This document shows, in pieces, positions 1-64,000 of a stretch of 64,000 nt of DNA. Source of the stretch: an uncultured Verrucomicrobiota bacterium (lineage in GTDB: Bacteria; Verrucomicrobiota; Kiritimatiellia; CAYTQP01; CAYXEW01); the NCBI GenBank assembly GCA_964464115.1, contig CAYXEW010000001.1, positions 8,740 to 72,739 on the forward strand. Reading direction: 5' to 3'. A program made the position numbers and the translations under genes. The notes beneath the pieces were generated by a model that was given only the letters and a program-made list of their open reading frames with translations, had not been told where the DNA came from and made no database searches. Each line of letters starts with the position of its first letter. Within the stretch, counting starts at the first letter, position 1.

Positions 1-2274
1 TTTACCGTTTCTGATAACAATCTGAAAATGTTTTCCACGGAAGGTGCGCTGAACGTTTACTTCAGGCCAATCAGAAGGGAGGCATGGATCGAGCTTGAGA
101 CCTTCATAAGCCGGTTGAATGCCCAGAATGGCATGCGTCATGGCATAATAGTTCCAGACGGCGGAACCTGATAGCCAGGAAACGCGCCCGCTGCCGTATC
201 GGGGGCTGGAACTGCTGTGCGTGCTTTGGCAGACTACATAGGGCTCTACTTCCCGCACTTCGGCATTATCATTGAAATTGGCAGGCATGACAGCACTCAT
301 ATACTGCCATGCCAGATCATTCATTCCGAGCTCGGCAGCCGCCATCACCGCCCATCCCTGTGTATGGTTGAAAACACCGCCATTCTCTTTCATGCCGGGA
401 TTCATCAGCCGCGCCCGGCAGATCTCCGCATCGGTGGTAAGATACGGCGGCGTACATACCATGATGCCGTATTCTGTAAGCAGATGTTTATTCATGGACT
501 CCATAATCTGTTCAGCTCTTTCACCGGTGGCGTGACCACTCAAAACGGCCCACGTCTGAGGATTCATGAAAATCTTACCTTCTTCACTTTCATGTGATCC
601 GAATTTAAAGCCGTCGGCGCGATAGGCTCGCATAAACCATTCACCATCCCATGCGTGCGCGTCCAGAATGGCATCCAGCCCGGCCAGTTGTTCAGTTGCC
701 CAGCGGGCCTCATCCGTCTCGTTTAAGCGTTGCGCTATATCTGTATACTCCCGAAGTGCAAGGCGAAGCTGAAAGGCTACAAAAATGCTTTCTCCGTGTT
801 CTCCGAGGCGGATGCAGTCATTCCAGTCAGCCGCCAGGCCACAGGGGATGCCGTGTTTACCGCAGCGTTCCAGATTGAATTCTATGGCCCGGCGCAAGTG
901 GCCAAAGACGGTGTCTTCCCCTATGTCGGCGTAGGGCAGCACTTTGTTGTAAAAGTCCAGATCACCGGATTCTTTCACATATTCGGGTATGGCATTGAAA
1001 AACCACAGACCATCATCGGCACGGTAGTGGTCGGCTTCTTGTTCGTGTCCCGGCCGGTGTGCAAAGGGCTTGACCACAGGCATGGCACCGCCGTTAGCCA
1101 GCTGCCCCGTAATCATAAGCTCGAGGCGCTTGCGTGATTCTTCCAGGATGAGTCCCGCCGTACCGCAAATATCCTGTACGGTGTCGCGAAAGCCCAAACC
1201 ATCGCGTTCGCCCGCGTATACGAGGCTAGCCGTGCGTGACCAGTAAAAGGTCATTAAGTTATTATAGGGAGCCCAGGTATTTACCATACTGTTAAAGAGC
1301 TCATTCGGAGTCTCTGTGAACAGCGTGTTCAGTTTTGAGTGCCAGTAGTCCTTAACGCGGTCAAGGGCGGCATGCTGTTGAGCCGTATTTTCCATTTCTG
1401 AGACGGCTTCTTGTCCCTCTTTGACAGCCCGTCCGACACCAAATAGCAAGATGAATGAACGGCTCTCCCCGGCTGCCAGTTTCATATCCACCTGAAAGGC
1501 TCCGCAGGGGTTGTCACCACTGACAACGCTATTGCTGCAGCGTCCCTGTACCACCGCTTCCGGATCGCCGTAGGACCCGTAATCACCGAGAAACATTTCG
1601 CGGTCAGTGTCAAACCCGGACGCATCGGCCCCGTGAAGAATAAAAAACATATGACGTTTTTGATCTTTATTTTCAAAGTGTTCAGGGTCTTCCGGCATAT
1701 TGATATTGGAACCGAGATCAATCATGTTGCCTTCAACCTCTGCCTTGGCAATGTACTGGGTGTACTGCAGATTCATTCCGTCGTCGAGAGCGTTCCAGTT
1801 ATTCTGGGTTTCAATAAAAGGAAAAGCGCTGATGGTTCTCTCCCGGCTGTCTTCATTAGTCAGTGTGACCTGCCAGACCTCGTAGGTCTTGCCCATCGGG
1901 ATGAAATATGAGGTTTGCGTGCGGATATGGGCAAAAGCGGTGTCGAGGCAGGCATACCCTGTTCCGAAACGGCATTCGTATTCATAGGCCTCAATATCCT
2001 TTCTGACCGGCATCCAGCCGTTGGACCAGAAGTCTGCCGATTCATTATCGCGGAGATAGATGTATTTGCCTGGCATATCAGAGGTAGGTCCATTAAAGCG
2101 AAAACGAGACAGGCGCCCCTGTGCTGCCGATTTATAAAAGGTGTATCCGCCCGCATGATTGGTGATAACCGATCCGAAATCGGCACTGCCGAGATAATTA
2201 CTCCAGGGCCTTGGGGTGTCGGGTTTAGTAATTACATATTCTCTTTTATTGTCATCAAAATGTCCGTACTGCAT
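1..2274 (-). CDS. GH94 glycoside phosphorylase (cellobiose/chitobiose phosphorylase-like); the C-terminal end is cut by the window edge
   Basis: Reverse-strand translation from the ATG at 2274 reads MQYGHFDDNKREYVITKPDTPRPWSNYLGSADFGS..., which matches the N-terminus of characterised cellobiose phosphorylases almost residue for residue. The frame stays open to position 1. It is absent from the supplied ORF track because there is no stop codon inside the window. Confidence 0.8.
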   Translation of the reverse strand, partial: MQYGHFDDNKREYVITKPDTPRPWSNYLGSADFGSVITNHAGGYTFYKSAAQGRLSRFRFNGPTSDMPGKYIYLRDNESADFWSNGWMPVRKDIEAYEYECRFGTGYACLDTAFAHIRTQTSYFIPMGKTYEVWQVTLTNEDSRERTISAFPFIETQNNWNALDDGMNLQYTQYIAKAEVEGNMIDLGSNINMPEDPEHFENKDQKRHMFFILHGADASGFDTDREMFLGDYGSYGDPEAVVQGRCSNSVVSGDNPCGAFQVDMKLAAGESRSFILLFGVGRAVKEGQEAVSEMENTAQQHAALDRVKDYWHSKLNTLFTETPNELFNSMVNTWAPYNNLMTFYWSRTASLVYAGERDGLGFRDTVQDICGTAGLILEESRKRLELMITGQLANGGAMPVVKPFAHRPGHEQEADHYRADDGLWFFNAIPEYVKESGDLDFYNKVLPYADIGEDTVFGHLRRAIEFNLERCGKHGIPCGLAADWNDCIRLGEHGESIFVAFQLRLALREYTDIAQRLNETDEARWATEQLAGLDAILDAHAWDGEWFMRAYRADGFKFGSHESEEGKIFMNPQTWAVLSGHATGERAEQIMESMNKHLLTEYGIMVCTPPYLTTDAEICRARLMNPGMKENGGVFNHTQGWAVMAAAELGMNDLAWQYMSAVMPANFNDNAEVREVEPYVVCQSTHSSSSPRYGSGRVSWLSGSAVWNYYAMTHAILGIQPAYEGLKLDPCLPSDWPEVNVQRTFRGKHFQIVIRNGK

Positions 2275-2867
2275 CGCTCAACCTCTTTCATTGTCACATT
2301 GAGCGGAACCGTTTAGAACAGCTCACGGTGAATATCAACATCTTTCTGAACGCAAGTTGCTGTGACGGCCCGTGAACCCACTGCTTGCAGCCTTCGCTGC
2401 GGCACCGCAGGCATTGTCGCCACTTGTAGCGGTGGCACCGCTCTTGGAAGGCGAAGCCCCGCTATGCTACTCTTCCATTTTAGATGAATAGCTCAGCAGG
2501 AGCTTCGCCCTCCAATAATGAGTTCCGCAGCCTGCATTATTCACTATGAAGAGCAATGAGTACTAAATATTAGCTCTTTGTACTATTTTGTGGAAAGCGT
2601 GTACTATCTCTATAACATCAGCGAATAGCACTGAGTATGCCCAGCCATGTATACCTCATGATTCATCCTATATCCGGCATTCAACATGCAGCAAACGGCG
2701 TAAGTTCTTATGAATAAGGAGTTAGTTGATTGTATCATTCACCTGTTGGCGAGAGAATAGAGACAGGAACGGCCGAAGGAAATCGTGATCCGCTCTCGTC
2801 GCCCGCTATCGTCTACCGAACAGAGGAAGAGTCGGTGGACGCGAACGGCGACGCGAAAGGTTGACGA

Positions 2868-3311
2868 GTGGGAAAGCGCAAACCATGTTCCCCTCTTCCG
2901 CCAGGAGAGGGCCGGGAATCACAGAATCCGACGGATTCGCCAACAACAGCGTTGAACAGGAAGAGAAATAAGATGCCAATCATAGGGATATTCACGGTCA
3001 TCGGGATGATCTTTGTCACGGTCTTCTTCACCGGCGTGAGGTTCTGGATCAAGCGGCACGGTCGAGGCATACTTCTGCTCTACGCCAGCACCGTCGCGGC
3101 GGTCTGGTGGGCCGGGCACTACTGCAACCAACTCCCGATGGATGCCCGGGGTGATCTGCTTTGGCACAGGAGATACACTCTAACGATTATGATCATCGGG
3201 CCACTGGCCATTCTCCTTTCAGCCATAATTGGCTACGCAGTCAGAATGAAGAAATACTTCCAGTCCGGGGGAGCAACCGAAGATAAGAAGTCCCAACAAC
3301 CGGCTGCATGA
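2868..3311 (+). CDS. hypothetical small integral membrane protein (about 3 predicted TM helices); the true start may be the internal Met at about 2973
   Basis: 147-codon ORF with hydrophobic stretches (IIGIFTVIGMIFVTVFF, LLLYASTVAAVWWAG, IMIIGPLAILLSAIIGY). It is flanked by long AT-rich spacers, and I recognise no family. Confidence 0.35.
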   Translation: MGKRKPCSPLPPGEGRESQNPTDSPTTALNRKRNKMPIIGIFTVIGMIFVTVFFTGVRFWIKRHGRGILLLYASTVAAVWWAGHYCNQLPMDARGDLLWHRRYTLTIMIIGPLAILLSAIIGYAVRMKKYFQSGGATEDKKSQQPAA

Positions 3312-3318
3312 CGACATT

Positions 3319-3338
3319 GTGTTCCGCGCGCGGAACAC
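3319..3338. promoter_or_regulatory. perfect 20-bp palindrome GTGTTCCGCGCGCGGAACAC, followed directly by the 10-bp palindrome CATGCGCATG (3339-3348)
   Basis: Read directly from the sequence, 8 nt after the stop codon of the 2868-3311 ORF. No U-tract follows, so it is either a non-canonical terminator hairpin or a protein operator. Confidence 0.5.
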
Positions 3339-3727
3339 CATGCGCATGAGCCGAAGCGTTGGGTGAAAGAAAGCTTGCTGCATTTTGAACCACAAGGGTT
3401 TGCTGATTTTGCCGCATCTACTGCGTTACAAGGGCTTTGGCATAGTTACTATAGCCAATAGCCCTGAAGTCTTGCAGCTACAGCAAACTTAGCAACTGCC
3501 GAATGTAGGTTTAGTTACTGCTTCAATGGACCTTTCCATTAGCCGTCACTATTTTTCATCTTCCACAAAATTCTACGAGGAACCTAAATAGTGCAGCTAA
3601 AAATCGAATATGACTTGCGGTGTAACATTAAATGACCCTGACCGGCTGCGACTGGTTATGGAAAATGACTTTAATTAAGTGCCTTATTATGATAGTATAA
3701 AGATAGAGAGAGAGTAGAGGTGCTGAA

Positions 3728-3955
3728 ATGCATGCGATAACGACTAGTCATATATTCCATCCGTCTACGTGGTGGCGTGATTCGGTTGAGGGTGTTCGGC
3801 GTCTGGCTCACAACAGGGACCTGATGCTGACGATGGGGGCATTATTGCTGATTATTGTGTTGGCAGCCGTGATTATGATGCTGGCCCAAAGCGTTATGTC
3901 CAGTGATCCTACTCGGATTATTCCGCCCTATGATTACATCCACTGGCGGGTATGA
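3728..3955 (+). CDS. hypothetical small membrane protein
   Basis: 75-codon ORF with a single strong hydrophobic segment (LMLTMGALLLIIVLAAVIMMLA). Support is weak because it sits inside a 850-bp AT-rich spacer. Confidence 0.2.
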   Translation: MHAITTSHIFHPSTWWRDSVEGVRRLAHNRDLMLTMGALLLIIVLAAVIMMLAQSVMSSDPTRIIPPYDYIHWRV

Positions 3956-4166
3956 AGTCGGATGTTTGGCCCTAGAGGACACGGGGTTTTTGTGTTTGCG
4001 GTAGGGTACGCGTCGCGGGCTGGAGAATAGGCGGTTTCTTATAACCGTTTTAGGCGGGGATTGATGTGACTCCTTAACTTATGAAAACCACCTCTAACTC
4101 TTCCTTGATTTCATGCGGCAGATATAGGCTTAATGATTCGCTGTATGCTGAAACAGGTATTATATT

Positions 4167-4616
4167 ATGAGGGGTAAGCCGTTAATCGAGTGGCTTTGTT
4201 TTACGGTGTGCTGGCTGATTCTGTTAATTCCGCTCATCGGTATCACAAAGACTAAGCCGGCTACGTTTCCGCCGCCGATGGGATCGTCTGCTGTCAGTTT
4301 ATCTGAATACTGGTTTTCTTTTGAAAGCACCGATTCTCCCGAACGTATTGAATGGAGGGTGGGTTCCAATACGCTTTGGCAGATCAGAGAGCCCGGTGAG
4401 TTTCACGATGAATTGATTGAGCTCGGTGAATATGCGCACGGGAAGCCTCTCACTATCGCATGCTTTTGGGTCGATAAGGCACGCCGTGCCACCCGCATGA
4501 CCATTGAATCGACAGACGGCCGTCAGTGGTCCGAAGTATTCTGGACGAATGGCGATACACTGATGGCCGAGCCTTTTCTGCACGTGCCGAAGGGGGGGGT
4601 AGATCGTGATGGATAA
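4167..4616 (+). CDS. hypothetical membrane-anchored protein, translationally coupled to the downstream ABC-3 transporter genes
   Basis: An N-terminal TM segment (LCFTVCWLILLIPLIGI) is followed by a soluble domain of about 110 aa. Its stop codon overlaps the GTG/ATG start of the ATPase gene. At about 149 aa it is too small to be a periplasmic substrate-binding protein. Confidence 0.45.
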   Translation: MRGKPLIEWLCFTVCWLILLIPLIGITKTKPATFPPPMGSSAVSLSEYWFSFESTDSPERIEWRVGSNTLWQIREPGEFHDELIELGEYAHGKPLTIACFWVDKARRATRMTIESTDGRQWSEVFWTNGDTLMAEPFLHVPKGGVDRDG

Positions 4617-5334
4617 GCAGCAACACGGTCATCATCTGCTAGCCGTTCGTGATCTGCACGCTCATTACGGCAGAGTATGTGCACTGCGTGACTTGTCTTT
4701 TGAGACTGAATGCGGAAGATCTGTAGCCATCGTAGGGGGGAACGGAGCCGGTAAAACGACTCTGATGAAGGCAATAGTCGGTCTCGTGCACGCGACGACC
4801 GGTGTGATTTTGTGGAAGGGTATGCCGGTGGTTAAAAGTACTCCGGAGATTGCATATCTACCCCAGCGTCAGGATGTAGACTGGCGCTTTCCGATAACCG
4901 TGCGCGGCCTTGTTGAAATGGGGCGTTACCCTTTTACGCGCATTTGGCGAGGGATGACCGGTGCCGATCATGATGCTGTTGAAAAAGCGCTGTGCGATAT
5001 GCAGATAGAACACCTCGCGGCCAGACAAATTGGCGCGCTATCCGGTGGACAGCAACAACGCGCTTTTATAGCAAAAGCACTCGCTCAGGAAGCCCATGTT
5101 CTGCTTTTGGATGAACCCTTCACCGGCCTGGACCAGCCGTCCGCTAAATCACTGGCCTTGTTGATGAAAGTGCTGACGCAAAAGGGATGTCTGATTATGG
5201 CGTCGCATCACGATGTTCGCTCAGTGGAAGAACTGTTCGACGAAGTATTGCTGCTGAATCACAGTCTCATTGCTTTTGGTGCCCCCGGTGATGTCATGAC
5301 GGAAGAATACATAGGAAAGGCCTTTTCACTATGA
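4606..5334 (+). CDS. ABC transporter ATP-binding protein, metal (Zn/Mn, ZnuC/MntB-like) type
   Basis: Walker A GGNGAGKTTL, signature LSGGQQQRAFIAKAL and Walker B LLLDEPFTGLD. At about 242 aa it has the typical size of ZnuC-family ATPases. It overlaps the permease gene by 4 nt. Confidence 0.85.
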   Translation: MMDKQQHGHHLLAVRDLHAHYGRVCALRDLSFETECGRSVAIVGGNGAGKTTLMKAIVGLVHATTGVILWKGMPVVKSTPEIAYLPQRQDVDWRFPITVRGLVEMGRYPFTRIWRGMTGADHDAVEKALCDMQIEHLAARQIGALSGGQQQRAFIAKALAQEAHVLLLDEPFTGLDQPSAKSLALLMKVLTQKGCLIMASHHDVRSVEELFDEVLLLNHSLIAFGAPGDVMTEEYIGKAFSL

Positions 5335-6194
5335 TGGAATGGGTGGATCTGCTGCAGTACGAGTTCAGTGAGCGCGCTATTGGTGCGGCACTGATGATCG
5401 GTCTTATGAACGGGTATCTGGGAGCTTATATTGTTTTACAGCGTTCATCACTGTATGTCGGAGGATTGACGCATACACTGTTTCCAGGTATTGCGCTCGG
5501 CGCGATTCTGGCGGGGCTGAATCCCGGCAGTGCCTTGGTCGGTGCGCTGGTTATGGCATTGTTGCTCAGCCTGATGTCGACAGGTATCGCCTCGTTCTCA
5601 CGCATCGATAAAGAAACGGCACTCGCCATCTTGTATACCGCCTGTTTTGGCGGTGGCGTACTGTTGTTGAAACATATCGAGACCTACGTTGATATCGAAA
5701 GTTATCTGTTCGGTAATATTCTGGGCGTATCGGATGTCGATCTGTGGTTTGTGTACGGGGCCGGATGGTTCTCCATATCCGGCCTCATTCTTTTTCAGCG
5801 CCCCTTGCTTCTGTATATCTTTTCTAGGGAGGCGGCGGCCGCGCAGGGGTTGCCCGTGGAACGTATGGGGTATGCCCTGTCGGCCCTGTTAGTCCTGGTG
5901 ATGATTACGTCACTGCTGGCCGTAGGTGCTATTCTCACATTGGGACTGCTGATCGCGCCCGCCGCCATCATGTATCTTTTCAGTAATTCATCGCGCGTGA
6001 TCATGCTGGGGGGGGCACTTCTGGGTGCTGTATTATCAGTCCTCTGCGTTGTGCTCTCTTTCGTGCTGGATGCGCCGACGGGCCCCGTTATTGTATCAGT
6101 TTTGGGAGTTTTATTTGTGCTGGCTTTTGTGCTCAGCCCCGAAAATGGTTTGCTGGCCCACGTTCTAAAGAAGCGCTACATGAAACAAAACTAA
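5331..6194 (+). CDS. ABC-3 family metal transporter permease (ZnuB/MntC-like)
   Basis: 287 aa, polytopic and Gly/Ala/Leu-rich, of ABC-3 type. It is coupled to the preceding ATPase gene by an ATGA overlap. Confidence 0.8.
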   Translation: MMEWVDLLQYEFSERAIGAALMIGLMNGYLGAYIVLQRSSLYVGGLTHTLFPGIALGAILAGLNPGSALVGALVMALLLSLMSTGIASFSRIDKETALAILYTACFGGGVLLLKHIETYVDIESYLFGNILGVSDVDLWFVYGAGWFSISGLILFQRPLLLYIFSREAAAAQGLPVERMGYALSALLVLVMITSLLAVGAILTLGLLIAPAAIMYLFSNSSRVIMLGGALLGAVLSVLCVVLSFVLDAPTGPVIVSVLGVLFVLAFVLSPENGLLAHVLKKRYMKQN

Positions 6195-6218
6195 TTCATC
6201 CCTGTCGGCAATAGCCGT

Positions 6219-6377
6219 TCAGAGCACATCAAAGGCATCTTTTCCGGCATAGCAGATGGGGCATACCCAGGATTCCGGTATATCCTCAAACGAGGTCCCC
6301 GGCGGAATGCCGCGCTCAGGATCACCTTTTGACTGATCATACACATAGCCGCAACTGGTACAAACCATCTTTTCCAT
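6219..6377 (-). CDS. rubredoxin
   Basis: [52 protein letters not shown] carries both CxxC(G) knuckles of rubredoxin at the expected spacing. The start is the internal Met of the longer ORF 6219..6464, and an AAAAAGGAA ribosome-binding site lies upstream. Confidence 0.85.
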
Positions 6378-6557
6378 GGGATCATAATTCCTTTTTGCTG
6401 TCGTTAAAGTCCGTATGCTATACCCGCTGATTTCTAAAAGCAAGCAGAGATCTGGATGTATCATGAATAACTCCTTGACCGCTTATGTATTCTGGAGTTA
6501 AATCCATACTAGTTTTGAATTCGGGCAAGACCGGAGCCCGTACAAAGGAATAATACT

Positions 6558-6851
6558 ATGACAAAAAGAGATTTAGTCGTTCGAATTGCAGAGGAGACCG
6601 GGCTCATTCAACAAGACGTTTTTGCTGTTATTCAGAAATCACTAGATTACATTACGGAGTCTCTTGCCGAGGGGAAAAATGTGGAATTTCGTAATTTCGG
6701 TGTATTCGAAATACAGGTGCGGAAGCCGCGCCTCGGCCGCAATCCCAATAAACCTGAAGAAGTGGTCACCATTCCGGCCCGCAAAGTGGTCAAATTTAAA
6801 CCCGGCAAGATTATGAAGCAGAAAGTTACTGACGGTTCTGCAATAGAATGA
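6558..6851 (+). CDS. HU/IHF family nucleoid-associated DNA-binding protein
   Basis: Starts MTKRDLV..IAE. It has the FGxFE...R.GRNP..G arm motif (FRNFGVFEIQVRKPRLGRNPNKPEEV) and is about 97 aa. Confidence 0.85.
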   Translation: MTKRDLVVRIAEETGLIQQDVFAVIQKSLDYITESLAEGKNVEFRNFGVFEIQVRKPRLGRNPNKPEEVVTIPARKVVKFKPGKIMKQKVTDGSAIE

Positions 6852-8119
6852 TGGCCTCGGAAAGTGCACAACCCCTGCAGGGCATGTCTGATATCGCCAG
6901 CCCTGAAATATACCTCTGGCAGTTTCTGGAACAACGGGCACGCACCAGCTTTCACCAGTACGGCTATACGGAGGTCCGGACTCCGCTGCTGGAAAGAAAA
7001 AATGTGTTTGTACGGTCGCTCGGTGACGGCACTGATGTAGTGCAGAAGGAAATGTATGCCTTTGAAGACCGCGGCGGGCGTGAGATTGCGCTGCGCCCCG
7101 AAGGAACAGCGGGCACCATACGGCATCTGCTCGGCAAAGGTATGGAGGGGCGAAACGACCGCGTTTTTTATATGGGTCCCATGTTTCGCTGCGAACGACC
7201 ACAGGCCGGACGCAAGCGTCAATTTCACCAGATAGGCGTGGAGGCTGCGAGCGAACCGAATGCCATACTGGATGCAGAGTGCATCGAAATGCAGATGCGG
7301 CTGATGGAATGCTGGGGCCTGTCAGGCTGTGAGTTGCAGCTCAATACACGTGGTGTGGGTGAGGATAAACAGCACGTGGTTGACGGCCTTAAACTCGCCC
7401 TGAGCAATACGATAGCGTCAATGTGTGATGACTGTCGGTCGCGTTACGATCAGAATACATTGCGCATACTCGATTGCAAGAAGGAGAGCTGCAGAGCGAT
7501 CATAGCGGACCTGCCGCCCGTGACGGATTTCATGGCCGAAGAGACCCGCGCCTATCTGCAGGAAGTGACATCTGTACTGGATCTTTATGGTGTCGTGTAT
7601 AAGCTGAATCCGTTGCTCGTTCGCGGTCTGGACTATTATGAACATACGGTTTGGGAGATTACCCATCCATCATTGGGTGCACAGGATGCGTTGGCCGGCG
7701 GAGGGCGCTATCGAATTCAGTACGGTAAAGATGCATTTGAGGGGGTGGGCTTTGCCATGGGCGTAGAGCGCGTCTGTATGGCGCTGACGTCAATCGGAAT
7801 CACCGGTGAGCAGCACAAGCCATCCATGCAGATAGCACTGATATCCCTCGGCGAGCGCGCACTCAAAGAAAATGCCGTATTGTGCCGGACCTTGCGACGT
7901 GAAGGGTTTTCCTGCATTATGGAAACGACGCATCGGAGTATGAAGGCCCAGATGAGATCTGCCAATCGACACGATGTAAAGCTGGCGCTGATCCGCGGTG
8001 ATGATGAACTGAACAGGGGCACGTGCCTGATCAAACAAATGAATGAGGGATCGCAGCAGGAAGTGTCGCTGGATGTCCTGATACAGCAACTGAGGGAGCT
8101 GACAGGTACAGACAGCTGA
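6848..8119 (+). CDS. hisS: histidyl-tRNA synthetase
   Basis: Class II motifs GMSD and LRPEGTAGTIR, then GGGRY and AMGVERV, followed by a C-terminal anticodon-binding-like domain. It is 423 aa. Confidence 0.75.
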   Translation: MMASESAQPLQGMSDIASPEIYLWQFLEQRARTSFHQYGYTEVRTPLLERKNVFVRSLGDGTDVVQKEMYAFEDRGGREIALRPEGTAGTIRHLLGKGMEGRNDRVFYMGPMFRCERPQAGRKRQFHQIGVEAASEPNAILDAECIEMQMRLMECWGLSGCELQLNTRGVGEDKQHVVDGLKLALSNTIASMCDDCRSRYDQNTLRILDCKKESCRAIIADLPPVTDFMAEETRAYLQEVTSVLDLYGVVYKLNPLLVRGLDYYEHTVWEITHPSLGAQDALAGGGRYRIQYGKDAFEGVGFAMGVERVCMALTSIGITGEQHKPSMQIALISLGERALKENAVLCRTLRREGFSCIMETTHRSMKAQMRSANRHDVKLALIRGDDELNRGTCLIKQMNEGSQQEVSLDVLIQQLRELTGTDS

Positions 8120-8289
8120 AATGCCGATCTCCCGCCAGAGGCGACTGTACGCTTGCCCGCCGCGCCATGCATACTCGCTCGAAGATCCATGCTTATCCCG
8201 GTAAAGATAGTTGCAATGTCATGCCGTCCTCTCTAGAATGCGCGGCTGATTTTGGTGATAGAATAGAATGAAAAGAGGGAGAATGTCCC

Positions 8290-10065
8290 ATGATGCGAAC
8301 ACGTACATGCGGTGAACTTGAACAGAAAAATAGTGGCGAAAAAGTAGAACTGGCAGGTTGGGTGGATACGGTTCGCGATCATGGCGGGATCATTTTTATT
8401 GATTTGCGTGATCGATACGGTCTTACACAGGTTATCTTTGATCCGCGGGATTCACAGGCGGCTTGGGATACGGCGCAGGCTACACGCAGTGAATATGTGA
8501 TCAAGGTTGTCGGCGTGGTGGAGGCCCGTCCGGATGACATGGTGAACCCCAGGTTGCTGACCGGCGGTATAGAAGTGCGGTGCAGTAGTATTGAGGTGTT
8601 GAATAAAAGTCAGACACCTCCTTTTCCGCTGGATGAAAAAGAAGCTCAGAAGGTGTCTGAGGATCTGCGCCTGCAGTACCGCTACCTCGATATACGGCGC
8701 AAATCGGTACAGGAAAATCTGCAGGCTCGACACCGTATTACGCAGGCGGTTCGCAGCTATCTCGACAGCCAGTCGTTTCTCGAAGTGGAAACGCCAATTC
8801 TGAGTAAAAGCACACCGGAAGGAGCGCGCGATTATCTGGTTCCCAGCCGCGTTATGCCCGGCACGTTTTTTGCACTGCCCCAGGCTCCTCAGCAGTACAA
8901 ACAGCTCTTAATGGTGGGAGCTATCGATCGCTATTTTCAAATTGCCCGTTGCTTCAGGGATGAGGACCTGCGTTCCGATCGTCAGCCGGAATTCACCCAG
9001 ATTGATATGGAGATGTCGTTTATAGCACCAGGCGATGTATATGAAACAGTCGATGGCCTGATGACCGCCGTTATGGAGGCAGCGGGGCACGGTCCGCTTC
9101 AGACTCCCATACCCAGGCTGACCTATGACGAGGCGATGAGCCGTTTCGGTTCCGATAAACCGGACCTGCGGTTTGAAATGGAACTCTGTGATTTGAGCGA
9201 TATATTTAGCGCAACCGAATGTAAAGTATTTGCTGCGGTTTTAGCCGCTGGCGGTGTAGTCAAAGCTATTAATGCAAAGGGTTTGGCAGGTGTGTCGGCG
9301 CGAGTGATTGATGATTGGACGACGCTGGCCCGCGATGAAGGTCTTGGCGGACTTGCCTATATCAAAGTTCAGGAGGGCGGCAACTGGAAATCGCCCATTG
9401 TTAAATTCTTCTCTGATGGAGAAAAAGAGGCGCTGCAACAACGCCTTGACATCCAGGAAGGCGACCTGATCCTTTTCGCCGCCGATCAGCCGGCGACGGT
9501 TCACAATGCGCTCGGGCGTCTCAGACTGCTGGCCGCGGAAATGGGGCATCATATACCGGATGACACTTTTTGTTTTACATGGGTGACCGACTTTCCCCTG
9601 TTTGAAAAAAATGAAGAAGGGCGGATTCATGCAATGCATCATCCGTTTACGTCGCCGCACCGTGAGGACCTCGATCAACTGGAGGAGGCACCGCTGAGTG
9701 CCCGGGCACAGGCATACGATCTTGTCTTAAACGGCGTCGAAATTGGTGGCGGCAGCATCCGAATTCACGATCCTGAAGTTCAGCGTAAAATGTTCAGGGT
9801 GCTGGGTATGCGTGAAGAAGAGTACGGGACTCAGTTCGGCCACCTCCTCAAAGCATTATCCTATGGAGCCCCGCCTCATGGCGGCATAGCTTTCGGCCTT
9901 GATCGCCTCGTTATGTTGATGGTGGGAGGAAGCAGTATTCGTGACGTGATTGCCTTTCCGAAAACACAGAAGGCCATGGATCTCATGATAGAAGCGCCGG
10001 CCGGAGTCAGTGAAAAACAGTTGCGCGAAATTTACATCAAAAGTGCCTTACCCGATCAAGAGTAG
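8290..10065 (+). CDS. aspS: aspartyl-tRNA synthetase
   Basis: Begins MRTRTCGEL. It has the N-terminal OB fold, FRDEDLRSDRQPEFTQIDMEMSF, and the C-terminal GGGSIRIHD and GLDRLVMLM motifs. It is 591 aa. Confidence 0.9.
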   Translation: MMRTRTCGELEQKNSGEKVELAGWVDTVRDHGGIIFIDLRDRYGLTQVIFDPRDSQAAWDTAQATRSEYVIKVVGVVEARPDDMVNPRLLTGGIEVRCSSIEVLNKSQTPPFPLDEKEAQKVSEDLRLQYRYLDIRRKSVQENLQARHRITQAVRSYLDSQSFLEVETPILSKSTPEGARDYLVPSRVMPGTFFALPQAPQQYKQLLMVGAIDRYFQIARCFRDEDLRSDRQPEFTQIDMEMSFIAPGDVYETVDGLMTAVMEAAGHGPLQTPIPRLTYDEAMSRFGSDKPDLRFEMELCDLSDIFSATECKVFAAVLAAGGVVKAINAKGLAGVSARVIDDWTTLARDEGLGGLAYIKVQEGGNWKSPIVKFFSDGEKEALQQRLDIQEGDLILFAADQPATVHNALGRLRLLAAEMGHHIPDDTFCFTWVTDFPLFEKNEEGRIHAMHHPFTSPHREDLDQLEEAPLSARAQAYDLVLNGVEIGGGSIRIHDPEVQRKMFRVLGMREEEYGTQFGHLLKALSYGAPPHGGIAFGLDRLVMLMVGGSSIRDVIAFPKTQKAMDLMIEAPAGVSEKQLREIYIKSALPDQE

Positions 10066-10102
10066 GGGGATGATGGCGTCGCCGGATTCCCGATGCCGTT
10101 AT

Positions 10103-11062
10103 CTACTCGCCGGTGTATCCGCCCATCGCATGATACTTATCATATCGCTGCTGCAGTAGTGTTTCCACAGGGAGTTGCTGCAGCTCGGCGAGATGCTCAA
10201 GAAGTGCCTGTTTGACATTGGCCGTCGCCACTTCCCAGTCGGCGTGCGCGCCACCTTCCGGTTCTTTAATAATCGCGTCTGCCATTTTGTTCTTTTTGAG
10301 GTCAGTGGCTGTCAGCTTCAATGCTTCAGCAGCTTTGTCAGCATATGCACGGTCTTTCCATAGAATCGCTGCACAGCCCTCAGGGGATATGACCGAATAG
10401 TAGGCGTTTTCCATAACGAGCACCCTGTCTCCGACACCGATGCCGAGAGCTCCACCACTGCCGCCTTCACCCGTGATACAGACTATGATCGGCACTTTGA
10501 TCTTAAACATTTCGCGCAGATTAACGGCAATGGCTTCGGCGATGTGGCGTTCTTCCGATTCGATGCCGGGATAGGCTCCCGGCGTATCGATCAACGTGAT
10601 CAGCGGCAAGCCGAATTTATCAGCCATTTTCATCAGACGCAGTGCCTTGCGGTAACCTTCAGGATAGGCACATCCAAAATTGCATTCCAGGTTACCCTTG
10701 GTATCCCGTCCTTTCTGCGTACAGATGATCATCGTTTTGTGCCCATCCAATGTAGCGGGGCCTCCAATGATAGCGCGGTCATCCGCATGTATACGATCTC
10801 CGTGCAGTTCTGTAAAATCCGTTGTGATGCTCTTGATATAGTCAATAGGGTAGGGCCGCTTCGGATGACGAGCCACCAGCACTTTCTGCCAAGGTGTCAG
10901 GTTACTGTAGATTTCGCGCCGCAGCTCCAGTATCTTTTCTTCCATACGGGAAACTTCAAGGGATACATCAATGTCCTGCTTTTCACTGAAATCCCGCAAT
11001 TCCTGCATTTTTTTTTCGAGCTCAACAATGGGCTTTTCAAATGGTAGTGTAAATGTATTCAT
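10103..11062 (-). CDS. accA: acetyl-CoA carboxylase carboxyltransferase alpha subunit
   Basis: MNTFTLPFEKPIVELE... reads as AccA along its full length (PGAYPGIESEERHIAEAI, ITGEGGSGGALG). I place the start at the Met preceded by GGGAG, which gives 319 aa; the ORF track extends it to 11089. Confidence 0.88.
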   Translation of the reverse strand: MNTFTLPFEKPIVELEKKMQELRDFSEKQDIDVSLEVSRMEEKILELRREIYSNLTPWQKVLVARHPKRPYPIDYIKSITTDFTELHGDRIHADDRAIIGGPATLDGHKTMIICTQKGRDTKGNLECNFGCAYPEGYRKALRLMKMADKFGLPLITLIDTPGAYPGIESEERHIAEAIAVNLREMFKIKVPIIVCITGEGGSGGALGIGVGDRVLVMENAYYSVISPEGCAAILWKDRAYADKAAEALKLTATDLKKNKMADAIIKEPEGGAHADWEVATANVKQALLEHLAELQQLPVETLLQQRYDKYHAMGGYTGE

Positions 11063-11093
11063 GATCTGACTCCCGAGAACCTGTTTCATGCTG

Positions 11094-12107
11094 TTAATCC
11101 TGTATGACGACCTCCGTGCCGGAAGGTATTAGACTGAATAGTTCCTCTACATCGCTGTTCAACAGTCTCACGCAACCTGCACTCTCATATTTACCAATAG
11201 TTTCGGGTTCCCACGTACCGTGTATTCCGTACCCGCGCAGAGCGGTATCTTCTCTGGCAATGAGTTGTAGCCAATGAGTTCCCAACACGTTTTCGGGATC
11301 ACCATACGGCACCTGCTTGCCGTCAGAGCGCCACCATGGGGGGTGCACTATACGGTCGCCGACCGTAAACAGACCTTCAGGTGTTTTGCTGTATTTACCC
11401 GTACCGATACGGTACGTTTTGAAATAGCGATCATTCAGGTAAACGGTTAGTATATTGTCGCTTTTATCGACAGTGATGCGGAACGTACCTTGCAGTACCC
11501 TCAAAATATCACCCACACGAATCAGGTCGCCCTTTATGTTGTTGCTCTTTCTGAGCAATTCAATCGTTGTGCCGTAAGTGGATGCAATTTTGCCCAGTGA
11601 GTCACCGCTTTTGACAATATACTGCGTCTTTTCCGGCATCATATACGGATCCATTACAAGCGATGTATGGATCTCATCCAGCATCTTCGCAGCGTTTTGG
11701 GCGGCGGCGGTGCCTTCGGCTGATTCGAGGATTTGAAAACAGAGATTGCGCGACTCGAGCAGTTGCTGCTGATTCTTGAGTTCACGTGCCTGAATAAGCA
11801 GATTAGCAACCTCTGCGGGCTCAGCTGTCGGTATTGCTCCAACCGGTCGGGGTTCTGACGATACAGACACAGGGTTCACTGTTTCCAGTGCCGGTGCCGT
11901 CTCCGGCACTTCGCTGTGCACGGTAACTTCAGCGACTGTAAGAGCCTGTTCAACTGCCGACGTTTCGGGCTGATCCGCGCGTTTGCGCTCTTTAACGACA
12001 GCTACGCGCCAACCGATTAAGGCGGCCGCCAGCAGGAAAAAAACGATGAGAAGAAGCGTAGGACGTTTTCTTCTGTCGAAATTCTTTTTTACATAAATAT
12101 CTGTCAT
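11094..12107 (-). CDS. LysM domain-containing L,D-transpeptidase (YkuD family)
   Basis: A LysM motif (YIVKSGDSLGKIASTYGTTIELLRKSNNI) is followed by a YkuD catalytic region (HGT...SAGCVRL). There is an N-terminal TM anchor. Confidence 0.8.
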   Translation of the reverse strand: MTDIYVKKNFDRRKRPTLLLIVFFLLAAALIGWRVAVVKERKRADQPETSAVEQALTVAEVTVHSEVPETAPALETVNPVSVSSEPRPVGAIPTAEPAEVANLLIQARELKNQQQLLESRNLCFQILESAEGTAAAQNAAKMLDEIHTSLVMDPYMMPEKTQYIVKSGDSLGKIASTYGTTIELLRKSNNIKGDLIRVGDILRVLQGTFRITVDKSDNILTVYLNDRYFKTYRIGTGKYSKTPEGLFTVGDRIVHPPWWRSDGKQVPYGDPENVLGTHWLQLIAREDTALRGYGIHGTWEPETIGKYESAGCVRLLNSDVEELFSLIPSGTEVVIQD

Positions 12108-12190
12108 ATCTAACGGGAATGTATTGCTACTGTCAAAGGTGTACAGTAGCGTTGAAATATTAACTTGGCAAGACAGGATCAGTTTTAGTT

Positions 12191-12973
12191 ATGGTATCTT
12201 TTCTTAGAAATGTGATGTGGAATAATTCCGTCAGAGGAGCCGTCAAGGTGTTGCTCATCTGCAACATTGTTATCTTTTTATTTCAAACGCTGTTGGATGC
12301 GGCATCGGGCGGACTCTTTACCTATCTTTTCGGGCTCAGCGCTGAAGGTATCAGCCGGGGCTTTTACTGGCAATTCGTTACCTATCAGTTTTTGCACGGC
12401 AATCTCATGCATATCCTGTTTAATATGATGGCCCTCTACTTCCTGGGGCCGGTGACGCTGCAGACTGTAGGAAACCGGCACTTCCTCATCATCTATCTGA
12501 TGAGCGGTGTGTTAGGCGGCCTGGGTTGGATTCAGATGCATCCTTATTCGGGCTATTTTTGCGTGGGGGCTTCCGGATCGGTCGTGGGGGTTGTAGCCGC
12601 ATTCACCATACTGTTTCCCAATCGGCCTATGATGCTGCTCATTTTCCCTTTCCGTCCGTTTAAGGCCTGGGTACTTGCGGTCGGTATTTTGGTAATAGAA
12701 TTTTTGCTGATGCTCGCGCGGCCGGGAGGCGGTATAGCACACAGTGTCCATTTGATGGGGGGCATGGTCGGAGCTGTGTACACGTTGATTGTATTCAGAA
12801 GAGACTGGTTGATCCATCGTATGAGTGGTCGTCACCGCATGCGTCGCCCTCCGACAATTTCACGCGATGAAGTGGACCGCATTCTCGATAAAATCAGCCG
12901 CCAGGGCATAGGTTCACTGACACCCAGAGAGCGAGCTGTACTTAAAGACGCCAGCGAGAGAAGGCAGATATAG
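12191..12973 (+). CDS. rhomboid family intramembrane serine protease
   Basis: GASGSV on one helix and HLMGGMVGA on another supply the catalytic Ser/His dyad. The protein is polytopic, with a basic cytoplasmic tail of about 60 aa at the C-terminus. Confidence 0.8.
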   Translation: MVSFLRNVMWNNSVRGAVKVLLICNIVIFLFQTLLDAASGGLFTYLFGLSAEGISRGFYWQFVTYQFLHGNLMHILFNMMALYFLGPVTLQTVGNRHFLIIYLMSGVLGGLGWIQMHPYSGYFCVGASGSVVGVVAAFTILFPNRPMMLLIFPFRPFKAWVLAVGILVIEFLLMLARPGGGIAHSVHLMGGMVGAVYTLIVFRRDWLIHRMSGRHRMRRPPTISRDEVDRILDKISRQGIGSLTPRERAVLKDASERRQI

Positions 12974-13064
12974 ATCGCTCAGACGCGGAGTTGACAGGGT
13001 AGGCATTCAGCGTTTGGCTACTGTTGATTCCAGCCTGTATTATTCATGAGTTCAAAATGCAGGG

Positions 13065-13862
13065 CTAGGGCTGCACCGATTCCTGTCTGTCTGTTGGGAC
13101 CTTTAAAATAGTCAACGTAGCGATGGCAGCTCTCTTTTCCGCCTGGCGTCGGTTTCGGCCTTCGCCTCGTCCATAACGCGTCTCTCCAATATAGACGTCG
13201 ACCGTATAGTGCCTGTCATGTGGGGGCCCCATCTCTTCTGTCACCCTGTAATGTGGTGTATGGGGCAGGTGTTTTTGGCACCACTCCTGCAAGGCACCTT
13301 TTGGATTATGATACTCATCAGAATCCAATCCCGAATAATACGGAATAAAGAGTTGTTTGACGACTTTCTGCACCGCTTTATATCCGCCGTCTTCGTAGGC
13401 GGCCCCCAGAACAGATTCTACGGCATCCGACAACACAGCATCCGTCTGCCGGACACCCTTACCAAGTCGAATATAGTCCTGAATGCTGATTTCACGGCTG
13501 ATCTCCAACAGCGCATCCCGATTGGTAATACGGCTGCGTTGCCGGGTCATATCTCCTTCCGCGAGATCCGGGCAGGTCTTATAGAGATAAGCCGCTATCG
13601 CTGCTCCCAGCATGGCATCCCCGAGAAACTCGAGGCGCTGGTTGTCCGGCGTATCCTCACCCGTTTCATTGCTGAATGAGGGGTGAGTTAAAGCTGTCTG
13701 CAAAAGTTTGTTCTTCTTAAATCTGTAGCCCAGCCTTTTTTCCAGTTTTTTATAGTTGTCGGTCATTACAGCATATTTCGAGATCCATACTCGGTTAGGA
13801 GAATACGTCAACATGTATCGTCTACCGCATGACCGCCTTGTAATCCAGTCTTTTTTAAACAC
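13065..13862 (-). CDS. rnc: ribonuclease III
   Basis: Signature ERLEFLGDAMLG, with a C-terminal dsRBD (ALQEWCQ...GEGRNRRQAEKRAA). The biological start is probably the internal Met at 13766 (MTDNYKKLEKRLGY...). Confidence 0.85.
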   Translation of the reverse strand: MFKKDWITRRSCGRRYMLTYSPNRVWISKYAVMTDNYKKLEKRLGYRFKKNKLLQTALTHPSFSNETGEDTPDNQRLEFLGDAMLGAAIAAYLYKTCPDLAEGDMTRQRSRITNRDALLEISREISIQDYIRLGKGVRQTDAVLSDAVESVLGAAYEDGGYKAVQKVVKQLFIPYYSGLDSDEYHNPKGALQEWCQKHLPHTPHYRVTEEMGPPHDRHYTVDVYIGETRYGRGEGRNRRQAEKRAAIATLTILKVPTDRQESVQP

Positions 13863-14123
13863 TTAAAGCCAGTCTAATCTGCCTTATTTATATTGAAGCG
13901 TCGCTCGTTTTTTGCTTCTCTGCTTTTGATGGCAGGAAAACTGGAAATTGAGTTTGAAGGAACTTCTTACCATGTGATGTGTAGGGGCTGTTGTCAGAAA
14001 TCTGATTGTAAGGATGAAAAGAGAGTATGAGCTATTCCCTGACAGTCTGGAGAAGATGGCCGAACGAAACCGGTCGACGGATCCATGTTTTTGTTCTGTT
14101 GATCAATTAATGGGGGATGCTCT

Positions 14124-14651
14124 GTGGAATCTGAAAAAACCAAAAATGGATTAGGCGGTCAGCCTCCAAGTGAGAGAGTCAAGCGAATCGGTGGTTACCT
14201 TCACCGGGTGATCCCCATTGCTGACGGCGCGGGCAAAGTGCTAAACTACGCTCTCAGTCCGTTGATGGTTGAGTTTCGCCCCAGAGACCTCATGCAGGTC
14301 ATTGTGGGAGCCTCTATTTTGGCTGTCCCGGTAGCTTTTACAGAGGAAACATGGAACTTGGGAGATCAGTTACCTTTTTACAATGTGCTGGCGCTGAGTG
14401 CTCTCTCTCTTCTCTTCATTGCCCTTTTTGTGTATTTTAATTTCTATCGATTTGCCTTCAAAGGGCATGCGTTAGAGTATTGTAAGCGTGTGGCGGCCAC
14501 CTATACTTTTTCGCTGTTTCTAGTAGGTGTCATTTTGACCATCATTCAGAAATGTCCATGGGGTTCCGACAATATACTCGCAGTGAAGAGAATTCTCATA
14601 GTGTCCTTTCCGGCCTCCATGAGCGCTGCCGTCAGTGACACACTGAAATAG
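14124..14651 (+). CDS. hypothetical integral membrane protein (possibly of the DUF2391 / TIGR02587 type)
   Basis: 175 aa with three to four hydrophobic helices. I only vaguely recognise the family. Confidence 0.45.
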   Translation: MESEKTKNGLGGQPPSERVKRIGGYLHRVIPIADGAGKVLNYALSPLMVEFRPRDLMQVIVGASILAVPVAFTEETWNLGDQLPFYNVLALSALSLLFIALFVYFNFYRFAFKGHALEYCKRVAATYTFSLFLVGVILTIIQKCPWGSDNILAVKRILIVSFPASMSAAVSDTLK

Positions 14652-14748
14652 GAATACGTCGGATGAGCTGCTGCAGGACATCATCGTTAAAAGGCTCCAC
14701 TTGCCGACGCTTTCGCAGGTAGTGAACGGGGTTGTAAGAGATCCCCTA

Positions 14749-14778
14749 ATCAAAAAAACCGATTATTTAGTCGGCAAA
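14749..14778 (-). terminator. rho-independent terminator of the tRNA-Met gene
   Basis: On the minus strand the tRNA 3' end is followed by the hairpin CCGACTAAATAATCGG and a run of seven T residues. Confidence 0.55.
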
Positions 14779-14780
14779 AG

Positions 14781-14857
14781 TGGTAGCGGGGGCAGGATTT
14801 GAACCTGCGACCTTCAGGTTATGAGCCTGACGAGCTGCCTGGCTGCTCCACCCCGCA
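14781..14857 (-). tRNA. tRNA-Met (anticodon CAU), initiator type
   Basis: The reverse complement folds as a cloverleaf with CCA encoded and anticodon loop CUCAUAA. It is nearly identical to E. coli tRNA-fMet, including the A11:U24 pair. Position 1:72 is unpaired (U1 against U72), and GG/CC pairs are present in the anticodon stem. Confidence 0.85.
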
Positions 14858-14932
14858 ATCAGTTGGTTTTAAGCAAGGCCTCCGAAGATGCACCTTGCTT
14901 GAAATCTTTACAAGTACTTTTCCAAACCTTTT

Positions 14933-15508
14933 TTAGAATTGTACTGCTGGGGCCGTCTCTGCACCTTCCGCCGCTTCAAATGAAGCCCGCTTCTCAAATC
15001 CAAACATTCCCGCCAATACAGTATTTGGGAATTTTCTGATCGCTATGTTATAGCCCCTGACGGCTTCGTTGTAGCGCCGGCGCTCGACCGATATGCGATT
15101 TTCGGTACCTGCCAGTTCATGCTGAAGGCTGAGGAAGTTCTGATTCGATTTGAGTTCAGGATATTTTTCAACAACGACCATCAAACGTCCCAGTGCACCT
15201 TCCAGCATAGAAGCGGCTTGTGCTTTTTGACCGGGCGATTTTGCTTCACCCCATTGACTGCGCAGACGGGTTACCTCCGTCAGCACATCCTGTTCCTGTT
15301 TGGCAAAGCCTTTTACAGTGTTGACCAGATTAGGGATCAGGTCGTATCTGCGCTGGAGTACGGTTTCCACATTGGCCCAGGCGTTATCGACCGTCTCTTC
15401 CTGTTCTATAAAGCTGTTGTACTTACCTTTTACACAGCCATACGGCAGACCTAGTACCAGGAAAATGATTCCAATGGTAATCAGCAATTTAGTCATTTTA
15501 GGTGACAT
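14933..15508 (-). CDS. LemA family protein
   Basis: An N-terminal TM anchor is followed by the LemA core (AWANVETVLQRRYDLIPNLV...KYPELKSNQNF...ERRRYNEAV). Confidence 0.85.
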   Translation of the reverse strand: MSPKMTKLLITIGIIFLVLGLPYGCVKGKYNSFIEQEETVDNAWANVETVLQRRYDLIPNLVNTVKGFAKQEQDVLTEVTRLRSQWGEAKSPGQKAQAASMLEGALGRLMVVVEKYPELKSNQNFLSLQHELAGTENRISVERRRYNEAVRGYNIAIRKFPNTVLAGMFGFEKRASFEAAEGAETAPAVQF

Positions 15509-15520
15509 GGTGTTTCTCCT

Positions 15521-16219
15521 CTATATTTGATCTACTTTATCAACTAGTTTTTCTATCGTTTTTAAATACGTTGCAAAGAGTTCTTTTACGTTGAGATTGG
15601 ACGCTTTGACCGATTCGCTCTTCAGCGCGTTCACGCTTTTCAACACACTCAAGTCCAGTTCAGTATACTTTTCAAGGAGTTCGGAGGCCTCCTGTTTTTT
15701 TGCAGGAACATCGTCGGTGTAAAGCCGCACCACAGCCCGCGTCAAAATGAGGAATGTTCCGATGGAGTGGATCATGAGCTCTTTTATAGCTTTGTCCTTT
15801 TCCCGCGTCAACAGGTAACGCTGTCGCAACTGAATGAGTTTGCCTTTGAGTTCATGCTCAATCTCGAGGCGCAGGTTTTCCCGGCTGACGTCTACTTCTT
15901 TCAACACATCCAGCCCATAGAGCACTTTGTGAGAGTCCTGCATGTCGAGCAGTTCAATGGGAAAAACATCGGCAGACTGCTTCAGTCGTTCACGGGTAAA
16001 GAGAAGGGGCGGGGGATTTCCTTTTCGGTTCCACTGCAAACTTATTTTCTGCAGTTTATTCAACTCGGATATATTGAGGTCTTCAGCGACGATAAGGAGG
16101 TTGTAATCCGAGTGCCTGCCCGTGTAATCACCGGCCGCCGCCGATCCATACAGAATGACAGCCACTGTGTTGTCCGCCCAGGCCTGCTTGATTTTTTCTG
16201 TCATTTGTTCTGGTGTCAT
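15521..16219 (-). CDS. nucleotidyltransferase-domain protein (Pol-beta superfamily) with a C-terminal helical domain
   Basis: GS-x9-D motif in VILYGSAAAGDYTGRHSDYNLLIV. The second acidic residue of the usual DxD is Asn, so the protein may be non-catalytic. It is about 232 aa and sits between the TPM and LemA genes. Confidence 0.55.
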   Translation of the reverse strand: MTPEQMTEKIKQAWADNTVAVILYGSAAAGDYTGRHSDYNLLIVAEDLNISELNKLQKISLQWNRKGNPPPLLFTRERLKQSADVFPIELLDMQDSHKVLYGLDVLKEVDVSRENLRLEIEHELKGKLIQLRQRYLLTREKDKAIKELMIHSIGTFLILTRAVVRLYTDDVPAKKQEASELLEKYTELDLSVLKSVNALKSESVKASNLNVKELFATYLKTIEKLVDKVDQI

Positions 16220-16240
16220 ATTTCTTACTCCTTTTCTAAA

Positions 16241-17059
16241 TTACCATCGTCCCCCGGCTCCTCCGCCCCCGGACATACCGCCGCCAAAGCCGCCGCCACT
16301 GAATCCACCGCCGCCACCGCGTCCGCCGCGACCGGAACTGAGGATCATTAAAAAAAGAAAGGGGTGGCGAATCGCAAGGTACCCCAAACCTATGAAGACC
16401 AGAATGTCGATGATGGAAATGCCCCGTTTTTCCCGTTTGTCTGGCGGGGCTCCAGTCATTTCACCGTCCAGGCTGACATTATATTCCCGGGCCACCAGTT
16501 GGGCCGCTCGAACCGTCCCGTTGACCAGTCCTTCTGAATAGCGACCTTCTTTAAAAGCCGGAATGATAATCCTGTCAATAATGTCTCCGACGACAGCGTC
16601 CGGGAGGCCTCCCTCCAGGCCATAGCCCACTTCTATCCATATTTCCCGCTCTTGCTGAGCCATCAGAATCAGCAGTCCATTATCTTTACCTCGCTGCCCA
16701 ATACCCCAGCCTTCAAACAGGCGGGTGGCAACATCGCGTATTTCGCCGCCTTTGAGAGAGGGCAGGGTGACCAGTTTTATTTGACTGCCTGTTTTCTGCT
16801 CCAGTGTTCTGCTGACGCTCTTGATTACCGTTGCGTCCCTTTGCTGGACCACCCCGGCAAAGTCATACACATAGCCCGGTTTTTTACTGCGTATGAGTTG
16901 TTTTAGCAGTTGATCACTTTCGACCGCCCCGTTTGCACAGAAGGGCAGCGCACACAGTATCAAAACACTGCAGAAAGCTATGGACAGTCGAATCTTGTTT
17001 GACTTCATGGAACAGACCGTAGCATGGATGATACACGGCTTACAAAACAATATTTTCAA
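16241..17059 (-). CDS. TPM-domain (YgcG/DUF477-like) protein with a Gly-rich C-terminal tail
   Basis: Signal peptide, TPM fold region, a TM segment and a GGRGGGGGFSGGGFGGG tail. It partners with LemA as in the usual LemA-TPM gene pairs. Confidence 0.75.
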   Translation of the reverse strand: MKILFCKPCIIHATVCSMKSNKIRLSIAFCSVLILCALPFCANGAVESDQLLKQLIRSKKPGYVYDFAGVVQQRDATVIKSVSRTLEQKTGSQIKLVTLPSLKGGEIRDVATRLFEGWGIGQRGKDNGLLILMAQQEREIWIEVGYGLEGGLPDAVVGDIIDRIIIPAFKEGRYSEGLVNGTVRAAQLVAREYNVSLDGEMTGAPPDKREKRGISIIDILVFIGLGYLAIRHPFLFLMILSSGRGGRGGGGGFSGGGFGGGMSGGGGAGGRW

Positions 17060-17177
17060 CAGTCTCCGTCTGTATCAACATCGCCACAAGTTCGGTCCCG
17101 CCATTCTCTACCGAAAATATAACTATTATTTGTTATTGCGGATGGCTCAGCATATTTCGTAGTACTGCAATACGTAG

Positions 17178-18494
17178 ATGAAAAGCCCTACAGGAGAATA
17201 CATCATGAAATATCCGGAACTTTCAGAAAAAACAGTATTGGATCAGTACAGTGCGGCTCAAGATATTTACGGCGAACTGAACATCGATACCGAGGTGGCC
17301 ATTCAAACAGCTCTCGAGGCTCCCATTTCGCTGCACTGCTGGCAGGCGGACGATGTCACGGGTCTGGAGGGTATTTGTGAGGAAACCGCTGGCGGCGGTA
17401 TTATGGCAACTGGCAACTATCCGGGCAAGGCCCGCAACGGTGAGGAGATGCGGCAGGATTTTAACGAGGTCCTTTCACTGCTGCCGGGAACTCACAAGCT
17501 CAATATACACGCATCGTATGCTGAAAAAGGCGGCGATAAAGTCGATCGAGACGCCTATGAGCCCAAACACTTCACCCAGTGGATAGAATGGGCCAAAGAG
17601 CACAAACTGGGGCTGGACTTTAACACCACCAATTACGCTCACCCCAAAGCAAATGACGGAATGACCCTTTCACACCCCGACAGTGCCATTCGCGACTTCT
17701 GGGTGCAACATGGCATAGCCTGCCGTTCCATTGCCGAACATATGGGGAAAGAGCTGAATAACCCTTGTGTCCTTAATCATTGGCTCCCCGACGGGATGAA
17801 AGATGATCCGGCTGACCGCTGGTCGCCGCGTCAACGCCTCCTTGAATCGCTTGACCGCATACTGTCAAAAGAGCACGGAATTGACACAACGTGGTGCAAT
17901 GATGCCGTTGAAAGCAAGCTGTTTGGTATCGGGAGCGAGGCGTATGTGGTGGGGTCTTTTGAATTTTACTGTGGCTACGCCCTGAGCCGGAAAATCAAGC
18001 TGTGCCTGGATATGGGGCATTTCCATCCGACGGAGACTATTCATGATAAAATATCCTCACTGCTGTTGTTCCTCGATTCACTGCTCATCCATGTGAGCCG
18101 TCCGATCCGTTGGGATAGTGATCATGTTGTACTATTCAATGATGATGTCAGAGCCGTCTTCCAAGAGTTGATCAGGGGCGGGGCTCTGGACCGCGTAGCT
18201 CTGGCACTGGATTTCTTTGATGCGGGTATTAACCGTATTGCAGCCTATGTAATCGGAACGCGTGCCTCGCGCAAGGCTTTGCTGTATGCGCTGCTTGAGC
18301 CCGTCCAGATGATGCAGGAATTAGAGCGGAATAATCAGAATGGACCCAAACTTGCGGTAATGGAAGAGGCCAAGACACTCCCGTTCCCCTCTGTATGGAA
18401 TATGCTCTGTGTGCGTGCCGGCGTGCCGGCCGGTATGGGATGGCTGAATGAAATTGAGTCATACGAAAACAAAATCCTGTCTAAAAGGGTATAG
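17178..18494 (+). CDS. rhaA: L-rhamnose isomerase
   Basis: LHCWQADDVTGLE matches RhaA LSMHCWQGDDVSGFE. It is about 430 aa and resembles RhaA along its full length. There is no rhaB or rhaD in the window. Confidence 0.8.
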   Translation: MKSPTGEYIMKYPELSEKTVLDQYSAAQDIYGELNIDTEVAIQTALEAPISLHCWQADDVTGLEGICEETAGGGIMATGNYPGKARNGEEMRQDFNEVLSLLPGTHKLNIHASYAEKGGDKVDRDAYEPKHFTQWIEWAKEHKLGLDFNTTNYAHPKANDGMTLSHPDSAIRDFWVQHGIACRSIAEHMGKELNNPCVLNHWLPDGMKDDPADRWSPRQRLLESLDRILSKEHGIDTTWCNDAVESKLFGIGSEAYVVGSFEFYCGYALSRKIKLCLDMGHFHPTETIHDKISSLLLFLDSLLIHVSRPIRWDSDHVVLFNDDVRAVFQELIRGGALDRVALALDFFDAGINRIAAYVIGTRASRKALLYALLEPVQMMQELERNNQNGPKLAVMEEAKTLPFPSVWNMLCVRAGVPAGMGWLNEIESYENKILSKRV

Positions 18495-18502
18495 CCTGTA
18501 TG

Positions 18503-18553
18503 ATTCAATACATACTATTCGTTATGGCGGTTTTTATGAAGTATGAAGGATAG
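18503..18553 (+). repeat. copy A of a duplicated element of about 50 bp (the second copy is at 21252-21302)
   Basis: ATTCAATA-N11-TTATGGCG(G/T)TTTTTATGAAGTATG(A/C)AGG(A/T)TAG. About 39 of 51 positions are identical between the copies. Both contain a 9-codon ORF (MAVFMKYEG and MAFFMKYAG). Confidence 0.6.
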
Positions 18554-18646
18554 TTCTCTTCCTGAAAATCGTACGAAAGAGCGGCTGATAAAGGTCAGAC
18601 CGCTCTTTTTATTTGCCCGCCTTTAGGGAAAGACTATACTGATGCC

Positions 18647-20419
18647 ATGAGTTGGAAAAAAGAAAAACCGGTCTATGTGCTGGATGACACGCTCATTAAC
18701 AAGATCGCCGCCGGCGAAATTGTGGATCGTCCGGCATCGGTTGTGAAAGAGCTGATAGAAAATGCATTGGACGCTGGAGCCGATGATATCATTGTAAAAC
18801 TGGTTGACGGGGGATGCACATTAATAACCATCAGTGACAATGGTTCAGGGATGTCCCGGGATAATGCACTGCTGAGCATTCAACGCCATGCGACAAGCAA
18901 GATCAAGACGGCTGAAGATTTGCATAGCATACTGACAATGGGCTTCCGTGGGGAGGCCCTCGCAGCTGTTTCCAGCGTGTCACGCTTTCAACTGGTAACG
19001 CGTTGCGAATCGGAGGCAACCGGTGTTGACATCAGTATTCACGGAGGCAAAATACAGGAGGTCAATGAGGTCGGAAGGGATCGCGGAACGACTGTTACGG
19101 TTGGCCATCTATTCTATAATGTCCCGGCCCGTAAGAAATTTCTGAGAGCGGAACGAACTGAACTCAATCATGCCAAGCGAGTGTTTCTGCAGTATGCACT
19201 GGCCTATTGGCATGTACGTTTTCAGTTTATTGTTGATGAGCGGACTGTTTACAGCCTGCCCGCAGAAAAAGAACTACTCCACCGGTGCGAGGCATTGATG
19301 GGTAAAGAATTTACACGTGATATGAAGTCGGTGAAATGGAGGGGTGGGGGCATACGGGTAAATGGACTGGCCGGCACCGATCAGCGGCATCTTTCCGATC
19401 GATCTGATCAGTATTATTTCATTAATAGCCGACCGGTTGTCGCCCCGATATTGTACATAGCCATCAACGAAGCCTACCAGCAGATAGTGCCGAAGGGACG
19501 TCATCCGGCCCTGGTATTATTTATCGAGCTGCCGCCGGAGCTTATCGATGTAAATGTTCACCCCGCCAAAAAAGAAGTACGCTTCAAACGGCCTATTGAA
19601 ATGAGGGAAGCCGTGAAGACGGCGCTGCTACAGGCGCTTGGACAGTCCGGCGCGCGTTCAGGCGTAGCAGGACAGTCTGGTGGTATGCCGTTTTCGCCTA
19701 GAAAACCGGCAATACGAATGCCCGATATTCCGATCCTTCCTCCCTTTACATATCCTGGCAGTCAACTGGATTTGAGCCTGACGACGAAGAAGAATGAAAA
19801 GGAGCTCGACCGGGAATCAGAGCAGGGTTCTGTTGGAACCGCCTCGCCATGGTCATGGTGCAGGATCATCGGCCAGGCCGGTGGCACCTTTGTGCTGTTG
19901 GAAACAGAAGAAGGTATTGTGGTTATGGATCCGCGGGCGGCACATGAACGCGTTCTGTACGAAAAAATGAAAACAATGATGGAAGCGGGCATCAAAGAAG
20001 AACAGGGCCTGCTGATACCGGAGACCGTTGAGCTCGACTCAAATGCAGCGGCGCGGGTAAGTGAACACCTTGAAAAATTACAGCAGATGGGTTTTGGTAT
20101 TGATGAATTTGGAATAAATGCCTTTATCGTGGACCGTATTCCAGCCTGTCTTGATGACGTAAAAGCAGGCCCTATTATCGAGGATATTGCTCACGGATTA
20201 GAGCAGGGGACGGGCCGTGGCGAAGTGATTGAAGACCAATTGCTTAAATGGGTTAGCCAGTCTGCCGTCAGACATGAGGAATCGCTGACTATCAGAGAAA
20301 TCGAGCAGCTCGTCAATGATCTTGCCAGATGCGATATGCCCTATACGAGCCCGCGGGGAAAATCCTGTATTATCTTTATGGGCTACAACGAATTAAACCG
20401 CAAATTCGGCAGGGCGTGA
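18647..20419 (+). CDS. mutL: DNA mismatch repair protein MutL
   Basis: The N-terminal GHKL ATPase shows AAGEIVDRPASVVKELIENALDAGA. The protein is 590 aa and has the MutL C-terminal dimerisation region. Confidence 0.9.
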   Translation: MSWKKEKPVYVLDDTLINKIAAGEIVDRPASVVKELIENALDAGADDIIVKLVDGGCTLITISDNGSGMSRDNALLSIQRHATSKIKTAEDLHSILTMGFRGEALAAVSSVSRFQLVTRCESEATGVDISIHGGKIQEVNEVGRDRGTTVTVGHLFYNVPARKKFLRAERTELNHAKRVFLQYALAYWHVRFQFIVDERTVYSLPAEKELLHRCEALMGKEFTRDMKSVKWRGGGIRVNGLAGTDQRHLSDRSDQYYFINSRPVVAPILYIAINEAYQQIVPKGRHPALVLFIELPPELIDVNVHPAKKEVRFKRPIEMREAVKTALLQALGQSGARSGVAGQSGGMPFSPRKPAIRMPDIPILPPFTYPGSQLDLSLTTKKNEKELDRESEQGSVGTASPWSWCRIIGQAGGTFVLLETEEGIVVMDPRAAHERVLYEKMKTMMEAGIKEEQGLLIPETVELDSNAAARVSEHLEKLQQMGFGIDEFGINAFIVDRIPACLDDVKAGPIIEDIAHGLEQGTGRGEVIEDQLLKWVSQSAVRHEESLTIREIEQLVNDLARCDMPYTSPRGKSCIIFMGYNELNRKFGRA

Positions 20420-20428
20420 AAGTTTATT

Positions 20429-20505
20429 TGGCGTACCCAGCAGGAGTCGAACCTGCAACCTCCTGATCCGTAGTCAGGTGCTCTATCCAATTGAGCTATG
20501 GGTAC
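20429..20505 (-). tRNA. tRNA-Arg (anticodon ACG)
   Basis: The reverse complement GTACCCATAGCTCAATTGGATAGAGCACCTGACTACGGATCAGGAGGTTGCAGGTTCGACTCCTGCTGGGTACGCCA folds as a cloverleaf. The anticodon loop is CUACGGA and the CCA end is encoded. Confidence 0.9.
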
Positions 20506-20617
20506 ACAGAAAGTGAAGCGGGAATATAGTTAAGGGTGTAAACAATATCAAGAGATTTCCTTTACAAATCGCCACGGGATGTAATTATACAGGCATAGAC
20601 ATTTGGTGAAACCTAAT

Positions 20618-20975
20618 GGGGGCGACTGGCTTCGACGTGTAGGTTGAAGCATTTGTTGCGTGTCGAGGATATCGGTGGGCCTCGTAAATCATCCGGTAAA
20701 AACAATAAAAGCCAACCAAGAATTGGCCCTCGCAGCGTAACATAAGTCTGCGACGTCTCTACGTTGACGCCTGCTAGGCGATAGAGGCGACGACAGCAGG
20801 CTGGCTCCAAAGCCGGGCAGCCGGGCCGAGGAGTAAGATCTATTTCGTGGCCGCTGGTCCGATGATCAGTCTGTTCGTCGACAGTTCATCGGGCGAGATT
20901 AAATGACGGAATACACACGTAGATGCATATGTGACTCTTATGCGGACGGGGGTTCAATTCCCCCCGCCTCCACCA
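20618..20975 (+). ncRNA. ssrA: tmRNA (ssrA)
   Basis: The 5' end GGGGGCGACUGGCUUCGACG pairs with the 3' end CGCCUCCACCA to form a tRNA-Ala-like acceptor stem carrying the G3-U70 identity pair. A T-arm (GGGGGUUCAAUUCCCCC) and an internal tag ORF (...GCC AAC CAA GAA TTG GCC CTC GCA GCG TAA, peptide ...ANQELALAA) are present. Confidence 0.9.
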
Positions 20976-21002
20976 TTTGAAAAAAACAAACTGATCCTGT
21001 TG

Positions 21003-21036
21003 CCGATTCCTTAACGCGGGGTCGGTTTTTATCTTT
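21003..21036 (+). terminator. putative terminator after ssrA (a weak stem followed by TTTTTATCTTTT)
   Basis: The CCGA...TCGG stem is short, but a T-rich tract lies 28 nt after the tmRNA 3' end. Confidence 0.3.
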
Positions 21037-21251
21037 TGATTTATTAGCCTGTATTATGCACGCATTCAAAATATTGTAGCTGCGAGACGCCAGAGGTGCT
21101 GCTGTAATTTTCTACCGCAAGTCTCTGGCAACGAAGCAGATGCAGCATTTTCAACGCGCCCTCTGGGTAAAAAACGCCATTGACTCTTGTATTTAATTCC
21201 GTTATCGACTTCAAATTCAACTTTTACTCTCACTTATCATTATTAATTGCT

Positions 21252-21302
21252 ATTCAATATGTACCATTTCTTATGGCGTTTTTTATGAAGTATGCAGGTT
21301 AG
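21252..21302 (+). repeat. copy B of the duplicated element of about 50 bp (see 18503-18553)
   Basis: It lies inside the AT-rich spacer of the ssrA-adjacent insertion, about 350 bp upstream of the 21649 ORF. Confidence 0.6.
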
Positions 21303-21648
21303 ACTGATCTATTCATAAAAATGGATGAGAATGATTGTACCTCTTGGGTTTGGGATGGATATGGATTTTTGATCGTGAATAATTCAGGTTAGCGACTTAT
21401 GCTGTATAGAGCGTTTTGCAACATGCTCCGGATTCACTCCCGCTTCGGAAAATCTCATTCCCTTCCTGGCAATGTGAGTGAGACACCAAACGGAGAAAGT
21501 GCGAAGGGTTGGAACAAAGAGGGGGTGCCATCAGAAGGACTGCACTGTTGACAGCGCGGGGCGTCTTGCGGTAGAAACCAAGTTATTGGAGCATAGCTTT
21601 ATCCACGAGTGCAGGAAGCGAAAGTGTTACCCTTTTTAGACAAACTCT

Positions 21649-23145
21649 TTGTCATTATCAGATAGGAGAAACAAGGTGCGAGATTATCAGACAGAAGAAG
21701 CGGGAGCAAGTACAGCAAGGCTGGAAACCTTAATTAATGCGTTTTTAAGCAGGTGCAATAAAAGCGAAGTAAAGCTGCGTGCAGATTTAACGATACGAAA
21801 AGAACCAGGATTTACAAGAGCTTCAAGCGGCGCAAAGGTGTGGGAAATCAATCCTGGTGTACTTGATAGAGATGCTTTCCTGAATGAAATTGCTGACGAT
21901 GTTGGGCTTCATGCAGAAACACTTCGCTCAGAAGACTGGGCACCATTAAGGGATCAGATTTGGTTTGACGCAAAACTTGAATTAGCTGTGCGAGATGTGC
22001 CGTGGATACAAGAAACTGATATCCGTATAACCGATTTATATGATCCAAAAGTGCGCTTACTCGTAGGGTTGGGAGATGTCAGGGGCTCAGCTTCATACCA
22101 ATCGTTCTACGTTAATTTTTATCGAAATAGAGAGCTGTCGGAAGTCCAGGCTATTTTTAACACCGCGGGTTATCGATTGATACCCATACCTGTTCAAATG
22201 GAGGAAAAAGATCTTTCTAAAATGGGGCGAGTGTTGAACACAATTTTGGGTGATAACCGTATTATACGGATGGCTTTTACAAAACCAACTAAAGAAGCAG
22301 CAGTCAAAACCGGATTATTTAATGTGATCGATCCTGATACTTTAGATACGGGTGTAGTCAATACTGCGGCTATTGAGAGGGAAGGTTCAGAACGGCATTT
22401 TGTAAGGCGAACTACAGATGGTCTTGGAACTATTGCGAAGGCAAAGGAGAGTCTTGCCAAAACAGGGCGTACGCTTGGAAACAGTATTACGGGTATAATA
22501 GGTTTGCGTGGATTTGGTTCTGCAGTTTTAGGCAAACTTTTGACCGATTTAGAGGCGCCCAACGAAGTTCGTATAGCTGTTAGAGATGCCAGTTATCAAC
22601 ATGCAGTGGAAGTAATAGATTGGATTAAAAAGGCCTATGAGAAAAAAACCGGTAAACCAACACAAACGATCATTCGCATTCTAAAATATTCGGAGTTTGA
22701 TTTTGAACACGAATCACATCCTCTGAAACAAGTCGATGTTTTGTTTGATTGCACAAAAGTCGGCATGAATGATGATCACTATTCTCTGCGTTATTTAGGA
22801 TTCATCACTCCCACTATGATTGTATTCCATGCTGCTTATAGGGATAAAGATAAACAACCGCGTGTGCCGCCTATATTATGCAAGGCCAGAGCGTTTGGAG
22901 CCGTGGTCCATAATGGTATAGCTGATTGGCTGGGGCATCAATATATGCAGGTAACGGAAGATTTGAAACGGGCTTCGGGATTGATGCCGGATATGCCGGA
23001 GTGGAATGATGATAAGTGGGTAACTATTCGCAACCAGCTTGAAAACGTTGCTTTCAAGTGGGCCAATTTACAGGGATTAAAAGATGCTATGGATCTTTTG
23101 GGTGAGTCAGGTGTTGAAGGTCCTAAAGCAGACGGGCATGAATGA
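21649..23145 (+). CDS. hypothetical protein: an N-terminal region of about 270 aa with no family I recognise, fused to a shikimate/quinate-dehydrogenase-like NAD(P)-binding domain. Composition is foreign.
   Basis: The 498-codon ORF is AT-rich (about 40 % GC in the first 100 nt against about 50 % in the neighbouring mutL) and uses A/T-ending codons. A GTG start at 21676, 8 nt after AGGAG, is an alternative start. The C-terminal half aligns by eye with AroE-family motifs: GIIGLRGFGSAVLGKLL...RIAVRDAS (Rossmann loop and NRT-like strand), DVLFDCTKVGM (INATSVGM-like) and HNGIADWLGHQYMQ (NGLGMLxxQA-like). Confidence 0.6.
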   Translation: MSLSDRRNKVRDYQTEEAGASTARLETLINAFLSRCNKSEVKLRADLTIRKEPGFTRASSGAKVWEINPGVLDRDAFLNEIADDVGLHAETLRSEDWAPLRDQIWFDAKLELAVRDVPWIQETDIRITDLYDPKVRLLVGLGDVRGSASYQSFYVNFYRNRELSEVQAIFNTAGYRLIPIPVQMEEKDLSKMGRVLNTILGDNRIIRMAFTKPTKEAAVKTGLFNVIDPDTLDTGVVNTAAIEREGSERHFVRRTTDGLGTIAKAKESLAKTGRTLGNSITGIIGLRGFGSAVLGKLLTDLEAPNEVRIAVRDASYQHAVEVIDWIKKAYEKKTGKPTQTIIRILKYSEFDFEHESHPLKQVDVLFDCTKVGMNDDHYSLRYLGFITPTMIVFHAAYRDKDKQPRVPPILCKARAFGAVVHNGIADWLGHQYMQVTEDLKRASGLMPDMPEWNDDKWVTIRNQLENVAFKWANLQGLKDAMDLLGESGVEGPKADGHE

Positions 23146-23258
23146 GTTGTAGTAGCTACGATTTGGATCGTCCTGATGGGCCGGATTGTCAGTCTACTTC
23201 TAACGGCCCACCTTCCTCATGGAGCTGACATACTTCACCTTGCCATTATAGGATTTTA

Positions 23259-24125
23259 CTACAGCAACTTCGCCAGTAGTGCATGATCATCCTTTCCCAC
23301 GCTGTACTTTTCTGCTGGTACAACTTCCATTCCGTTTTCCCAGGTCGAGAAACGATAGAGGGTGGCAAAAGTGAATTCGGGAGCTTCTTTCCCCTGTCCT
23401 CCGACGACTTCGGCTCCGCGCCGGACGTTGTCCATCATCCAGGCCGGCAGGCGCAGGTGATAGGGGTTTCGCGCCACTTCACCTTTATGTAAAGACAGAG
23501 CGGTTAGCAGGGTGCCCACGTTATCTTCCGACAGCTCTACCATCATATTAGGCTGTTTCATGGGCCGCCAGAATTCTGTCTGTACAAGGTGTGTGGAAAA
23601 GTCGTTTTCCATGTCTGCCAGAGCGTCCATCACCAACTGGTGCACACCTTCGTGAGTTCGATTCCAGTCTTCAGCATGCGGAAAAAACAGTATGCTTGGA
23701 TGGATCTGTATAAGCAGCTGTTTGATGAGCTGGACAGCATCGAACCACGGGGCCGGTGTCTCCGATCGCGCCAACGGTGTTATATTGTCGAGACCTAAGT
23801 CTTGAGGAACAACCAGTTCAAACCCGAGAAAGCGGCATCCTTTTTTCACTTCGTCGAGTCGTCGCTCCCGCTGGTCTTTCCGGCTGCCCAGCGTGACGGC
23901 AACATTAATGACTCGGGCATGTATCTCTTTTTGAAATCTCAGCGGGAGTCCTCCGACAATGCATTCATCATCGGGATGCGGCGAAAACAGTAAAACAGGA
24001 CCTGCCGCCGGCGGTGGGGCACCGGTCTGAAGATTCCGTTTCCATTGTACATCAGCCACTATGCTGCGGCCCTCACGGAGAGCGGATGAAAACTGTTGGC
24101 AATAATCTAAAAACGATTTATTCAT
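23259..24125 (-). CDS. PIG-L/LmbE family deacetylase
   Basis: The hallmark SPHPDDE lies near the N-terminus. The protein is 288 aa and its composition matches the host genome. Confidence 0.75.
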   Translation of the reverse strand: MNKSFLDYCQQFSSALREGRSIVADVQWKRNLQTGAPPPAAGPVLLFSPHPDDECIVGGLPLRFQKEIHARVINVAVTLGSRKDQRERRLDEVKKGCRFLGFELVVPQDLGLDNITPLARSETPAPWFDAVQLIKQLLIQIHPSILFFPHAEDWNRTHEGVHQLVMDALADMENDFSTHLVQTEFWRPMKQPNMMVELSEDNVGTLLTALSLHKGEVARNPYHLRLPAWMMDNVRRGAEVVGGQGKEAPEFTFATLYRFSTWENGMEVVPAEKYSVGKDDHALLAKLL

Positions 24126-24133
24126 AATGCAGG

Positions 24134-25012
24134 TTAAGCCCTCGGGTGAAACTTCTGATGAATGGACTTCAAGCGGGCGGCGTCGACGTGGGTGTAAATC
24201 TGAGTGGTGGCGATATCGGCGTGACCGAGCATTTCCTGGATAACGCGAAGCGGTGCCCCGTTGGCCAGCAGATGGGTGGCGAAGGAGTGCCGCAGGGTAT
24301 GCGGTGTTACATTTTTACTAATTCCGGCTTTCAGCGCGTACGCTTTAATCAGCTTCCAGAGGCCTTTACGTGAAAACCCGGTTCCGCGGCAGGTGAGGAA
24401 AACAACATCCGTTTCTGCTTGAGCGTTTCGATCGTGGTTACAGTATTGCTGTATTGCCGACAGAGCGGAGGCATTAATGGGAATAATGCGTTCTTTACGG
24501 CCTTTGCCCATACATTTGATATAGCGATCATCAAAACGTATGTCTGAACGCTTCAGGAAGGCCAGCTCTGAGACGCGCATTCCACTACCGTAAAAGGTCT
24601 CCAGAATGGCCCTGTCCCGCAACCCGTTTCGCTTTTCAATGTCCGGTGTCTGCAGGAGCCTATCCACTTCTTTGGCCGTAAGCGTATCGGGCAGGATTTT
24701 CCAGAGTTTGGGGGACTCCATATTGTCTGCGATGTTCTGACTAATCAGGGATTCCTGCTGCAGGTAGCGAAAAAACATTTTGATGGCCACCAGACGACGG
24801 GAGAGCGAGGTCGTTTCCAGGCCCCTCTTCTTTTCCTCCATGAGGTAATCCAGGATATGGTGCCGTGTGACATCAGATGGTGTATAGATGCTGCGCTTTT
24901 GCAGAAAATGAAAAAAGGTCTTTAGATCCGAATTATAGGCGCTACTCGTGTTCGCACTCAGCCCCCGTTCCACATTCAGGTAATCGAGAAACTGGTCCAG
25001 CAATACCTGCAT
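24134..25012 (-). CDS. xerD: tyrosine site-specific recombinase XerD (chromosome dimer resolution)
   Basis: 292 aa. LDYLNVERGLSANTSSAYNSDL at the N-terminus, the R..HxxR..Y catalytic set, and a C-terminus (TTQIYTHV...HQKFHPRA) matching the XerD ending ...HHPRA. Confidence 0.8.
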   Translation of the reverse strand: MQVLLDQFLDYLNVERGLSANTSSAYNSDLKTFFHFLQKRSIYTPSDVTRHHILDYLMEEKKRGLETTSLSRRLVAIKMFFRYLQQESLISQNIADNMESPKLWKILPDTLTAKEVDRLLQTPDIEKRNGLRDRAILETFYGSGMRVSELAFLKRSDIRFDDRYIKCMGKGRKERIIPINASALSAIQQYCNHDRNAQAETDVVFLTCRGTGFSRKGLWKLIKAYALKAGISKNVTPHTLRHSFATHLLANGAPLRVIQEMLGHADIATTQIYTHVDAARLKSIHQKFHPRA

Positions 25013-25015
25013 GCG

Positions 25016-25909
25016 TTATACACTCAAAGGGTTGCCGGTCAGCAATTCATAGGCCTCGATGTATTTCCGGCTCGTCTTTTCTATAACTTCTGCAGGCAGG
25101 GCGGGGCAGGGCGGAGTTTTATTCCAGTCCAGCGCCTCCAGATAATCTCTCACAAATTGTTTGTCGAAGGATACAGGAGAGGTGCCTGGCTGATACTGTT
25201 CTCTGGGCCAAAACCGTGAACTGTCCGGTGTAAAAATTTCATCAATTAAAACCAGTTGATCATTCAGCATACCGAATTCAAACTTGGTGTCAGCCAGGAT
25301 AATACCCTTCTCAAGTGCCCGCTTGGCAGCTCTCACATACAGATCGAGGCTGATTTGGCGCAGCAGGACTCCAGTTTCCTGTCCGACCGTCTCACACATA
25401 ACTTCAAAGGAGATATTTTCATCGTGACCTGAATCGGCTTTTGATGATGGCGTAAAGATGGCCTCATCGAGTGGGTCCGCCATCCGGTAGCCTTCGCGGA
25501 GCGGTAGACCGCAGACGGAACCGCAGCGCTGGTATTCTTTCCATCCGGAACCAATCAAATAGCCCCGCACAATACACTCAACGGGCAGGGGGGAAACCTT
25601 TTTGACCAGCATCGAACGCCCTTTAAGCTGATCGGCATACGGCTGAAGCGATTCAGGAAAATCCGCTACCGAAACTGACACCATATGATGGGGGACAATA
25701 TCCTTCATTTGTTTAAACCACCACGCTGACAACTGTGTAAGCACCGCTCCTTTATAGGGTATGGGCTGATCCAGTACACAGTCAAATGCTGAAATCCTGT
25801 CCGTGGCTACAATGAGCAATTCATGGCCCAGATCATATACTTCCCGCACTTTTCCCGATTTGAATTTCGGGATTCCCGGAAGGTTTTCTATAGAAGGGTT
25901 TGGTGTCAT
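25016..25909 (-). CDS. purC: phosphoribosylaminoimidazole-succinocarboxamide synthase (SAICAR synthetase)
   Basis: GKVREVYDLGHELLIVATDRISAFD is the SAICAR synthetase signature. The protein is about 297 aa. Confidence 0.88.
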   Translation of the reverse strand: MTPNPSIENLPGIPKFKSGKVREVYDLGHELLIVATDRISAFDCVLDQPIPYKGAVLTQLSAWWFKQMKDIVPHHMVSVSVADFPESLQPYADQLKGRSMLVKKVSPLPVECIVRGYLIGSGWKEYQRCGSVCGLPLREGYRMADPLDEAIFTPSSKADSGHDENISFEVMCETVGQETGVLLRQISLDLYVRAAKRALEKGIILADTKFEFGMLNDQLVLIDEIFTPDSSRFWPREQYQPGTSPVSFDKQFVRDYLEALDWNKTPPCPALPAEVIEKTSRKYIEAYELLTGNPLSV

Positions 25910-25934
25910 GATGTACTCCTTGTCATGTATCTGA

Positions 25935-26264
25935 TCAGCGGCACTCAGCCGGCAGCTTTTTTCGCGCCGAAGGCAAACCTATTGCAAGATTGCAGTCAAA
26001 GCCGAGTTCTGTAATAGCGCGCTCAATGTTTTTGTCCGCCACCTTGACGCGGTTGTAGTCAACGGTGACCACACCGTTTGAAATATCGGTATCGACAGAT
26101 CGAACCTCCTGAATGCTTCGCAATTTTTTCACAATGAGTTGCGCACATGCGTCACTCTTCATGCCGGGCACATCAAATGATTTTACACGGTCGTCTTCCC
26201 TGTTTAGAAAACAGCCATTTAACAACAGTATCACGGTTAACATAAAAATAGTTGAATGCTTCAT
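25935..26264 (-). CDS. small lipoprotein with a degenerate heavy-metal-associated (HMA-like) fold
   Basis: Lipobox LLNGC. GMKSDACAQ occupies the position of the GMxCxxC motif but has only one Cys. The protein is about 109 aa. Confidence 0.4.
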   Translation of the reverse strand: MKHSTIFMLTVILLLNGCFLNREDDRVKSFDVPGMKSDACAQLIVKKLRSIQEVRSVDTDISNGVVTVDYNRVKVADKNIERAITELGFDCNLAIGLPSARKKLPAECR

Positions 26265-26405
26265 AATCTATATGGTTCCTGTTATGTTTTTATCCTCTAA
26301 GCACGTATAGCTCAGATACGGTGGCTCTGCATTCCTATTAATAACAGGCTCTTAATTTTTTTCCACATTTTATTTGAACAAGATTGGGATCTAAGCATAT
26401 TGTAT

Positions 26406-27983
26406 TCACTGAAGAGGCGAGTGTACGTTTTTCCCATAGGGTTCCTCACCCTGACCTCCTTGGCGTGCACCGCCTCTTCTTTTTTCACCCTTCATCTCAT
26501 CCATTATCCGAATCGCATCAGAAGCTTTCTTAGATGCCGCGGGGTACAAATCTCCAAATTGCTGAATAAACTCACGGTAGATACTACGCGCCGTATCATA
26601 GTCCCCGTTTTTTAAATAGCACAGGCCCAGGTTCAATCTGTACTGGGGGGGGGCATCACTGTTGGCATACAGTTCTTCATAGATTTCAATGGCTTCGGGT
26701 ATATGGTTGCGCTGTAAGTAGGCATTGGCCAGTCTCAATTTTGGATTCCAGTGCGATTTCAGCTCCCCGCTGATTGCTTCATACAACGGGATCGCTTTAC
26801 TCCATTCTCCCTGCATGTAATAGATGTCGGCTAAACCCATACCTGTCTCCAGCTCCGGGCGCGTTTTTCGTTCTTTTATAAAAAGGTGATAAAAAGCCAT
26901 CGTGCACAATACGCCTGCCAGGACTCCGCCGGTTATTAACACGCTGCCGGCAACGGCCGTCAGCCGTCGATTGAATAGTTGCTTCTTTTCTGAAAAGCGA
27001 TGAGCATAGAGATCGAGTGAAAGAGCCGTGAGGGATAGGGCCTGCGCCGGATATTGCAACTGATTCGATTGCATGGCAAACCTAACTGTATGACTCAAGT
27101 CTTCTGTCCGATACCGGTATTGCCAGGCTCTCGGGTTGCGGTTTAAATGATAAAGCATCCATTCTACAGCCAGAATAATGCTGTCGGGCAGTTCGGTACA
27201 AAGCAATTCCTGAAGATCGCAATAACCATTCACAGCGTAGCTGAGTAAATGTTCGCGCAGCACGTCGCTATCGGTTGCGGTATAAAGCAAATTGAAAAGC
27301 AGTATATGTTGAATGGGCTGGTGCTGAAGGTCCCGTTGAGTCATGAACTCATCAATGCAGCGTGTGATGATTGTTACCAGTTCCCTCAGTTCAAGTTTAA
27401 TTTCCGCCACGTTATCTGTGGCGCCGCCTTGCCTCTCGAGTATCCGCTGAAGGGCTTCCAGTTCGAGCAGCAGCATCACGCACAGGTCAACATCGACAGA
27501 TTCACTTGTGCTGTCTGTTTCGAGCCAGCCCTTTTCACCGGAGCGCCAGCAGAACTGGCAGGTGTGTTCGAAATCGTAACAGCGCATCAGCGCCTCAGCG
27601 TATGAAGTCCATCGTTCCAGCGCAGCCCGTTCGTCTGCCTCTGCAAAATAGCCCCCCTCAATGAGTATTTCGCAACCGGCGGCGAGGAGGGGATAGGGCG
27701 CGGAAAAATGGCGCAGGGGTTCCAACGGATCCGAATGATGTTGCAGGATAAACGTGTCCATCAATTGCCGGTAATCGGCGCTTTCGCAGGACACCGTTCG
27801 CAGCGCGCTCATAAAACTGAACGGATTGCCTTCCAGTCGCACTTCGCCGTCTGTCCTGTCAAAGGAGGCTGCCGAATGCAGCCATCGTTCCTGAGCGGCA
27901 TGATACACAGCTCGGTAGGACGCGGGAAGCAATTCGCTGTAATCAGCAACGGCGCCGTTAAGATGGTTTACAGTATTATCCAC
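26406..27983 (-). CDS. TPR-repeat protein with a TM segment
   Basis: The C-terminal third has tandem TPR-like repeats (AIPLYEAI...LANAYLQRNHIPEAIEIYEEL...LNLGLCYLKNGDYDTARSIYREF), preceded by the TM helix VAGSVLITGGVLAGVLCTMAFY. Confidence 0.6.
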   Translation of the reverse strand: MDNTVNHLNGAVADYSELLPASYRAVYHAAQERWLHSAASFDRTDGEVRLEGNPFSFMSALRTVSCESADYRQLMDTFILQHHSDPLEPLRHFSAPYPLLAAGCEILIEGGYFAEADERAALERWTSYAEALMRCYDFEHTCQFCWRSGEKGWLETDSTSESVDVDLCVMLLLELEALQRILERQGGATDNVAEIKLELRELVTIITRCIDEFMTQRDLQHQPIQHILLFNLLYTATDSDVLREHLLSYAVNGYCDLQELLCTELPDSIILAVEWMLYHLNRNPRAWQYRYRTEDLSHTVRFAMQSNQLQYPAQALSLTALSLDLYAHRFSEKKQLFNRRLTAVAGSVLITGGVLAGVLCTMAFYHLFIKERKTRPELETGMGLADIYYMQGEWSKAIPLYEAISGELKSHWNPKLRLANAYLQRNHIPEAIEIYEELYANSDAPPQYRLNLGLCYLKNGDYDTARSIYREFIQQFGDLYPAASKKASDAIRIMDEMKGEKRRGGARQGGQGEEPYGKNVHSPLQ

Positions 27984-28089
27984 GAATAAACGTTTGTTGG
28001 ATTAACATACATTTTTACTCACATATTCGGTAAGAGACTATATAGTACAGTCATGGACAGGTATATGAAAAAGAATTTCAATCGGTGAA

Positions 28090-28962
28090 TTGAGCATACG
28101 TGAGGTAGTTATGAAGGGAATAGTCAGAAGTACAGTACTCCTGCTGGCCGCTGTTACCATCGCATCAGAGGGTGCGGAGAGTCGTTTTGTCGTTCGTGGG
28201 AGTCGTGTCAACGTTCGAGCGCGTCCAGAGCAGCGGGCCGAGGTGGTAGGACAGTTAAATGAGGGGGACACCCTTGCGTATGTTGAAAGCCGGGAGCCGT
28301 GGATTGGCATACGGCCCCCTGAAGAGCTGTCGCTTTGGGTGTTCGGTGAGTTTGTGAACAATGGGCTGGTTACAGCAAACAAGCTGAATATACGCTCGGG
28401 AGCGGGCGTTAATTACACTGTGGTTGGAACATTGCACGCGGGCGATAAGGTGCGCGTTCGGGAATCCTTCGGCGACTGGGTGGGTATTGATCCCCCGAAA
28501 ACAGCGGTTCTGTGGGTTCACAGCGACTATGTTGAGCACATCCGCCCACCGGAACCCTTGCCGGTACTGGATCCGCCGGAGCTGGTTTTACCCACGGAAG
28601 ATGATCAGCCGGTTTTTCCTCTGATCGAGAGGGATGCTGAAAAAGAGCCCAATCGTGCGCCGCCGCCGATGCCTGATGAGTTGAACCTGATTCCGCTGAG
28701 CGGGCAGGGGAAGGAAGCCGAATATCGCGGTATTTTAAAAGAAACGTTTTTCCTGGGGCATCCACCCACGGCCTATCGTCTCATCAAAAAGGTTGATGAA
28801 CGACTGGTTAATATCTGTTATGTAAAGGGGAATCACAGTCAGTTAAAAAAGTTGAAAAATGTGTATCTGATCATTAAGGGGCGCGAGTACTGGGTGCAGG
28901 GGGATAGCCTTCCAGTCATTGTTCCCGAGCGCATAACGCCGCGCTACGACAGTTTGCGGTGA
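28090..28962 (+). CDS. secreted protein with two bacterial SH3 (SH3b) domains
   Basis: Signal peptide, then two repeats of the pattern V...VNVRA.P......VG.L..GD.L....S...W..I.PP....LWV. Confidence 0.55.
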   Translation: MSIREVVMKGIVRSTVLLLAAVTIASEGAESRFVVRGSRVNVRARPEQRAEVVGQLNEGDTLAYVESREPWIGIRPPEELSLWVFGEFVNNGLVTANKLNIRSGAGVNYTVVGTLHAGDKVRVRESFGDWVGIDPPKTAVLWVHSDYVEHIRPPEPLPVLDPPELVLPTEDDQPVFPLIERDAEKEPNRAPPPMPDELNLIPLSGQGKEAEYRGILKETFFLGHPPTAYRLIKKVDERLVNICYVKGNHSQLKKLKNVYLIIKGREYWVQGDSLPVIVPERITPRYDSLR

Positions 28963-29466
28963 TCAGCGCCGACCTTTGAAGAAATCCTGAAGTAAAGTGC
29001 GGCAGGGTTCTTCAAGGAGCCCCTGCTCGTAGACCGGGTGATGATTCAACTTCTTGCAGTCAAATGTGTTGAAGAGTGAAATGGCGCCCCCGCGGTTGGG
29101 GTCCGGAACGCCCCAGCAAACGCGCGGTATCCGCGCCGACAGAATAGCTCCAGCACACATAATGCAGGGCTCTTTGGTCACATACAGTACGGTTTCGAGA
29201 AGGCGCCAGTCACCGATTGCATTAGCGGCCTGTGTAATGGCTAGCACTTCTGCGTGGGCCGTCGGATCCTTCAGTGTTTCCACCTGATTGTGTGCTTTGG
29301 CAATGATTTCACCCTGATGCGTGATCACGGCACCGACGGGCACTTCCCCCAAGGCGGCTGCCCGCTCGGCCTCTTTCAAAGCCAGACCCATTATAAATTC
29401 ATCGACAGACCAGTTTTCCATAGTCATTGTATATACGTTCCATGATTCACATTTGTGTCGCGTCAA
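28963..29466 (-). CDS. tadA: tRNA-specific adenosine deaminase
   Basis: HAEVLAI...PCIMCAGA zinc-deaminase motifs in a TadA-like context. The true start is probably an internal Met (MENWS... or MGLALKEA...). Confidence 0.85.
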   Translation of the reverse strand: MTRHKCESWNVYTMTMENWSVDEFIMGLALKEAERAAALGEVPVGAVITHQGEIIAKAHNQVETLKDPTAHAEVLAITQAANAIGDWRLLETVLYVTKEPCIMCAGAILSARIPRVCWGVPDPNRGGAISLFNTFDCKKLNHHPVYEQGLLEEPCRTLLQDFFKGRR

Positions 29467-29529
29467 ACGACGCCGTATAATGTGTGAAACGAGTTTGCAT
29501 TGCCATTATAAAACATTATTTTAACCCCT

Positions 29530-30402
29530 ATGCGAAGAATACCCGACTGGATAAGATTGTCACTTCGTGCGGATGAACATTACAAGGATGTTCAGCAGCT
29601 CGTCTCAAGCCTTCAGTTGAACACTGTCTGCGAGAGTGCACGATGTCCCAATCGCCATGAATGCTGGAACAGCGGTACGGCGACCGTCATGATTCTGGGT
29701 AACAGATGCACGCGCGACTGCCGATTTTGCTCTGTGGAAAGCGGTCCACCGCACACTGTCGATGCGACTGAACCGGACCGGGTGGCCCGCGCCGCAGAGA
29801 AACTGGGTTTAAAACATGTCGTGATTACTAGTGTCACGCGGGATGACCTGCCGGATGGAGGCGCCCAGGTTTTTGCCGATACGATAGCAGCTGTTAAAGC
29901 CCGCGCTCCCCTGGCAACCGTCGAGGTACTGACTCCCGATTTTGGGGGCGACACAGAGGCAGTGAATATGGTGCTAAACGCCCGTCCGGATGTGTTTAAC
30001 CATAACCTGGAAACAGTGAAGCGGCTCCAGGTCTCTATTCGCCCATCGGCATCCTATACCACTTCGCTGAGCGTACTGACTCATGCGGCGTCACATCGTC
30101 CCCCCGTGCTGGTCAAAACAGGTTTAATGCTGGGACTCGGGGAGACGGAAGCTGAAGTCGAGGAGACGATGCGAGATCTCCATGCGGCGGGGTGTCGACT
30201 GCTGACGCTGGGGCAATACCTGCAACCTGACAAGGTCTGTATGCCCGTTCAGGAATATATAACACCGCAGCAATTTGAACGATTGGCAGCATGCGCGCGA
30301 GCCATCGGATTCTCTTCCGTCAAGGCGGGTCCGCTGGTGCGCTCATCCTATGAAGCCGAGTCCATGCATGCCGAGGCGGGAGAGAAGGGGGGGGAGCGTT
30401 GA
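29530..30402 (+). CDS. lipA: lipoyl synthase
   Basis: The auxiliary cluster CESARCPNRHEC and the radical-SAM motif CTRDCRFC are both present. Confidence 0.9.
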   Translation: MRRIPDWIRLSLRADEHYKDVQQLVSSLQLNTVCESARCPNRHECWNSGTATVMILGNRCTRDCRFCSVESGPPHTVDATEPDRVARAAEKLGLKHVVITSVTRDDLPDGGAQVFADTIAAVKARAPLATVEVLTPDFGGDTEAVNMVLNARPDVFNHNLETVKRLQVSIRPSASYTTSLSVLTHAASHRPPVLVKTGLMLGLGETEAEVEETMRDLHAAGCRLLTLGQYLQPDKVCMPVQEYITPQQFERLAACARAIGFSSVKAGPLVRSSYEAESMHAEAGEKGGER

Positions 30403-31133
30403 CAGCGATTGAGCCGCATCTGCGTATTCGCATCGACCGGGAACATATGTGCGTTATTATTCCCGCGTACAATGAGGCCGAGGGCATCACACATTTGATC
30501 GGCGAAGTCAGGAAGTACTGCTCTCATATTCTGGTTGTGGATGACGGCTCGCAAGACGGAACGGGTGAGGTTGCCGAGCGGGCGGGTGCCGAGGTCATAC
30601 GTCATAATAAAAATATGGGAAAAGGGGTATCTCTCGGGGACGGCTTTGCCCATGTGCGCGACCAGCGCTATGGGCTGGTTATAACGATGGATGGTGACGG
30701 CCAGCACAATCCTGCCGACATCCCTCAGTTTATTGAAACGTATCAGCGAACCGGTATTCCGATGGTGGTCGGAAACCGCATGGCAGATGTGCATGAAATG
30801 CCGTTTTCCAGGAGGCTTGTCAATTTTCTGATGAGCCGCATACTGAGCAATGTAATGCATCAGTACGTTCCGGATACGCAATGCGGTTTTCGTTTACTTC
30901 GTGGTGATATTATTCCAATTGTGATGACGCATTCAGCTCGTTTTGCTGCAGAATCCGAAATGCTGCTCTACGTTGCGGATCGCGGTATCCGCATTGGTTC
31001 CGTCAGGGTAAAAACGATTTATAATAAGAAGAAGAGCTCCATCCGTCCATTCCGTGATACGATACTCTTCATTCGTATGTTGAGACAGTACTCGAGGCAG
31101 AAGAAGAGGCGCCGGCGCCGGATGGCAAGATAA
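30399..31133 (+). CDS. GT2 polyprenyl-phosphate glycosyltransferase (DPM1/GtrB-like, soluble form)
   Basis: VIIPAYNEAEGI...VVDDGSQDGT...MDGDGQH. It overlaps the lipA stop by 4 nt. Confidence 0.75.
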   Translation: MTAIEPHLRIRIDREHMCVIIPAYNEAEGITHLIGEVRKYCSHILVVDDGSQDGTGEVAERAGAEVIRHNKNMGKGVSLGDGFAHVRDQRYGLVITMDGDGQHNPADIPQFIETYQRTGIPMVVGNRMADVHEMPFSRRLVNFLMSRILSNVMHQYVPDTQCGFRLLRGDIIPIVMTHSARFAAESEMLLYVADRGIRIGSVRVKTIYNKKKSSIRPFRDTILFIRMLRQYSRQKKRRRRRMAR

Positions 31134-31231
31134 TGTGTTGCCTATGCGTGTAAAGGTGTATGCGGAAAGCAGTATCTACAGGTCGAAAAAAACGTTTCAG
31201 AAACCTGAGAATAGGCAAATCCTGAAAGGCG

Positions 31232-32209
31232 TTATGGCATCGTGTCTGGACAACCGGCCCCCTGAGGGTTCCGTCTTTGCAGTCTGTGCAATGTTATTTC
31301 CGGGGGGCAGTTCAGGCGAAGGGGTACGGATGATATACCACAACCCGCCGAGGTGTATCCTTTGAGTCTGTCGCGGTATTGCCAGTTACCCCTGATCATT
31401 GACCGCTTTGACTTGACGTTTCCGATGATGGGAATCCCACCAGGCATACATAACTGACCACCGTGCGTATGACCACACAATACGAGATCCACGCCGCAAT
31501 AATATGCTTTACGGGCAATTTCAGAAGTGTGGGACAGCAAAACAGTACAGATGTCATGCTGAATTTTGTCGGCAGCTTTTTCGAGATTGTCGACGGCATA
31601 GAAATGCGGATCATCAATACCGGTGATCGCCAGATTGTCGTGTCCCCGAGTCAGCACCACCGATTCATTGAGTAACAGGTGTACCCCGTATTTTTCAAGC
31701 TCCAGCCCCAGTTCTATAAAATCATGATTGCCGAGGACCGCGTAAACCGGTTGATGAATATGATCTAGTAACGTGCGCAGCAGCCCTACGGCTTTATCAA
31801 ATGGTCCATATGTCAGAGCCCGGTAATCACCGGTCCAGACGCAGATGTCATAACTGAGATCACGGACCTGTTCAATAATCCGTTCGATGAGATGCTCCTC
31901 AAAATCAATATGTAGATCGCTTAAATGCAGGATCGTAAAATTTTCAAAAGAGGCGGGCAGTCGGTGCAGCACGATATCGTTTGTTCGCAATTCAAGCCGA
32001 TATATATTTTCTTTAGCCCGCCCATACAAACATATGAGTCGAAAAGCTTTTTCCAAAAGAACGTGTAGCGGTGTCAGGTTTTCGATGTGAAATTTCATGG
32101 TGCCCTGACCGAAAGCCTGTGATGCATGATCTTCCTGAATGTCGAGACGCTGCCGCAAATGCAGCCGACCGATGCGTTTAACGAGAGTCTCGTAGTCAGC
32201 TTTTTTCAT
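31232..32209 (-). CDS. calcineurin-like metallophosphoesterase (YaeI-like)
   Basis: The GD/GNHD/GHTH motif series is present: LSDLH, WTGDY, VLGNHDF, CGHTHGGQ. Confidence 0.8.
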   Translation of the reverse strand: MKKADYETLVKRIGRLHLRQRLDIQEDHASQAFGQGTMKFHIENLTPLHVLLEKAFRLICLYGRAKENIYRLELRTNDIVLHRLPASFENFTILHLSDLHIDFEEHLIERIIEQVRDLSYDICVWTGDYRALTYGPFDKAVGLLRTLLDHIHQPVYAVLGNHDFIELGLELEKYGVHLLLNESVVLTRGHDNLAITGIDDPHFYAVDNLEKAADKIQHDICTVLLSHTSEIARKAYYCGVDLVLCGHTHGGQLCMPGGIPIIGNVKSKRSMIRGNWQYRDRLKGYTSAGCGISSVPLRLNCPPEITLHRLQRRNPQGAGCPDTMP

Positions 32210-32481
32210 TGTACTGAATCAGACGAATGCCTGTTGCGGTTTTCGGCGGCAGGTTGCTGCGATCGCTGCGCCTGAACAGCTCTTTCCAAACGCGAAGGCC
32301 GGTGAATATAAGCTCCGCCGGGTTTGAGAGATTCTCTGTAACGGTGAATGTATAGGGGGTTGTTGTATCCTGTACAATCCTGATATTTCCACTGCAGATC
32401 GGGGCTGTGATAAAGGGCGCAGCGATGCCTCAGATTCAGTGCACAGCCGACGCACTTTTTAGTTGGTTTTTTTTCCGTCAT
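32206..32481 (-). CDS. hypothetical small Cys-rich protein, translationally coupled to the metallophosphoesterase gene
   Basis: 91-codon ORF whose stop overlaps the downstream start by 4 nt. CVGC...C...C suggests a Zn ribbon. Support is weak. Confidence 0.3.
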   Translation of the reverse strand: MTEKKPTKKCVGCALNLRHRCALYHSPDLQWKYQDCTGYNNPLYIHRYRESLKPGGAYIHRPSRLERAVQAQRSQQPAAENRNRHSSDSVQ

Positions 32482-32558
32482 CCTAAAATCCTCAACCTTC
32501 CAAACGCCTACACTATTAACCTATCACAACTGCATTCGGGTGGCAACTGCCTGATCCG

Positions 32559-35500
32559 TTATTCAGCAACTTCAGAGATATAGCGATGATAGAGGGTTGA
32601 AATGGTGTGCTGACTCTCTTTCAGTCGCTGGGACAGGTCATCAGGAGTGGCTCTGACACCCAGGCATCGCTTGGAGAGCGCTTTCAGAGCCTGTCTGTTT
32701 TTCGGCAGTTGATGTATCTGCTGGTCTTCGAGGATCTGGAGGTAGTGTTCAACCTTGCGTAGGAAAATATATTCGCGTTCTAGTGCAATCGCTTCATCAT
32801 TGTCAATAAGTCCGTGTTTGTTCAGACGTTTCAAAGCATCCATGGTGTGGTAGGAGACGATATCCGGGTGCGAAACGGCTTCGGTTAACTGAAGGCTTTG
32901 CACGATAAATTCGACATCCCGAATACCTCCCGGACCGTTTTTGATATCTCGATTGCTGTCAATGCCGTTCGTATGAACGTCGACAGCCGCTTTGCGCATG
33001 CGCACAATATTGGAACAGACAGCTTTGCGATCACGCGGTAGCTGAAAGAGCGGCCAGACCTCGTTCATCAGTTCAACGCCGAGATCTGTGCAGCCGGCGA
33101 CGGGCCGCATCTTCAGCATGGCCTGAATTTCCCAGAGGGCCGCTTTTTTTTCATAATACTGTACAATAAACGGAAGGGAAACGGCCAGGGCCCCGGAGGT
33201 TCCGTATGGGCGCAGTCGAAAATCGACGCGGTAGGCGCAACCATCTTTCATGTAGCGGCTGAGGTCAGAACTCAGCCGTTCCGTAATTTTGGGAAAGAGG
33301 GTTTGCGCATGCACGCCTTCAGGTAAATCCGCGTCATCATAGATGGCAATCAGGTCGATGTCTGAGCTGTAATTGAGTTCATGTCCGCCCAGTTTGCCGA
33401 GGGCGAGTATGCAATAGTGCTCGAGTAAAGCATACTCGGCCAGCTCCGGGTGCGTTGACTGAAATTGCGCCCATACCCGTTCCAGGGCGACCTGCACGAT
33501 GCTGTCGGCGAGCATGGAAAGTTCACTCGCAATTTGCACCAGCGGAAGCCCCAGGCACATATCGCGCGTACCGATACGAAGCATTTCCTTTTTTCTGAAT
33601 GTGCGCATGACGTTTAACCAGTCATCATATGCCCCCGCACTGTCGGCCAGTGTGTGTAATTCTTTTTCAAAAAAAGCGGAGTTGCGCTGTCGGTAGAGGA
33701 CGGAGGGGTCGGTGACCCAGTCAAAGAATTCAGTATGCTGAATCAGGGTTTCAGACAAAAACTGACTGCGCGAAAAGATGCTCAACATCAGGTGCAGCCG
33801 CTCCGGTTGAGCGAACAGCATGGCGTATTCCTCTTTAGCATCACGAATGCGGGATGAAGAAAACCGCTCCCAGTTATTGAGAGCCATGTCGGGATCGGGC
33901 TCCTGTTTTACATAATCGCAGGCCAATACCGCCAAATTGATAAACAGATCCCGCGTACGACCGCTTCCCGTCAGACGGACCAGGTTGTGATATGCCCTTT
34001 CGGGATTCATAAACCCGTGGTCTTTGAGTAACGATTCCATCAGGTTTGGATCCGGTTGATCGGCGAGCAGGAGGTCAGCTATATTGCCCCTGTAGGGCCC
34101 TGGAAGAGATTCGCGGCCGAGGTGTCGGGTGACAAAATGGCGGACGGTGGCGGTGCGTCTTTCAAATTCGACATAAAGCTGGCGCGCCGGATCCAGTTTA
34201 CCGCGGGCTTCATATCCCATACGGCGTGCCAGGTGCATAAATTCCTGTGACGAGACCCCGGGCAGGTAGAGATCTTTGGCATTACCTCTGAGCATACGGA
34301 GCGCATTGATTAATGTACGCAGAAAGTCATAAGCCCTTTCAATGTCTCTCTGCTCGCCTTTCTCCAGAACGCCGGTATCAGTTAATGCTTCCAGTGCCAG
34401 ATGAATGCGGGGGGTTCGCATGGATGCATTAAGGTGGGCGTGCATGACCTGCATGAGCTGCACAGAGTATTCGACATCGACCAGCGCACCCGGGCTGAAC
34501 TTGGCATTATAGATTCCAGGTTTCTGCTTTTCCCTGAACTGACGAGACCTCAAGTCCCTCAATTCCTGCGTTTCAATACGATTGGATTCATAAATAAATT
34601 CATCTCTAAGACGCTCCAGCCGCGTTCCGAGTGCCGGGTCGCCTCCAAAATGTCTCAACCGCACCAGCGACAGCAGTTCATAGGAATGGGCTTCGCCGCC
34701 GGGGCCATAATACTTGCAGAAACTTTCCATACTGACCGCTCGCGGACCGCTCTGACCATGTGGTCTCAGGCGCAAATCAATTGAAAATATACCTTCTCGC
34801 TTGGTGTGTATAAACTGCGTAATGCCTTTGACCAAGTTTGAGAAAAATTCGGCATTGTGAAGTACGTCATCCCCGTTGGTTTTCCCGCTATCGCTATAGA
34901 CAAAAAGCAATTCGATATCCGAGGCATAGCCGAGGGCAGCACCGCCCATCTTGCCGAGACCCAGCAGAGCGTATTGCGCCTTCATTCCGGCAATGGTCAT
35001 GGGGTCGCCGTGTCTGGAAGAAAGATCCGTGTAGATAATCGAGGTGGTCGTGCGGATGATCATCTCTGCAAGGGCTGTCAGTTTTTCTGCCAACTGGCGG
35101 AAATCGATTCTCCGACCCACGATATGATCCAAATCAATCAGAAATAGTTCACGATCCTTGAAGGCATTAAGTACCGCTTGTTTTTCACCAATGTCTGCAG
35201 CGTGATCTAATTGTTGCTGCAAATCTGCTTCCAGTATATCGGAGGACCGGCTAAATGGTTGGTCGTGGCTTTCCAGAGACAGCAGGGGTAACAGCACTTC
35301 ATATTGTGATCGAATAAAATCCTCCCATAGGTAATCACTGGTGCCCAGTACGCGGGCGAGATCGTCCATCGTGTGAGGATCGGCCACCGCCTTCATCCAT
35401 TTGTCGTGATCGGGAGCTTTGATGAGATCTTCGGTCAGTATTTCAAAGCGTGAGAGGGCGGCGTATGGATCGGGGGCCTTCTGCAGATGATAGGTAAATT

Positions 35501-36395
35501 GCTTTGTCAGCAAGACGCACATTTTCAGGCGTATTTCCTGTTTTTCAAATGTTCTGGATCGTCCCGAGATATTAAGGACCTCCATTTCGTCCTCAATTTG
35601 TCCCTCGGCTGTCCGGATAGAGAGTCTTTCTATGGACATGTCCTGTAACGCGAGCGCACTGGACAGCGCGTACAGAAAAGCGGGGGTATCTTGGGAGGTA
35701 ATGTTCAGTCTATAACGGTTTTCAGCCATTTCCGCAATATGGATATCAACGGGCTGCAACATGTTCGTGGTTGCAGAAGATGGGTGCTGCAGGGCATGGA
35801 CCACCCATTCGTTTACCTGTTTACGAGCTTTTTCGATGTCTGCCTGGCGGCCCTTTTCCAGAAGCTCGAAGATGGCGCTGATACGGACCGTCAACTCCTT
35901 TTCCCAGAGCGGTAAAGGCATAGACGATTCCAGGTGCCCTTTGAAGCAGTCTATGATACATCGGTGGTTCTTCATATTCTTTTGCGGGCTGTGCACGCGG
36001 CGGTGAGCGGTATGAACGGGCTTCAAGGCTGGGGACCGCTTGCTGTAAGTGAAGACATGCCCCGCCACGATGCTGAAGTCCATACCGGCCAGGATACCGC
36101 TCAGGACAGAAAAGACCCCGGGATAATTATAGGAAAGAAATGTGACAGAAGTAGAGGAGCCCTCATGTTCCACTTCTAGTTGTACGGGAATATCCGACGG
36201 CAGCGATGCGAGAGCCTGAATGTGCCGAGCTATTTCATCAAAGGTGAAATGCTCGATATAGTCTTCTCCCAGGCGTTCGATGTGCTGCTGGCAGAGATCC
36301 GCGCCCATCTCCGGGTATTCGTCCAGTATGCGTTGAAGTGTATCCTTCACTGTATCAGCTCTCTTTAAAGAATACTTAACCATCTGTAAACCCAT
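32559..36395 (-). CDS. glnE: GlnE-family glutamine synthetase adenylyltransferase/adenylyl-removase, with an N-terminal extension of about 300 aa containing two ACT-like domains
   Basis: Two GlnE-type nucleotidyltransferase motifs about 510 aa apart (LGLGKMGGAALGYASDIELLFVYSD and ILALGKLGGHELNYSSDIDLIAIYDD). N-terminal to them are two segments of ACT-fold pattern (SVTFLSYNYPGVFSVLSGILAGMDFSIVAGHVFTY and RLNITSQDTPAFLYALSSALALQDMSIERLSI). The total is 1278 aa against about 950 for canonical GlnE. Confidence 0.75.
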   Translation of the reverse strand: MGLQMVKYSLKRADTVKDTLQRILDEYPEMGADLCQQHIERLGEDYIEHFTFDEIARHIQALASLPSDIPVQLEVEHEGSSTSVTFLSYNYPGVFSVLSGILAGMDFSIVAGHVFTYSKRSPALKPVHTAHRRVHSPQKNMKNHRCIIDCFKGHLESSMPLPLWEKELTVRISAIFELLEKGRQADIEKARKQVNEWVVHALQHPSSATTNMLQPVDIHIAEMAENRYRLNITSQDTPAFLYALSSALALQDMSIERLSIRTAEGQIEDEMEVLNISGRSRTFEKQEIRLKMCVLLTKQFTYHLQKAPDPYAALSRFEILTEDLIKAPDHDKWMKAVADPHTMDDLARVLGTSDYLWEDFIRSQYEVLLPLLSLESHDQPFSRSSDILEADLQQQLDHAADIGEKQAVLNAFKDRELFLIDLDHIVGRRIDFRQLAEKLTALAEMIIRTTTSIIYTDLSSRHGDPMTIAGMKAQYALLGLGKMGGAALGYASDIELLFVYSDSGKTNGDDVLHNAEFFSNLVKGITQFIHTKREGIFSIDLRLRPHGQSGPRAVSMESFCKYYGPGGEAHSYELLSLVRLRHFGGDPALGTRLERLRDEFIYESNRIETQELRDLRSRQFREKQKPGIYNAKFSPGALVDVEYSVQLMQVMHAHLNASMRTPRIHLALEALTDTGVLEKGEQRDIERAYDFLRTLINALRMLRGNAKDLYLPGVSSQEFMHLARRMGYEARGKLDPARQLYVEFERRTATVRHFVTRHLGRESLPGPYRGNIADLLLADQPDPNLMESLLKDHGFMNPERAYHNLVRLTGSGRTRDLFINLAVLACDYVKQEPDPDMALNNWERFSSSRIRDAKEEYAMLFAQPERLHLMLSIFSRSQFLSETLIQHTEFFDWVTDPSVLYRQRNSAFFEKELHTLADSAGAYDDWLNVMRTFRKKEMLRIGTRDMCLGLPLVQIASELSMLADSIVQVALERVWAQFQSTHPELAEYALLEHYCILALGKLGGHELNYSSDIDLIAIYDDADLPEGVHAQTLFPKITERLSSDLSRYMKDGCAYRVDFRLRPYGTSGALAVSLPFIVQYYEKKAALWEIQAMLKMRPVAGCTDLGVELMNEVWPLFQLPRDRKAVCSNIVRMRKAAVDVHTNGIDSNRDIKNGPGGIRDVEFIVQSLQLTEAVSHPDIVSYHTMDALKRLNKHGLIDNDEAIALEREYIFLRKVEHYLQILEDQQIHQLPKNRQALKALSKRCLGVRATPDDLSQRLKESQHTISTLYHRYISEVAE

Positions 36396-36550
36396 CGGTC
36401 ACGGCAAATATTATTGTTATCATTGATTGGAATCCCCCGGTCGGTTCTGCCATGATGCGCCTCTGCAGAAGGTCCCGACCCTCTGACCTATGCGTCATGG
36501 AGGTGCGGGTTCAGAACTGAATACTATAACCGTTAAAGAGCTGACAGAAG

Positions 36551-39500
36551 ATGAAATGGATTTTACAGAAAATTATCGGCACTAAAAATGACCGCGATGT
36601 GAAAAAAATGCAGCCGCTGGTCGAGCAGATTAATGCGCTGGAAGAAGAATTTCAAACGTTTACAGAAGACGAATTGAAGGCCAAAACGGACGAGTTTCGT
36701 AAACGTTTACAGGACGGGGAGTCCATTGATGACATCCTGTGTGAAGCCTTTGCCGTTGTCAAGAATGCCTGTCGGCGCCTCAAAGGAACGGTGGTCGATG
36801 TAGCGGGGCAGGATATCGAATGGGATATGGTACCGTTTGATGTGCAGCTTATCGGAGGTATGTGTCTTCATCAGGGTAAAATTGCAGAGATGGCTACCGG
36901 AGAGGGAAAGACCCTGGTCGCGACGATGCCCGTGTATCTCAATGCCCTGACCGGAAAAGGAGTTCATGTCGTAACCGTCAATGATTATCTGGCGCGGCGC
37001 GATGCCATTTGGATGGGGACCGTCTACACGTATCTAGGTTTGACTGTCGGCTGTATTCAGCACGATATGAGGCCGGAAGAACGGAGTGCGGAATATCGGA
37101 AAGATATCACGTATGGAACCAACAGTGAGTTCGGTTTCGACTATTTAAGAGATAATATGGCTTACGCCGGCGAGGACCAGGTTCAGCCGAAGCACCACTA
37201 TGCGATCATTGACGAAATCGACAGCATCCTTATTGATGAAGCCCGGACGCCCCTCATCATCTCAGGTCCTGCGCCCTATGAGATCAAGCAGTATACGGAA
37301 CTCAAACCGGCCGTTGCGCGCCTGGTTAAAAAACAGCGGGATACCTGCAATCAGTTGGTGACGGATGCGCGCGCCTTGATCGAGACAGGAGCGGAGGAGG
37401 AGGCTCAGCACAAGCTGTATCAACTGGGGCAGGGCATGCCGAAACACAAACAATTCATGCGCATGCTCGAAGATCCCAAGATTCGCAAACTGTACGAAAA
37501 AGTGGACAGCATGATGCTTACGGACATGCACAAAGAAGAGGCGCGTGCGCTGCGTGAAGAACTCCTCTTCAATATCGACGAGAAAGGGCACGATGCACAT
37601 CTGACGGAAAAGGGGTGTGAAATCCTCAGTCCGCATGATCCCGAAGCCTATGTCTTGCCGGACATCGTCGAAGCGATGTCTGCACTCGATGGAAATGAAG
37701 CCCTGAAGGATGAGGAGCGCTTTGAACAGAAGCAGCGGTTGCAGGATCAGTTTGCCGAAAAGAGTGAAAAGATACACGCCGTCGATCAGTTGATTAAGGC
37801 TTTTTGTGTATTTGAGAAGGATGTCGAATATGTCGTACAGGAAAACCAGGTAATCATCGTCGATGAATTTACGGGCCGTCTCATGCCGGGTCGGCGCTGG
37901 AGCGATGGGTTGCATCAGGCCGTCGAGGCCAAGGAAGGTGTCAAAGTCGAGCAGGAAACGCAGACGCTGGCAACCATTACGATTCAGAACTACTTCCGGA
38001 TGTATGAAAAACTGGCAGGCATGACGGGTACTGCGGAAACGGAAGCCGATGAATTCATGCAGATATACGGTCTCGATGTTGTGGTAATCCCAACAAACAG
38101 GCCCGTCAGACGCCTCGATTTAAATGACCAGATTTACAAGACACAGCGTGAAAAATACAATGCCGTTGTCGATGAAGTGACCCGCTGCCATGAACGCAAA
38201 CAGCCGGTGCTGGTCGGCACAATATCGGTCGATGTATCCGAATTGATCAGTCGTATGCTGAAGAGAAAAAATATTCCTCACAATGTGCTCAATGCCAAGA
38301 ACCACGAGCGCGAGGCAGAAATTGTCATGAGAGCCGGGCAGCCCGGTGCTGTTACGATCGCCACCAATATGGCGGGGCGTGGAACGGATATTAAGCTGGG
38401 GCAGGGCGTTGTAAAACTGGCGCGTGACGTCATCGAGTCACAACAGTCACTCGACGACAAGATCGACGGGCGCCCTATGAAAAAAATACTGGAAGAGGAT
38501 CCCTGTGGCCTGTGTGTCATTGGATCTTCCCGCCATGAGTCCCGCAGAATCGACCGGCAGCTCAGGGGACGTTGTGCGCGACAGGGTGACCCGGGGGCTT
38601 CCCATTTTTTCATCTCTCTCGAAGATGACCTGATGCGTTTGTTCGGTTCGGAACGCATTTCGAGTATCATGGAAAAGCTGGGCATCGAAGAGGGCGAAGT
38701 GCTCGAACACCCGTGGCTGAACCGTTCGATTGAAACAGCCCAGCGCCGGGTTGAACAGCAGAACTTCTCTATTCGCAAGCGCACCCTGGAATACGATGAT
38801 GTTATGAATAAACAGCGCGAAGTTATTTACAGCTTCCGCAGTGAGGTACTGCAGGCAGATGAACTGCGGGAGCACCTCTACGATGTGTTGCAGGAAGTGA
38901 TTTTCACCAATGCTGAAGCAGTAACTCAGGGAGGCGATGAAGCGAGAAACGACTTTGTGCAATGGGTCGACAGCACGTTTCCCGTAGGCATCAAAGTAGA
39001 AGAATTACCCGCGGGAAAAGATGCCGATGCGGAAAGGCTGACAGACTTTGTGTTTGAACGCGTGAAGAGCGCTTACGATCTCAAAGCGGGTATGGAAGAT
39101 GCGAAAAACCTCAGCCGGATGGAACGGCAGATCATGTTGCAGTCCGTGGATACGCACTGGCAGGAATACCTGCGCAGTATGGATGCACTGCGGCAAGGTG
39201 TTTCATTGAGGGCTTATGGACAGCGGGATCCGCTCGTCGAATACAAAAAAGAAGCCTACACCATGTTCTCAGACCTGATGGATAAAATCTATGATGATAT
39301 CGCGGCAAGGGTGTTCAGGTCTGCCACCAATTATGAAGCGTTCACAAGGTTTCTGTCGAGCTTGCCCCAAAAGCTGGTACATGATGAAGTTCAGTCGCTC
39401 GGCGGCAGCCCCGCACCGGCCTCTGCCATGGGCCGCTCCAGGCCTGGGGCGGAGATGCCAGACGGCCCGTCTGTACAGAGCGGCCCCAGGGGTGCTAAAC

Positions 39501-39604
39501 AGCAGACTGTAACCCGTGAGGCCCCAAAAGTCGGACGGAATGATCCCTGCCCATGTGGGAGTGGACGCAAATACAAAAAGTGTTGTGGGGCAGGGGAGTT
39601 TTAG
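36551..39604 (+). CDS. secA: preprotein translocase ATPase SecA
   Basis: SecA along its full length, with DEAD motor motifs and a C-terminal Zn finger ([14 protein letters not shown]). Confidence 0.95.
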
Positions 39605-39879
39605 TTCAAAGGGTCGGCTCGGGCATCATAAGCTGATCTGTTTTCCCGAATGGGGCTGGCTCCCATCCTAATAATCTGTAACCGATATGATAATTGAGAA
39701 CGATAGACGCCTGTTCACTGTTGGTATTATACCTTACATTAATCCTATATACAGCAGTTGAAGTGCGGAAACTATTTCTGCACCCCGTGAACGCACAGCC
39801 TGAAAAACACACCGCTATTCTTTACAACCTGTAGCACTGTTTTCAGTATGTAGACTGTCGGATAAGGGCTTACCCGTCA

Positions 39880-40650
39880 CTACCATCTGCACGCTACCGG
39901 ATAATGGTCAGACAGCATATCCAAAGGCGGGTCTGTCAACGGCTTTACGGCCGGTTTACACATCATCATTTCTTCATTGCAGAGGATGTAATCAATCCTC
40001 ATTTCCTCAGAGTGGGCTTTGTCTTCGCGAAGCATGGTGGGAATTGTCTTTCTGAACACGGACGTATGTGCCGGATCGTGCAGGCCCGCATCGAGCAACA
40101 TTTGCATAGGGGTGTAATCTATGGCTCCGCATTTATTGAGGTACTTTCTCGTCAGCTTGGGATGTTGCTTAATGCGGTCGGTCATCGTAACGCTTTCGTA
40201 GTGTGCGCGATCAAGCGGTGACAGAGTGTTCAGGTCACCCATCAGCAGCAATGGACCCCGTATGTCCTTCATTGCGTTCAGCAGGGTCTGCACTTCCCTA
40301 ATCCTGTCATTGCTGTTCCATGGCGAAAGGTGCGTAATCAATATATTTATGTCGAGTATTTGGACATGAATTGCGGCGTGGACAAAAGGGGCGTGGAATG
40401 CTTTTACAGGTCGAATAGGATAGCGCGAAAAGAGACCTATCTGAAAGCCGCTGCTGATCGCTTCTGTAATCCATGCATATTCGTAGCCGCACCGATTAGC
40501 TCTCTTGACGGTATCTTGTATGGAGCCCCAACAGCACAATTCATTAAAACCTGTAATATCATAGGGATGTTCAAGAAGCCAGCGGCACATATCTGCCCAG
40601 CGCTCCTCTTCCCGGCAGCCATTATAGATGTTATACTGGAGAACGTTCAT
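39880..40650 (-). CDS. endonuclease/exonuclease/phosphatase (EEP) family protein
   Basis: An N-terminal NVLQYNI and a C-terminal SDHYPV bracket the EEP fold. Confidence 0.7.
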   Translation of the reverse strand: MNVLQYNIYNGCREEERWADMCRWLLEHPYDITGFNELCCWGSIQDTVKRANRCGYEYAWITEAISSGFQIGLFSRYPIRPVKAFHAPFVHAAIHVQILDINILITHLSPWNSNDRIREVQTLLNAMKDIRGPLLLMGDLNTLSPLDRAHYESVTMTDRIKQHPKLTRKYLNKCGAIDYTPMQMLLDAGLHDPAHTSVFRKTIPTMLREDKAHSEEMRIDYILCNEEMMMCKPAVKPLTDPPLDMLSDHYPVACRW

Positions 40651-40662
40651 AGAGGCCCGGCC

Positions 40663-43600
40663 CTAGCTGTTTTTCAGGGTCGCTAGCATATCCCGCAATT
40701 TCTGCCCCATTGCGCTATGTTCAAACTTGAGAAACAGCTTACCCATGAAGCGAGAAGAACGCAGTGATGAGGTGAACCAGTAAGCCAATCGAGAATTGGG
40801 AAACAGGTAGGTTGGTAATTCCGTCTGTGTAAACGGCATATTCCAGTCAATGCCTTTGAATGCCGTAATATTGGGCATCATAAGAGTCTGAATCCAAGCG
40901 CAAGCAGCTGGATCTAATTGACCTTCAGCCCACTCTTCCGCCATTCCCTGCCTTAAAATGGCCTGATTGACAGACTCCCATATGTGGCCGCTGCCATTAT
41001 GCAGCCATTCTTTCCAGATATCGCCCTCTTCATCGACACAGGCCCTGCCGGTGTCTTTACTCAGTATTGGCGAAAGCTGCAGTGCATTATCAAAAATTCG
41101 GGTTACGTCCTGAATAAAGCGCTCGGGATCCGTCTGCTGGAGTGTGGGGGCATTGTGCAATGCCGGGTTACATCGATACAGTTCGAGGGCCCGCAGGAAT
41201 GCAGTGTGTTCATTGGGGACAAAGCAGGGTCGCTGCAGAGAAAGCAGTGTCAGCATGCGGCCCACTTTTCGCTGGCGCTCCAGAAAGGAATGCGGCGTCA
41301 TCAGGTGATTGTGAAAACCGATGGCGTTTTCCAAGTGGCGCAGGACCATGCCGCGCAAATGCAGGCGATATCCAAATTCAATATCCTCATAAGCCGCGTA
41401 GCGGTAGCGCGTGCTGAAAAGAACTTCTTCACGTATGACGAATGATCTCTTCAGTGAGCAGTTAGAGGTGTAGAGGCGGTCAAAAGGGACGACGGCGTCA
41501 TGGCTCATATCGTTGTATTTAAACTGCTGGCCGCCCGAACCCGTTATGTGTTCCATAAAGACGGTCTCGGGTAAGTCCGGATGCCAGAGGGTCAGTCCGA
41601 CAAAGGCCGTGTCTTCCTGCGGGAATCGATCGTGGCCACGTATATGGGTCGACAGAAAGTCCTTGCGCGGCTCGATATCATCGCCGGTAATGAGGATGAT
41701 TTTGCCCGCGGCCTGTTGTATCGCCAGGTTTCGAGCCGCTGCGGGACCGCCTTGACCGCAGTTGTCCAATACGCGGACATTCAGCATACTGTGTCTGGAG
41801 GCCTCTCGCTGTACGGCCTCGAGGTCCCCGTGATCATTGACAATGACAATTTCATACGTCCGCGGATCGATCGTCTGTTGCCGGTAGGCGTTCAGCGTCT
41901 GACCCAGAACATCGACCCGATCTTTTGTCGGAATAATGACCGAAAGGTCTACCGTGTCAGGATAGTTTCGTTTACTGATTTCGACGAAGCGATCATCGTG
42001 CCAGTCTTCAAGGGTTTTCATGAGGCGCCCAGCGGCAGCATCCCATGAAAAATTTGAACGAACCTGTTCCAGTGCCCGCTGACCGGTTTCGATCACTTCA
42101 TCTCTGCGATCAAGAATGGATGTAAGCTGTTCTGTCAGGCTGTCTTCGCGCGGTTGACACCAGTAAGCACCTTCTCCGAGAAAATAGTGATTGTAGTCAT
42201 AGCAGTTTTTGACGGGTACTTCATCGTAGGGAAGGTCGAAAAACATGCCCGAACGGGCAAACTCCATGGGGCCTCCGAAAGCGGGCATCAATGTGGGCAC
42301 CCCGACAGCAGCAGCATCCAGGATTTTCATAGCAAAGCCCTCCCCGCGAAACGGGGCCAGCTGGATATCCATGGAGGCGTACAACCTGATCAGGTCTTGC
42401 TTACTGAGGAATTCCCTGTGCCAGACAATACGCGGAAATTGTGGTTGTTCGGCGATCCACTTCTTGAGCTGCGCATCACTGGCCCCGGCCCCGTAATCCT
42501 TGATATGCAGGACAACCGGATCCCGCTCGCTGTAGGCGCGACCCAGTGCTTTTATGGCGATGTCCGTTCCGTAGCGGTAGAGATCATGGGAATTCGTCAC
42601 CATCAGCATTTGCAGTTCATCGTTATTATTCTTCCCCGCAAGGGCATCGGCATCCGGGTACAGCGCATCGATTTCCGTTGAATAGCCGAGGGGTACCGTT
42701 TGGCAGGCCTTTTCCGGAATTCCTATTTCCAGCAATGCATCCCGGTTAAAACCGGATACCGGTATTTTACGGAATTCATTGACTTGGACATGGCGCATCC
42801 AGAGATCCAGCTTCCGCCCTTCCATTCGGTAACGATAGTTTGTGCAGAAGAACTCGGCATTGATGTCACCGAACAGTGGTTTCCTGTAATAGTCTGGCCA
42901 GTAATGGGTCCATTTGACATGATAGGTACTGCGAGGCTGCGCAGACATACAGGCCCGCAGCATATTCTGATGATGCCTCTCAATGGAGTCATCCAGCTTG
43001 GTGGACATGGGAATACTCAGTGAGACGCCGCGTCTGCGGAGGGCTCCCATGAGATCAACAGTAGCCCATGTGAAGGCATTGGCTTTTGTAAAATCGACAT
43101 TCAGGTGGAGTCCTTTTTCAGCGCTCGGTCGGTTGCTAGTCCTGCGAGCCGCTTTTTCATTGTGGATACGGTCCTGTTCTCCCAGTGTTTCCAAATCCCA
43201 CTCGTAGCGGTTATTCCAGCGCGACAAAAACTGTTGCCAGTTCTCTTCATCTTTTTCCGTTCTTCCTTCGGTGGCCTGACCGTAGTGATATATTTTACTG
43301 GCAGGCGTATACCAGACACCATATCCGGCCTGCCGTGAGCGAAGGCAAAAATCGACGTCTTCAAAGCCGTTTTGGTAGCTTTCATCGAGGCCGCCCAGTT
43401 CGTCGTATACCTTTTTAGCTATCATGACGCAGGCGAAGGTGACGCACTGAAATTGACGCTGGTAGAGAGCGGAGGGCGTATCGGGCGGCATTCCGGGATT
43501 CAGATGGAGGGGAAAGCCCTCTTTGTCAAACCCCATTCCTGCATGCTGAATCTTTCCTGAATCCGGATAGAGGTGGCAATTGGCCAATACCCCGACGCGA

Positions 43601-43947
43601 TCTGTTGACTCCATCACAGCGACCATGTTGTCGAGCCAGCCCGGCGTAACAAAGGTATCATTATTGAGCAGGCAGAGCAGTTCGCCTTTGGCTTCTTTTG
43701 CGCCCCTGTTATTGTTGGTACTGTAAGACTTCCGGGTGTCATTGCGGAACGTTCTGATGGGAATATCGCCAGCCAGTCCGGACAGGTCGGGCTGTTCACT
43801 TCCGGCATCGTCAATCAGGATGATCTCCCGGGATACGCGGCCTGAGCAATCAACGATGGATTTCACACAGGCTTCGGTTAACTCCCTGCAGTTATAATAA
43901 GGGATAATAATTGATACCTTTGGGGCATCCTGTCTTTCCAGTGCCAT
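40663..43947 (-). CDS. large multi-domain glycosyltransferase (an N-terminal GT2, a central GT4-like region and a C-terminal GT2)
   Basis: VSIIIPYYNC...LIDDAGS (GT2), a central Rossmann GT-B-like region, then LSVIIPTKDR...IVIVNDHGD (a second GT2). It is 1094 aa. Confidence 0.75.
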   Translation of the reverse strand: MALERQDAPKVSIIIPYYNCRELTEACVKSIVDCSGRVSREIILIDDAGSEQPDLSGLAGDIPIRTFRNDTRKSYSTNNNRGAKEAKGELLCLLNNDTFVTPGWLDNMVAVMESTDRVGVLANCHLYPDSGKIQHAGMGFDKEGFPLHLNPGMPPDTPSALYQRQFQCVTFACVMIAKKVYDELGGLDESYQNGFEDVDFCLRSRQAGYGVWYTPASKIYHYGQATEGRTEKDEENWQQFLSRWNNRYEWDLETLGEQDRIHNEKAARRTSNRPSAEKGLHLNVDFTKANAFTWATVDLMGALRRRGVSLSIPMSTKLDDSIERHHQNMLRACMSAQPRSTYHVKWTHYWPDYYRKPLFGDINAEFFCTNYRYRMEGRKLDLWMRHVQVNEFRKIPVSGFNRDALLEIGIPEKACQTVPLGYSTEIDALYPDADALAGKNNNDELQMLMVTNSHDLYRYGTDIAIKALGRAYSERDPVVLHIKDYGAGASDAQLKKWIAEQPQFPRIVWHREFLSKQDLIRLYASMDIQLAPFRGEGFAMKILDAAAVGVPTLMPAFGGPMEFARSGMFFDLPYDEVPVKNCYDYNHYFLGEGAYWCQPREDSLTEQLTSILDRRDEVIETGQRALEQVRSNFSWDAAAGRLMKTLEDWHDDRFVEISKRNYPDTVDLSVIIPTKDRVDVLGQTLNAYRQQTIDPRTYEIVIVNDHGDLEAVQREASRHSMLNVRVLDNCGQGGPAAARNLAIQQAAGKIILITGDDIEPRKDFLSTHIRGHDRFPQEDTAFVGLTLWHPDLPETVFMEHITGSGGQQFKYNDMSHDAVVPFDRLYTSNCSLKRSFVIREEVLFSTRYRYAAYEDIEFGYRLHLRGMVLRHLENAIGFHNHLMTPHSFLERQRKVGRMLTLLSLQRPCFVPNEHTAFLRALELYRCNPALHNAPTLQQTDPERFIQDVTRIFDNALQLSPILSKDTGRACVDEEGDIWKEWLHNGSGHIWESVNQAILRQGMAEEWAEGQLDPAACAWIQTLMMPNITAFKGIDWNMPFTQTELPTYLFPNSRLAYWFTSSLRSSRFMGKLFLKFEHSAMGQKLRDMLATLKNS

Positions 43948-43964
43948 GACGCAAACCTCTTCTT

Positions 43965-45179
43965 CTATTTCGCCGTACCTCTATATGTCACTTCCATGTC
44001 GGCCTCCAGATTGGCGATACCGTAAGCCGGCTTGTCTGAAATCGCCTCAAAGGCAATACTTTCAGAACCGCCGATTGTTTCCGGCATATCCTTTTTTATT
44101 TCTGCGAGTCCCATACCCAGCCGGAAAGGGCCGGGGCAGATATTCATACGAATGTTCACCTTTACGGCTATGCGCTCGCCCGCTTTCATGGGGCGAATGG
44201 GGGTGTGCGCAGAGCGGGAATTATAGTCGTAGGCCGTAAAGCCCATCATGGTTTTGAGTTGAATACTAATGAGCGGCTCTTCTATATCAACATGGACCGT
44301 GAACTCCGCTCTAATAAAGTATTCTTCACCCGTGCGCGGGTGGATCACCTCGACACCTTTGTCATCGGTCAATACCATTTTTTCAAATGACATACGCGGC
44401 CCCGGCGCATAATCCGAGCCGGAGTTTTCCGGTGCGTCGGTCGTACTCAGTCTGGCCAGATAGGTGTCGGTTACTTCTTTGGGGTCACCGGTGCAAATCA
44501 TGTAACCCTTGTCCAACAGGATAGCCTCATCGCAGAGCATTTGAACGGCATTCAAATCATGGGATACAAATAGGATGCTGGTACCGTTCTTCTTCAATTC
44601 CTCGATGCGGCGAAAGCAGCGGGACTGGAAGCCGATATCGCCCACTGACAAGATCTCATCGATGAGTAACAGGGTGGGGTTTACTTCAATAGCAACCGCA
44701 AATGCCAGGCGTGCAAACATGCCGGAGGAGTATGTCTTGACGGGATAATCGATGTGTTTTCCGATGTCGGCAAAGGCGATAATGCGGTCCAGTTTTTCTT
44801 CCAGTTCATGGGGCTGGTAGCCATAGATGGATCCCGAGAGCATGACATTTTCCCGGCCGGTAAAATCGGGATTAAAACCCGCTCCCAGTTCGAGCAGTGC
44901 CGCGACGTTGCCCTCCACGTGAATAGATCCGACCGTCGGTTCCAGCAAACCGGCAACCATTTGCATGAGCGTCGACTTTCCACTGCCGTTTTTGCCGATA
45001 ATGCCGAGCACCCGGCCGGCTTTCAGCTCAAAGGATACATCCCGCAGAGCCCAAAATTCATTGGCGGTCGGCATCTTTAAAAAAGGGAACAGATAGCGCA
45101 TTCGATTGCCTGCTTTCAAATCAGGATACGACTTTCCCAAGTGTTCCGCTTTTACCAGCAGGTTCAGGCTACAAGACAT
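43965..45179 (-). CDS. wzt: Wzt/TagH-type polysaccharide ABC exporter ATPase with a C-terminal glycan-binding beta-sandwich domain
   Basis: GIIGKNGSGKSTL, LSGGM-type signature and Walker B, then a C-terminal extension of about 150 aa. I place the start at MSCSLNLL (ATG at 45179, GAGG upstream), 7 nt after the wzm stop; the track ORF extends further 5'. Confidence 0.8.
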   Translation of the reverse strand: MSCSLNLLVKAEHLGKSYPDLKAGNRMRYLFPFLKMPTANEFWALRDVSFELKAGRVLGIIGKNGSGKSTLMQMVAGLLEPTVGSIHVEGNVAALLELGAGFNPDFTGRENVMLSGSIYGYQPHELEEKLDRIIAFADIGKHIDYPVKTYSSGMFARLAFAVAIEVNPTLLLIDEILSVGDIGFQSRCFRRIEELKKNGTSILFVSHDLNAVQMLCDEAILLDKGYMICTGDPKEVTDTYLARLSTTDAPENSGSDYAPGPRMSFEKMVLTDDKGVEVIHPRTGEEYFIRAEFTVHVDIEEPLISIQLKTMMGFTAYDYNSRSAHTPIRPMKAGERIAVKVNIRMNICPGPFRLGMGLAEIKKDMPETIGGSESIAFEAISDKPAYGIANLEADMEVTYRGTAK

Positions 45180-46041
45180 CGGCGAACCTCCGTTTAACGG
45201 CCTTGAACCATCCGGCGACCAGTAACAGCAATAGAATATTGCCCAGCATCTGGTATATCCACATACGCATTTGCAACGGTACGCCGAGAATACAGTTTTC
45301 ACGAATTTGCAGCACGGCCACCGCCACCGGATTGATCCACAGGATTACGCGCCAGGCTTCCGGAATAAAATTGGCAGGATAGATGATCGGTGTCAGGAAA
45401 AAGAGGATATTCATCAGCAGGCCTATGCCGTGACTGAGATCTCTGATAAAAACGCCTGCGGCCGCCAGAAAGAGGGCCGCACTGAGTGTGAAAAGGGTCA
45501 GTGGAAGCCAGATGAGGGGAAGGTAAAGGGCGGTCAGCGGAATATAGCCGAGCACATAGTAAATCAGCACAAAGAGTAACCCGGTGGAGATGAGCGCATG
45601 AAAAAGGGAAGACCCCAGCACTACCGCCGGCAGTAGCTGTACGGGAAAGGCAATACGTTTCACGTAGTTGGGAGACTGCAGTATCAGGGCGGGAGCCCGT
45701 GAAACCGTTTCCACAAAACAGTTAAAAGGAATGAGACCACAGAAAAACATAACAACAAAATAGGCCGGCTGATCCTGCGCGCCCCAGCGCATTTTAAAAA
45801 AATAGCCAAAGACGAGGGTATAGGTTGCCAGCAATGTGAGAGGCGTAATAAGGCTCCACAGCAGGCCGAGCCCCGAGCCGCGGTAGCGTGCGGCAATTTC
45901 CCGGCGCGTAAGGGCCAAGAGAAGCCCCCTGTGTTTGATAAAGGAACCCATTGTTTCAAATGAGGAACGGAATATGGCAACTAGAGTATTCATCGTCGCG
46001 GTGATTTCCTCAGACAGGTCGACCGTTCCGGGAATACCCAT
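45169..46041 (-). CDS. wzm: ABC-2 type polysaccharide exporter permease (Wzm)
   Basis: ABC-2 permease with 6 TM helices. It lies immediately upstream of, and is coupled to, wzt. Confidence 0.8.
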   Translation of the reverse strand: MGIPGTVDLSEEITATMNTLVAIFRSSFETMGSFIKHRGLLLALTRREIAARYRGSGLGLLWSLITPLTLLATYTLVFGYFFKMRWGAQDQPAYFVVMFFCGLIPFNCFVETVSRAPALILQSPNYVKRIAFPVQLLPAVVLGSSLFHALISTGLLFVLIYYVLGYIPLTALYLPLIWLPLTLFTLSAALFLAAAGVFIRDLSHGIGLLMNILFFLTPIIYPANFIPEAWRVILWINPVAVAVLQIRENCILGVPLQMRMWIYQMLGNILLLLLVAGWFKAVKRRFADVL

Positions 46042-46268
46042 GCCGGCACATCTGCATTATTACCATGCGAGAGAACCCGATCACTTTTTACGCTCAGCTC
46101 CAAATTCATCGGTCGAAAATAGGCAAGCACCCCTGGATTGTCAAGCTATTCCCCCGCCGCCGTTGAGCCTTTTCACCGATCGCCGGTATGCATTTTTGTG
46201 CTTGTTTAGTGAACCTAAAAAGGCAACTGTATCTGGGTGCCCCAAGTGAGGTGCATTGATCTGCGTTT

Positions 46269-47216
46269 ATGGAAAAAACAACTACAGCTTATGCCCCGGC
46301 GGTGTCGATTGTCATTCCCACGTTGAATGCAGCTTCATATATGGAACCGCTACTCCGAGCAATTACCACCCAGCACTACGACAACCTCAGGGAAATTATC
46401 GTGCTGGATTCGCAATCGACGGACCGCACCTGTGAACTGGCCGCGCTGTATGAGAATGTTCGGGTGGAGACCGTTGAACAGTTTTCCCACGGAGGTTCAC
46501 GGAATATGGGGACGGTTATGAGCACCGGTGATATCGTCGTTTTTCTGAGTCAGGATGCACTGCCGGCCAACAAGCACTGGTTGGAAAATCTCATCAAACC
46601 GTTTCAGGACGCTGATGTCGCTGCTGCTTTTTCCCGTCAGGTGCCGCGTCCTGATGCCAACCCCATGGAACGCTATTTTCTGTTGACGCACTTTCCTGAG
46701 AAAAACAGGCGTTACGGTCCTGCGCCCGATGGGCGAGAACTGTATTTTCAGGACGATGTCTTCTTTTCCAACGTCAGCTCGGCCCTCCGGCGCCATCTGG
46801 CTCTGGATTTCCCTTTTTCAGATGATATCATTATGAGCGAAGATCAGCAATTTGCCCGCGATGTGCAGCGGGAAGGTTTTGCGGTGGCATATGCGGCAGA
46901 ATCAGTGGTCTGTCACTCGCATAAGTACACGCTTCGCACCGTCTTTCAGCGCTATTTTGACAGTGTCTATTCCCTGACCCAAGTTTTTCCGTCGCATGGT
47001 TTTACGCACAGCATTCGTCTCGGAGCGCGCTATGCCTTCGCCGAATGTTTATACATTCTGCGCGTCAGACCATTCTGGTTTCCTTACTATCTGCTGTATG
47101 CGCTGAACCGCGCGGCAGCCGTTTTTCTGGCGCACTGGGCAGATCGTATACCGCTGTGGCTGGTAAAAAAAATGAGTATGCACAAGTATTACTGGGATCA
47201 TGAACAGAGAATGTGA
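46269..47216 (+). CDS. GT2 family glycosyltransferase
   Basis: VSIVIPTLNAASYM...IVLDSQSTDRT...SQDA. Confidence 0.8.
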   Translation: MEKTTTAYAPAVSIVIPTLNAASYMEPLLRAITTQHYDNLREIIVLDSQSTDRTCELAALYENVRVETVEQFSHGGSRNMGTVMSTGDIVVFLSQDALPANKHWLENLIKPFQDADVAAAFSRQVPRPDANPMERYFLLTHFPEKNRRYGPAPDGRELYFQDDVFFSNVSSALRRHLALDFPFSDDIIMSEDQQFARDVQREGFAVAYAAESVVCHSHKYTLRTVFQRYFDSVYSLTQVFPSHGFTHSIRLGARYAFAECLYILRVRPFWFPYYLLYALNRAAAVFLAHWADRIPLWLVKKMSMHKYYWDHEQRM

Positions 47217-49563
47217 GAATATAACAGCTCTGCCGACTAACGGGCCTGAAGTGAGCGTCATTCTCGTAAACTATAACGGGAAAAAGTGGCTGGAGAACTG
47301 CCTGAGAAGTCTCCGCCGTACACGAGATGTGTCTTTTGATATTATTCTGATCGACAATGCATCCGTTGACGGAAGTCTCGACTGGCTCCGGGAACACGCG
47401 CCGGACATCCAGGTGCTGTCTCAGGATGTCAATATAGGATTTGGGCGCGCTAATGCGATCGGTGTAAGCGAAGCGCGCGGTTCCTATGTCGCGTTTCTGA
47501 ATACGGATACTGCGGTGGACCCCGATTGGCTGTCGGCACTGCTGCATGGCCTCAGAGAAGATGAATCCATCGGCGCCGTGACATCGTTGATGACCTCGAT
47601 GGATCATCCTGAGATGATCAATGCTGCGGGCGGGGGAATGACGTGGACCGGTTACAGTTACAGGCGTTACTGCAACTGGTTTATTGACGATTATGCTGCA
47701 CTGCATGGTGACAGTTGCGCTGATGTATTCTTTGCTTCCGGAGCTGCCATGCTGATGAAAAAGGAGACGTTTCTGGAAGTGGGCGGCTTTGATGACGCCA
47801 TGTTCATGTATCATGAGGATGTCGATCTTGGATGGCGCTTATGGCTGGCCGGTGTTCGGGTCGCCGTCTGTCCTGCATCACGCGTACGGCATGCCGACAC
47901 CGGTTTCGAACAGGCTGCTGAAGCGATGTCTTTTTCCGAGGTGATGGGTGCGCGCCACAATGTCAGAACGCTCCTGAAGTGCTTTGAATGGCGGCAGGCC
48001 TTGATAGCCCTCTTTTATATAGCCATGATGTATGCCTATAAAAAACGCTTTGGCTTATTGTTTAAAGTCGCGTTATGGAATCTATATAAGGGGCCTTCAA
48101 CTATGGCAGAACGCCGGCGCATTCAAAAGGGTCGCGTTCGATGCGACCGGGAACTGCTGGACCGCTCTAGAATTGATCCATATGCGGCATTTCCGAGTCC
48201 GCTCTACCGCTTTAAGCCGGATGTGCCGCCCGAAGGACTCCTGATGAGCCACCACCTCTACCCGGGCGAAGATTCAGCTCTGGGGCGACTCGGGGAAGGG
48301 TGGTCAGCAAAGGTTGAGACAGATGGAAAGCCCTGTCGTATGATGGCGGATGCAGCCCACTGCGTCATGCTGGCCCGGCCCGGTCAGAAGGGGGCACTAC
48401 ATATCCATTTCAAGGGACTCAATGTGCACGGTACCACAACGCTGTATCTACACTGCAATGAACAATTTCTGAAAACAGATATACGCGATGGCCAATGGCA
48501 CGAGATGCAGATAAATGTGAATGTGCCGGAATCGGGACTGCTACAGATAAGAATGGGTCTTCAGGAACAGCATACAGTTCGATCGATTCACCGCACGCAT
48601 CTGAGCGTGAAATGCATCGTTTTTGAGCCCGATGAATCGGTTGAGGTAAAAACCCGGCCCGTTACTACCGCCGTTGTCATACCGCATATGAACAAGGGTG
48701 GTCCAATAGCTGAAGTAATCCGAGCCCTCGAACGCCAGACCGTGCTGCCCACTGAAGTGATTATTGTCGATGACGGTTCGCGTGTCCAACCTTTGGAAGA
48801 GCTGAAAGAAGTGGTTTCCAAACCTTGGAAGATACCCGTGCAACTCATTTGCCAGGCACATGCCGGACCCTCTGTCGCCCGGAACAGAGGGGTCGACGCT
48901 GCCAGCTCTGACATCGTGCTTTTTATTGGTGATGACATTTGTCCTGGGGAATGCTGGCTCGAACATCATCTGCGCACCCACGAGGAGTTGGGGCCGGGCC
49001 ATGCTGTTTGCGGTTATACGGTGTGGGACGATGACCGTATGCGCGTATCACCGCTTTTGAACTATGTGAATGAACACGGCGAGCAGTTTGGTTATGCGTA
49101 TTTCACGCAGCGCGGTGCTTTGCCTTTTACCTGCTTTTACACCAGCAATATATCGATAGCCCGCGATCTGCTGGAAATCTATCGCTTTGATCCGTGGTTT
49201 ACCGATGCCTGCTGGGAAGACTGTGAACTGGGCTATCGGCTGTGTTGTGCAGGAGTGCGCATCATCTACGAAGAGCGCGCCTCTGCGCGTCACTATCATC
49301 CCATGAATGCGACCGCTTTTTACCGCCGCCAGCAAAAAGCGGGGCGCCTCTATGCGACCATGGTGCGCGAGCGCTGGCCGCGCTTACAGGCCCATTTTTA
49401 TAATCCGTCTGAGCGCATGTTAGAGCGCTTGAAACGGTTTGAATGGTTGATTGAGGTCGGTGTCAAAACAATCTGTCTTGTGGATCGTTTTAATATTCCG
49501 CTGCCAAAGGCCGTATACCGTTATTCACTGGCGCTGGTCTATTGCCTCAGTATGCGGGAGTGA
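47200..49563 (+). CDS. tandem double-GT2 glycosyltransferase
   Basis: Two separate GT2 cores: VSVILVNYNGKKWL...ILIDNASVDGS...NTD at the N-terminus, and AVVIPHMNKGGPI...IIVDDGS...GDD at about residue 490. It is 787 aa. Confidence 0.8.
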   Translation: MNRECENITALPTNGPEVSVILVNYNGKKWLENCLRSLRRTRDVSFDIILIDNASVDGSLDWLREHAPDIQVLSQDVNIGFGRANAIGVSEARGSYVAFLNTDTAVDPDWLSALLHGLREDESIGAVTSLMTSMDHPEMINAAGGGMTWTGYSYRRYCNWFIDDYAALHGDSCADVFFASGAAMLMKKETFLEVGGFDDAMFMYHEDVDLGWRLWLAGVRVAVCPASRVRHADTGFEQAAEAMSFSEVMGARHNVRTLLKCFEWRQALIALFYIAMMYAYKKRFGLLFKVALWNLYKGPSTMAERRRIQKGRVRCDRELLDRSRIDPYAAFPSPLYRFKPDVPPEGLLMSHHLYPGEDSALGRLGEGWSAKVETDGKPCRMMADAAHCVMLARPGQKGALHIHFKGLNVHGTTTLYLHCNEQFLKTDIRDGQWHEMQINVNVPESGLLQIRMGLQEQHTVRSIHRTHLSVKCIVFEPDESVEVKTRPVTTAVVIPHMNKGGPIAEVIRALERQTVLPTEVIIVDDGSRVQPLEELKEVVSKPWKIPVQLICQAHAGPSVARNRGVDAASSDIVLFIGDDICPGECWLEHHLRTHEELGPGHAVCGYTVWDDDRMRVSPLLNYVNEHGEQFGYAYFTQRGALPFTCFYTSNISIARDLLEIYRFDPWFTDACWEDCELGYRLCCAGVRIIYEERASARHYHPMNATAFYRRQQKAGRLYATMVRERWPRLQAHFYNPSERMLERLKRFEWLIEVGVKTICLVDRFNIPLPKAVYRYSLALVYCLSMRE

Positions 49564-49577
49564 GCACCTGAACGCAA

Positions 49578-50756
49578 TTAATGATTCATACGCCTGGGCA
49601 GAGCCATAATACTGAAAAGATAAGAGCAGACCCCGAGCTGTGTGCCGTTAACGAAGCATAATAATCCGAATAAAAGCGGACGCGCCATGTCGAGATCACC
49701 AAAGCCCCTGACAAACCAGATAATGACGACGTACATGCAGAGCAGTACTCCGATCAGCAACAGGCTTCCGGCCAGCAGCGCACCCACTTCAAAAGACAGC
49801 TTTTCGTACAGCCAGGCCACGACCGGGTCATGCCGTATACCGGTCAGGTGGGCAAATGCCTTCGCGAGCATGCCGACACTCATAAACTGCATACTTACAA
49901 TATTGAGTACCCCCATAATCAGCATGAAGTGAATATCGATCCGGCGAGATGCAATCATGACCGGACCGAGCGCCAGTGGCAATATCAGGACGAGACTGAT
50001 GATCCAGAGGGTGATGCCGGGAATGACAAAAACCGTACTGGGGCTGTGCATCATCATAAAACGCAAATGCCGCCAGCCGTCGCGGAATGTGCGGAGTTTT
50101 GATTCACCTTCCCGCGGATGGTATTCAATATCGACAAACTGAATGCGCAAATTCTTGTAGATGGCCTTAATAATCATCTCACTGGCAAATTCCATACCGG
50201 TTGTGATACAGTCGAGAGCCCGGTATGCACTTTTTGTGATTGCCCGGTAGCCGCTGTGAGCGTCTTCTATATCTTTTCGGTGCCACATAAGCTGCACCAT
50301 TTTGGTCAGCAAGGGGTTGCCCAGATGCTGATGCAGAAAGGGCATGGCTTTGGGTTTGACGCCCTGCAGCCGGTTGCCAAGCACAAAATCTGCCCGGCCG
50401 TCCAGTACGGGCTGTAGAATATCCTGTATACGTGACAAATCATAAGTGGTATCGCCATCTGCCATCACCAGAATGGAATAGCGGGATTCTTCAAAACCTT
50501 TGCGAATGGCTGAACCATAACCCTTTCGGCATTCCCGGACAATAACGGCCCCAGCTTCTTTGGCGCATTCGATGGAACGGTCTGTGGAACCGTTATCGGA
50601 GACGATCACTTCAAACGGAATCTGCATGGCGGTGAGGGCCTCGCGGGCATCCGTCACCACTCTGGCAATGGACTGCTCCTCATTGAGGCAGGGAATGACC
50701 ACCGATACGCCAACATGTTCATCCGGCCCTGTTGACTGCTGTGCTGCGTTGTTCAT
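49578..50756 (-). CDS. membrane-anchored GT2 polyprenyl-phosphate glycosyltransferase (GtrB/ArnC/Ppm1-like) with a C-terminal module of about four TM helices
   Basis: VSVVIPCLNEEQSI...VSDNGSTDRS...ADGD. The C-terminal 150 aa or so are strongly hydrophobic with about four TM helices, and could be a fused GtrA-like flippase. Confidence 0.75.
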   Translation of the reverse strand: MNNAAQQSTGPDEHVGVSVVIPCLNEEQSIARVVTDAREALTAMQIPFEVIVSDNGSTDRSIECAKEAGAVIVRECRKGYGSAIRKGFEESRYSILVMADGDTTYDLSRIQDILQPVLDGRADFVLGNRLQGVKPKAMPFLHQHLGNPLLTKMVQLMWHRKDIEDAHSGYRAITKSAYRALDCITTGMEFASEMIIKAIYKNLRIQFVDIEYHPREGESKLRTFRDGWRHLRFMMMHSPSTVFVIPGITLWIISLVLILPLALGPVMIASRRIDIHFMLIMGVLNIVSMQFMSVGMLAKAFAHLTGIRHDPVVAWLYEKLSFEVGALLAGSLLLIGVLLCMYVVIIWFVRGFGDLDMARPLLFGLLCFVNGTQLGVCSYLFSIMALPRRMNH

Positions 50757-50762
50757 GATTGT

Positions 50763-52748
50763 TTACTCCGCTGACAGGCGGTACAGAATAAAATGACCGC
50801 CTCTTTTTTTAGTACCCTTCGGCACGCTCCTTTTGGGATGGTGCTGTATGTGGGAATATAGCGGATGATGACTGTGCTCAGAAGCCCTAATTGTGGTAAA
50901 ATCCGGCGGGCCGTTGAGTGACAGGTAAAAGGTGTTGGTTGTCTGTGCTGCCAGATGTTGTGCGAGACTCTCCACCGCTTCGGGATCATCGCATTCTTCG
51001 AGATGCAGTTCATAGCTTCGGTGGCCGTAGAGAAACCGCAGCGGGGCGGCAAAGCCGGGTTGATCGCACAGGATGAACGCGTCAGCCGGCAGCGCTTCAT
51101 TCACCTCATGATACCAGGCTGTGAGGCCGGGCCAGTCCCGGTTGCGGGCCATGGCGGCTGTTTGCCGGACCGTGAATCCCGTTAAAAGTAGAAAGGCAGC
51201 AATATAAACCATGGTTGCATAGGTGGGTTTCCGCCGCCCGGCCAGCTGAGCGAGCAGGGCGGTGGTCGCACAATAGCCGATAATGATCAGGGGTAGAATG
51301 ACGGGCACAAAGCGCCTCGTAAGCCACATCATGAACTGGTCATTGAATATGTTCAGCGTCAGGACAGCCATGACCAGCATGGAGCAAAATGACCAGATGC
51401 GCAGTGAGGTCTCCCGGCAGCGAAGCAGGATGATAGCGATGCCGGCAATACCCATGGCGAGCCCCACGAATCCAAACAGCACCTTGAGACGAACAAAGTT
51501 CCAGGCATTGTGATCGCTGAGCGCTTCAAAAATCCAGTACATCGGCGTATTTTCAGCCTGCTGGAAAAGGTCCATGAATTCATCGTTGCGCAGCACAAAC
51601 TGCGGTCGGATAAACCATCCCCACAGGGCATACAGGATGAATGCCGCGGTATACAGAAAACGGGTTTTATAAATGCCGCTGAGAAGTATATCGCGCTGTC
51701 GCTGCTTTAACAGCAAGGCGGCTCCGATAATCACAAGGCCCGTCACGGTGAAACCTTTGAGGAAAGGCAGGACGAGGCCGGGGAGCGGATGGTAATAGGG
51801 TGCCAGTATGCGCATATGCAGCCACGCGTGAATACCCAGCATCGAGGTTAGGGAAAAAGTAATGAGATATGCATAATGTTGTTTGGTGACCAGCGTGTGC
51901 CAGAGAAGGAGCGCCAACAGGGGGACGAGGATGAGGATGGTGTCGTAGCGCGTCATCCATGCCAGACCCAACGCGATACCGGCCAGCGTGGCCGCAAAGA
52001 TACGATGCCTGGATCGTTCTACTTCGCAGAGCCAGAACGCACCCGTGAGGAGCAGGAACTGAGTCAGCAGCTCCGCGGTCGGAAAACGGCTCTGCCACAA
52101 CTGTGCCGGATTCAGCATCAGTGCCGCTGATGCCAGTAGACCTGCTTTCCATCCATAGGTGCGGCTGATGAGCGCATACAGAATGAGAATGGAGCCGATC
52201 TGCAGTATGGCGTTGACAGACAGCGCCCCTCCGATTCCGAAAAAATCATACGCTACGGCGAGCAGTGATGGAAAAAAATGGTAAAACTGTGGTGACAGGC
52301 GTTGGTTCGGCAGCAGCCGCATACCCAGAAAGGGTTCCGTGATAGAGTACAGGTCCCGACTGACCGCGCGTAGCTGATCGGGTGGCAGGGCCGTATAGTC
52401 ATCGGCATTGAGCTGTATGTTACCATCTCTGGCAATGGAGGCGGCCGTGTGCAGATAAACGCCCGGATCCCATCCCCCGAGCAGAAGCTCGCCGGCAGGC
52501 AGTGATAACCGGAGGCTTATCATAATAAGTGCTGCCAGAATCCATCCCGTCCACCGGTTTCGGTCGACGGGGATGAGAACTTTTTTCCTGACAGCCAGCG
52601 TGATCAGAAATGTCGTGAGGCCACCCCCCGCAGTCAGCGCAACCCAACCGTTAAACTGCCCCGCCTCCGCCAGAACATAGGCCGTGTATCCGGCCCCGGC
52701 GACCAGCCCGAATAAGAGGAGGGGTATATATGTCATCAGTGCACTCAC
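50763..52748 (-). CDS. polytopic GT-C fold glycosyltransferase (ArnT/PMT/GT39-GT83-like)
   Basis: 661 aa with more than 10 TM helices and a periplasmic C-terminal domain. Its stop is 4 nt from the GtrB-like gene, the classic donor-synthase plus GT-C transferase pairing. Confidence 0.6.
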   Translation of the reverse strand: MSALMTYIPLLLFGLVAGAGYTAYVLAEAGQFNGWVALTAGGGLTTFLITLAVRKKVLIPVDRNRWTGWILAALIMISLRLSLPAGELLLGGWDPGVYLHTAASIARDGNIQLNADDYTALPPDQLRAVSRDLYSITEPFLGMRLLPNQRLSPQFYHFFPSLLAVAYDFFGIGGALSVNAILQIGSILILYALISRTYGWKAGLLASAALMLNPAQLWQSRFPTAELLTQFLLLTGAFWLCEVERSRHRIFAATLAGIALGLAWMTRYDTILILVPLLALLLWHTLVTKQHYAYLITFSLTSMLGIHAWLHMRILAPYYHPLPGLVLPFLKGFTVTGLVIIGAALLLKQRQRDILLSGIYKTRFLYTAAFILYALWGWFIRPQFVLRNDEFMDLFQQAENTPMYWIFEALSDHNAWNFVRLKVLFGFVGLAMGIAGIAIILLRCRETSLRIWSFCSMLVMAVLTLNIFNDQFMMWLTRRFVPVILPLIIIGYCATTALLAQLAGRRKPTYATMVYIAAFLLLTGFTVRQTAAMARNRDWPGLTAWYHEVNEALPADAFILCDQPGFAAPLRFLYGHRSYELHLEECDDPEAVESLAQHLAAQTTNTFYLSLNGPPDFTTIRASEHSHHPLYSHIQHHPKRSVPKGTKKRGGHFILYRLSAE

Positions 52749-54208
52749 TGTTCAGGTGTTTCCCCGGCTTTAAACTTCGCGGCATATTGGTGGAGGATGG
52801 AAGGCGGGCAGTAGACACCGTTTTCGACACAACTGTCAAAGATGTCAGCCGCATAGGCGCTGCTTTCTTGCGGATAGTGAAGGCCGTGACCGAATGCCAT
52901 GTATTTTGCTGTCACGCTGATGAGTTTCTTTCTCCATTGTTGCATAGCGCCTGACGCCGACCATGTGGCCAGTGTAAACACGATGAGTAAAACACTGAAT
53001 ACGGCGGACAAAATGCTTTTTCGACTGAAGAACGCGGGGTAGAGTCGGAGAAGGACCGCCAGTGTGACGGTCAAGAATAAGACCGAATTGATGCGGTAGC
53101 GAACCTCGAGAGCCTGAGCAACACCGAAACCGGACCGGCCGACTGCCGTAGCGGCAGCCGTCAGCAACAGGTAAATCAAAAAGGCATAGAGCCCCGGCAC
53201 CTTTCGGTAACCGTGCTGAATCGTGATGAATCCGAAAAGAAAAAGCAGCAGGGCACCCAGTGCCAGCGCAGCCTGACCATTGAGAAAGATGGAGCCCAGG
53301 AAGAGCAGTATATAGTGAATGATACGAACGGGTTGGAAAAGGCTTTCCTGAACATCCGGATGATGTTCGGGATGGGCGTAGTTATAAAAGTAGGCTGTTG
53401 CGAGGAACAGTCCGAGCAGTACCAGCAAGATGAGGTCCATTACACGATGGCGACCATCTACTCCGTTGCGGAGCCAAACAGCATCCCCCCATAAGAGCAT
53501 AAATGTTCCCAATATGGCAGGCACCGTAAAGATGCCTGATCCAGTCGAAAAGGATGCCAGAAAAGCACTGATACAAAACAATATACGTACATAGCTTGCG
53601 CGTGATGAGAAAAACAGGATGCAGGCTGTAAACGAGAAAAAAAGCGCAGCATTAAATTGTACGGCCGTCGTGCTCCACATCATGTTAATCCATGCAAAAG
53701 GAGCAAAGAGCATGGCCCCCATCAATGGCAGTTGAACCGGTGAAACACTTTTTCTCAAATGCATGAGAAGTGCTGCGTAGAGCGCTGCCAGGTAGCCCGT
53801 CCCCGAAATCGTTATCCATTTTAATTGGACACTGCCGGAAAGAGATGAGCACAGCTCCGCAGTCAAACGGGTCAGCAGTATGCGATGCTCATTATGAAGA
53901 TGAAAAAGCGATGTTAGCGTAAAGCGCTCCTGAAGGGGGCGGTTCATATAGAGAAGGATCGCGTCAAAGTCATCCCAGGATGGAATATTTATAGCGTAGC
54001 GAGCGATGAGGAAGAAGTGGACAAAAGGAAACAGCAGTATCAGAACACAGATAGCCGCATGGCGTGTCCTGCGGGGCAGTTTATGAGCATAAAAGCCCCA
54101 TAGACAGGCCAACGCGATGCAGACTGCTGTCAGACTCAATGAGGTAAGTACCGGCAGTGTGCTTGAAAATAGTAGAAAATTTGTAAAATGAACGTACAAA
54201 AGCACCAT
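52745..54208 (-). CDS. second polytopic membrane protein (GT-C-like or glycan polymerase-like), translationally coupled to the GT-C gene
   Basis: 487 aa with more than 10 TM helices. Its stop overlaps the downstream start by 4 nt. Confidence 0.5.
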   Translation of the reverse strand: MVLLYVHFTNFLLFSSTLPVLTSLSLTAVCIALACLWGFYAHKLPRRTRHAAICVLILLFPFVHFFLIARYAINIPSWDDFDAILLYMNRPLQERFTLTSLFHLHNEHRILLTRLTAELCSSLSGSVQLKWITISGTGYLAALYAALLMHLRKSVSPVQLPLMGAMLFAPFAWINMMWSTTAVQFNAALFFSFTACILFFSSRASYVRILFCISAFLASFSTGSGIFTVPAILGTFMLLWGDAVWLRNGVDGRHRVMDLILLVLLGLFLATAYFYNYAHPEHHPDVQESLFQPVRIIHYILLFLGSIFLNGQAALALGALLLFLFGFITIQHGYRKVPGLYAFLIYLLLTAAATAVGRSGFGVAQALEVRYRINSVLFLTVTLAVLLRLYPAFFSRKSILSAVFSVLLIVFTLATWSASGAMQQWRKKLISVTAKYMAFGHGLHYPQESSAYAADIFDSCVENGVYCPPSILHQYAAKFKAGETPEQ

Positions 54209-54320
54209 CCAATAAATTAAAAAAACAAGCTAAGCATAGTGCATATGACAGGATCAATCGGAACCTTAAAAATAATAATTATTTTATAGACAAAATGCAT
54301 TTATTGTTTATAATGTAATT

Positions 54321-54749
54321 ATGAGTTTCAGTATATTACTTGTTGAAAAAGAAAACGTACTCGGATCGCGGGTAATGGAATGGTGTCAAGCCCCGAATAC
54401 GACTCTACAACACATACCAAGTCTTACGGACGGAATTGACTGGTTGCATCAGCATACCTGTCATTTGCTTATCCTCGATATGGACTCACATGAAATGAGG
54501 CAATTGCTGGCGCTCAAACTGATTAACAGCAGCTTTCCCGAATTAAACGTCATCGCGGTTGGCTGCCGCCACTCATTGGCATTGCGCTGTGAAGCGAAAA
54601 ATATGGGGTGCGTTGAAGTGCTCTCAAAGCCGGTCGATACGGATACGTTGAAAGCGGCGCTGGAACACTTCCGTCAAGGTGATTCGTTATGCGGGTCAGA
54701 AGAGACCATTCCTTGTTTGGATTTTACAACAATAGGAGTGCCAGTATGA
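54321..54749 (+). CDS. receiver-like (CheY-fold) protein with a degenerate acidic pocket
   Basis: ILLVEKEN...LLILDMD...VIAVG...K follows the receiver topology, but the N-terminal DD pair is replaced (EKE). Confidence 0.45.
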   Translation: MSFSILLVEKENVLGSRVMEWCQAPNTTLQHIPSLTDGIDWLHQHTCHLLILDMDSHEMRQLLALKLINSSFPELNVIAVGCRHSLALRCEAKNMGCVEVLSKPVDTDTLKAALEHFRQGDSLCGSEETIPCLDFTTIGVPV

Positions 54750-55135
54750 AAACGAGAGTATTGCTGATAGAAGACCATACGTCGGTGCGTGCCGGTGTAG
54801 AGCATGACTTGCAGCAGATTGATTGTGAAACGATCGATGCTGTAACCGAGGATGATTGCATTCGGGTTTTGGCTCACGGCGATGCAGATGTCGTTCTGCT
54901 CGATGCTTTCACAGGAGAAATAGACGGGCTGACTGTTTTACAGCATATTCATACTTTTTATCCAGATATACCTATGATTGTCGTTGCGGGTGAGGAATCC
55001 TTTATCATGGGGCTGCCCCCCTCCAGGGAGGAGACCACAGATCTGCGGGGCAACCGGCAGTCAGGTCTCGAATCGGTAATATGGGAAATCGAACACTTCC
55101 TGGATCCGCTAATGACGGGCACCGATGGCAAGTGA
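54746..55135 (+). CDS. single-domain response regulator (receiver only)
   Basis: MKTRVLLIEDH...VVLLDAFTGEIDG...MIVVAGEES. An AGGAG ribosome-binding site is present, and the ATG overlaps the upstream stop (ATGA). Confidence 0.7.
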   Translation: MKTRVLLIEDHTSVRAGVEHDLQQIDCETIDAVTEDDCIRVLAHGDADVVLLDAFTGEIDGLTVLQHIHTFYPDIPMIVVAGEESFIMGLPPSREETTDLRGNRQSGLESVIWEIEHFLDPLMTGTDGK

Positions 55136-55259
55136 GTCATGGCAGGGGGATTTTCCTCGGCATCGGTGCATCGGCATGCAGCTTAAGTAGTTGACCGTCA
55201 GGTGAAAACGCTATTGATTTCTAGGTCCTCGTAGAATTTCGTTTCACCGCCATGAGCAA

Positions 55260-55487
55260 ATGGATGTAAATAACTTGTATAGACCTGCATCATCGCTTAC
55301 TATGCCGCGCATGAGTAAACAATTAATCGCAGCTTTATTACTGATAGCACTGGTGGTGGCTGTCGCACTGTTCAACCAGGGCCATATGAAGCTGGACCTG
55401 CTGGCCACTGAATTCAAGATCCTTAAATCAGCCGCACTATTGTTTTTTACGGCCGTTGGTATCGTCATCGGCGCCCTGATTAAGTAG
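55260..55487 (+). CDS. LapA/DUF1049-like small inner-membrane protein
   Basis: MSKQLIAALLLIALVVAVALFNQGHMKLDLLATEFKILKSAALLFFTAVGIVIGALI follows the LapA (YciS) pattern of TM1, NQ, ...LL...L..LL..F..G...G.LI. The start is likely the internal ATG at 55302 or 55311. Confidence 0.5.
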   Translation: MDVNNLYRPASSLTMPRMSKQLIAALLLIALVVAVALFNQGHMKLDLLATEFKILKSAALLFFTAVGIVIGALIK

Positions 55488-55603
55488 TCCGTACGCATAT
55501 GCTGCTCCGGTGCTGAAAATCTTCACGTTTTTCTTTTATCCTCATTCATCATGGTGATAATGGGTGCTCCTATGATATACAGTTACAGTGTGGATGTTGA
55601 TAA

Positions 55604-56566
55604 ATGAGAATATTGTCAGGTATACAGCCGTCGGGAAAACTGCATCTCGGCAACTATTTCGGCATGATGCTGCCAGCCATTGAACTGCAGGAGCAAGGTG
55701 AGGCATTCCTCTTTATTGCGGATTATCACGCCCTGACGACGGTTCACGATGCGGCGGCCATGAGGCAGGGGGCGCAGGATGTGGCTCTGGATTTTTTAGC
55801 CTGCGGACTCGATAGTGAAAAGACTGCTTTTTACAGGCAGAGTGACGTCCCCGAGGTGACGGAACTGATGTGGCTATTGTCTATCCTGACACCCATGGGA
55901 CTGCTTGAACGCTGTCATTCCTATAAAGACAAAATCGCCAAAGGAATTCCTGCAAGTCATGCACTGTTTTCCTATCCCGTTCTTATGGCGGCCGACATTC
56001 TTTCAGTTCAGTCCAATGTCGTGCCGGTGGGGCGGGATCAGAAACAGCACGTGGAAGTTACGCGCGATATGGCCATCAAATTCAATAACACATTCGGCGA
56101 TGTATTTACTATTCCGGAGCCGGTGATTCGTGAAAGTGTGGCGGTGGTGCCGGGCATCGATGGTCAGAAAATGTCAAAATCTTACCACAATACCATCGAA
56201 ATTTTCGGCGAGCGAAAGGCTGTCAAAAAAAGTGTCATGAGCATTGTGACAGACAGCACACCGCTGGAAGACCCGAAAGATCCGGATACGTGCAATGTAT
56301 TTGCCCTGTACAAGCTATTCAGCAGCGAGGCTGAACAGGCGGATTTAGCCGCCCGATACCGGGCGGGCGGTTTTGGATATGGAACGGCCAAAAAGGAGCT
56401 GCTCGCCAAGATACAGGACTATTTTGAACCCATGCGACAAAAGCGTGAAGAGCTTGCGGCAAAACCTGAATACATTGAATCCGTTCTTCGCAGAGGGGCT
56501 GAACGGGCTCGTGCCTGCGCGGCTCGCACGCTCTCAGAAGCCAGAAAGGCTGCAGGTTTATCATGA
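55604..56566 (+). CDS. trpS: tryptophanyl-tRNA synthetase
   Basis: GIQPSGKLHLGNY (the HIGH region) and KMSKS are both present. It is 320 aa. Confidence 0.9.
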   Translation: MRILSGIQPSGKLHLGNYFGMMLPAIELQEQGEAFLFIADYHALTTVHDAAAMRQGAQDVALDFLACGLDSEKTAFYRQSDVPEVTELMWLLSILTPMGLLERCHSYKDKIAKGIPASHALFSYPVLMAADILSVQSNVVPVGRDQKQHVEVTRDMAIKFNNTFGDVFTIPEPVIRESVAVVPGIDGQKMSKSYHNTIEIFGERKAVKKSVMSIVTDSTPLEDPKDPDTCNVFALYKLFSSEAEQADLAARYRAGGFGYGTAKKELLAKIQDYFEPMRQKREELAAKPEYIESVLRRGAERARACAARTLSEARKAAGLS

Positions 56567-57309
56567 CTTCCGAGACAGTCAACACCGATTACAAAGTGCA
56601 GCTTGAAGTCTTCGAAGGTCCGCTCGACCTGTTGCTGTACCTGATCAAAAAAGACGAAGTCGATGTTTATGATATACCGATAGTCAAGATCACAGAGCAA
56701 TACATGGAATATCTCGATATGATGAAGATGCTCGATCTGAACATAGCGGGAGATTTTCTGGTAATGGCCGCCACACTGATGATGATCAAGAGCCGTATGC
56801 TCTTACCCGTGGAAGACCGCAAAGAGCTGGATGAGGAAGACGAAGAGGACCCCCGCTGGGATTTGGTCCGCCAGCTCGTCGCCTATAAAAAATTCAAGGA
56901 TGCGGCGCTGCATCTGGAAGATCTGGAACTGCTAAGGCAGGATGTGTTCAAGCGTGACGGCGAGCCGGTGGTTCACGTGGAGGACGATCTGGAGAGCACG
57001 ATGCAGGATGTGGGTATTTTTGACCTGATTACAGCCTTTAACGAAGCGTTGCGCAGGATCAAAGAAGAACAGCTCAGTGAGATTTTTTCGGAACGATTTA
57101 CCGTAAGTGAAAAAATTGACAGCATTCTGTCGATGATCCGTACAGATAAGAAAAAGATATCGATCAGCAACCTGTTTGTAAAAATGCAATCCAGAACTGA
57201 AATCGTATGTACTTTTCTCGCTGTACTGGAACTCTTGAAGCTGAGCCAGATCCGGCTGTTTCAGGATCACCACTTTGGCGAAATTGTAATTGAACCCTGT
57301 GAAGTTTAG
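56563..57309 (+). CDS. scpA: segregation and condensation protein A
   Basis: LEVFEGPLDLLLYLIKKDEVDVYDIPI at the N-terminus. Confidence 0.85.
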   Translation: MTSETVNTDYKVQLEVFEGPLDLLLYLIKKDEVDVYDIPIVKITEQYMEYLDMMKMLDLNIAGDFLVMAATLMMIKSRMLLPVEDRKELDEEDEEDPRWDLVRQLVAYKKFKDAALHLEDLELLRQDVFKRDGEPVVHVEDDLESTMQDVGIFDLITAFNEALRRIKEEQLSEIFSERFTVSEKIDSILSMIRTDKKKISISNLFVKMQSRTEIVCTFLAVLELLKLSQIRLFQDHHFGEIVIEPCEV

Positions 57310-57358
57310 CACTGCAAATGAACGGGATTAGCATAGCATAGGGAAACGGGAGACAGGC

Positions 57359-58024
57359 ATGAACAAGGTAGATGTGCTGCCGGAGTTAAAAGAAATTATC
57401 GGCTCGATGCTGTTTGCAGCCAAGAACAGCTTGGATGCTCACAGCATTAAAAAGGTGCTGCAGCAGACGGCTGAAGAAGCGGGCGGCCGCGCTGAGGAAT
57501 ATGCGAAAGCGTCTGAGTCGATGATTGAAGAGGTCCTGGAAAACTATGCCGCTCAAATCAACGGGGCTGCCATGGGTTTTCGTATCACGCATGTGGCCGG
57601 CGGTTATCAGTTGGAGAATGATCCCTCCTGCGGTCACTGGTTGCGCATCTTCCTCGATAAAAGCAAGCCGAACCGGCTGTCAAAACCGGCGCTGGAAACG
57701 CTGGCTGTTATCGCCTACCGCCAACCATGCACGCGCGCCGATATCGAGGAAATCAGGGGCGTGGCCGTTTCGCATATGGTTAAAAACCTGCTGGAAATGC
57801 AGCTGGTTAAAATTGTCGGCAGAAGTGATTTACCGGGGAGGCCTTGGCTGTTTGGCACAACGCACCTATTTCTCGAGCACTTCGGACTAAGGAGTCTTGA
57901 CGATCTGCCAAATATGAAAGAATTGAAGTTTTACAAGCCTGAAAAGCAGGATAAAAAGCCAGATCCGCAGGCAGAATTGAATTTGGCTGAAGAACAGGAA
58001 GCGAGCGTGCAGGATGAGTCTTGA
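57359..58024 (+). CDS. scpB: segregation and condensation protein B
   Basis: Tandem winged-helix ScpB pattern (SIKKVL...GGYQL... and LETLAVIAYRQPCTRADIEEIRGV). It follows scpA. Confidence 0.85.
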   Translation: MNKVDVLPELKEIIGSMLFAAKNSLDAHSIKKVLQQTAEEAGGRAEEYAKASESMIEEVLENYAAQINGAAMGFRITHVAGGYQLENDPSCGHWLRIFLDKSKPNRLSKPALETLAVIAYRQPCTRADIEEIRGVAVSHMVKNLLEMQLVKIVGRSDLPGRPWLFGTTHLFLEHFGLRSLDDLPNMKELKFYKPEKQDKKPDPQAELNLAEEQEASVQDES

Positions 58025-59075
58025 TGAGCTGCGCCGAGCCATTGACGGCATTGATGAGAAAATTCTCGACCTTTTGAACGAGCGGACGCGCGTTGTTTTC
58101 GATGTCGGCAGGCATAAAGAAGACAACGGTAAGGCCTTCTACGTTCCCGCCCGGGAAAAGGAAGTGTATGAGAGGCTGGCAACGATGAACAAAGGCCCCA
58201 TCAGCAATGAAGCACTGCACGCGATTTACCGTGAAATCATGTCCTCCGCATTGTCACAGGAAAAAGACCTGTCCATAGCCTATCTGGGGCCGGAGGCCAC
58301 CTTCACGCATCAGGCGGCGCGGGCCAAGTTTGGCGGAAGCGTGCAGTACCGGGCCTGTGAAACGATAACGGATGTCTTTGCTGCAGTGGAGTCGGAAAAT
58401 GTCGATTACGGTGTTATCCCGGTCGAAAATTCAACAGATGGCGCCGTCACCCATACGCTGGATAAATTTACAGATACCACCGTGAACATCTGTGCCGAAA
58501 TTTACCTCAACATTACCCATTGCCTGCTGGCGCGAGATGATCGGCAGAGCATAGAGCGTCTCTACAGTAAAGAAGAGGTCTTTGGTCAGTGCCGTCACTG
58601 GTTACATGAAACAATGGCCGGGGTTGAGTTGAAACCTGTTTCCAGTACGGCAAAAGCAGCGGAAATGGCTGCATCCGAAGCGGGAACCGGAGCGTTGGCG
58701 TCAAAACTGGCCGGTGAGCTGTATGATCTGCAAATTCTGGAAGAGGGTATTCAGGACCGGGGGGGGAATACGACCCGCTTTCTTGTCATAGGCCGTCACT
58801 ACGGTCCGGCAACCGAAAAAGACAAGACGTCGTTGCTGTTCAGCGTTAAGCATACTGTCGGGGCGTTGTACGATGCCTTGAGCGTTTTCAAGAAACATGC
58901 GATCAACATGTCTAAAATCGAATCCCGCCCCAGTAAACAGCAGCTCTGGGAATACTGCTTTTTTGTCGACATTGAGGGGCACGCAGAAGACGAGCTGGTC
59001 AAGACAGCACTCGATGAATTATCGATACACTGTTCCATGCTTAAAATACTGGGATCTTATCCGGCCGTTGCGTAA
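58014..59075 (+). CDS. pheA: bifunctional chorismate mutase/prephenate dehydratase
   Basis: An N-terminal CM_2 region (LDELRRAIDGIDEKILDLLNER), then the PDT domain (IAYLGPEATFTHQAA...ESRPS) and a C-terminal ACT domain. Confidence 0.85.
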   Translation: MSLDELRRAIDGIDEKILDLLNERTRVVFDVGRHKEDNGKAFYVPAREKEVYERLATMNKGPISNEALHAIYREIMSSALSQEKDLSIAYLGPEATFTHQAARAKFGGSVQYRACETITDVFAAVESENVDYGVIPVENSTDGAVTHTLDKFTDTTVNICAEIYLNITHCLLARDDRQSIERLYSKEEVFGQCRHWLHETMAGVELKPVSSTAKAAEMAASEAGTGALASKLAGELYDLQILEEGIQDRGGNTTRFLVIGRHYGPATEKDKTSLLFSVKHTVGALYDALSVFKKHAINMSKIESRPSKQQLWEYCFFVDIEGHAEDELVKTALDELSIHCSMLKILGSYPAVA

Positions 59076-59153
59076 TGGTTTGGCTCTTCCGTGAAGAACC
59101 TTGTTTGACATCCAGAATTAGGAATGACACCGTTTTCTGAAACCTTTTTGTAA

Positions 59154-59181
59154 GGCTGGAACGGTCGCAGACCTTCCAGCC
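59154..59181 (+). terminator. stem-loop GGCUGGAA-N12-UUCCAGCC after pheA, a possible terminator or processing hairpin with no U-tract
   Basis: Read directly from the sequence. There is an 8-bp perfect stem. Confidence 0.35.
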
Positions 59182-59476
59182 GCATACGGCGCGATGGCCT
59201 TCGGCCATTAGCGCCCTACGAAGGAGCCATCTCCACTTCGCTTCGGCTGTTGCCATGGATTTGCGGCAGGAAACTACAGCGGCACCCTGGCGCCCATGCA
59301 AAGCGTGGCAAGTTCGCAGCCCTGTCCCACTTATGCGGGATACAGCATTTTGAACACGTGAAGAATACAGGCTAAAACCATTGCAGAGACTGTGTTTTTT
59401 GTGTATAGGTGGTCACACTTTTTGGTTTATGTTATGAATTGGTTAGAAATAGTTAAACATCGATGAGAGGGCGGTT

Positions 59477-61471
59477 ATGAGTAAAGTTGATATTTCAAGG
59501 ATCAGGAATTTTGCAATACTGGGGCATACCGGAAGTGGTAAGACGACGCTCCTTGATTCTATACTTCACAAAACAGGTATCAATGATCGCCTCGGATCGG
59601 TGGAAAATGGTTCGAGTATGTGTGACTGGACTGAAGAGGAGAAGGGACATCATATTTCAGTGTGGGCGAAACCTTTCAGCGGTTACTACAAGGCACATAA
59701 CGGCAGTGAATTTGACATGGTCATACTGGATACACCGGGTTATGCGGACTTTACCGGTCAAATGCTGGCGGCTACCCGCGCCGCTGACAGCGCATTGATC
59801 ACGATTGACTGTACCAGTGGCATCGAGGTGGGCACTCAGCGTGCATGGAGACGTTGCGACAAGCTGGATATGCCGCGCGCCATTGCTATTACCGGCATTC
59901 ACAAAGAGAATGCCAACTTTGACGCAGCCCTGAATATCGTTCAAGAGTTGTGGGGCAAACGGTGTGTTCCGTTAACGTTACCCGGTGAAGGTGAGACCGT
60001 ATACAGTGTACTCGAAAAGAACGACATTCCGCAGGAACTGGTTGAGCTTGCTGCCGAAACCGACGACACCCTGCTGGAAAAATTCTTCGATGGCATAACC
60101 TTGACCAAAGAAGAAATTCTGCTCGGCTTGCGCGGCGCGATCAACAACGGCAACTTTATACCCGTTTTCGCGGTGGCCTGCAAAGCAGAACTCGGCACCG
60201 ATGAAATGCTCGACAATATTGCCATGATGTTTCCGTCTCCCGCTGAGCGTAAAATCAGAGATGTGGAAGGAAACATTATTAATGCAGCGACTGACGCACC
60301 CTTTACGGGCATGATTTGGCGCACCGTCACCGATCCTTTTGTCGGTCACATGTCTTATATTCGAGTTCTCGGGGGAACACTTAAAGCCGATAGCGAAGTA
60401 TTCAATGCTACGAAGGGACACAAAGAGCGTATTCCCAGCCTGTACATCATCAATGGTAAAAAACAGGAAAAGGTGACAGAGGCTGTGGCGGGAGAAATCG
60501 TAGCCCTCGCAAAACTCAAGGATACGGAGACAAATGATACACTCTGTGCGGTGGGGCAGCAGGTGCATATGGAACCCATTCATTTCCCCCAGCCAGTCGT
60601 CGTTTATGCAGTGGAACCCAAAACACGCGGAGATGATGATAAAATGGCGGGTGGATTACAGCGTGTCGCCGAAGAGGATCCGACCATCAGTGTCGGCCGC
60701 AATGAAGATACCCACGAGCTGACCCTGTCGGGAATGGGGGATATCCAAATTAATATTGCGGTCGAAAATATGAAAAAACACAGTAATGTGGATGTCGTAC
60801 TCAATACGCCCAAAGTGCCTTATAAAGAGACCATCACTTCGACGGGTGAAGGTCATTACAAACATAAAAAGCAGTCCGGCGGCCGCGGGCAGTACGGCGA
60901 AGTTTATTTACGCGTTGAACCCAAACAGCCCGATGATGAGGAATGGTTCCTGAATCAGATTGTGGGTGGTGCGATCCCGAGTGGTTTTGTGCCGGCCGTC
61001 CAGAAAGGTCTGGTGGAAGGTATGACGAAAGGCGCCCTGGCAGGATATCCTGTAGTCAATGCCAGAGTCGCTCTCTATGACGGCTCCTATCACGATGTCG
61101 ACTCGTCGGAAATTGCCTTTAAAATTGCGGGAGCGCGGGCTTTCAATGAGGCGATGGGTAAAGCTAAGCCGGTCCTGCTAGAACCGATCATGAAAGTGCG
61201 CGTGATGATTCCCGATGAATATATGGGAGACGTGAGCGGCGACCTCAATCAGCGGCGAGGCCGTATTCTGGGCATGGGTATTGAAGAGGGTCTGCAGGTT
61301 ATTACGGCAGAAGTGCCCCGATCTGAAATCTTTTCCTATTCATCTCAATTGCGCAGTCTGACACACGGGCGGGGCACCTTCGAGATGGAATTCGAACGCT
61401 ATGACACCGTGCCCGCCAATGTGGCTCAGAAAATAATAGCCCAGGCGAAGCAGGATGAAGAGAACGTATAA
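59477..61471 (+). CDS. elongation factor G paralogue (EF-G-like translational GTPase)
   Basis: G-domain motifs AILGHTGSGKTTL and DTPGYADF. Five-domain EF-G architecture, 664 aa. Confidence 0.85.
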   Translation: MSKVDISRIRNFAILGHTGSGKTTLLDSILHKTGINDRLGSVENGSSMCDWTEEEKGHHISVWAKPFSGYYKAHNGSEFDMVILDTPGYADFTGQMLAATRAADSALITIDCTSGIEVGTQRAWRRCDKLDMPRAIAITGIHKENANFDAALNIVQELWGKRCVPLTLPGEGETVYSVLEKNDIPQELVELAAETDDTLLEKFFDGITLTKEEILLGLRGAINNGNFIPVFAVACKAELGTDEMLDNIAMMFPSPAERKIRDVEGNIINAATDAPFTGMIWRTVTDPFVGHMSYIRVLGGTLKADSEVFNATKGHKERIPSLYIINGKKQEKVTEAVAGEIVALAKLKDTETNDTLCAVGQQVHMEPIHFPQPVVVYAVEPKTRGDDDKMAGGLQRVAEEDPTISVGRNEDTHELTLSGMGDIQINIAVENMKKHSNVDVVLNTPKVPYKETITSTGEGHYKHKKQSGGRGQYGEVYLRVEPKQPDDEEWFLNQIVGGAIPSGFVPAVQKGLVEGMTKGALAGYPVVNARVALYDGSYHDVDSSEIAFKIAGARAFNEAMGKAKPVLLEPIMKVRVMIPDEYMGDVSGDLNQRRGRILGMGIEEGLQVITAEVPRSEIFSYSSQLRSLTHGRGTFEMEFERYDTVPANVAQKIIAQAKQDEENV

Positions 61472-61565
61472 GCAGCTATGAATAAGGCGGTGGTAGAGCA
61501 GGGTACATCCTCTCCGGTGGATAAACGCCGTGCACACCGTAAACATGTGAAACAGGAAGTGAGTT

Positions 61566-62327
61566 ATGAGCGGTCATAATAAGTGGTCTACCATTAAGCA
61601 TAAAAAAGCCGCTGCCGATGCAAAGCGGGGCAAAGTATTCAGCAAAATCGCCCGCGAAATTGTCGTGGCGGTTCAGACGGGAGGCGGCGAAGAGGATAAG
61701 AACCCGAGTTTACGACTGTTGATGCAGAAAGCCCGCAGTGTAAATATGCCGGCGGACAATGTCGAACGCGCTGTCAAGAAGGGAACCGGAGAGCTTCAGG
61801 ATGACGTCATCATGGAGGAACTCGTATACGAGGGCTACGCGCCTGGCGGCGTGGGCGTGGTGGTTCTTGCCGTCACGGACAACAAGAACCGAACCGCTGC
61901 GGAGGTGCGCCACGCTTTTACTAGGCATAACAACAATATGGCGGGGCAGGGCAGCGTTTCCCGACTGTTTAACAGAAAGGGACTGATCGAAATTGATGCC
62001 GCAAAAGCGGATGAGGAAAAGGTCATGGAAATTGCCCTCGAGGCCGGGGCGGAAGATATGCAGAGCAGTCCCGCTCAGTATACGGTTACGACCGATCCTT
62101 CGACCTACGTCGGCGTAGTGGATGCCCTGAATAATGCCGGGATCGAAATTGCCAACGCGGAAGTAACGCTTTTACCGGAAACGACCATCCCCGTAACGGA
62201 TAAATCGCAGGCTTCAGCTATTTTGAGGTTTATTGACACTCTCGATGAATTAGATGATGTACAGGATGTCTTTTCCAACTATGAAATAGATGACGAGTTG
62301 ATGGAACAGATATCTGCTGATGAATAG
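61566..62327 (+). CDS. yebC: YebC/PmpR family transcriptional regulator
   Basis: MSGHNKWSTIKHKKAAADAKRGKVFSKIAREI is the canonical YebC N-terminus. Confidence 0.9.
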   Translation: MSGHNKWSTIKHKKAAADAKRGKVFSKIAREIVVAVQTGGGEEDKNPSLRLLMQKARSVNMPADNVERAVKKGTGELQDDVIMEELVYEGYAPGGVGVVVLAVTDNKNRTAAEVRHAFTRHNNNMAGQGSVSRLFNRKGLIEIDAAKADEEKVMEIALEAGAEDMQSSPAQYTVTTDPSTYVGVVDALNNAGIEIANAEVTLLPETTIPVTDKSQASAILRFIDTLDELDDVQDVFSNYEIDDELMEQISADE

Positions 62328-62829
62328 GCGCAGAAGAGTCCTGGGGGTGGATACGTCGCTGCGTTCGTCCGGCGTCGGAGTCGTCGAGGCGGACGGCAAC
62401 AGGTTTCGGGCGCTCCATTACGGCCGCATACACAACCCGGCCTCCCGCCTTCATTCTCATTGTCTGCGTCATATAAAACAATCTTTAGAGGTAATTCTGA
62501 GTACATGGATGCCCGATGAGGTAGTGGTGGAAGGTACCTTTTTTTCCAAAAACGCCAATACCGCCATGATACTGGGAGAAGCGCGCGGGGTGGTGATTGC
62601 GGAATGTGCATCACGGGATATTCCCGTCTACGAATACTCACCACGCAAGGTGAAGCTGGCGGTCGTGGGGACTGGCACCGCCAGTAAACAGCAGGTCGCC
62701 CACATGATTCAGCGCATGATGGGTCTGATAGAAGTTCCTCAGAATGATGCCGCCGATGCCCTTGCCATCGCCATGTGTCATCTGCATAATAGTAACGCGA
62801 TATTGGGTACGACGGGTAAGCAGATTTAA
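62320..62829 (+). CDS. ruvC: crossover junction endodeoxyribonuclease RuvC
   Basis: LGVDTSLRSSGVGVVE (the GIDPG-like motif) with a catalytic Asp/Glu set. It is adjacent to yebC, as is usual. Confidence 0.88.
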   Translation: MNRRRRVLGVDTSLRSSGVGVVEADGNRFRALHYGRIHNPASRLHSHCLRHIKQSLEVILSTWMPDEVVVEGTFFSKNANTAMILGEARGVVIAECASRDIPVYEYSPRKVKLAVVGTGTASKQQVAHMIQRMMGLIEVPQNDAADALAIAMCHLHNSNAILGTTGKQI

Positions 62830-62850
62830 GCAGACCGGAGAAAAAAAGCG

Positions 62851-63732
62851 ATGAGCGCTCACATTCTGGACGGAAAAAAGATAGCAGCCGATATCCGGCA
62901 AGAGATTAAGGATTCCGTGACAAAACTGAGGAAGGAACGATCAATCGTCCCGGGGCTCGGGGTCTTACTGGTAGGGGAGAACCCCGCATCCCGTTCATAT
63001 GTCACGGCTAAAGAGCGGGCCTGTGAAGAGGCCGGCATCTACTCGGAGGAAATCCTGCTGCCGGCATCTGCCGGCATAAACGAGATGCTGGATGTCGTAT
63101 CCTCTATGAATGCAAACGACAGTATTCACGGCATACTCGTTCAATTACCATTGCCGAGTGCTGATGCAGAACAGGAAGTCATAGAGCATATTGTTCCAGA
63201 AAAAGATGTAGACGGTTTTCATCCGGTGAATGTCGGACGTATGATGCTTGGGTTGCCGTCCTTTCTGCCATGTACGCCCCACGGCATTCTACAGATTCTC
63301 AAACACGTCCGTGTCTCAACATCAGGCGCTCATGCCGTTGTCGTGGGTCGGAGTAACATCGTCGGGCGCCCTCTGGCAAATATGCTGTCACAAAAATCAG
63401 ATACGGGTAATGCCACGGTGACGGTCTGTCACACCCACACAAAAGAGCTGGCCGCGATAACGCGGCAGGCGGATATACTCATTGCCGCCGCCGGGCGGCC
63501 CGCTATGATTACTGGAGATATGGTAAAAGAGGGGGCTGTCGTGATAGATGTCGGTGTGAACCGCGTTGAGGATCCCTCTAAAAAACAGGGGTACCGTCTG
63601 GTGGGGGATGTCGATTTCGATAGTGTCAAAGATGTGGCCTCCGCTCTTACACCGGTACCGGGCGGTGTCGGGCCTATGACGATTACCATGCTTCTCTTCA
63701 ATACGCTTGAAGCGGCCCGTCGCATATCCTAG
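62851..63732 (+). CDS. folD: bifunctional methylenetetrahydrofolate dehydrogenase/cyclohydrolase
   Basis: ILDGKKIA...PGLGVLLVGENPASRSYV...HGILVQLPLP...VVVGRSNIVGRP. Confidence 0.9.
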   Translation: MSAHILDGKKIAADIRQEIKDSVTKLRKERSIVPGLGVLLVGENPASRSYVTAKERACEEAGIYSEEILLPASAGINEMLDVVSSMNANDSIHGILVQLPLPSADAEQEVIEHIVPEKDVDGFHPVNVGRMMLGLPSFLPCTPHGILQILKHVRVSTSGAHAVVVGRSNIVGRPLANMLSQKSDTGNATVTVCHTHTKELAAITRQADILIAAAGRPAMITGDMVKEGAVVIDVGVNRVEDPSKKQGYRLVGDVDFDSVKDVASALTPVPGGVGPMTITMLLFNTLEAARRIS

Positions 63733-63741
63733 ATTGGCATT

Positions 63742-64000
63742 ATGAGAATTCTAAATCGCTATCTTACTCACGATTTACTCATCACGTTTCTGATGGCTTT
63801 CTGTGTCATAACGTTGGTGATGTCAATCGGCGTCATTTTCCAAGCCATTGATTATATTGCACGCGGGGCTTCAGCGGGTGCCATCCTTAAACTGTTTTTT
63901 TATAACATGCCGTTTCTGATGTCGTTCACTCTTCCTATGAGCTTGCTGGTCGCCGTGCTGTTGCTGTTTGGTAAGCTGTCGATGGAGGGTGAACTGGTGG
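63742..64000 (+). CDS. LptF/LptG family LPS export permease; only the N-terminal end lies in the window
   Basis: MRILNRYLTHDLLITFLMAFCVITLVMS matches the characteristic YjgP/YjgQ N-terminus. The frame stays open to the window end. Confidence 0.6.
   Translation, partial: MRILNRYLTHDLLITFLMAFCVITLVMSIGVIFQAIDYIARGASAGAILKLFFYNMPFLMSFTLPMSLLVAVLLLFGKLSMEGELV

Follow-up and report, generated by a model that had tools for sequence, protein, structure and literature searches.

An uncultured Kiritimatiellia bacterium encodes a GlnE-family enzyme with a predicted N-terminal ACT tandem of the GlnD kind

Adenylylation of glutamine synthetase (GS) by GlnE belongs to a textbook bicyclic regulatory cascade. 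The Escherichia coli glnE gene (b3053) encodes a protein of 946 aa, of which structures 1v4a and 3k7d represent the N-terminal adenylyl-removing (AR) and the C-terminal adenylylating (AT) domain, respectively; to our knowledge, no structure shows the glutamine site of GlnE. ACT domains in general bind many different small molecules, and their usual ligand site is the β1-α1 loop. In GlnD, the ACT domains are required for the response to glutamine (Zhang et al. 2010, as cited in PMC11190351), and in the Chlamydomonas α-amylase AMA2 a GlnD-like ACT domain confers activation by glutamine (PMC11190351). According to a preprint (bioRxiv 10.64898/2026.09.02.748916), the AT activity of canonical GlnE is stimulated by glutamine via its central plus C-terminal part, and the E. 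coli and Herbaspirillum enzymes sense glutamine directly through this AT part, which renders outdated the premise of our initial annotation that canonical GlnE perceives glutamine through PII. The same preprint reports that Streptomyces GlnE works independently of PII and GlnD and that AMPylation in Herbaspirillum can be GlnB-independent, and it treats the validity of the E. coli scheme beyond Proteobacteria as an active question.

Here we analysed a GlnE-family gene in the window, that is, the whole 64,000-nucleotide stretch of DNA under study. The gene is one unbroken ORF of 1278 codons plus stop. Because the alignment of relatives begins at codon 16, where the window has a GTG (36350) preceded by a purine-rich stretch, translation probably starts there and yields a product of 1263 aa. 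Pfam GlnE (PF03710; E 3.2e-96) and GlnD_UR_UTase (PF08335; E 4.7e-41) each match twice, and, in line with the initial annotation, the protein is a GlnE made of two halves, each of which retains an intact nucleotidyltransferase motif. The first half carries G481-K-x-G-G...S492-D493-I-E495 with D540-x-RLRP and the second G1000-KLGG...D1012-I-D1014 with D1058-x-RLRP, all conserved among 120 homologues. An extension of ~300 residues lies ahead of the two halves.

Table 1 Features of the ACT-GlnE gene, with positions in the window.
Feature	Positions	Strand	Basis or detail
Whole ORF, ACT-ACT-GlnE (glutamine synthetase adenylyltransferase / adenylyl-removing enzyme family)	32559..36395	minus	ORF and domain scans
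GTG start, probably the true one, codon 16	36348..36350	minus	sequence read: aaagagagctgataca GTG AAG GAT
Three N-terminal helices, residues 16-63	36207..36350	minus	AF2 helices 16-26, 32-49, 52-63
Predicted ACT1, residues 71-181, β-β-α-β-[insert]-β-α	35853..36185	minus	AF2, family consensus and hhalign
Basic insertion within ACT1, residues 117-145	35961..36047	minus	predicted disordered, pLDDT <50 at 126-139
Predicted ACT2, residues 217-304	35484..35747	minus	AF2, hhalign and sub-threshold Pfam ACT match
First catalytic half, residues 305-790: helical lead-in, nucleotidyltransferase core and PF08335	34026..35483	minus	closest to AT-C
First-half nucleotidyltransferase motif G481-K-M-G-G-A-A-L-G-Y-A-S-D493-I-E495	34911..34955	minus	80-99% conservation, 120 homologues
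Second catalytic half, residues 791-1278	32562..34025	minus	closest to canonical AT-N / AR half
Second-half nucleotidyltransferase motif G1000-K-L-G-G-H-E-L-N-Y-S-S-D1012-I-D1014	33354..33398	minus	conserved in homologues

Scanned alone, the N-terminus matched NCBIfam GlnD models at E values of 5.6e-11 (PRK05092, whose positions 671-785, the GlnD ACT region, align with residues 11-126), 5.4e-8 (TIGR01693), 2.6e-4 (PRK03059, positions 770-849/857, with residues 209-292) and 6.4e-4. An hhalign comparison of the family profile with the C-terminus of seven GlnD proteins gave 98% probability (E 2.9e-13) over 236 columns, at an identity to the GlnD ACT domains of only ~21%. The alignment starts at the three N-terminal helices, which are homologous to the helical segment before ACT1 in GlnD, and has D-x-P-[GA]-[LF] loops in common between the two families. 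In the predicted structure the extension contains two copies of the ACT-type α/β fold. Their D-x-P-x-F loop motifs, located between β1 and α1, are invariant or nearly so family-wide: the ACT2 loop, D236-T-P238-A-F240-L-Y242, is invariant, and the ACT1 motif reads N90-Y-P-G-V-F in the window protein against a family consensus of D-Y-P-x-E-F. The 'GxF' loop pattern of the initial annotation fits ACT1 (P92-G93-V-F95) but not ACT2, which has P238-A-F240 instead. The insertion within ACT1 is arginine-rich across the whole family and falls in a gap of the alignment to GlnD. Together, the GlnD models and the hhalign match support the assignment of the N-terminal ~300 residues as an ACT tandem specifically of the GlnD kind, and the two ACT domains that had been read from the sequence stand. 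The general ACT profile is matched more weakly: PF01842 is found at E<=0.01 in 18 of 34 family members (best 7.4e-6) and, as a precomputed match, in 13 of 120 homologues, but the window protein scores 17.4 bits at residues 228-273, below the gathering threshold of 27. Neither the N-terminal sequence by itself nor a family profile of this region gave a meaningful match among PDB chains, which include no full-length GlnD structure.

Two features absent from the initial annotation are the order of the catalytic halves and the tie of the ACT tandem to the AT-type half. In NCBIfam scans the first half matched the C-terminal halves of all three canonical GlnE models and the second half the N-terminal halves of two of the three. 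Hhalign scores were 429 against AT-C and 393 against AT-N for the first half, and 614 against AT-N and 490 against AT-C for the second. When the halves of family members were located by HMM, the AT-N profile was favoured for the second half by 18-97 bits in 20 of 20 members; for the first half the difference averages only -9 bits, with 3 of 20 members going the other way. The corresponding split for the first half in a neighbor-joining tree was supported in 141/200 bootstraps (70%), where long-branch attraction between the two more divergent groups may affect its AT-C assignment. Pairwise BLAST of each half to E. coli AT-N and AT-C is ambiguous (112 vs 110 bits and 153 vs 142 bits), the columns discriminating the two types number only five and give a mixed signal, and the spacing of catalytic motifs is not diagnostic. 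Foldseek with a model of residues 1-790 (pTM 0.80) matched 1v4a (AT-N) and 3k7d (AT-C) almost equally and is indecisive; the model would be compatible with a single packed unit made up of the ACT tandem and the AT half. The second half is thus strongly indicated to be of the canonical N-terminal, deadenylylating (AT-N / AR) type, and there is moderate support for the first half being of the canonical C-terminal, adenylylating (AT-C) type. Since the ACT-adjacent half matches the canonical C-terminal half and the last half the canonical N-terminal one, their order appears, with moderate support, to be inverted relative to canonical GlnE.

The fusion is shared with relatives. The ACT-GlnE module occurs in at least 535 GTDB species genomes of Desulfobacterota, Spirochaetota, Planctomycetota and other PVC lineages. 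The family extends over at least five groups of phylum rank, whose members are mostly uncultured and largely anaerobic; one carrier, strain NaphS2, is in culture. Matches at E<=1e-30 fall into 302 clusters at 50% identity, and each of the best 120 homologues is 1230-1316 aa long, with 95-100% coverage. Three architectures were found: ACT2-AT-AR, as in the window protein; AR-ACT2-AT, in proteins of about 1230-1260 aa (P0243, P0250); and ACT2-AT alone, as in P0139 (737 aa) and the Planctomycetota loci L054, L061, L068 and L072. In every one of them the ACT tandem stands directly ahead of the AT-type half. In one relative (L025) the full-length gene is split into two frames. Literature searches found no paper describing a GlnE with ACT domains.

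The initial annotation saw none of glnA, glnB and glnD nearby, and none of them turned up in the window, either by Pfam in the 10 flanking ORFs and 10 further large ORFs or, for glnB, by tblastn of E. coli GlnB against the whole window. Synteny of the window gene was conserved in none of the relatives compared, and in two closed MAG chromosomes no nitrogen genes adjoin ACT-glnE. Among relatives, 37 of 73 have glnA (GS type I) immediately upstream on the same strand, and the adenylylation-site motif D-K/R-x-I/L-Y-D-L/M is kept in 44 of 44 full-length GS type I genes near ACT-glnE (>=60% identical to the query GS and >=400 aa). Because there is no glnA near the window gene, GS is put forward as the target in the window organism from these relatives. 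A complete GlnD (PF08335 and HD) is encoded within 10 kb of ACT-glnE in 7 loci, with an ACT domain also present in 3 of 4 of these GlnDs scanned, and PII in 10, often as part of a single amtB-glnK-glnD-glnB-amtB-glnA-glnE cluster; therefore the relay and the fusion coexist, and at least in Desulfobacterota ACT-GlnE does not replace GlnD and PII. Most non-Desulfobacterota loci have neither PII nor GlnD within 10 kb.

The reading that we consider fairly probable is that the protein is a bifunctional GlnE-family enzyme that AMPylates and de-AMPylates GS, in which an amino acid, probably glutamine, binds the GlnD-type ACT tandem and tunes the adjacent AT half. A GlnE-family enzyme would have acquired the sensor module of GlnD, comprising linker helices, ACT1 and ACT2, giving the layout [GlnD-type ACT1-ACT2] - [adenylylating half, AT-C type] - [adenylyl-removing half, AT-N type], with the tandem placed right before the AT half, approximately where canonical GlnE has its central regulatory region. 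What the ligand is, in which direction it acts and how the two reactions are divided between the halves are inferred as follows. Under nitrogen sufficiency an amino acid would occupy the D-x-P-x-F loops of ACT1 and ACT2; by analogy with GlnD and the other fusions of GlnD-type ACTs, glutamine is the most likely candidate. Binding would alter the packing of the tandem on the adjacent AT half and stimulate the AMPylation of GS type I at its conserved tyrosine. At low ligand the C-terminal AR half would reverse the modification, and lineages that possess PII may still use PII or PII-UMP as an effector, above all of the AR half. Counting against this model are the sub-threshold Pfam ACT match, N90 of ACT1, where the family has D, the scores below the NCBIfam GlnE cut-offs, the absence of a glnA near the window gene, the moderate support for the AT-C assignment of the first half and the variety of small molecules that ACT domains bind.

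The initial annotation had gone further and seen in the fusion a possible PII-independent nitrogen sensor; in this reading the enzyme would be self-contained, would stand in for the GlnD-PII relay and would let glutamine act on GS adenylylation without PII input. The ACT tandem does take the place of the canonical central region, glnB and glnD were not found in the window, most loci outside Desulfobacterota have no PII or GlnD nearby, and Streptomyces GlnE and Herbaspirillum AMPylation without GlnB would be precedents (bioRxiv 10.64898/2026.09.02.748916). However, GlnD, PII and AmtB genes beside ACT-glnE in relatives speak against the claim, the gene absence holds for the 64-kb window only and not for the rest of the genome, and the AR-type half, the canonical partner of PII-UMP, is well conserved; we regard this reading as unlikely. 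A wider proposal, possible if tentative, is a modular and self-sufficient glutamine-gated GS AMPylase, in which the GlnD sensor has been transplanted onto the GlnE AT half, ACT-ACT-AT works alone (Planctomycetota) or joined to an AR half in either order, and the GlnD-PII relay is dispensable for GS control in lineages such as Kiritimatiellia.

It is also doubtful that the ACT tandem senses not glutamine but a different ligand, such as 2-oxoglutarate, a nucleotide or another amino acid, and feeds a different signal into GS control. The low identity to the GlnD ACTs and the family-specific basic insertion in ACT1 would suit such a divergence, but the closest sequence relatives are the GlnD ACT pair rather than other ACT families, tested GlnD-type ACTs have proved responsive to glutamine (PMC11190351), and glutamine is the physiological effector of canonical GlnE AT activity. 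The conserved basic insertion, predicted disordered, resembles an interaction element more than a ligand site and could point to a tandem that binds no ligand and serves a structural role in oligomerisation or in docking to the GS dodecamer or PII; near-invariant D-x-P-x-F loops are hard to explain without a binding function, and we find this role quite improbable. The chance that the long ORF joins two genes by frameshift or mis-assembly is negligible: the contiguous architecture is found in hundreds of independent assemblies, closed chromosomes included, the junction region 'LLTKQFTYFL..APDPY' ranks among the best-conserved stretches, and L025 represents the opposite case, a full-length gene that has been broken. 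A frameshift fusion, tried as a candidate, is ruled out by the full-length homologues and the number of species. The glutamine-responsive bifunctional enzyme remains our preferred reading.

The ACT-GlnE family constitutes a natural experiment, in which a recognisable, separable sensor module stays with one particular catalytic half across three architectures, permuted or truncated. If the tandem binds glutamine, the family would offer a tractable system for the route of the signal to the AT active site, and it would also show that regulatory parts of GlnD and GlnE can be interchanged. Annotation is also affected: the name now given to these proteins is simply 'glutamate-ammonia-ligase adenylyltransferase', and they score under the NCBIfam GlnE equivalog cut-offs, the window protein under all three (439.8 vs 487 for PRK11072, 423.2 vs 625 for PRK14109 and 391.8 vs 724 for PRK14108).

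Compared with canonical GlnE, the window protein likewise consists of two paralogous halves, each with nucleotidyltransferase and PF08335 domains and with intact G-x-G-G...S-D-x-[DE] and D-x-RLRP motifs, and it matches both E. coli GlnE structures in sequence and in fold at about 26-30% identity to the E. coli protein. In relatives, the glnA linkage and the adenylylation tyrosine kept in neighbouring GS are further points of resemblance. The window protein differs in the ~300 extra residues assigned to a GlnD-type ACT tandem, in a probable AT-type-first, AR-type-last order that is the reverse of the canonical one, and in the D-I-E rather than D-x-D of its AT-type half. With GlnD (NT-PF08335-HD-ACT-ACT) it has nucleotidyltransferase and PF08335 domains in common, and its N-terminal 300 residues are homologous to the C-terminal ~240 of GlnD, which comprise the pre-ACT helices and both ACT domains. 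In GlnD, however, the ACT tandem is C-terminal and is without the ~28-residue basic insertion in ACT1, whereas the window protein has the tandem N-terminal, carries two GlnE-type nucleotidyltransferase halves and gave no match to an HD phosphohydrolase domain in Pfam and NCBIfam scans; in relatives, GlnD is separately encoded in the same gene clusters. GlnD-type ACT domains are also joined to other catalytic partners in Chlamydomonas AMA2 and in plant ACR proteins (ACR11), whereas the partner here itself serves nitrogen regulation and, in its canonical form, senses glutamine with no ACT domain. The two sister forms also carry this ACT tandem, joined immediately ahead of an AT half of the same type, and differ in the AR half: in AR-ACT-ACT-AT it is N-terminal, collinear with canonical GlnE, and in stand-alone ACT-ACT-AT it is absent, whereas in the window protein it is C-terminal.

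A single unbroken open reading frame of 1278 codons occupies positions 32559–36395 on the minus strand of the window. Pfam identified in its product two GlnE nucleotidyltransferase domains (E = 3.2e-96) and two GlnD_UR_UTase helical domains (E = 4.7e-41), and both E. coli GlnE crystal structures were found by sequence match with the protein. An N-terminal ACT-ACT tandem precedes two catalytic halves, half 1 (residues 305–790) and half 2 (residues 791–1278). The nucleotidyltransferase motifs of both halves, which the initial annotation had described as intact, are present (D493/E495/D540 and D1012/D1014/D1058) and kept in 80–99% of 120 homologues. Because the relatives' proteins begin at the equivalent of window codon 16, where the window has a GTG, the product is probably a protein of 1263 residues. 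The first 15 called codons (36348–36395) have no counterpart in relatives.

Features of the window and of the ACT-GlnE gene
Feature	Position	Strand	Details
tRNA-Met(CAT)	14781–14857	minus	further upstream of the tmRNA and tRNA-Arg(ACG) genes
tRNA-Arg(ACG)	20429–20505	minus	next to the tmRNA gene
tmRNA gene	20618–20975	plus	tag peptide ANQELALAA; adjoins tRNA-Arg(ACG)
Basic arginine-rich loop in ACT1, 28 residues	35961–36047 (residues 117–145)	minus	predicted disordered by AlphaFold2
Likely true start, GTG	codon 16	minus	preceded by purine-rich AAGAGAG; alignment with relatives
Half 1 motif	G481-K-x-G-G...S-D493-I-E495 + D540-x-RLRP	minus	alignment of 120 homologues
Half 2 motif	G1000-K-L-G-G...S-D1012-I-D1014 + D1058-x-RLRP	minus	alignment of 120 homologues
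Surface-polysaccharide cluster, large	39880–54208

The polysaccharide cluster encodes a 1094-aa protein with two GT2 stretches and GT1/GT4-type matches, a Wzt-type ABC ATPase with a Wzt_C domain, and several more GT2 enzymes together with a PMT_2-like membrane protein; its 487-aa ORF (52745–54208) had no Pfam match. Just downstream of the tmRNA gene lies a 498-aa ORF (21649–23145, plus strand, TTG start) that had no Pfam match at E ≤ 1e-5.

When the N-terminal ~300 residues were scanned alone, they matched only GlnD models, and only at the C-terminal ends of these models (PRK05092, positions 671–785 of 940, E = 5.6e-11; TIGR01693, E = 5.4e-8; PRK03059, positions 770–849 of 857, E = 2.6e-4). 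The HMM check of the initial annotation held for GlnE and GlnD_UR_UTase but not for the generic Pfam ACT model, which scored 17.4 bits over residues 228–273, below its threshold of 27; a Pfam ACT match at E ≤ 0.01 was obtained in 18 of 34 diverse family members. A profile of these 34 sequences aligned with the C-termini of seven GlnD proteins from the relatives' own gene clusters at 98% probability (E = 2.9e-13) over 236 columns, which span the pre-ACT1 helices, ACT1, the connecting helices and ACT2, and the D-x-P-[GA]-[LF] loops of both ACT domains coincide. AlphaFold2, supplied with the family alignment, returned a confident N-terminal model (pLDDT 88, pTM 0.86) consisting of three helices followed by two β-β-α-β-β-α units, and Foldseek ranked L-GDH180 first with this model. 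The model matches, profile alignment, predicted fold and fold searches therefore show that the two ACT domains initially proposed within the ~300 extra residues are correct, and that they form an ACT pair specifically of the GlnD type. The basic loop in ACT1 (consensus ...RR...RRRIID) recurs across the family as a whole and has no equivalent in GlnD; it may take part in interactions.

In canonical GlnE, the N-terminal half (AT-N) carries the adenylyl-removing (AR) and the C-terminal half (AT-C) the adenylyl-transferring (AT) activity, an established division of labour that a preprint (bioRxiv 10.64898/2026.09.02.748916) and the titles of structures 1v4a and 3k7d repeat. We used nine canonical GlnE proteins as references, E. 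coli GlnE and eight others from chromosome or chromid records. For half 2, the AT-N profile outscored the C-terminal-half profile by 18–97 bits in 20 of 20 family members, with profile-profile scores of 614 (AT-N) versus 490 (AT-C). The preference of half 1 for AT-C was weaker, averaging 9 bits and seen in 17 of 20 members, with profile-profile scores of 429 (AT-C) versus 393 (AT-N). NCBIfam matched the window's half 1 to the C-terminal half in each of the three canonical models. In a neighbour-joining tree, half 1 clustered with the second halves of canonical GlnE and half 2 with the first halves, a split found again in 141 of 200 bootstraps. Fold comparison matched 1v4a and 3k7d equally well, and the columns diagnostic of AT-N versus AT-C were too few to discriminate. 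Judged by sequence, half 2 can be assigned to the AR type with good confidence and half 1 to the AT type with moderate confidence. The profile scores, NCBIfam mapping and tree point to the order ACT-ACT / AT-type / AR-type in the window protein, with the halves the opposite way round from canonical GlnE (AR-AT).

The fusion is not confined to the window. We detected the ACT-GlnE module in at least 535 GTDB species in a scan of one genome per species, and an exhaustive HMM search (E ≤ 1e-30) gave 302 clusters at 50% identity. Each of the 120 best database homologues has 1230–1316 aa and 95–100% query coverage, and they share 45–51% identity with the query, except for its own database entry (100%). 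The 80 best loci, among them loci on closed chromosomes and in a single cultured strain (NaphS2), derive from Desulfobacterota/"delta" (44), Spirochaetota (12), other PVC lineages (8), Planctomycetota (7), Chitinivibrionales/FCPU426 (3) and unclassified genomes (6). The named best matches to the window's SecA belong to Kiritimatiellae, Verrucomicrobia and Lentisphaerae (67–72% identity), so a Kiritimatiellia-like PVC bacterium is the most likely source of the window. ACT-GlnE is thus a conserved family, and the concern that it might be a fusion artefact was not borne out. Databases label these proteins plain GlnE, with an automatic PF01842 match in a minority. In one Desulfatiglandales MAG (locus L025, 10007–13794 of a 4.1-Mb contig), ACT-glnE lies in two overlapping frames, with the break at the position matching residue 638, which probably reflects an assembly frameshift or a pseudogene.

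Three architectures were counted among the 150 best representatives: the window type (~50), a half-2-like / ACT-ACT / half-1-like type (~12, e.g. protein P0243) and ACT-ACT with half 1 alone (~38, of which ~23 are 725–800 aa). Throughout this set, the GlnE half following the ACT tandem, wherever present, is of the half-1 type. The stand-alone form is genuine, because protein P0139 (737 aa) is encoded by a complete gene inside a contig and no second half was found in any frame in four Planctomycetota loci (L054, L061, L068 and L072). Such ACT-ACT-AT genes, encoding ~740–910 aa, occur in these four loci, in L092 and as P0139; because these loci lack an AR-type half, they would specify a monofunctional AMPylase or rely on a separately encoded AR enzyme. 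Protein P0173 (997 aa) carries a FolB (dihydroneopterin aldolase) domain ahead of the tandem, and a 1509-aa ORF in L068 (5111–9640) has ~600 extra residues at this position; the latter call may be over-extended.

The statement that glnA, glnB and glnD are missing nearby stands, as neither these genes nor amtB were found in the window by Pfam on 20 ORFs or by PII tblastn of the whole window. In 37 of 73 relatives' loci the gene immediately upstream, in the same orientation, encodes GS type I, and the motif D-K/R-x-I/L-Y-D-L/M is kept in all 44 full-length GS type I proteins near ACT-glnE, its tyrosine aligning with the E. coli adenylylation tyrosine. GS is therefore very probably the target. 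The initial annotation had further suggested a PII-independent nitrogen sensor. Within 10 kb of the relatives' gene, complete GlnD is encoded in 7 loci, PII in 10 and AmtB in 8, several loci containing amtB-glnK-glnD-glnB-amtB-glnA-glnE clusters; PF08335 and HD were matched in each of the four GlnDs scanned, ACT in three of them. Thus, the fusion and the GlnD-PII relay coexist, at least in lineages with such loci. Since relay genes adjoin ACT-glnE in several relatives, and since direct glutamine sensing and PII-independent AMPylation already exist in some canonical GlnE, the suggestion is not supported. PII-independent control in the PVC, Spirochaetota or Planctomycetota carriers seems rather unlikely. 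Compact amtB-glnK-glnD-glnB/K-amtB-glnA-(ACT)glnE clusters are present in the Desulfobacterota loci L055, L015, L009, L020 and L076, the last with three PII genes within 10 kb.

A three-step model is the most parsimonious. By analogy, the GlnD-derived tandem would sense an amino acid, most likely glutamine, and would control the AT-type half, its constant fusion partner; high glutamine would consequently favour GS AMPylation, which the AR-type half would reverse. What the ligand is, in which direction it acts and whether PII has an input are our inferences. The predicted model of residues 1–790 (pTM 0.80) would weakly suggest a packed ACT-AT unit. The scheme fits the requirement of the GlnD ACT domains for the glutamine response of GlnD (Zhang et al. 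2010, as cited in PMC11190351), the glutamine activation that a GlnD-like ACT confers on an unrelated enzyme (PMC11190351) and the action of glutamine on the central and C-terminal AT portion of canonical GlnE (bioRxiv 10.64898/2026.09.02.748916).

We found no paper in the searchable literature that treats GlnE together with an ACT domain, and the GlnE/GlnD-ACT combination, the inverted or permuted half order and the stand-alone ACT-ACT-AT form appear to be undescribed; the individual parts are all known. ACT-GlnE is no new principle but a good experimental handle on how glutamine gets to the AT site. The circularly permuted AR-type / ACT-ACT / AT-type sister form (P0243, P0250, P0258, P0262, P0266 and P0267) follows the canonical GlnE order, its ACT tandem standing where canonical GlnE has the central region.

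Follow-up and report, generated by a model that had tools for sequence, protein, structure and literature searches.

In the E. coli O9a and K. pneumoniae O3 systems (WbdA, WbdD, Wzm, and Wzt with a carbohydrate-binding domain [CBD]) and in the TET operon of P. syringae, a CBD-bearing Wzt forms an exporter with Wzm, and this exporter shares one operon with a soluble multi-module polymerizing glycosyltransferase (GT) of GT4-GT4 composition (PMC7820976, PMC11231755). WbbB of K. pneumoniae O12 and Raoultella terrigena, encoded beside Wzm/Wzt-CBD, combines three GT modules (GT99, GT102, and GT103), with a long coiled coil between and a Kdo-transferase terminator, in one protein of ~1100 aa (PMC11231755). 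In the Gtr systems of Salmonella and Shigella (GtrA, GtrB, and a type-specific GT-C) and in the GT136 pentofuranose system, a polyprenyl-phosphate sugar synthase-type GT2 adjoins a GT-C and backbone/ABC-exporter genes (PMC11127046), while mycobacterial arabinogalactan is made by cytoplasmic GT2 polymerases, exported by Wzm/Wzt, and then modified outside by several GT-C enzymes using a polyprenyl-phosphate sugar (PMC13018209, PMC11127046). The concept proposed below agrees with systems already characterized, namely modular polymerases (PMC11231755), TET operons (PMC7820976), the export of capped chains that depends on the CBD (PMC9445017), and glycosylation in the periplasm by three components (PMC11127046).

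Here, we analyzed a block at positions 39880 to 54208 of a 64,000-nt stretch of DNA (from here on, the window) from an uncultured Kiritimatiellia-like bacterium of the PVC group. All nine ORFs listed in an earlier reading of this DNA, made from the sequence only, were recovered at the same positions, and their domain content agreed with Pfam and NCBIfam. That reading had called the block an island, for which we found no compositional sign; its GC content of 0.51-0.535 is the same as that of the flanking DNA. The genes are tightly spaced, with overlaps of 4-17 nt and gaps of 6-17 nt, which indicates three operons. In the minus-strand operon with the order Wzm-Wzt-GT1094-EEP, the Wzm gene is first. 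A divergent intergenic region of 227 bp (46042..46268) separates Wzm on the minus strand from the plus-strand operon for GT2_315 and the 787-aa GT and is likely the shared promoter region of both operons. On the minus strand, the sequence at 46144-46116 resembles a promoter, with a match at 10/12 positions; such promoter-like sites were not enriched relative to shuffled sequence. We note that two more genes, for a 244-aa DPM/PpgS-like GT2 (30399-31133) and an LpxG/YaeI-like phosphoesterase, lie 8-9 kb upstream and could be relevant to the glycan or the envelope.

We consider it likely that the block is an ABC transporter-dependent surface-glycan assembly locus whose product is glycosylated in the periplasm from a polyprenyl-phosphate sugar. 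The core of the sequence-only reading, i.e., cytoplasmic assembly by soluble multi-module GTs, export by Wzm/Wzt-CBD, and glycosylation of the exported glycan outside the membrane by a GtrB-like synthase plus GT-C, is backed by protein families, topology, structure, and synteny in distant relatives.

Wzm (45169..46041, minus strand; 290 aa) is the ABC-2 permease subunit of the glycan exporter (ABC2_membrane PF01061, 93 bits) with about 6-8 predicted hydrophobic segments, and in nine relatives an orthologue of 42-68% identity is encoded immediately upstream of Wzt. Wzt, the ATPase, contains ABC_tran and a C-terminal carbohydrate-binding domain (Wzt_C, 41.8 bits against a Pfam cut-off of 30.4), and the two genes overlap by 11 nt. 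A 445-aa GTG ORF listed earlier for Wzt was rejected; based on the gene call on the identical Logan contig L002, Wzt has 404 aa and is encoded at 43965..45179 on the minus strand. The nearest solved structure is Aquifex aeolicus Wzt (8dku; E=8e-68, residues 33-358), and the window protein shares the NBD-plus-CBD layout of A. aeolicus WzmWzt (8dku, 7k2t; PMC9445017). Because the CBD aligns poorly to 8dku, reaching A. aeolicus residue 350 only, the residues of the 3-O-methyl-sugar pocket could not be mapped on Wzt. The presence of the CBD is the sole ground for the proposal that the polymer is terminated by a cap; neither a terminator enzyme (methyltransferase, kinase, or Kdo transferase) nor a coiled-coil ruler was found in the window, which counts against our preferred reading and sets the block apart from O9a/O3 and TET, with their WbdD-like methyltransferase/kinase terminator and coiled-coil ruler. 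Beyond the family level, no sequence relationship of the block to these systems was detected. Mycobacterial Wzt, in contrast to the window protein, is without a CBD; the mycobacterial donor, decaprenyl-phospho-arabinose, is made via a UbiA-type enzyme and epimerases, neither of which is present in the window, and the NCBIfam galactan-exporter models scored far below their cut-offs on the block proteins.

The gene at 40663..43947 (minus strand) encodes a soluble GT of 1094 aa without a predicted transmembrane (TM) segment. Pfam matched GT2 at residues 9-250, GT4 at about 300-645, and GT2 at 668-907, and an AlphaFold2 model (pLDDT 91) has the corresponding GT-A (1-270), GT-B (280-650), and GT-A (665-905) folds followed by a helical C-terminal domain (912-1093). 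DXD/ED/EX7E-type residues are kept in each of the three modules, and the catalytic-type residues D97, E196/D197/D199, E536, D756/D757, and E854/D855 are invariant in 58 homologues. The protein resembles WbbB in size and module number but is GT2-GT4-GT2 in composition, also unlike the GT4-GT4 polymerases, and instead of a coiled coil has only the compact helical domain, in which the longest helix in the model has 38 residues. The GTs of the block had been described as unusually large, and this description does not hold, as multi-module GTs are normal in this pathway, with three modules in WbbB and two in WbdA and ORF6-O7 (PMC11231755). Twelve nt downstream, and probably co-transcribed with this gene, lies the gene for a cytoplasmic EEP-family phosphoesterase of 256 aa (39880..40650, minus strand; Exo_endo_phos PF03372, 44.9 bits); a sequence search gave no solved relative of this protein, and 93 other loci had no orthologue.

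On the plus strand, GT2_315 (46269..47216; 315 aa; PF00535, 68.9 bits) is a soluble GT2, and its gene overlaps by 17 nt that of a soluble 787-aa GT2-GT2 enzyme (47200..49563). The latter has two PF00535 stretches, which align in the same order with the first and third modules of the 1094-aa enzyme (30% identity), and a central region (about 240-480) without a Pfam match; the fetched loci contain no full-length orthologue. As for the 1094-aa enzyme, no TM segments were predicted in these two cytoplasmic GTs.

GT2_392 (49578..50756, minus strand; 392 aa) is a membrane-anchored GT2 with the architecture of P. furiosus DPMS (5mlz), i.e., with 3-4 C-terminal TM helices, and has the motifs DNGSTD and DGD. 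Its predicted function is that of a polyprenyl-phosphate hexose synthase of the GtrB/DPM-synthase/AglJ type. NCBIfam matches were to AglJ (1.4e-47), dolichyl-phosphate hexose transferase (3.6e-26), and PpgS (1.2e-19); all score far under their equivalog cut-offs, so that they identify neither a sugar nor a linkage, which counts against our preferred reading. GT-C661 (50763..52748, minus strand; 661 aa; PF13231, 31.9 bits, cut-off 26.1) is a GT-C glycosyltransferase of the PMT_2 (GT39/GT83-like) type with a loop motif, GGWDPGVY (residues 91-98), that is invariant in 34 homologues. The gene at 52745..54208 (minus strand) overlaps that of GT-C661 by 4 nt and encodes a 487-aa protein, previously described only as a second polytopic protein; it is polytopic, but is itself a GT-C fold glycosyltransferase, belonging to a large family without a Pfam or NCBIfam model. 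About 11 TM helices were predicted in each of the two GT-C proteins. The arrangement resembles three-component periplasmic glycosylation systems, to which streptococcal GacI/GacK/GacL also belongs, and differs from them in having no flippase gene (GtrA/SMR/MATE/Wzx-like), two GT-C enzymes for one synthase, and the soluble GT2_315 as the best-conserved partner of GT-C661.

The AglJ match raises the alternative that GT2_392, instead of supplying a donor for side chains, starts the whole glycan on a polyprenyl monophosphate carrier, in the way that archaeal AglJ uses dolichyl phosphate, after which the soluble GTs would extend it, Wzm/Wzt would flip it, and a GT-C would act as ligase or oligosaccharyltransferase, moving the chain en bloc to the final acceptor. 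Consistent with this, AglJ is the top match, neither the window nor any related locus examined has a PGT/PNPT or WaaL-like ligase, there is no flippase dedicated to a monosaccharide donor, and in L011 the GT-C gene is directly followed by one for a fused PglK/MsbA-type ABC exporter. However, the AglJ score of 162 bits falls far short of the equivalog cut-off (325), GT-Cs of the PMT_2/ArnT type transfer single sugars, and priming genes such as wecA are commonly outside ABC-dependent loci. To our knowledge, no Wzm/Wzt substrate carried on a monophosphate has been described in bacteria, and we regard this alternative as very improbable.

Comparison with relatives divides the locus into two conserved modules. 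The first, module A, comprises Wzm, Wzt with its CBD, and the 1094-aa GT, and its order is kept in all nine PVC-group relatives with at least 46% identity and enough flank. Module B comprises GT-C661 and GT2_315, whose orthologues (for GT2_315, 44-51% identity and 96% coverage) are side by side in 6/6 other loci (L003, L010, L011, L012, L093, and L094), which tie the GT-C661 family to glycan clusters; judged by this gene order, GT2_315 is a conserved partner of the PMT_2-type GT-C. In two of the six, the pair is separated by a membrane GT2 of the DPM-synthase-like kind, and orthologues of GT2_392 (50-51% identity) are next to GT-C in L010 and L012. By the same comparison, the EEP phosphoesterase, the 787-aa GT, and the second GT-C are not conserved parts of the system; no fetched locus has an orthologue of any of the three. 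FkbM methyltransferase or carbamoyltransferase genes lie near loci of relatives.

The two modules could belong to independent, side-by-side systems, with Wzm/Wzt and the soluble GTs making one polymer, and GT2_392 and both GT-C enzymes modifying secreted or envelope proteins (PMT/Ppm1-like O-glycosylation), lipid A/core (ArnC/ArnT-like), or another glycan. PMT_2 includes protein O-mannosyltransferases and ArnT; large secreted FG-GAP/Chlam_PMP/CBM proteins, possible glycosylation targets, often neighbor module B loci; and two findings that count against our preferred reading also fit, namely that L012 and L094 have module B without detected Wzm/Wzt in their 10-kb flanks, and that homologues of the second GT-C occur in unrelated contexts and are solitary in L007-L009. 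In L093, the only ABC ATPase gene is one cut at the locus end. By contrast, three diverged genomes, those of the window, L010, and L003, have modules A and B next to each other; in L010, whose proteins are 35-59% identical to those of the window, the genes for GT-C, membrane GT2, GT2_315, Wzm, Wzt, and the big GT lie on one strand in an apparent single operon. Moreover, further polysaccharide-type GTs surround every module B locus, as expected for glycan side-chain systems. We find two separate systems unlikely.

In the preferred reading of a single surface-glycan locus, an enzyme encoded outside the window would make a polyprenyl-diphosphate sugar; the scan of ORFs of at least 150 aa, in which no methyltransferase or kinase was found either, bore out the earlier statement that the window has no priming PGT/PNPT or NDP-sugar synthesis genes. 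At the cytoplasmic face, an adaptor and a polymer of repeat units would be assembled by soluble Leloir GT modules, of which homology shows six (three in the 1094-aa enzyme, one in GT2_315, and two in the 787-aa enzyme). A Wzz-type chain-length regulator would not be expected in an ABC transporter-dependent pathway. The CBD of Wzt would read a non-reducing-end feature of the finished chain, and Wzm/Wzt, as homology and synteny show, would export the lipid-linked polymer. GT2_392 would, by homology, make a polyprenyl-monophosphate hexose, which another protein would flip and from which the two GT-C enzymes would transfer the sugar; the GT-C fold and genetic linkage point to this periplasmic step, with the exported glycan as the presumed acceptor. 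Neither a donor flippase (GtrA/SMR/MATE) nor a ligase was found in the window, which, like the absence of priming and NDP-sugar genes, counts against this reading.

The exported glycan would finally be attached to lipid A-core, protein, or another acceptor. A variant differing only in this last step is possible but doubtful; in it, the product would not be an LPS O-antigen but an exopolysaccharide, either capsule-like or secreted, or a glycan linked to S-layer or other proteins. WaaL is absent from the window, CBD-bearing Wzm/Wzt-type exporters also serve Gram-positive S-layer glycans (compare PMC2943079), and relatives carry sulfotransferase or carbamoyltransferase genes; on the other hand, KpsD/E, Wza, and other outer-membrane export genes were not found in the window, the nearest solved Wzt is that of an O-antigen exporter, and the weak LpxG-like gene nearby suggests that the organism makes lipid A. 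Judging from its genes, this 14-kb cluster for an ABC-exported cell-surface polysaccharide is real but rather unremarkable.

The sequence-only reading had described the block at 39880-54208 as a set of nine ORFs for the synthesis and export of a glycan. All nine ORFs are present, their assignments are supported by Pfam and NCBIfam, and the feature is real and was, overall, read essentially correctly. The genes form three operons. The first, on the minus strand, consists of genes for the ABC-2 permease Wzm, the ATPase Wzt (404 aa; 43965-45179, from a gene call on an identical Logan contig), a 1094-aa GT2-GT4-GT2 protein (GT1094; 40663-43947), and an EEP phosphoesterase (39880-40650). The second, on the plus strand, encodes a 315-aa GT2 (GT2_315; 46269-47216) and a 787-aa protein with two GT2 domains (GT787; 47200-49563), and the third, on the minus strand, encodes a 487-aa polytopic protein without a family match (GT-C487; 52745-54208), a 661-aa PMT_2 GT-C (GT-C661; 50763-52748), and a 392-aa GT2 (GT2_392; 49578-50756). 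Within operons, genes overlap by 4-17 nt or are separated by 6-17 nt, and intergenic gaps in the block are at most 227 bp. Based on hydropathy, the three soluble GTs have no TM segments, GT2_392 has 3-4 at its C-terminus, and each polytopic protein has about 11. The block had also been called an island; because its GC content (0.51-0.535) equals that of the flanks and the flanking genes are housekeeping genes (GlnE, SecA, response regulators, TrpS, ScpA/B, PheA, and EF-G), it carries no mark of horizontal acquisition, and we rejected that label. Two overlapping plus-strand ORFs in different frames (54321-54749 and 54689-55135), each for a lone response-regulator receiver domain, are separated from the GT-C operon by 112 bp and divergent to it; they may regulate the locus or represent one frameshifted gene.

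Wzm matches the ABC-2 permease family PF01061 at 93.2 bits, and the ATPase domain of Wzt (ABC_tran, 76.8 bits) is that of a Wzt/TagH-type nucleotide-binding subunit. The closest solved relative of Wzt is the O-antigen Wzt of Aquifex aeolicus (E=8e-68 to 1e-67), and TarH and TagH match at 1e-52 to 1e-43. The C-terminus carries a Wzt_C carbohydrate-binding domain (CBD; PF14524, 41.8 bits; gathering score 30.4), which is also present on the Wzt orthologues of four related loci (L001, L003, L006, and L010). We gave up mapping the cap-pocket residues of the A. aeolicus protein onto the window Wzt because the two CBDs align too poorly for the pocket to be read. Among the window ORFs scanned (150 aa or longer), none is a chain terminator (methyltransferase, kinase, or Kdo transferase). 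A terminator, in most cases located on a coiled-coil ruler protein, may be encoded elsewhere in the genome, or one of the six GT modules could add the cap. The ORF scan also bore out the earlier statement that no priming PGT/PNPT is encoded in the window; the primer gene need not lie in an ABC-dependent locus, and a Wzz-type regulator is not to be expected in this pathway.

The polymerizing cytoplasmic GTs are encoded with the transporter as three soluble proteins with six modules. GT1094 is predicted to fold (pLDDT 91) into a GT-A domain (residues 1-270), a GT-B domain (280-650), a second GT-A domain (665-905), and, at the C-terminus, a compact helical domain (912-1093). Catalytic-type residues in all three modules are invariant across 58 aligned homologues (D97; E196/D197/D199; E536; D756/D757; E854/D855), and therefore all three are probably active. 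The C-terminal domain has no Pfam match and contains an amphipathic stretch that is a weak sign of membrane binding; because its longest helix in the model spans only 38 residues, GT1094 lacks a coiled-coil ruler like that of WbdD or WbbB. A PDB sequence search with GT1094 returned generic GT2 matches alone (e.g., K4CP, PglI, ppGalNAcT, and TarS), and Foldseek of the model against the PDB returned generic GT-A/GT-B folds (ppGalNAc-T, K4CP, TarS, and RmlT). Since these neighbors are only generic GT2 and GT4 enzymes, the donor sugar and linkage cannot be named, and we dropped the attempt to derive them from the fold. Modules 1 and 3 of GT1094 have collinear counterparts in the two GT2 modules of GT787, at 30% identity. 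The central region of GT787 has no Pfam match; residues from about 320 to 485, between the GT2 modules, look beta-rich and occupy the place of the GT4 module in the 1094-aa paralogue. The GTs had been singled out as unusually large, but the ABC-dependent glycan pathway typically uses multi-module GTs this large (PMC11231755), and their size is therefore no distinguishing trait.

The best genome match is a Kiritimatiellia metagenome-assembled genome (55% identity). Kiritimatiellia supply the closest named proteins, with Verrucomicrobiota and Planctomycetia next, and all window proteins looked up are singletons in a 90%-identity clustering; the taxonomic placement is based on these cluster proteins. 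For synteny, we compared the nine window proteins with 93 other fetched loci using tblastn. The order Wzm, Wzt with CBD, GT2-GT4-GT2 (module A) is kept in all nine loci that have a big GT at least 46% identical to GT1094 as well as an upstream flank (L001, L003, L004, L005, L006, L010, L013, L014, and L039). Remoter homologues of the big GT (29-39% identity, mostly from soil), found in a metagenome scan, have no ABC ATPase nearby. In module B, an orthologue of GT2_315 (44-51% identity, 96% coverage) adjoins a PMT_2-type GT-C in all six other loci (L003, L010, L011, L012, L093, and L094), and in L010 and L012 an orthologue of GT2_392 (50-51% identity) lies between the two. The GT2_315 orthologue is tied to the PMT_2-type GT-C more tightly than the membrane GT2 resembling DPM synthase is. 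For the EEP phosphoesterase, GT787, and the second GT-C, we detected no orthologue in any of the 93 other loci, and on this comparison these three are lineage-specific additions. The relatives have accessory genes for FkbM and other methyltransferases (L001, L006, L011, and L094), carbamoyltransferases (L003, L093, and L094), a sulfotransferase (L011), and NDP-sugar epimerases/dehydratases. In the Kiritimatiellia-like loci L001, L003, L004, L006, L093, and L094, glycan genes are interleaved with genes for carbamoyltransferases, FkbM methyltransferases, and large secreted proteins with FG-GAP, Chlam_PMP, beta-helix, CBM6/35, trypsin, or GDSL-lipase domains; none of these genes is present in the window.

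The genes for the proposed periplasmic glycosylation are linked to those for backbone synthesis and export in the window, L003, and L010. The two modules adjoin in the window and L003, and in L010, from a coral metagenome, the genes for GT-C, membrane GT2, GT2_315, Wzm, Wzt, and the big GT lie on one strand. Because this linkage is kept among proteins that are only 35-59% identical, it is the main evidence for a functional tie between the GT-C branch and the exported polymer. Alternatively, module B may serve another target, e.g., proteins or lipid A, a reading permitted by the PMT_2 family identity of its GT-C and by those module B loci without nearby Wzm/Wzt; the threefold adjacency of modules A and B argues against this.

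Within this branch, the best NCBIfam match of GT2_392 is AglJ (1.4e-47), followed by dolichyl-phosphate hexose transferase and PpgS, all under the equivalog cut-offs. Its layout is that of DPM synthase and GtrB, and it has a DGD motif, as predicted for a polyprenyl-phosphate sugar synthase. GT-C661, in which the loop motif GGWDPGVY is invariant, has the GT-C fold of the transferase component of three-component periplasmic glycosylation systems. No ORF in the block encodes a dedicated flippase (GtrA/SMR/MATE/Wzx-like). A 115-aa ORF (50753-51100) was rejected as a GtrA-like flippase; it lies inside the GT-C gene and has no Pfam match. A second GT2 resembling polyprenyl-phosphate sugar synthases (244 aa, no TM helices; PpgS 1.6e-29, AglJ 3.5e-29) is encoded 9 kb upstream of the block (30399-31133, plus strand) and could provide one of the two GT-Cs with a further lipid-linked donor.

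The protein previously described only as a second polytopic protein is indeed polytopic, and its identity can be refined to a GT-C. GT-C enzymes have 7-13 TM helices and, following the first TM region, a small extracytoplasmic domain with a conserved acidic residue. GT-C487 fits this pattern, with about 11 TM helices and a WDDFD loop in which D79 and D80 are invariant in 16 sequences, and it resembles solved GT-C enzymes in structure. The pattern D-x-x-D/E, then H, then R recalls the key GT136 residues D31, E34, H106, and R349 (PMC11127046), with different spacing and compared by published residues only. GT-C487 has no Pfam or NCBIfam match, and no model of either database covers the membrane domain in any of the 26 family members tested. 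A word-indexed search had returned 17 matches, suggesting a rare family; an exhaustive profile search returned 14,730 representative clusters (50% identity) at E<=1e-3, of which 3,499 are at E<=1e-30, and we rejected that idea. GT-C487 homologues elsewhere are found in unrelated contexts. The closest relatives have an N-terminal DUF4214 domain, and Bacteroidota members are extended at the C-terminus by about 120 aa. A 683-aa neighbor in L008 was rejected as a homologue of GT-C661, to which it has no similarity. The EEP phosphoesterase, also lineage-specific, has no solved relative by sequence and only a weak xth match.

The reading best supported for the block is a standard ABC-transporter-dependent pathway combined with periplasmic glycosylation. 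Homology, topology, and synteny show that the block encodes six soluble Leloir GT modules, the CBD-bearing Wzm/Wzt exporter, a GT2 resembling polyprenyl-phosphate hexose synthases, and a pair of GT-C transferases; the GT modules would build the polymer and Wzm/Wzt would export it in lipid-linked form. By analogy with characterized systems, an enzyme whose gene lies elsewhere would prime the glycan on Und-P, the chain would be ended by a cap read by the CBD, a lipid-sugar donor would be flipped and its sugar moved onto the exported polymer, and the polymer would be ligated to its acceptor (PMC9445017, PMC11231755, PMC7820976, PMC11127046). None of the terminator, primer, flippase, and ligase is encoded in the window. 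The acceptor class may be that of an O-antigen, a capsule/EPS, or a protein-linked glycan; the Wzy_C/WaaL-type ligase that would mark an O-antigen is lacking in the window. A calcineurin-like metallophosphoesterase gene (31232-32209, minus strand) with weak matches to YaeI (6e-26) and the chlamydial lipid A enzyme LpxG (7.5e-20, far under its cut-off) is a hint of lipid A synthesis by a PVC-type route in this organism.

A different scheme, in which an AglJ-like GT2 primes the glycan on a monophosphate carrier and the GT-C is an en-bloc transferase, may also be considered. The absence of PGT, ligase, and flippase genes throughout the loci examined is compatible with it; nothing speaks positively for it, and we know of no bacterial precedent. 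More specifically, we regard it as very improbable that the pair of GT-C and GT2_315, with the AglJ-like GT2 where present, serves to prime and transfer a PVC-group glycan built on polyprenyl monophosphate and is not a side-chain decorator. If it did, Wzm/Wzt would flip a monophosphate-linked polymer, a GT-C would be the ligase, and bacteria would have a counterpart to the AglJ/AglB logic of archaea.

Under the favored ABC-dependent pathway, module A functionally resembles the systems of Escherichia coli O9a, Klebsiella pneumoniae O3 and O12, and the Pseudomonas syringae TET operon, and module B resembles the Gtr, GT136, and Gac-type three-component systems and mycobacterial galactan/arabinan logic. 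The window differs from these systems in its GT2-GT4-GT2 composition without a visible terminator or ruler, in having two GT-Cs per one synthase and no flippase gene, and in pairing a GT-C with a conserved soluble GT2. No homology of its GT modules to WbbB (GT99/GT102/GT103) or WbdA (GT4-GT4) was detected, with only generic PDB sequence and Foldseek matches. We found no paper on Kiritimatiellia surface glycans.

Elsewhere in the window, about 4 kb (1-4166) have no ORF >150 aa, tandem repeats, or Rfam match, and the sole hit, to PTPS_related (membrane protein) at 2868-3311, is sub-threshold; this region may hold the remains of a gene or stem from faulty assembly. A tmRNA gene (20618-20975, plus strand; 186 bits) and two minus-strand tRNA genes (20432-20505 and 14784-14857) are present. 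A gene for a PIG-L family de-N-acetylase (23259-24125) adjoins one for a Xer-type tyrosine recombinase (24134-25012), both on the minus strand; the same RNase III/integrase neighborhood occurs in L007, adjoining a homologue of the second GT-C.

The locus leaves the current model of ABC-transporter-dependent glycan assembly unchallenged. Its most useful by-products are the Pfam-less family to which GT-C487 points, a large GT-C family that domain databases miss, and the conserved GT-C/GT2 pair. Together with its relatives, the locus defines a conserved PVC-group module of Wzm, Wzt with CBD, and GT2-GT4-GT2 with a linked GT-C/GT2 module, and both modules are a starting point for work on the envelope glycan in a lineage that is uncultured and degrades polysaccharides.
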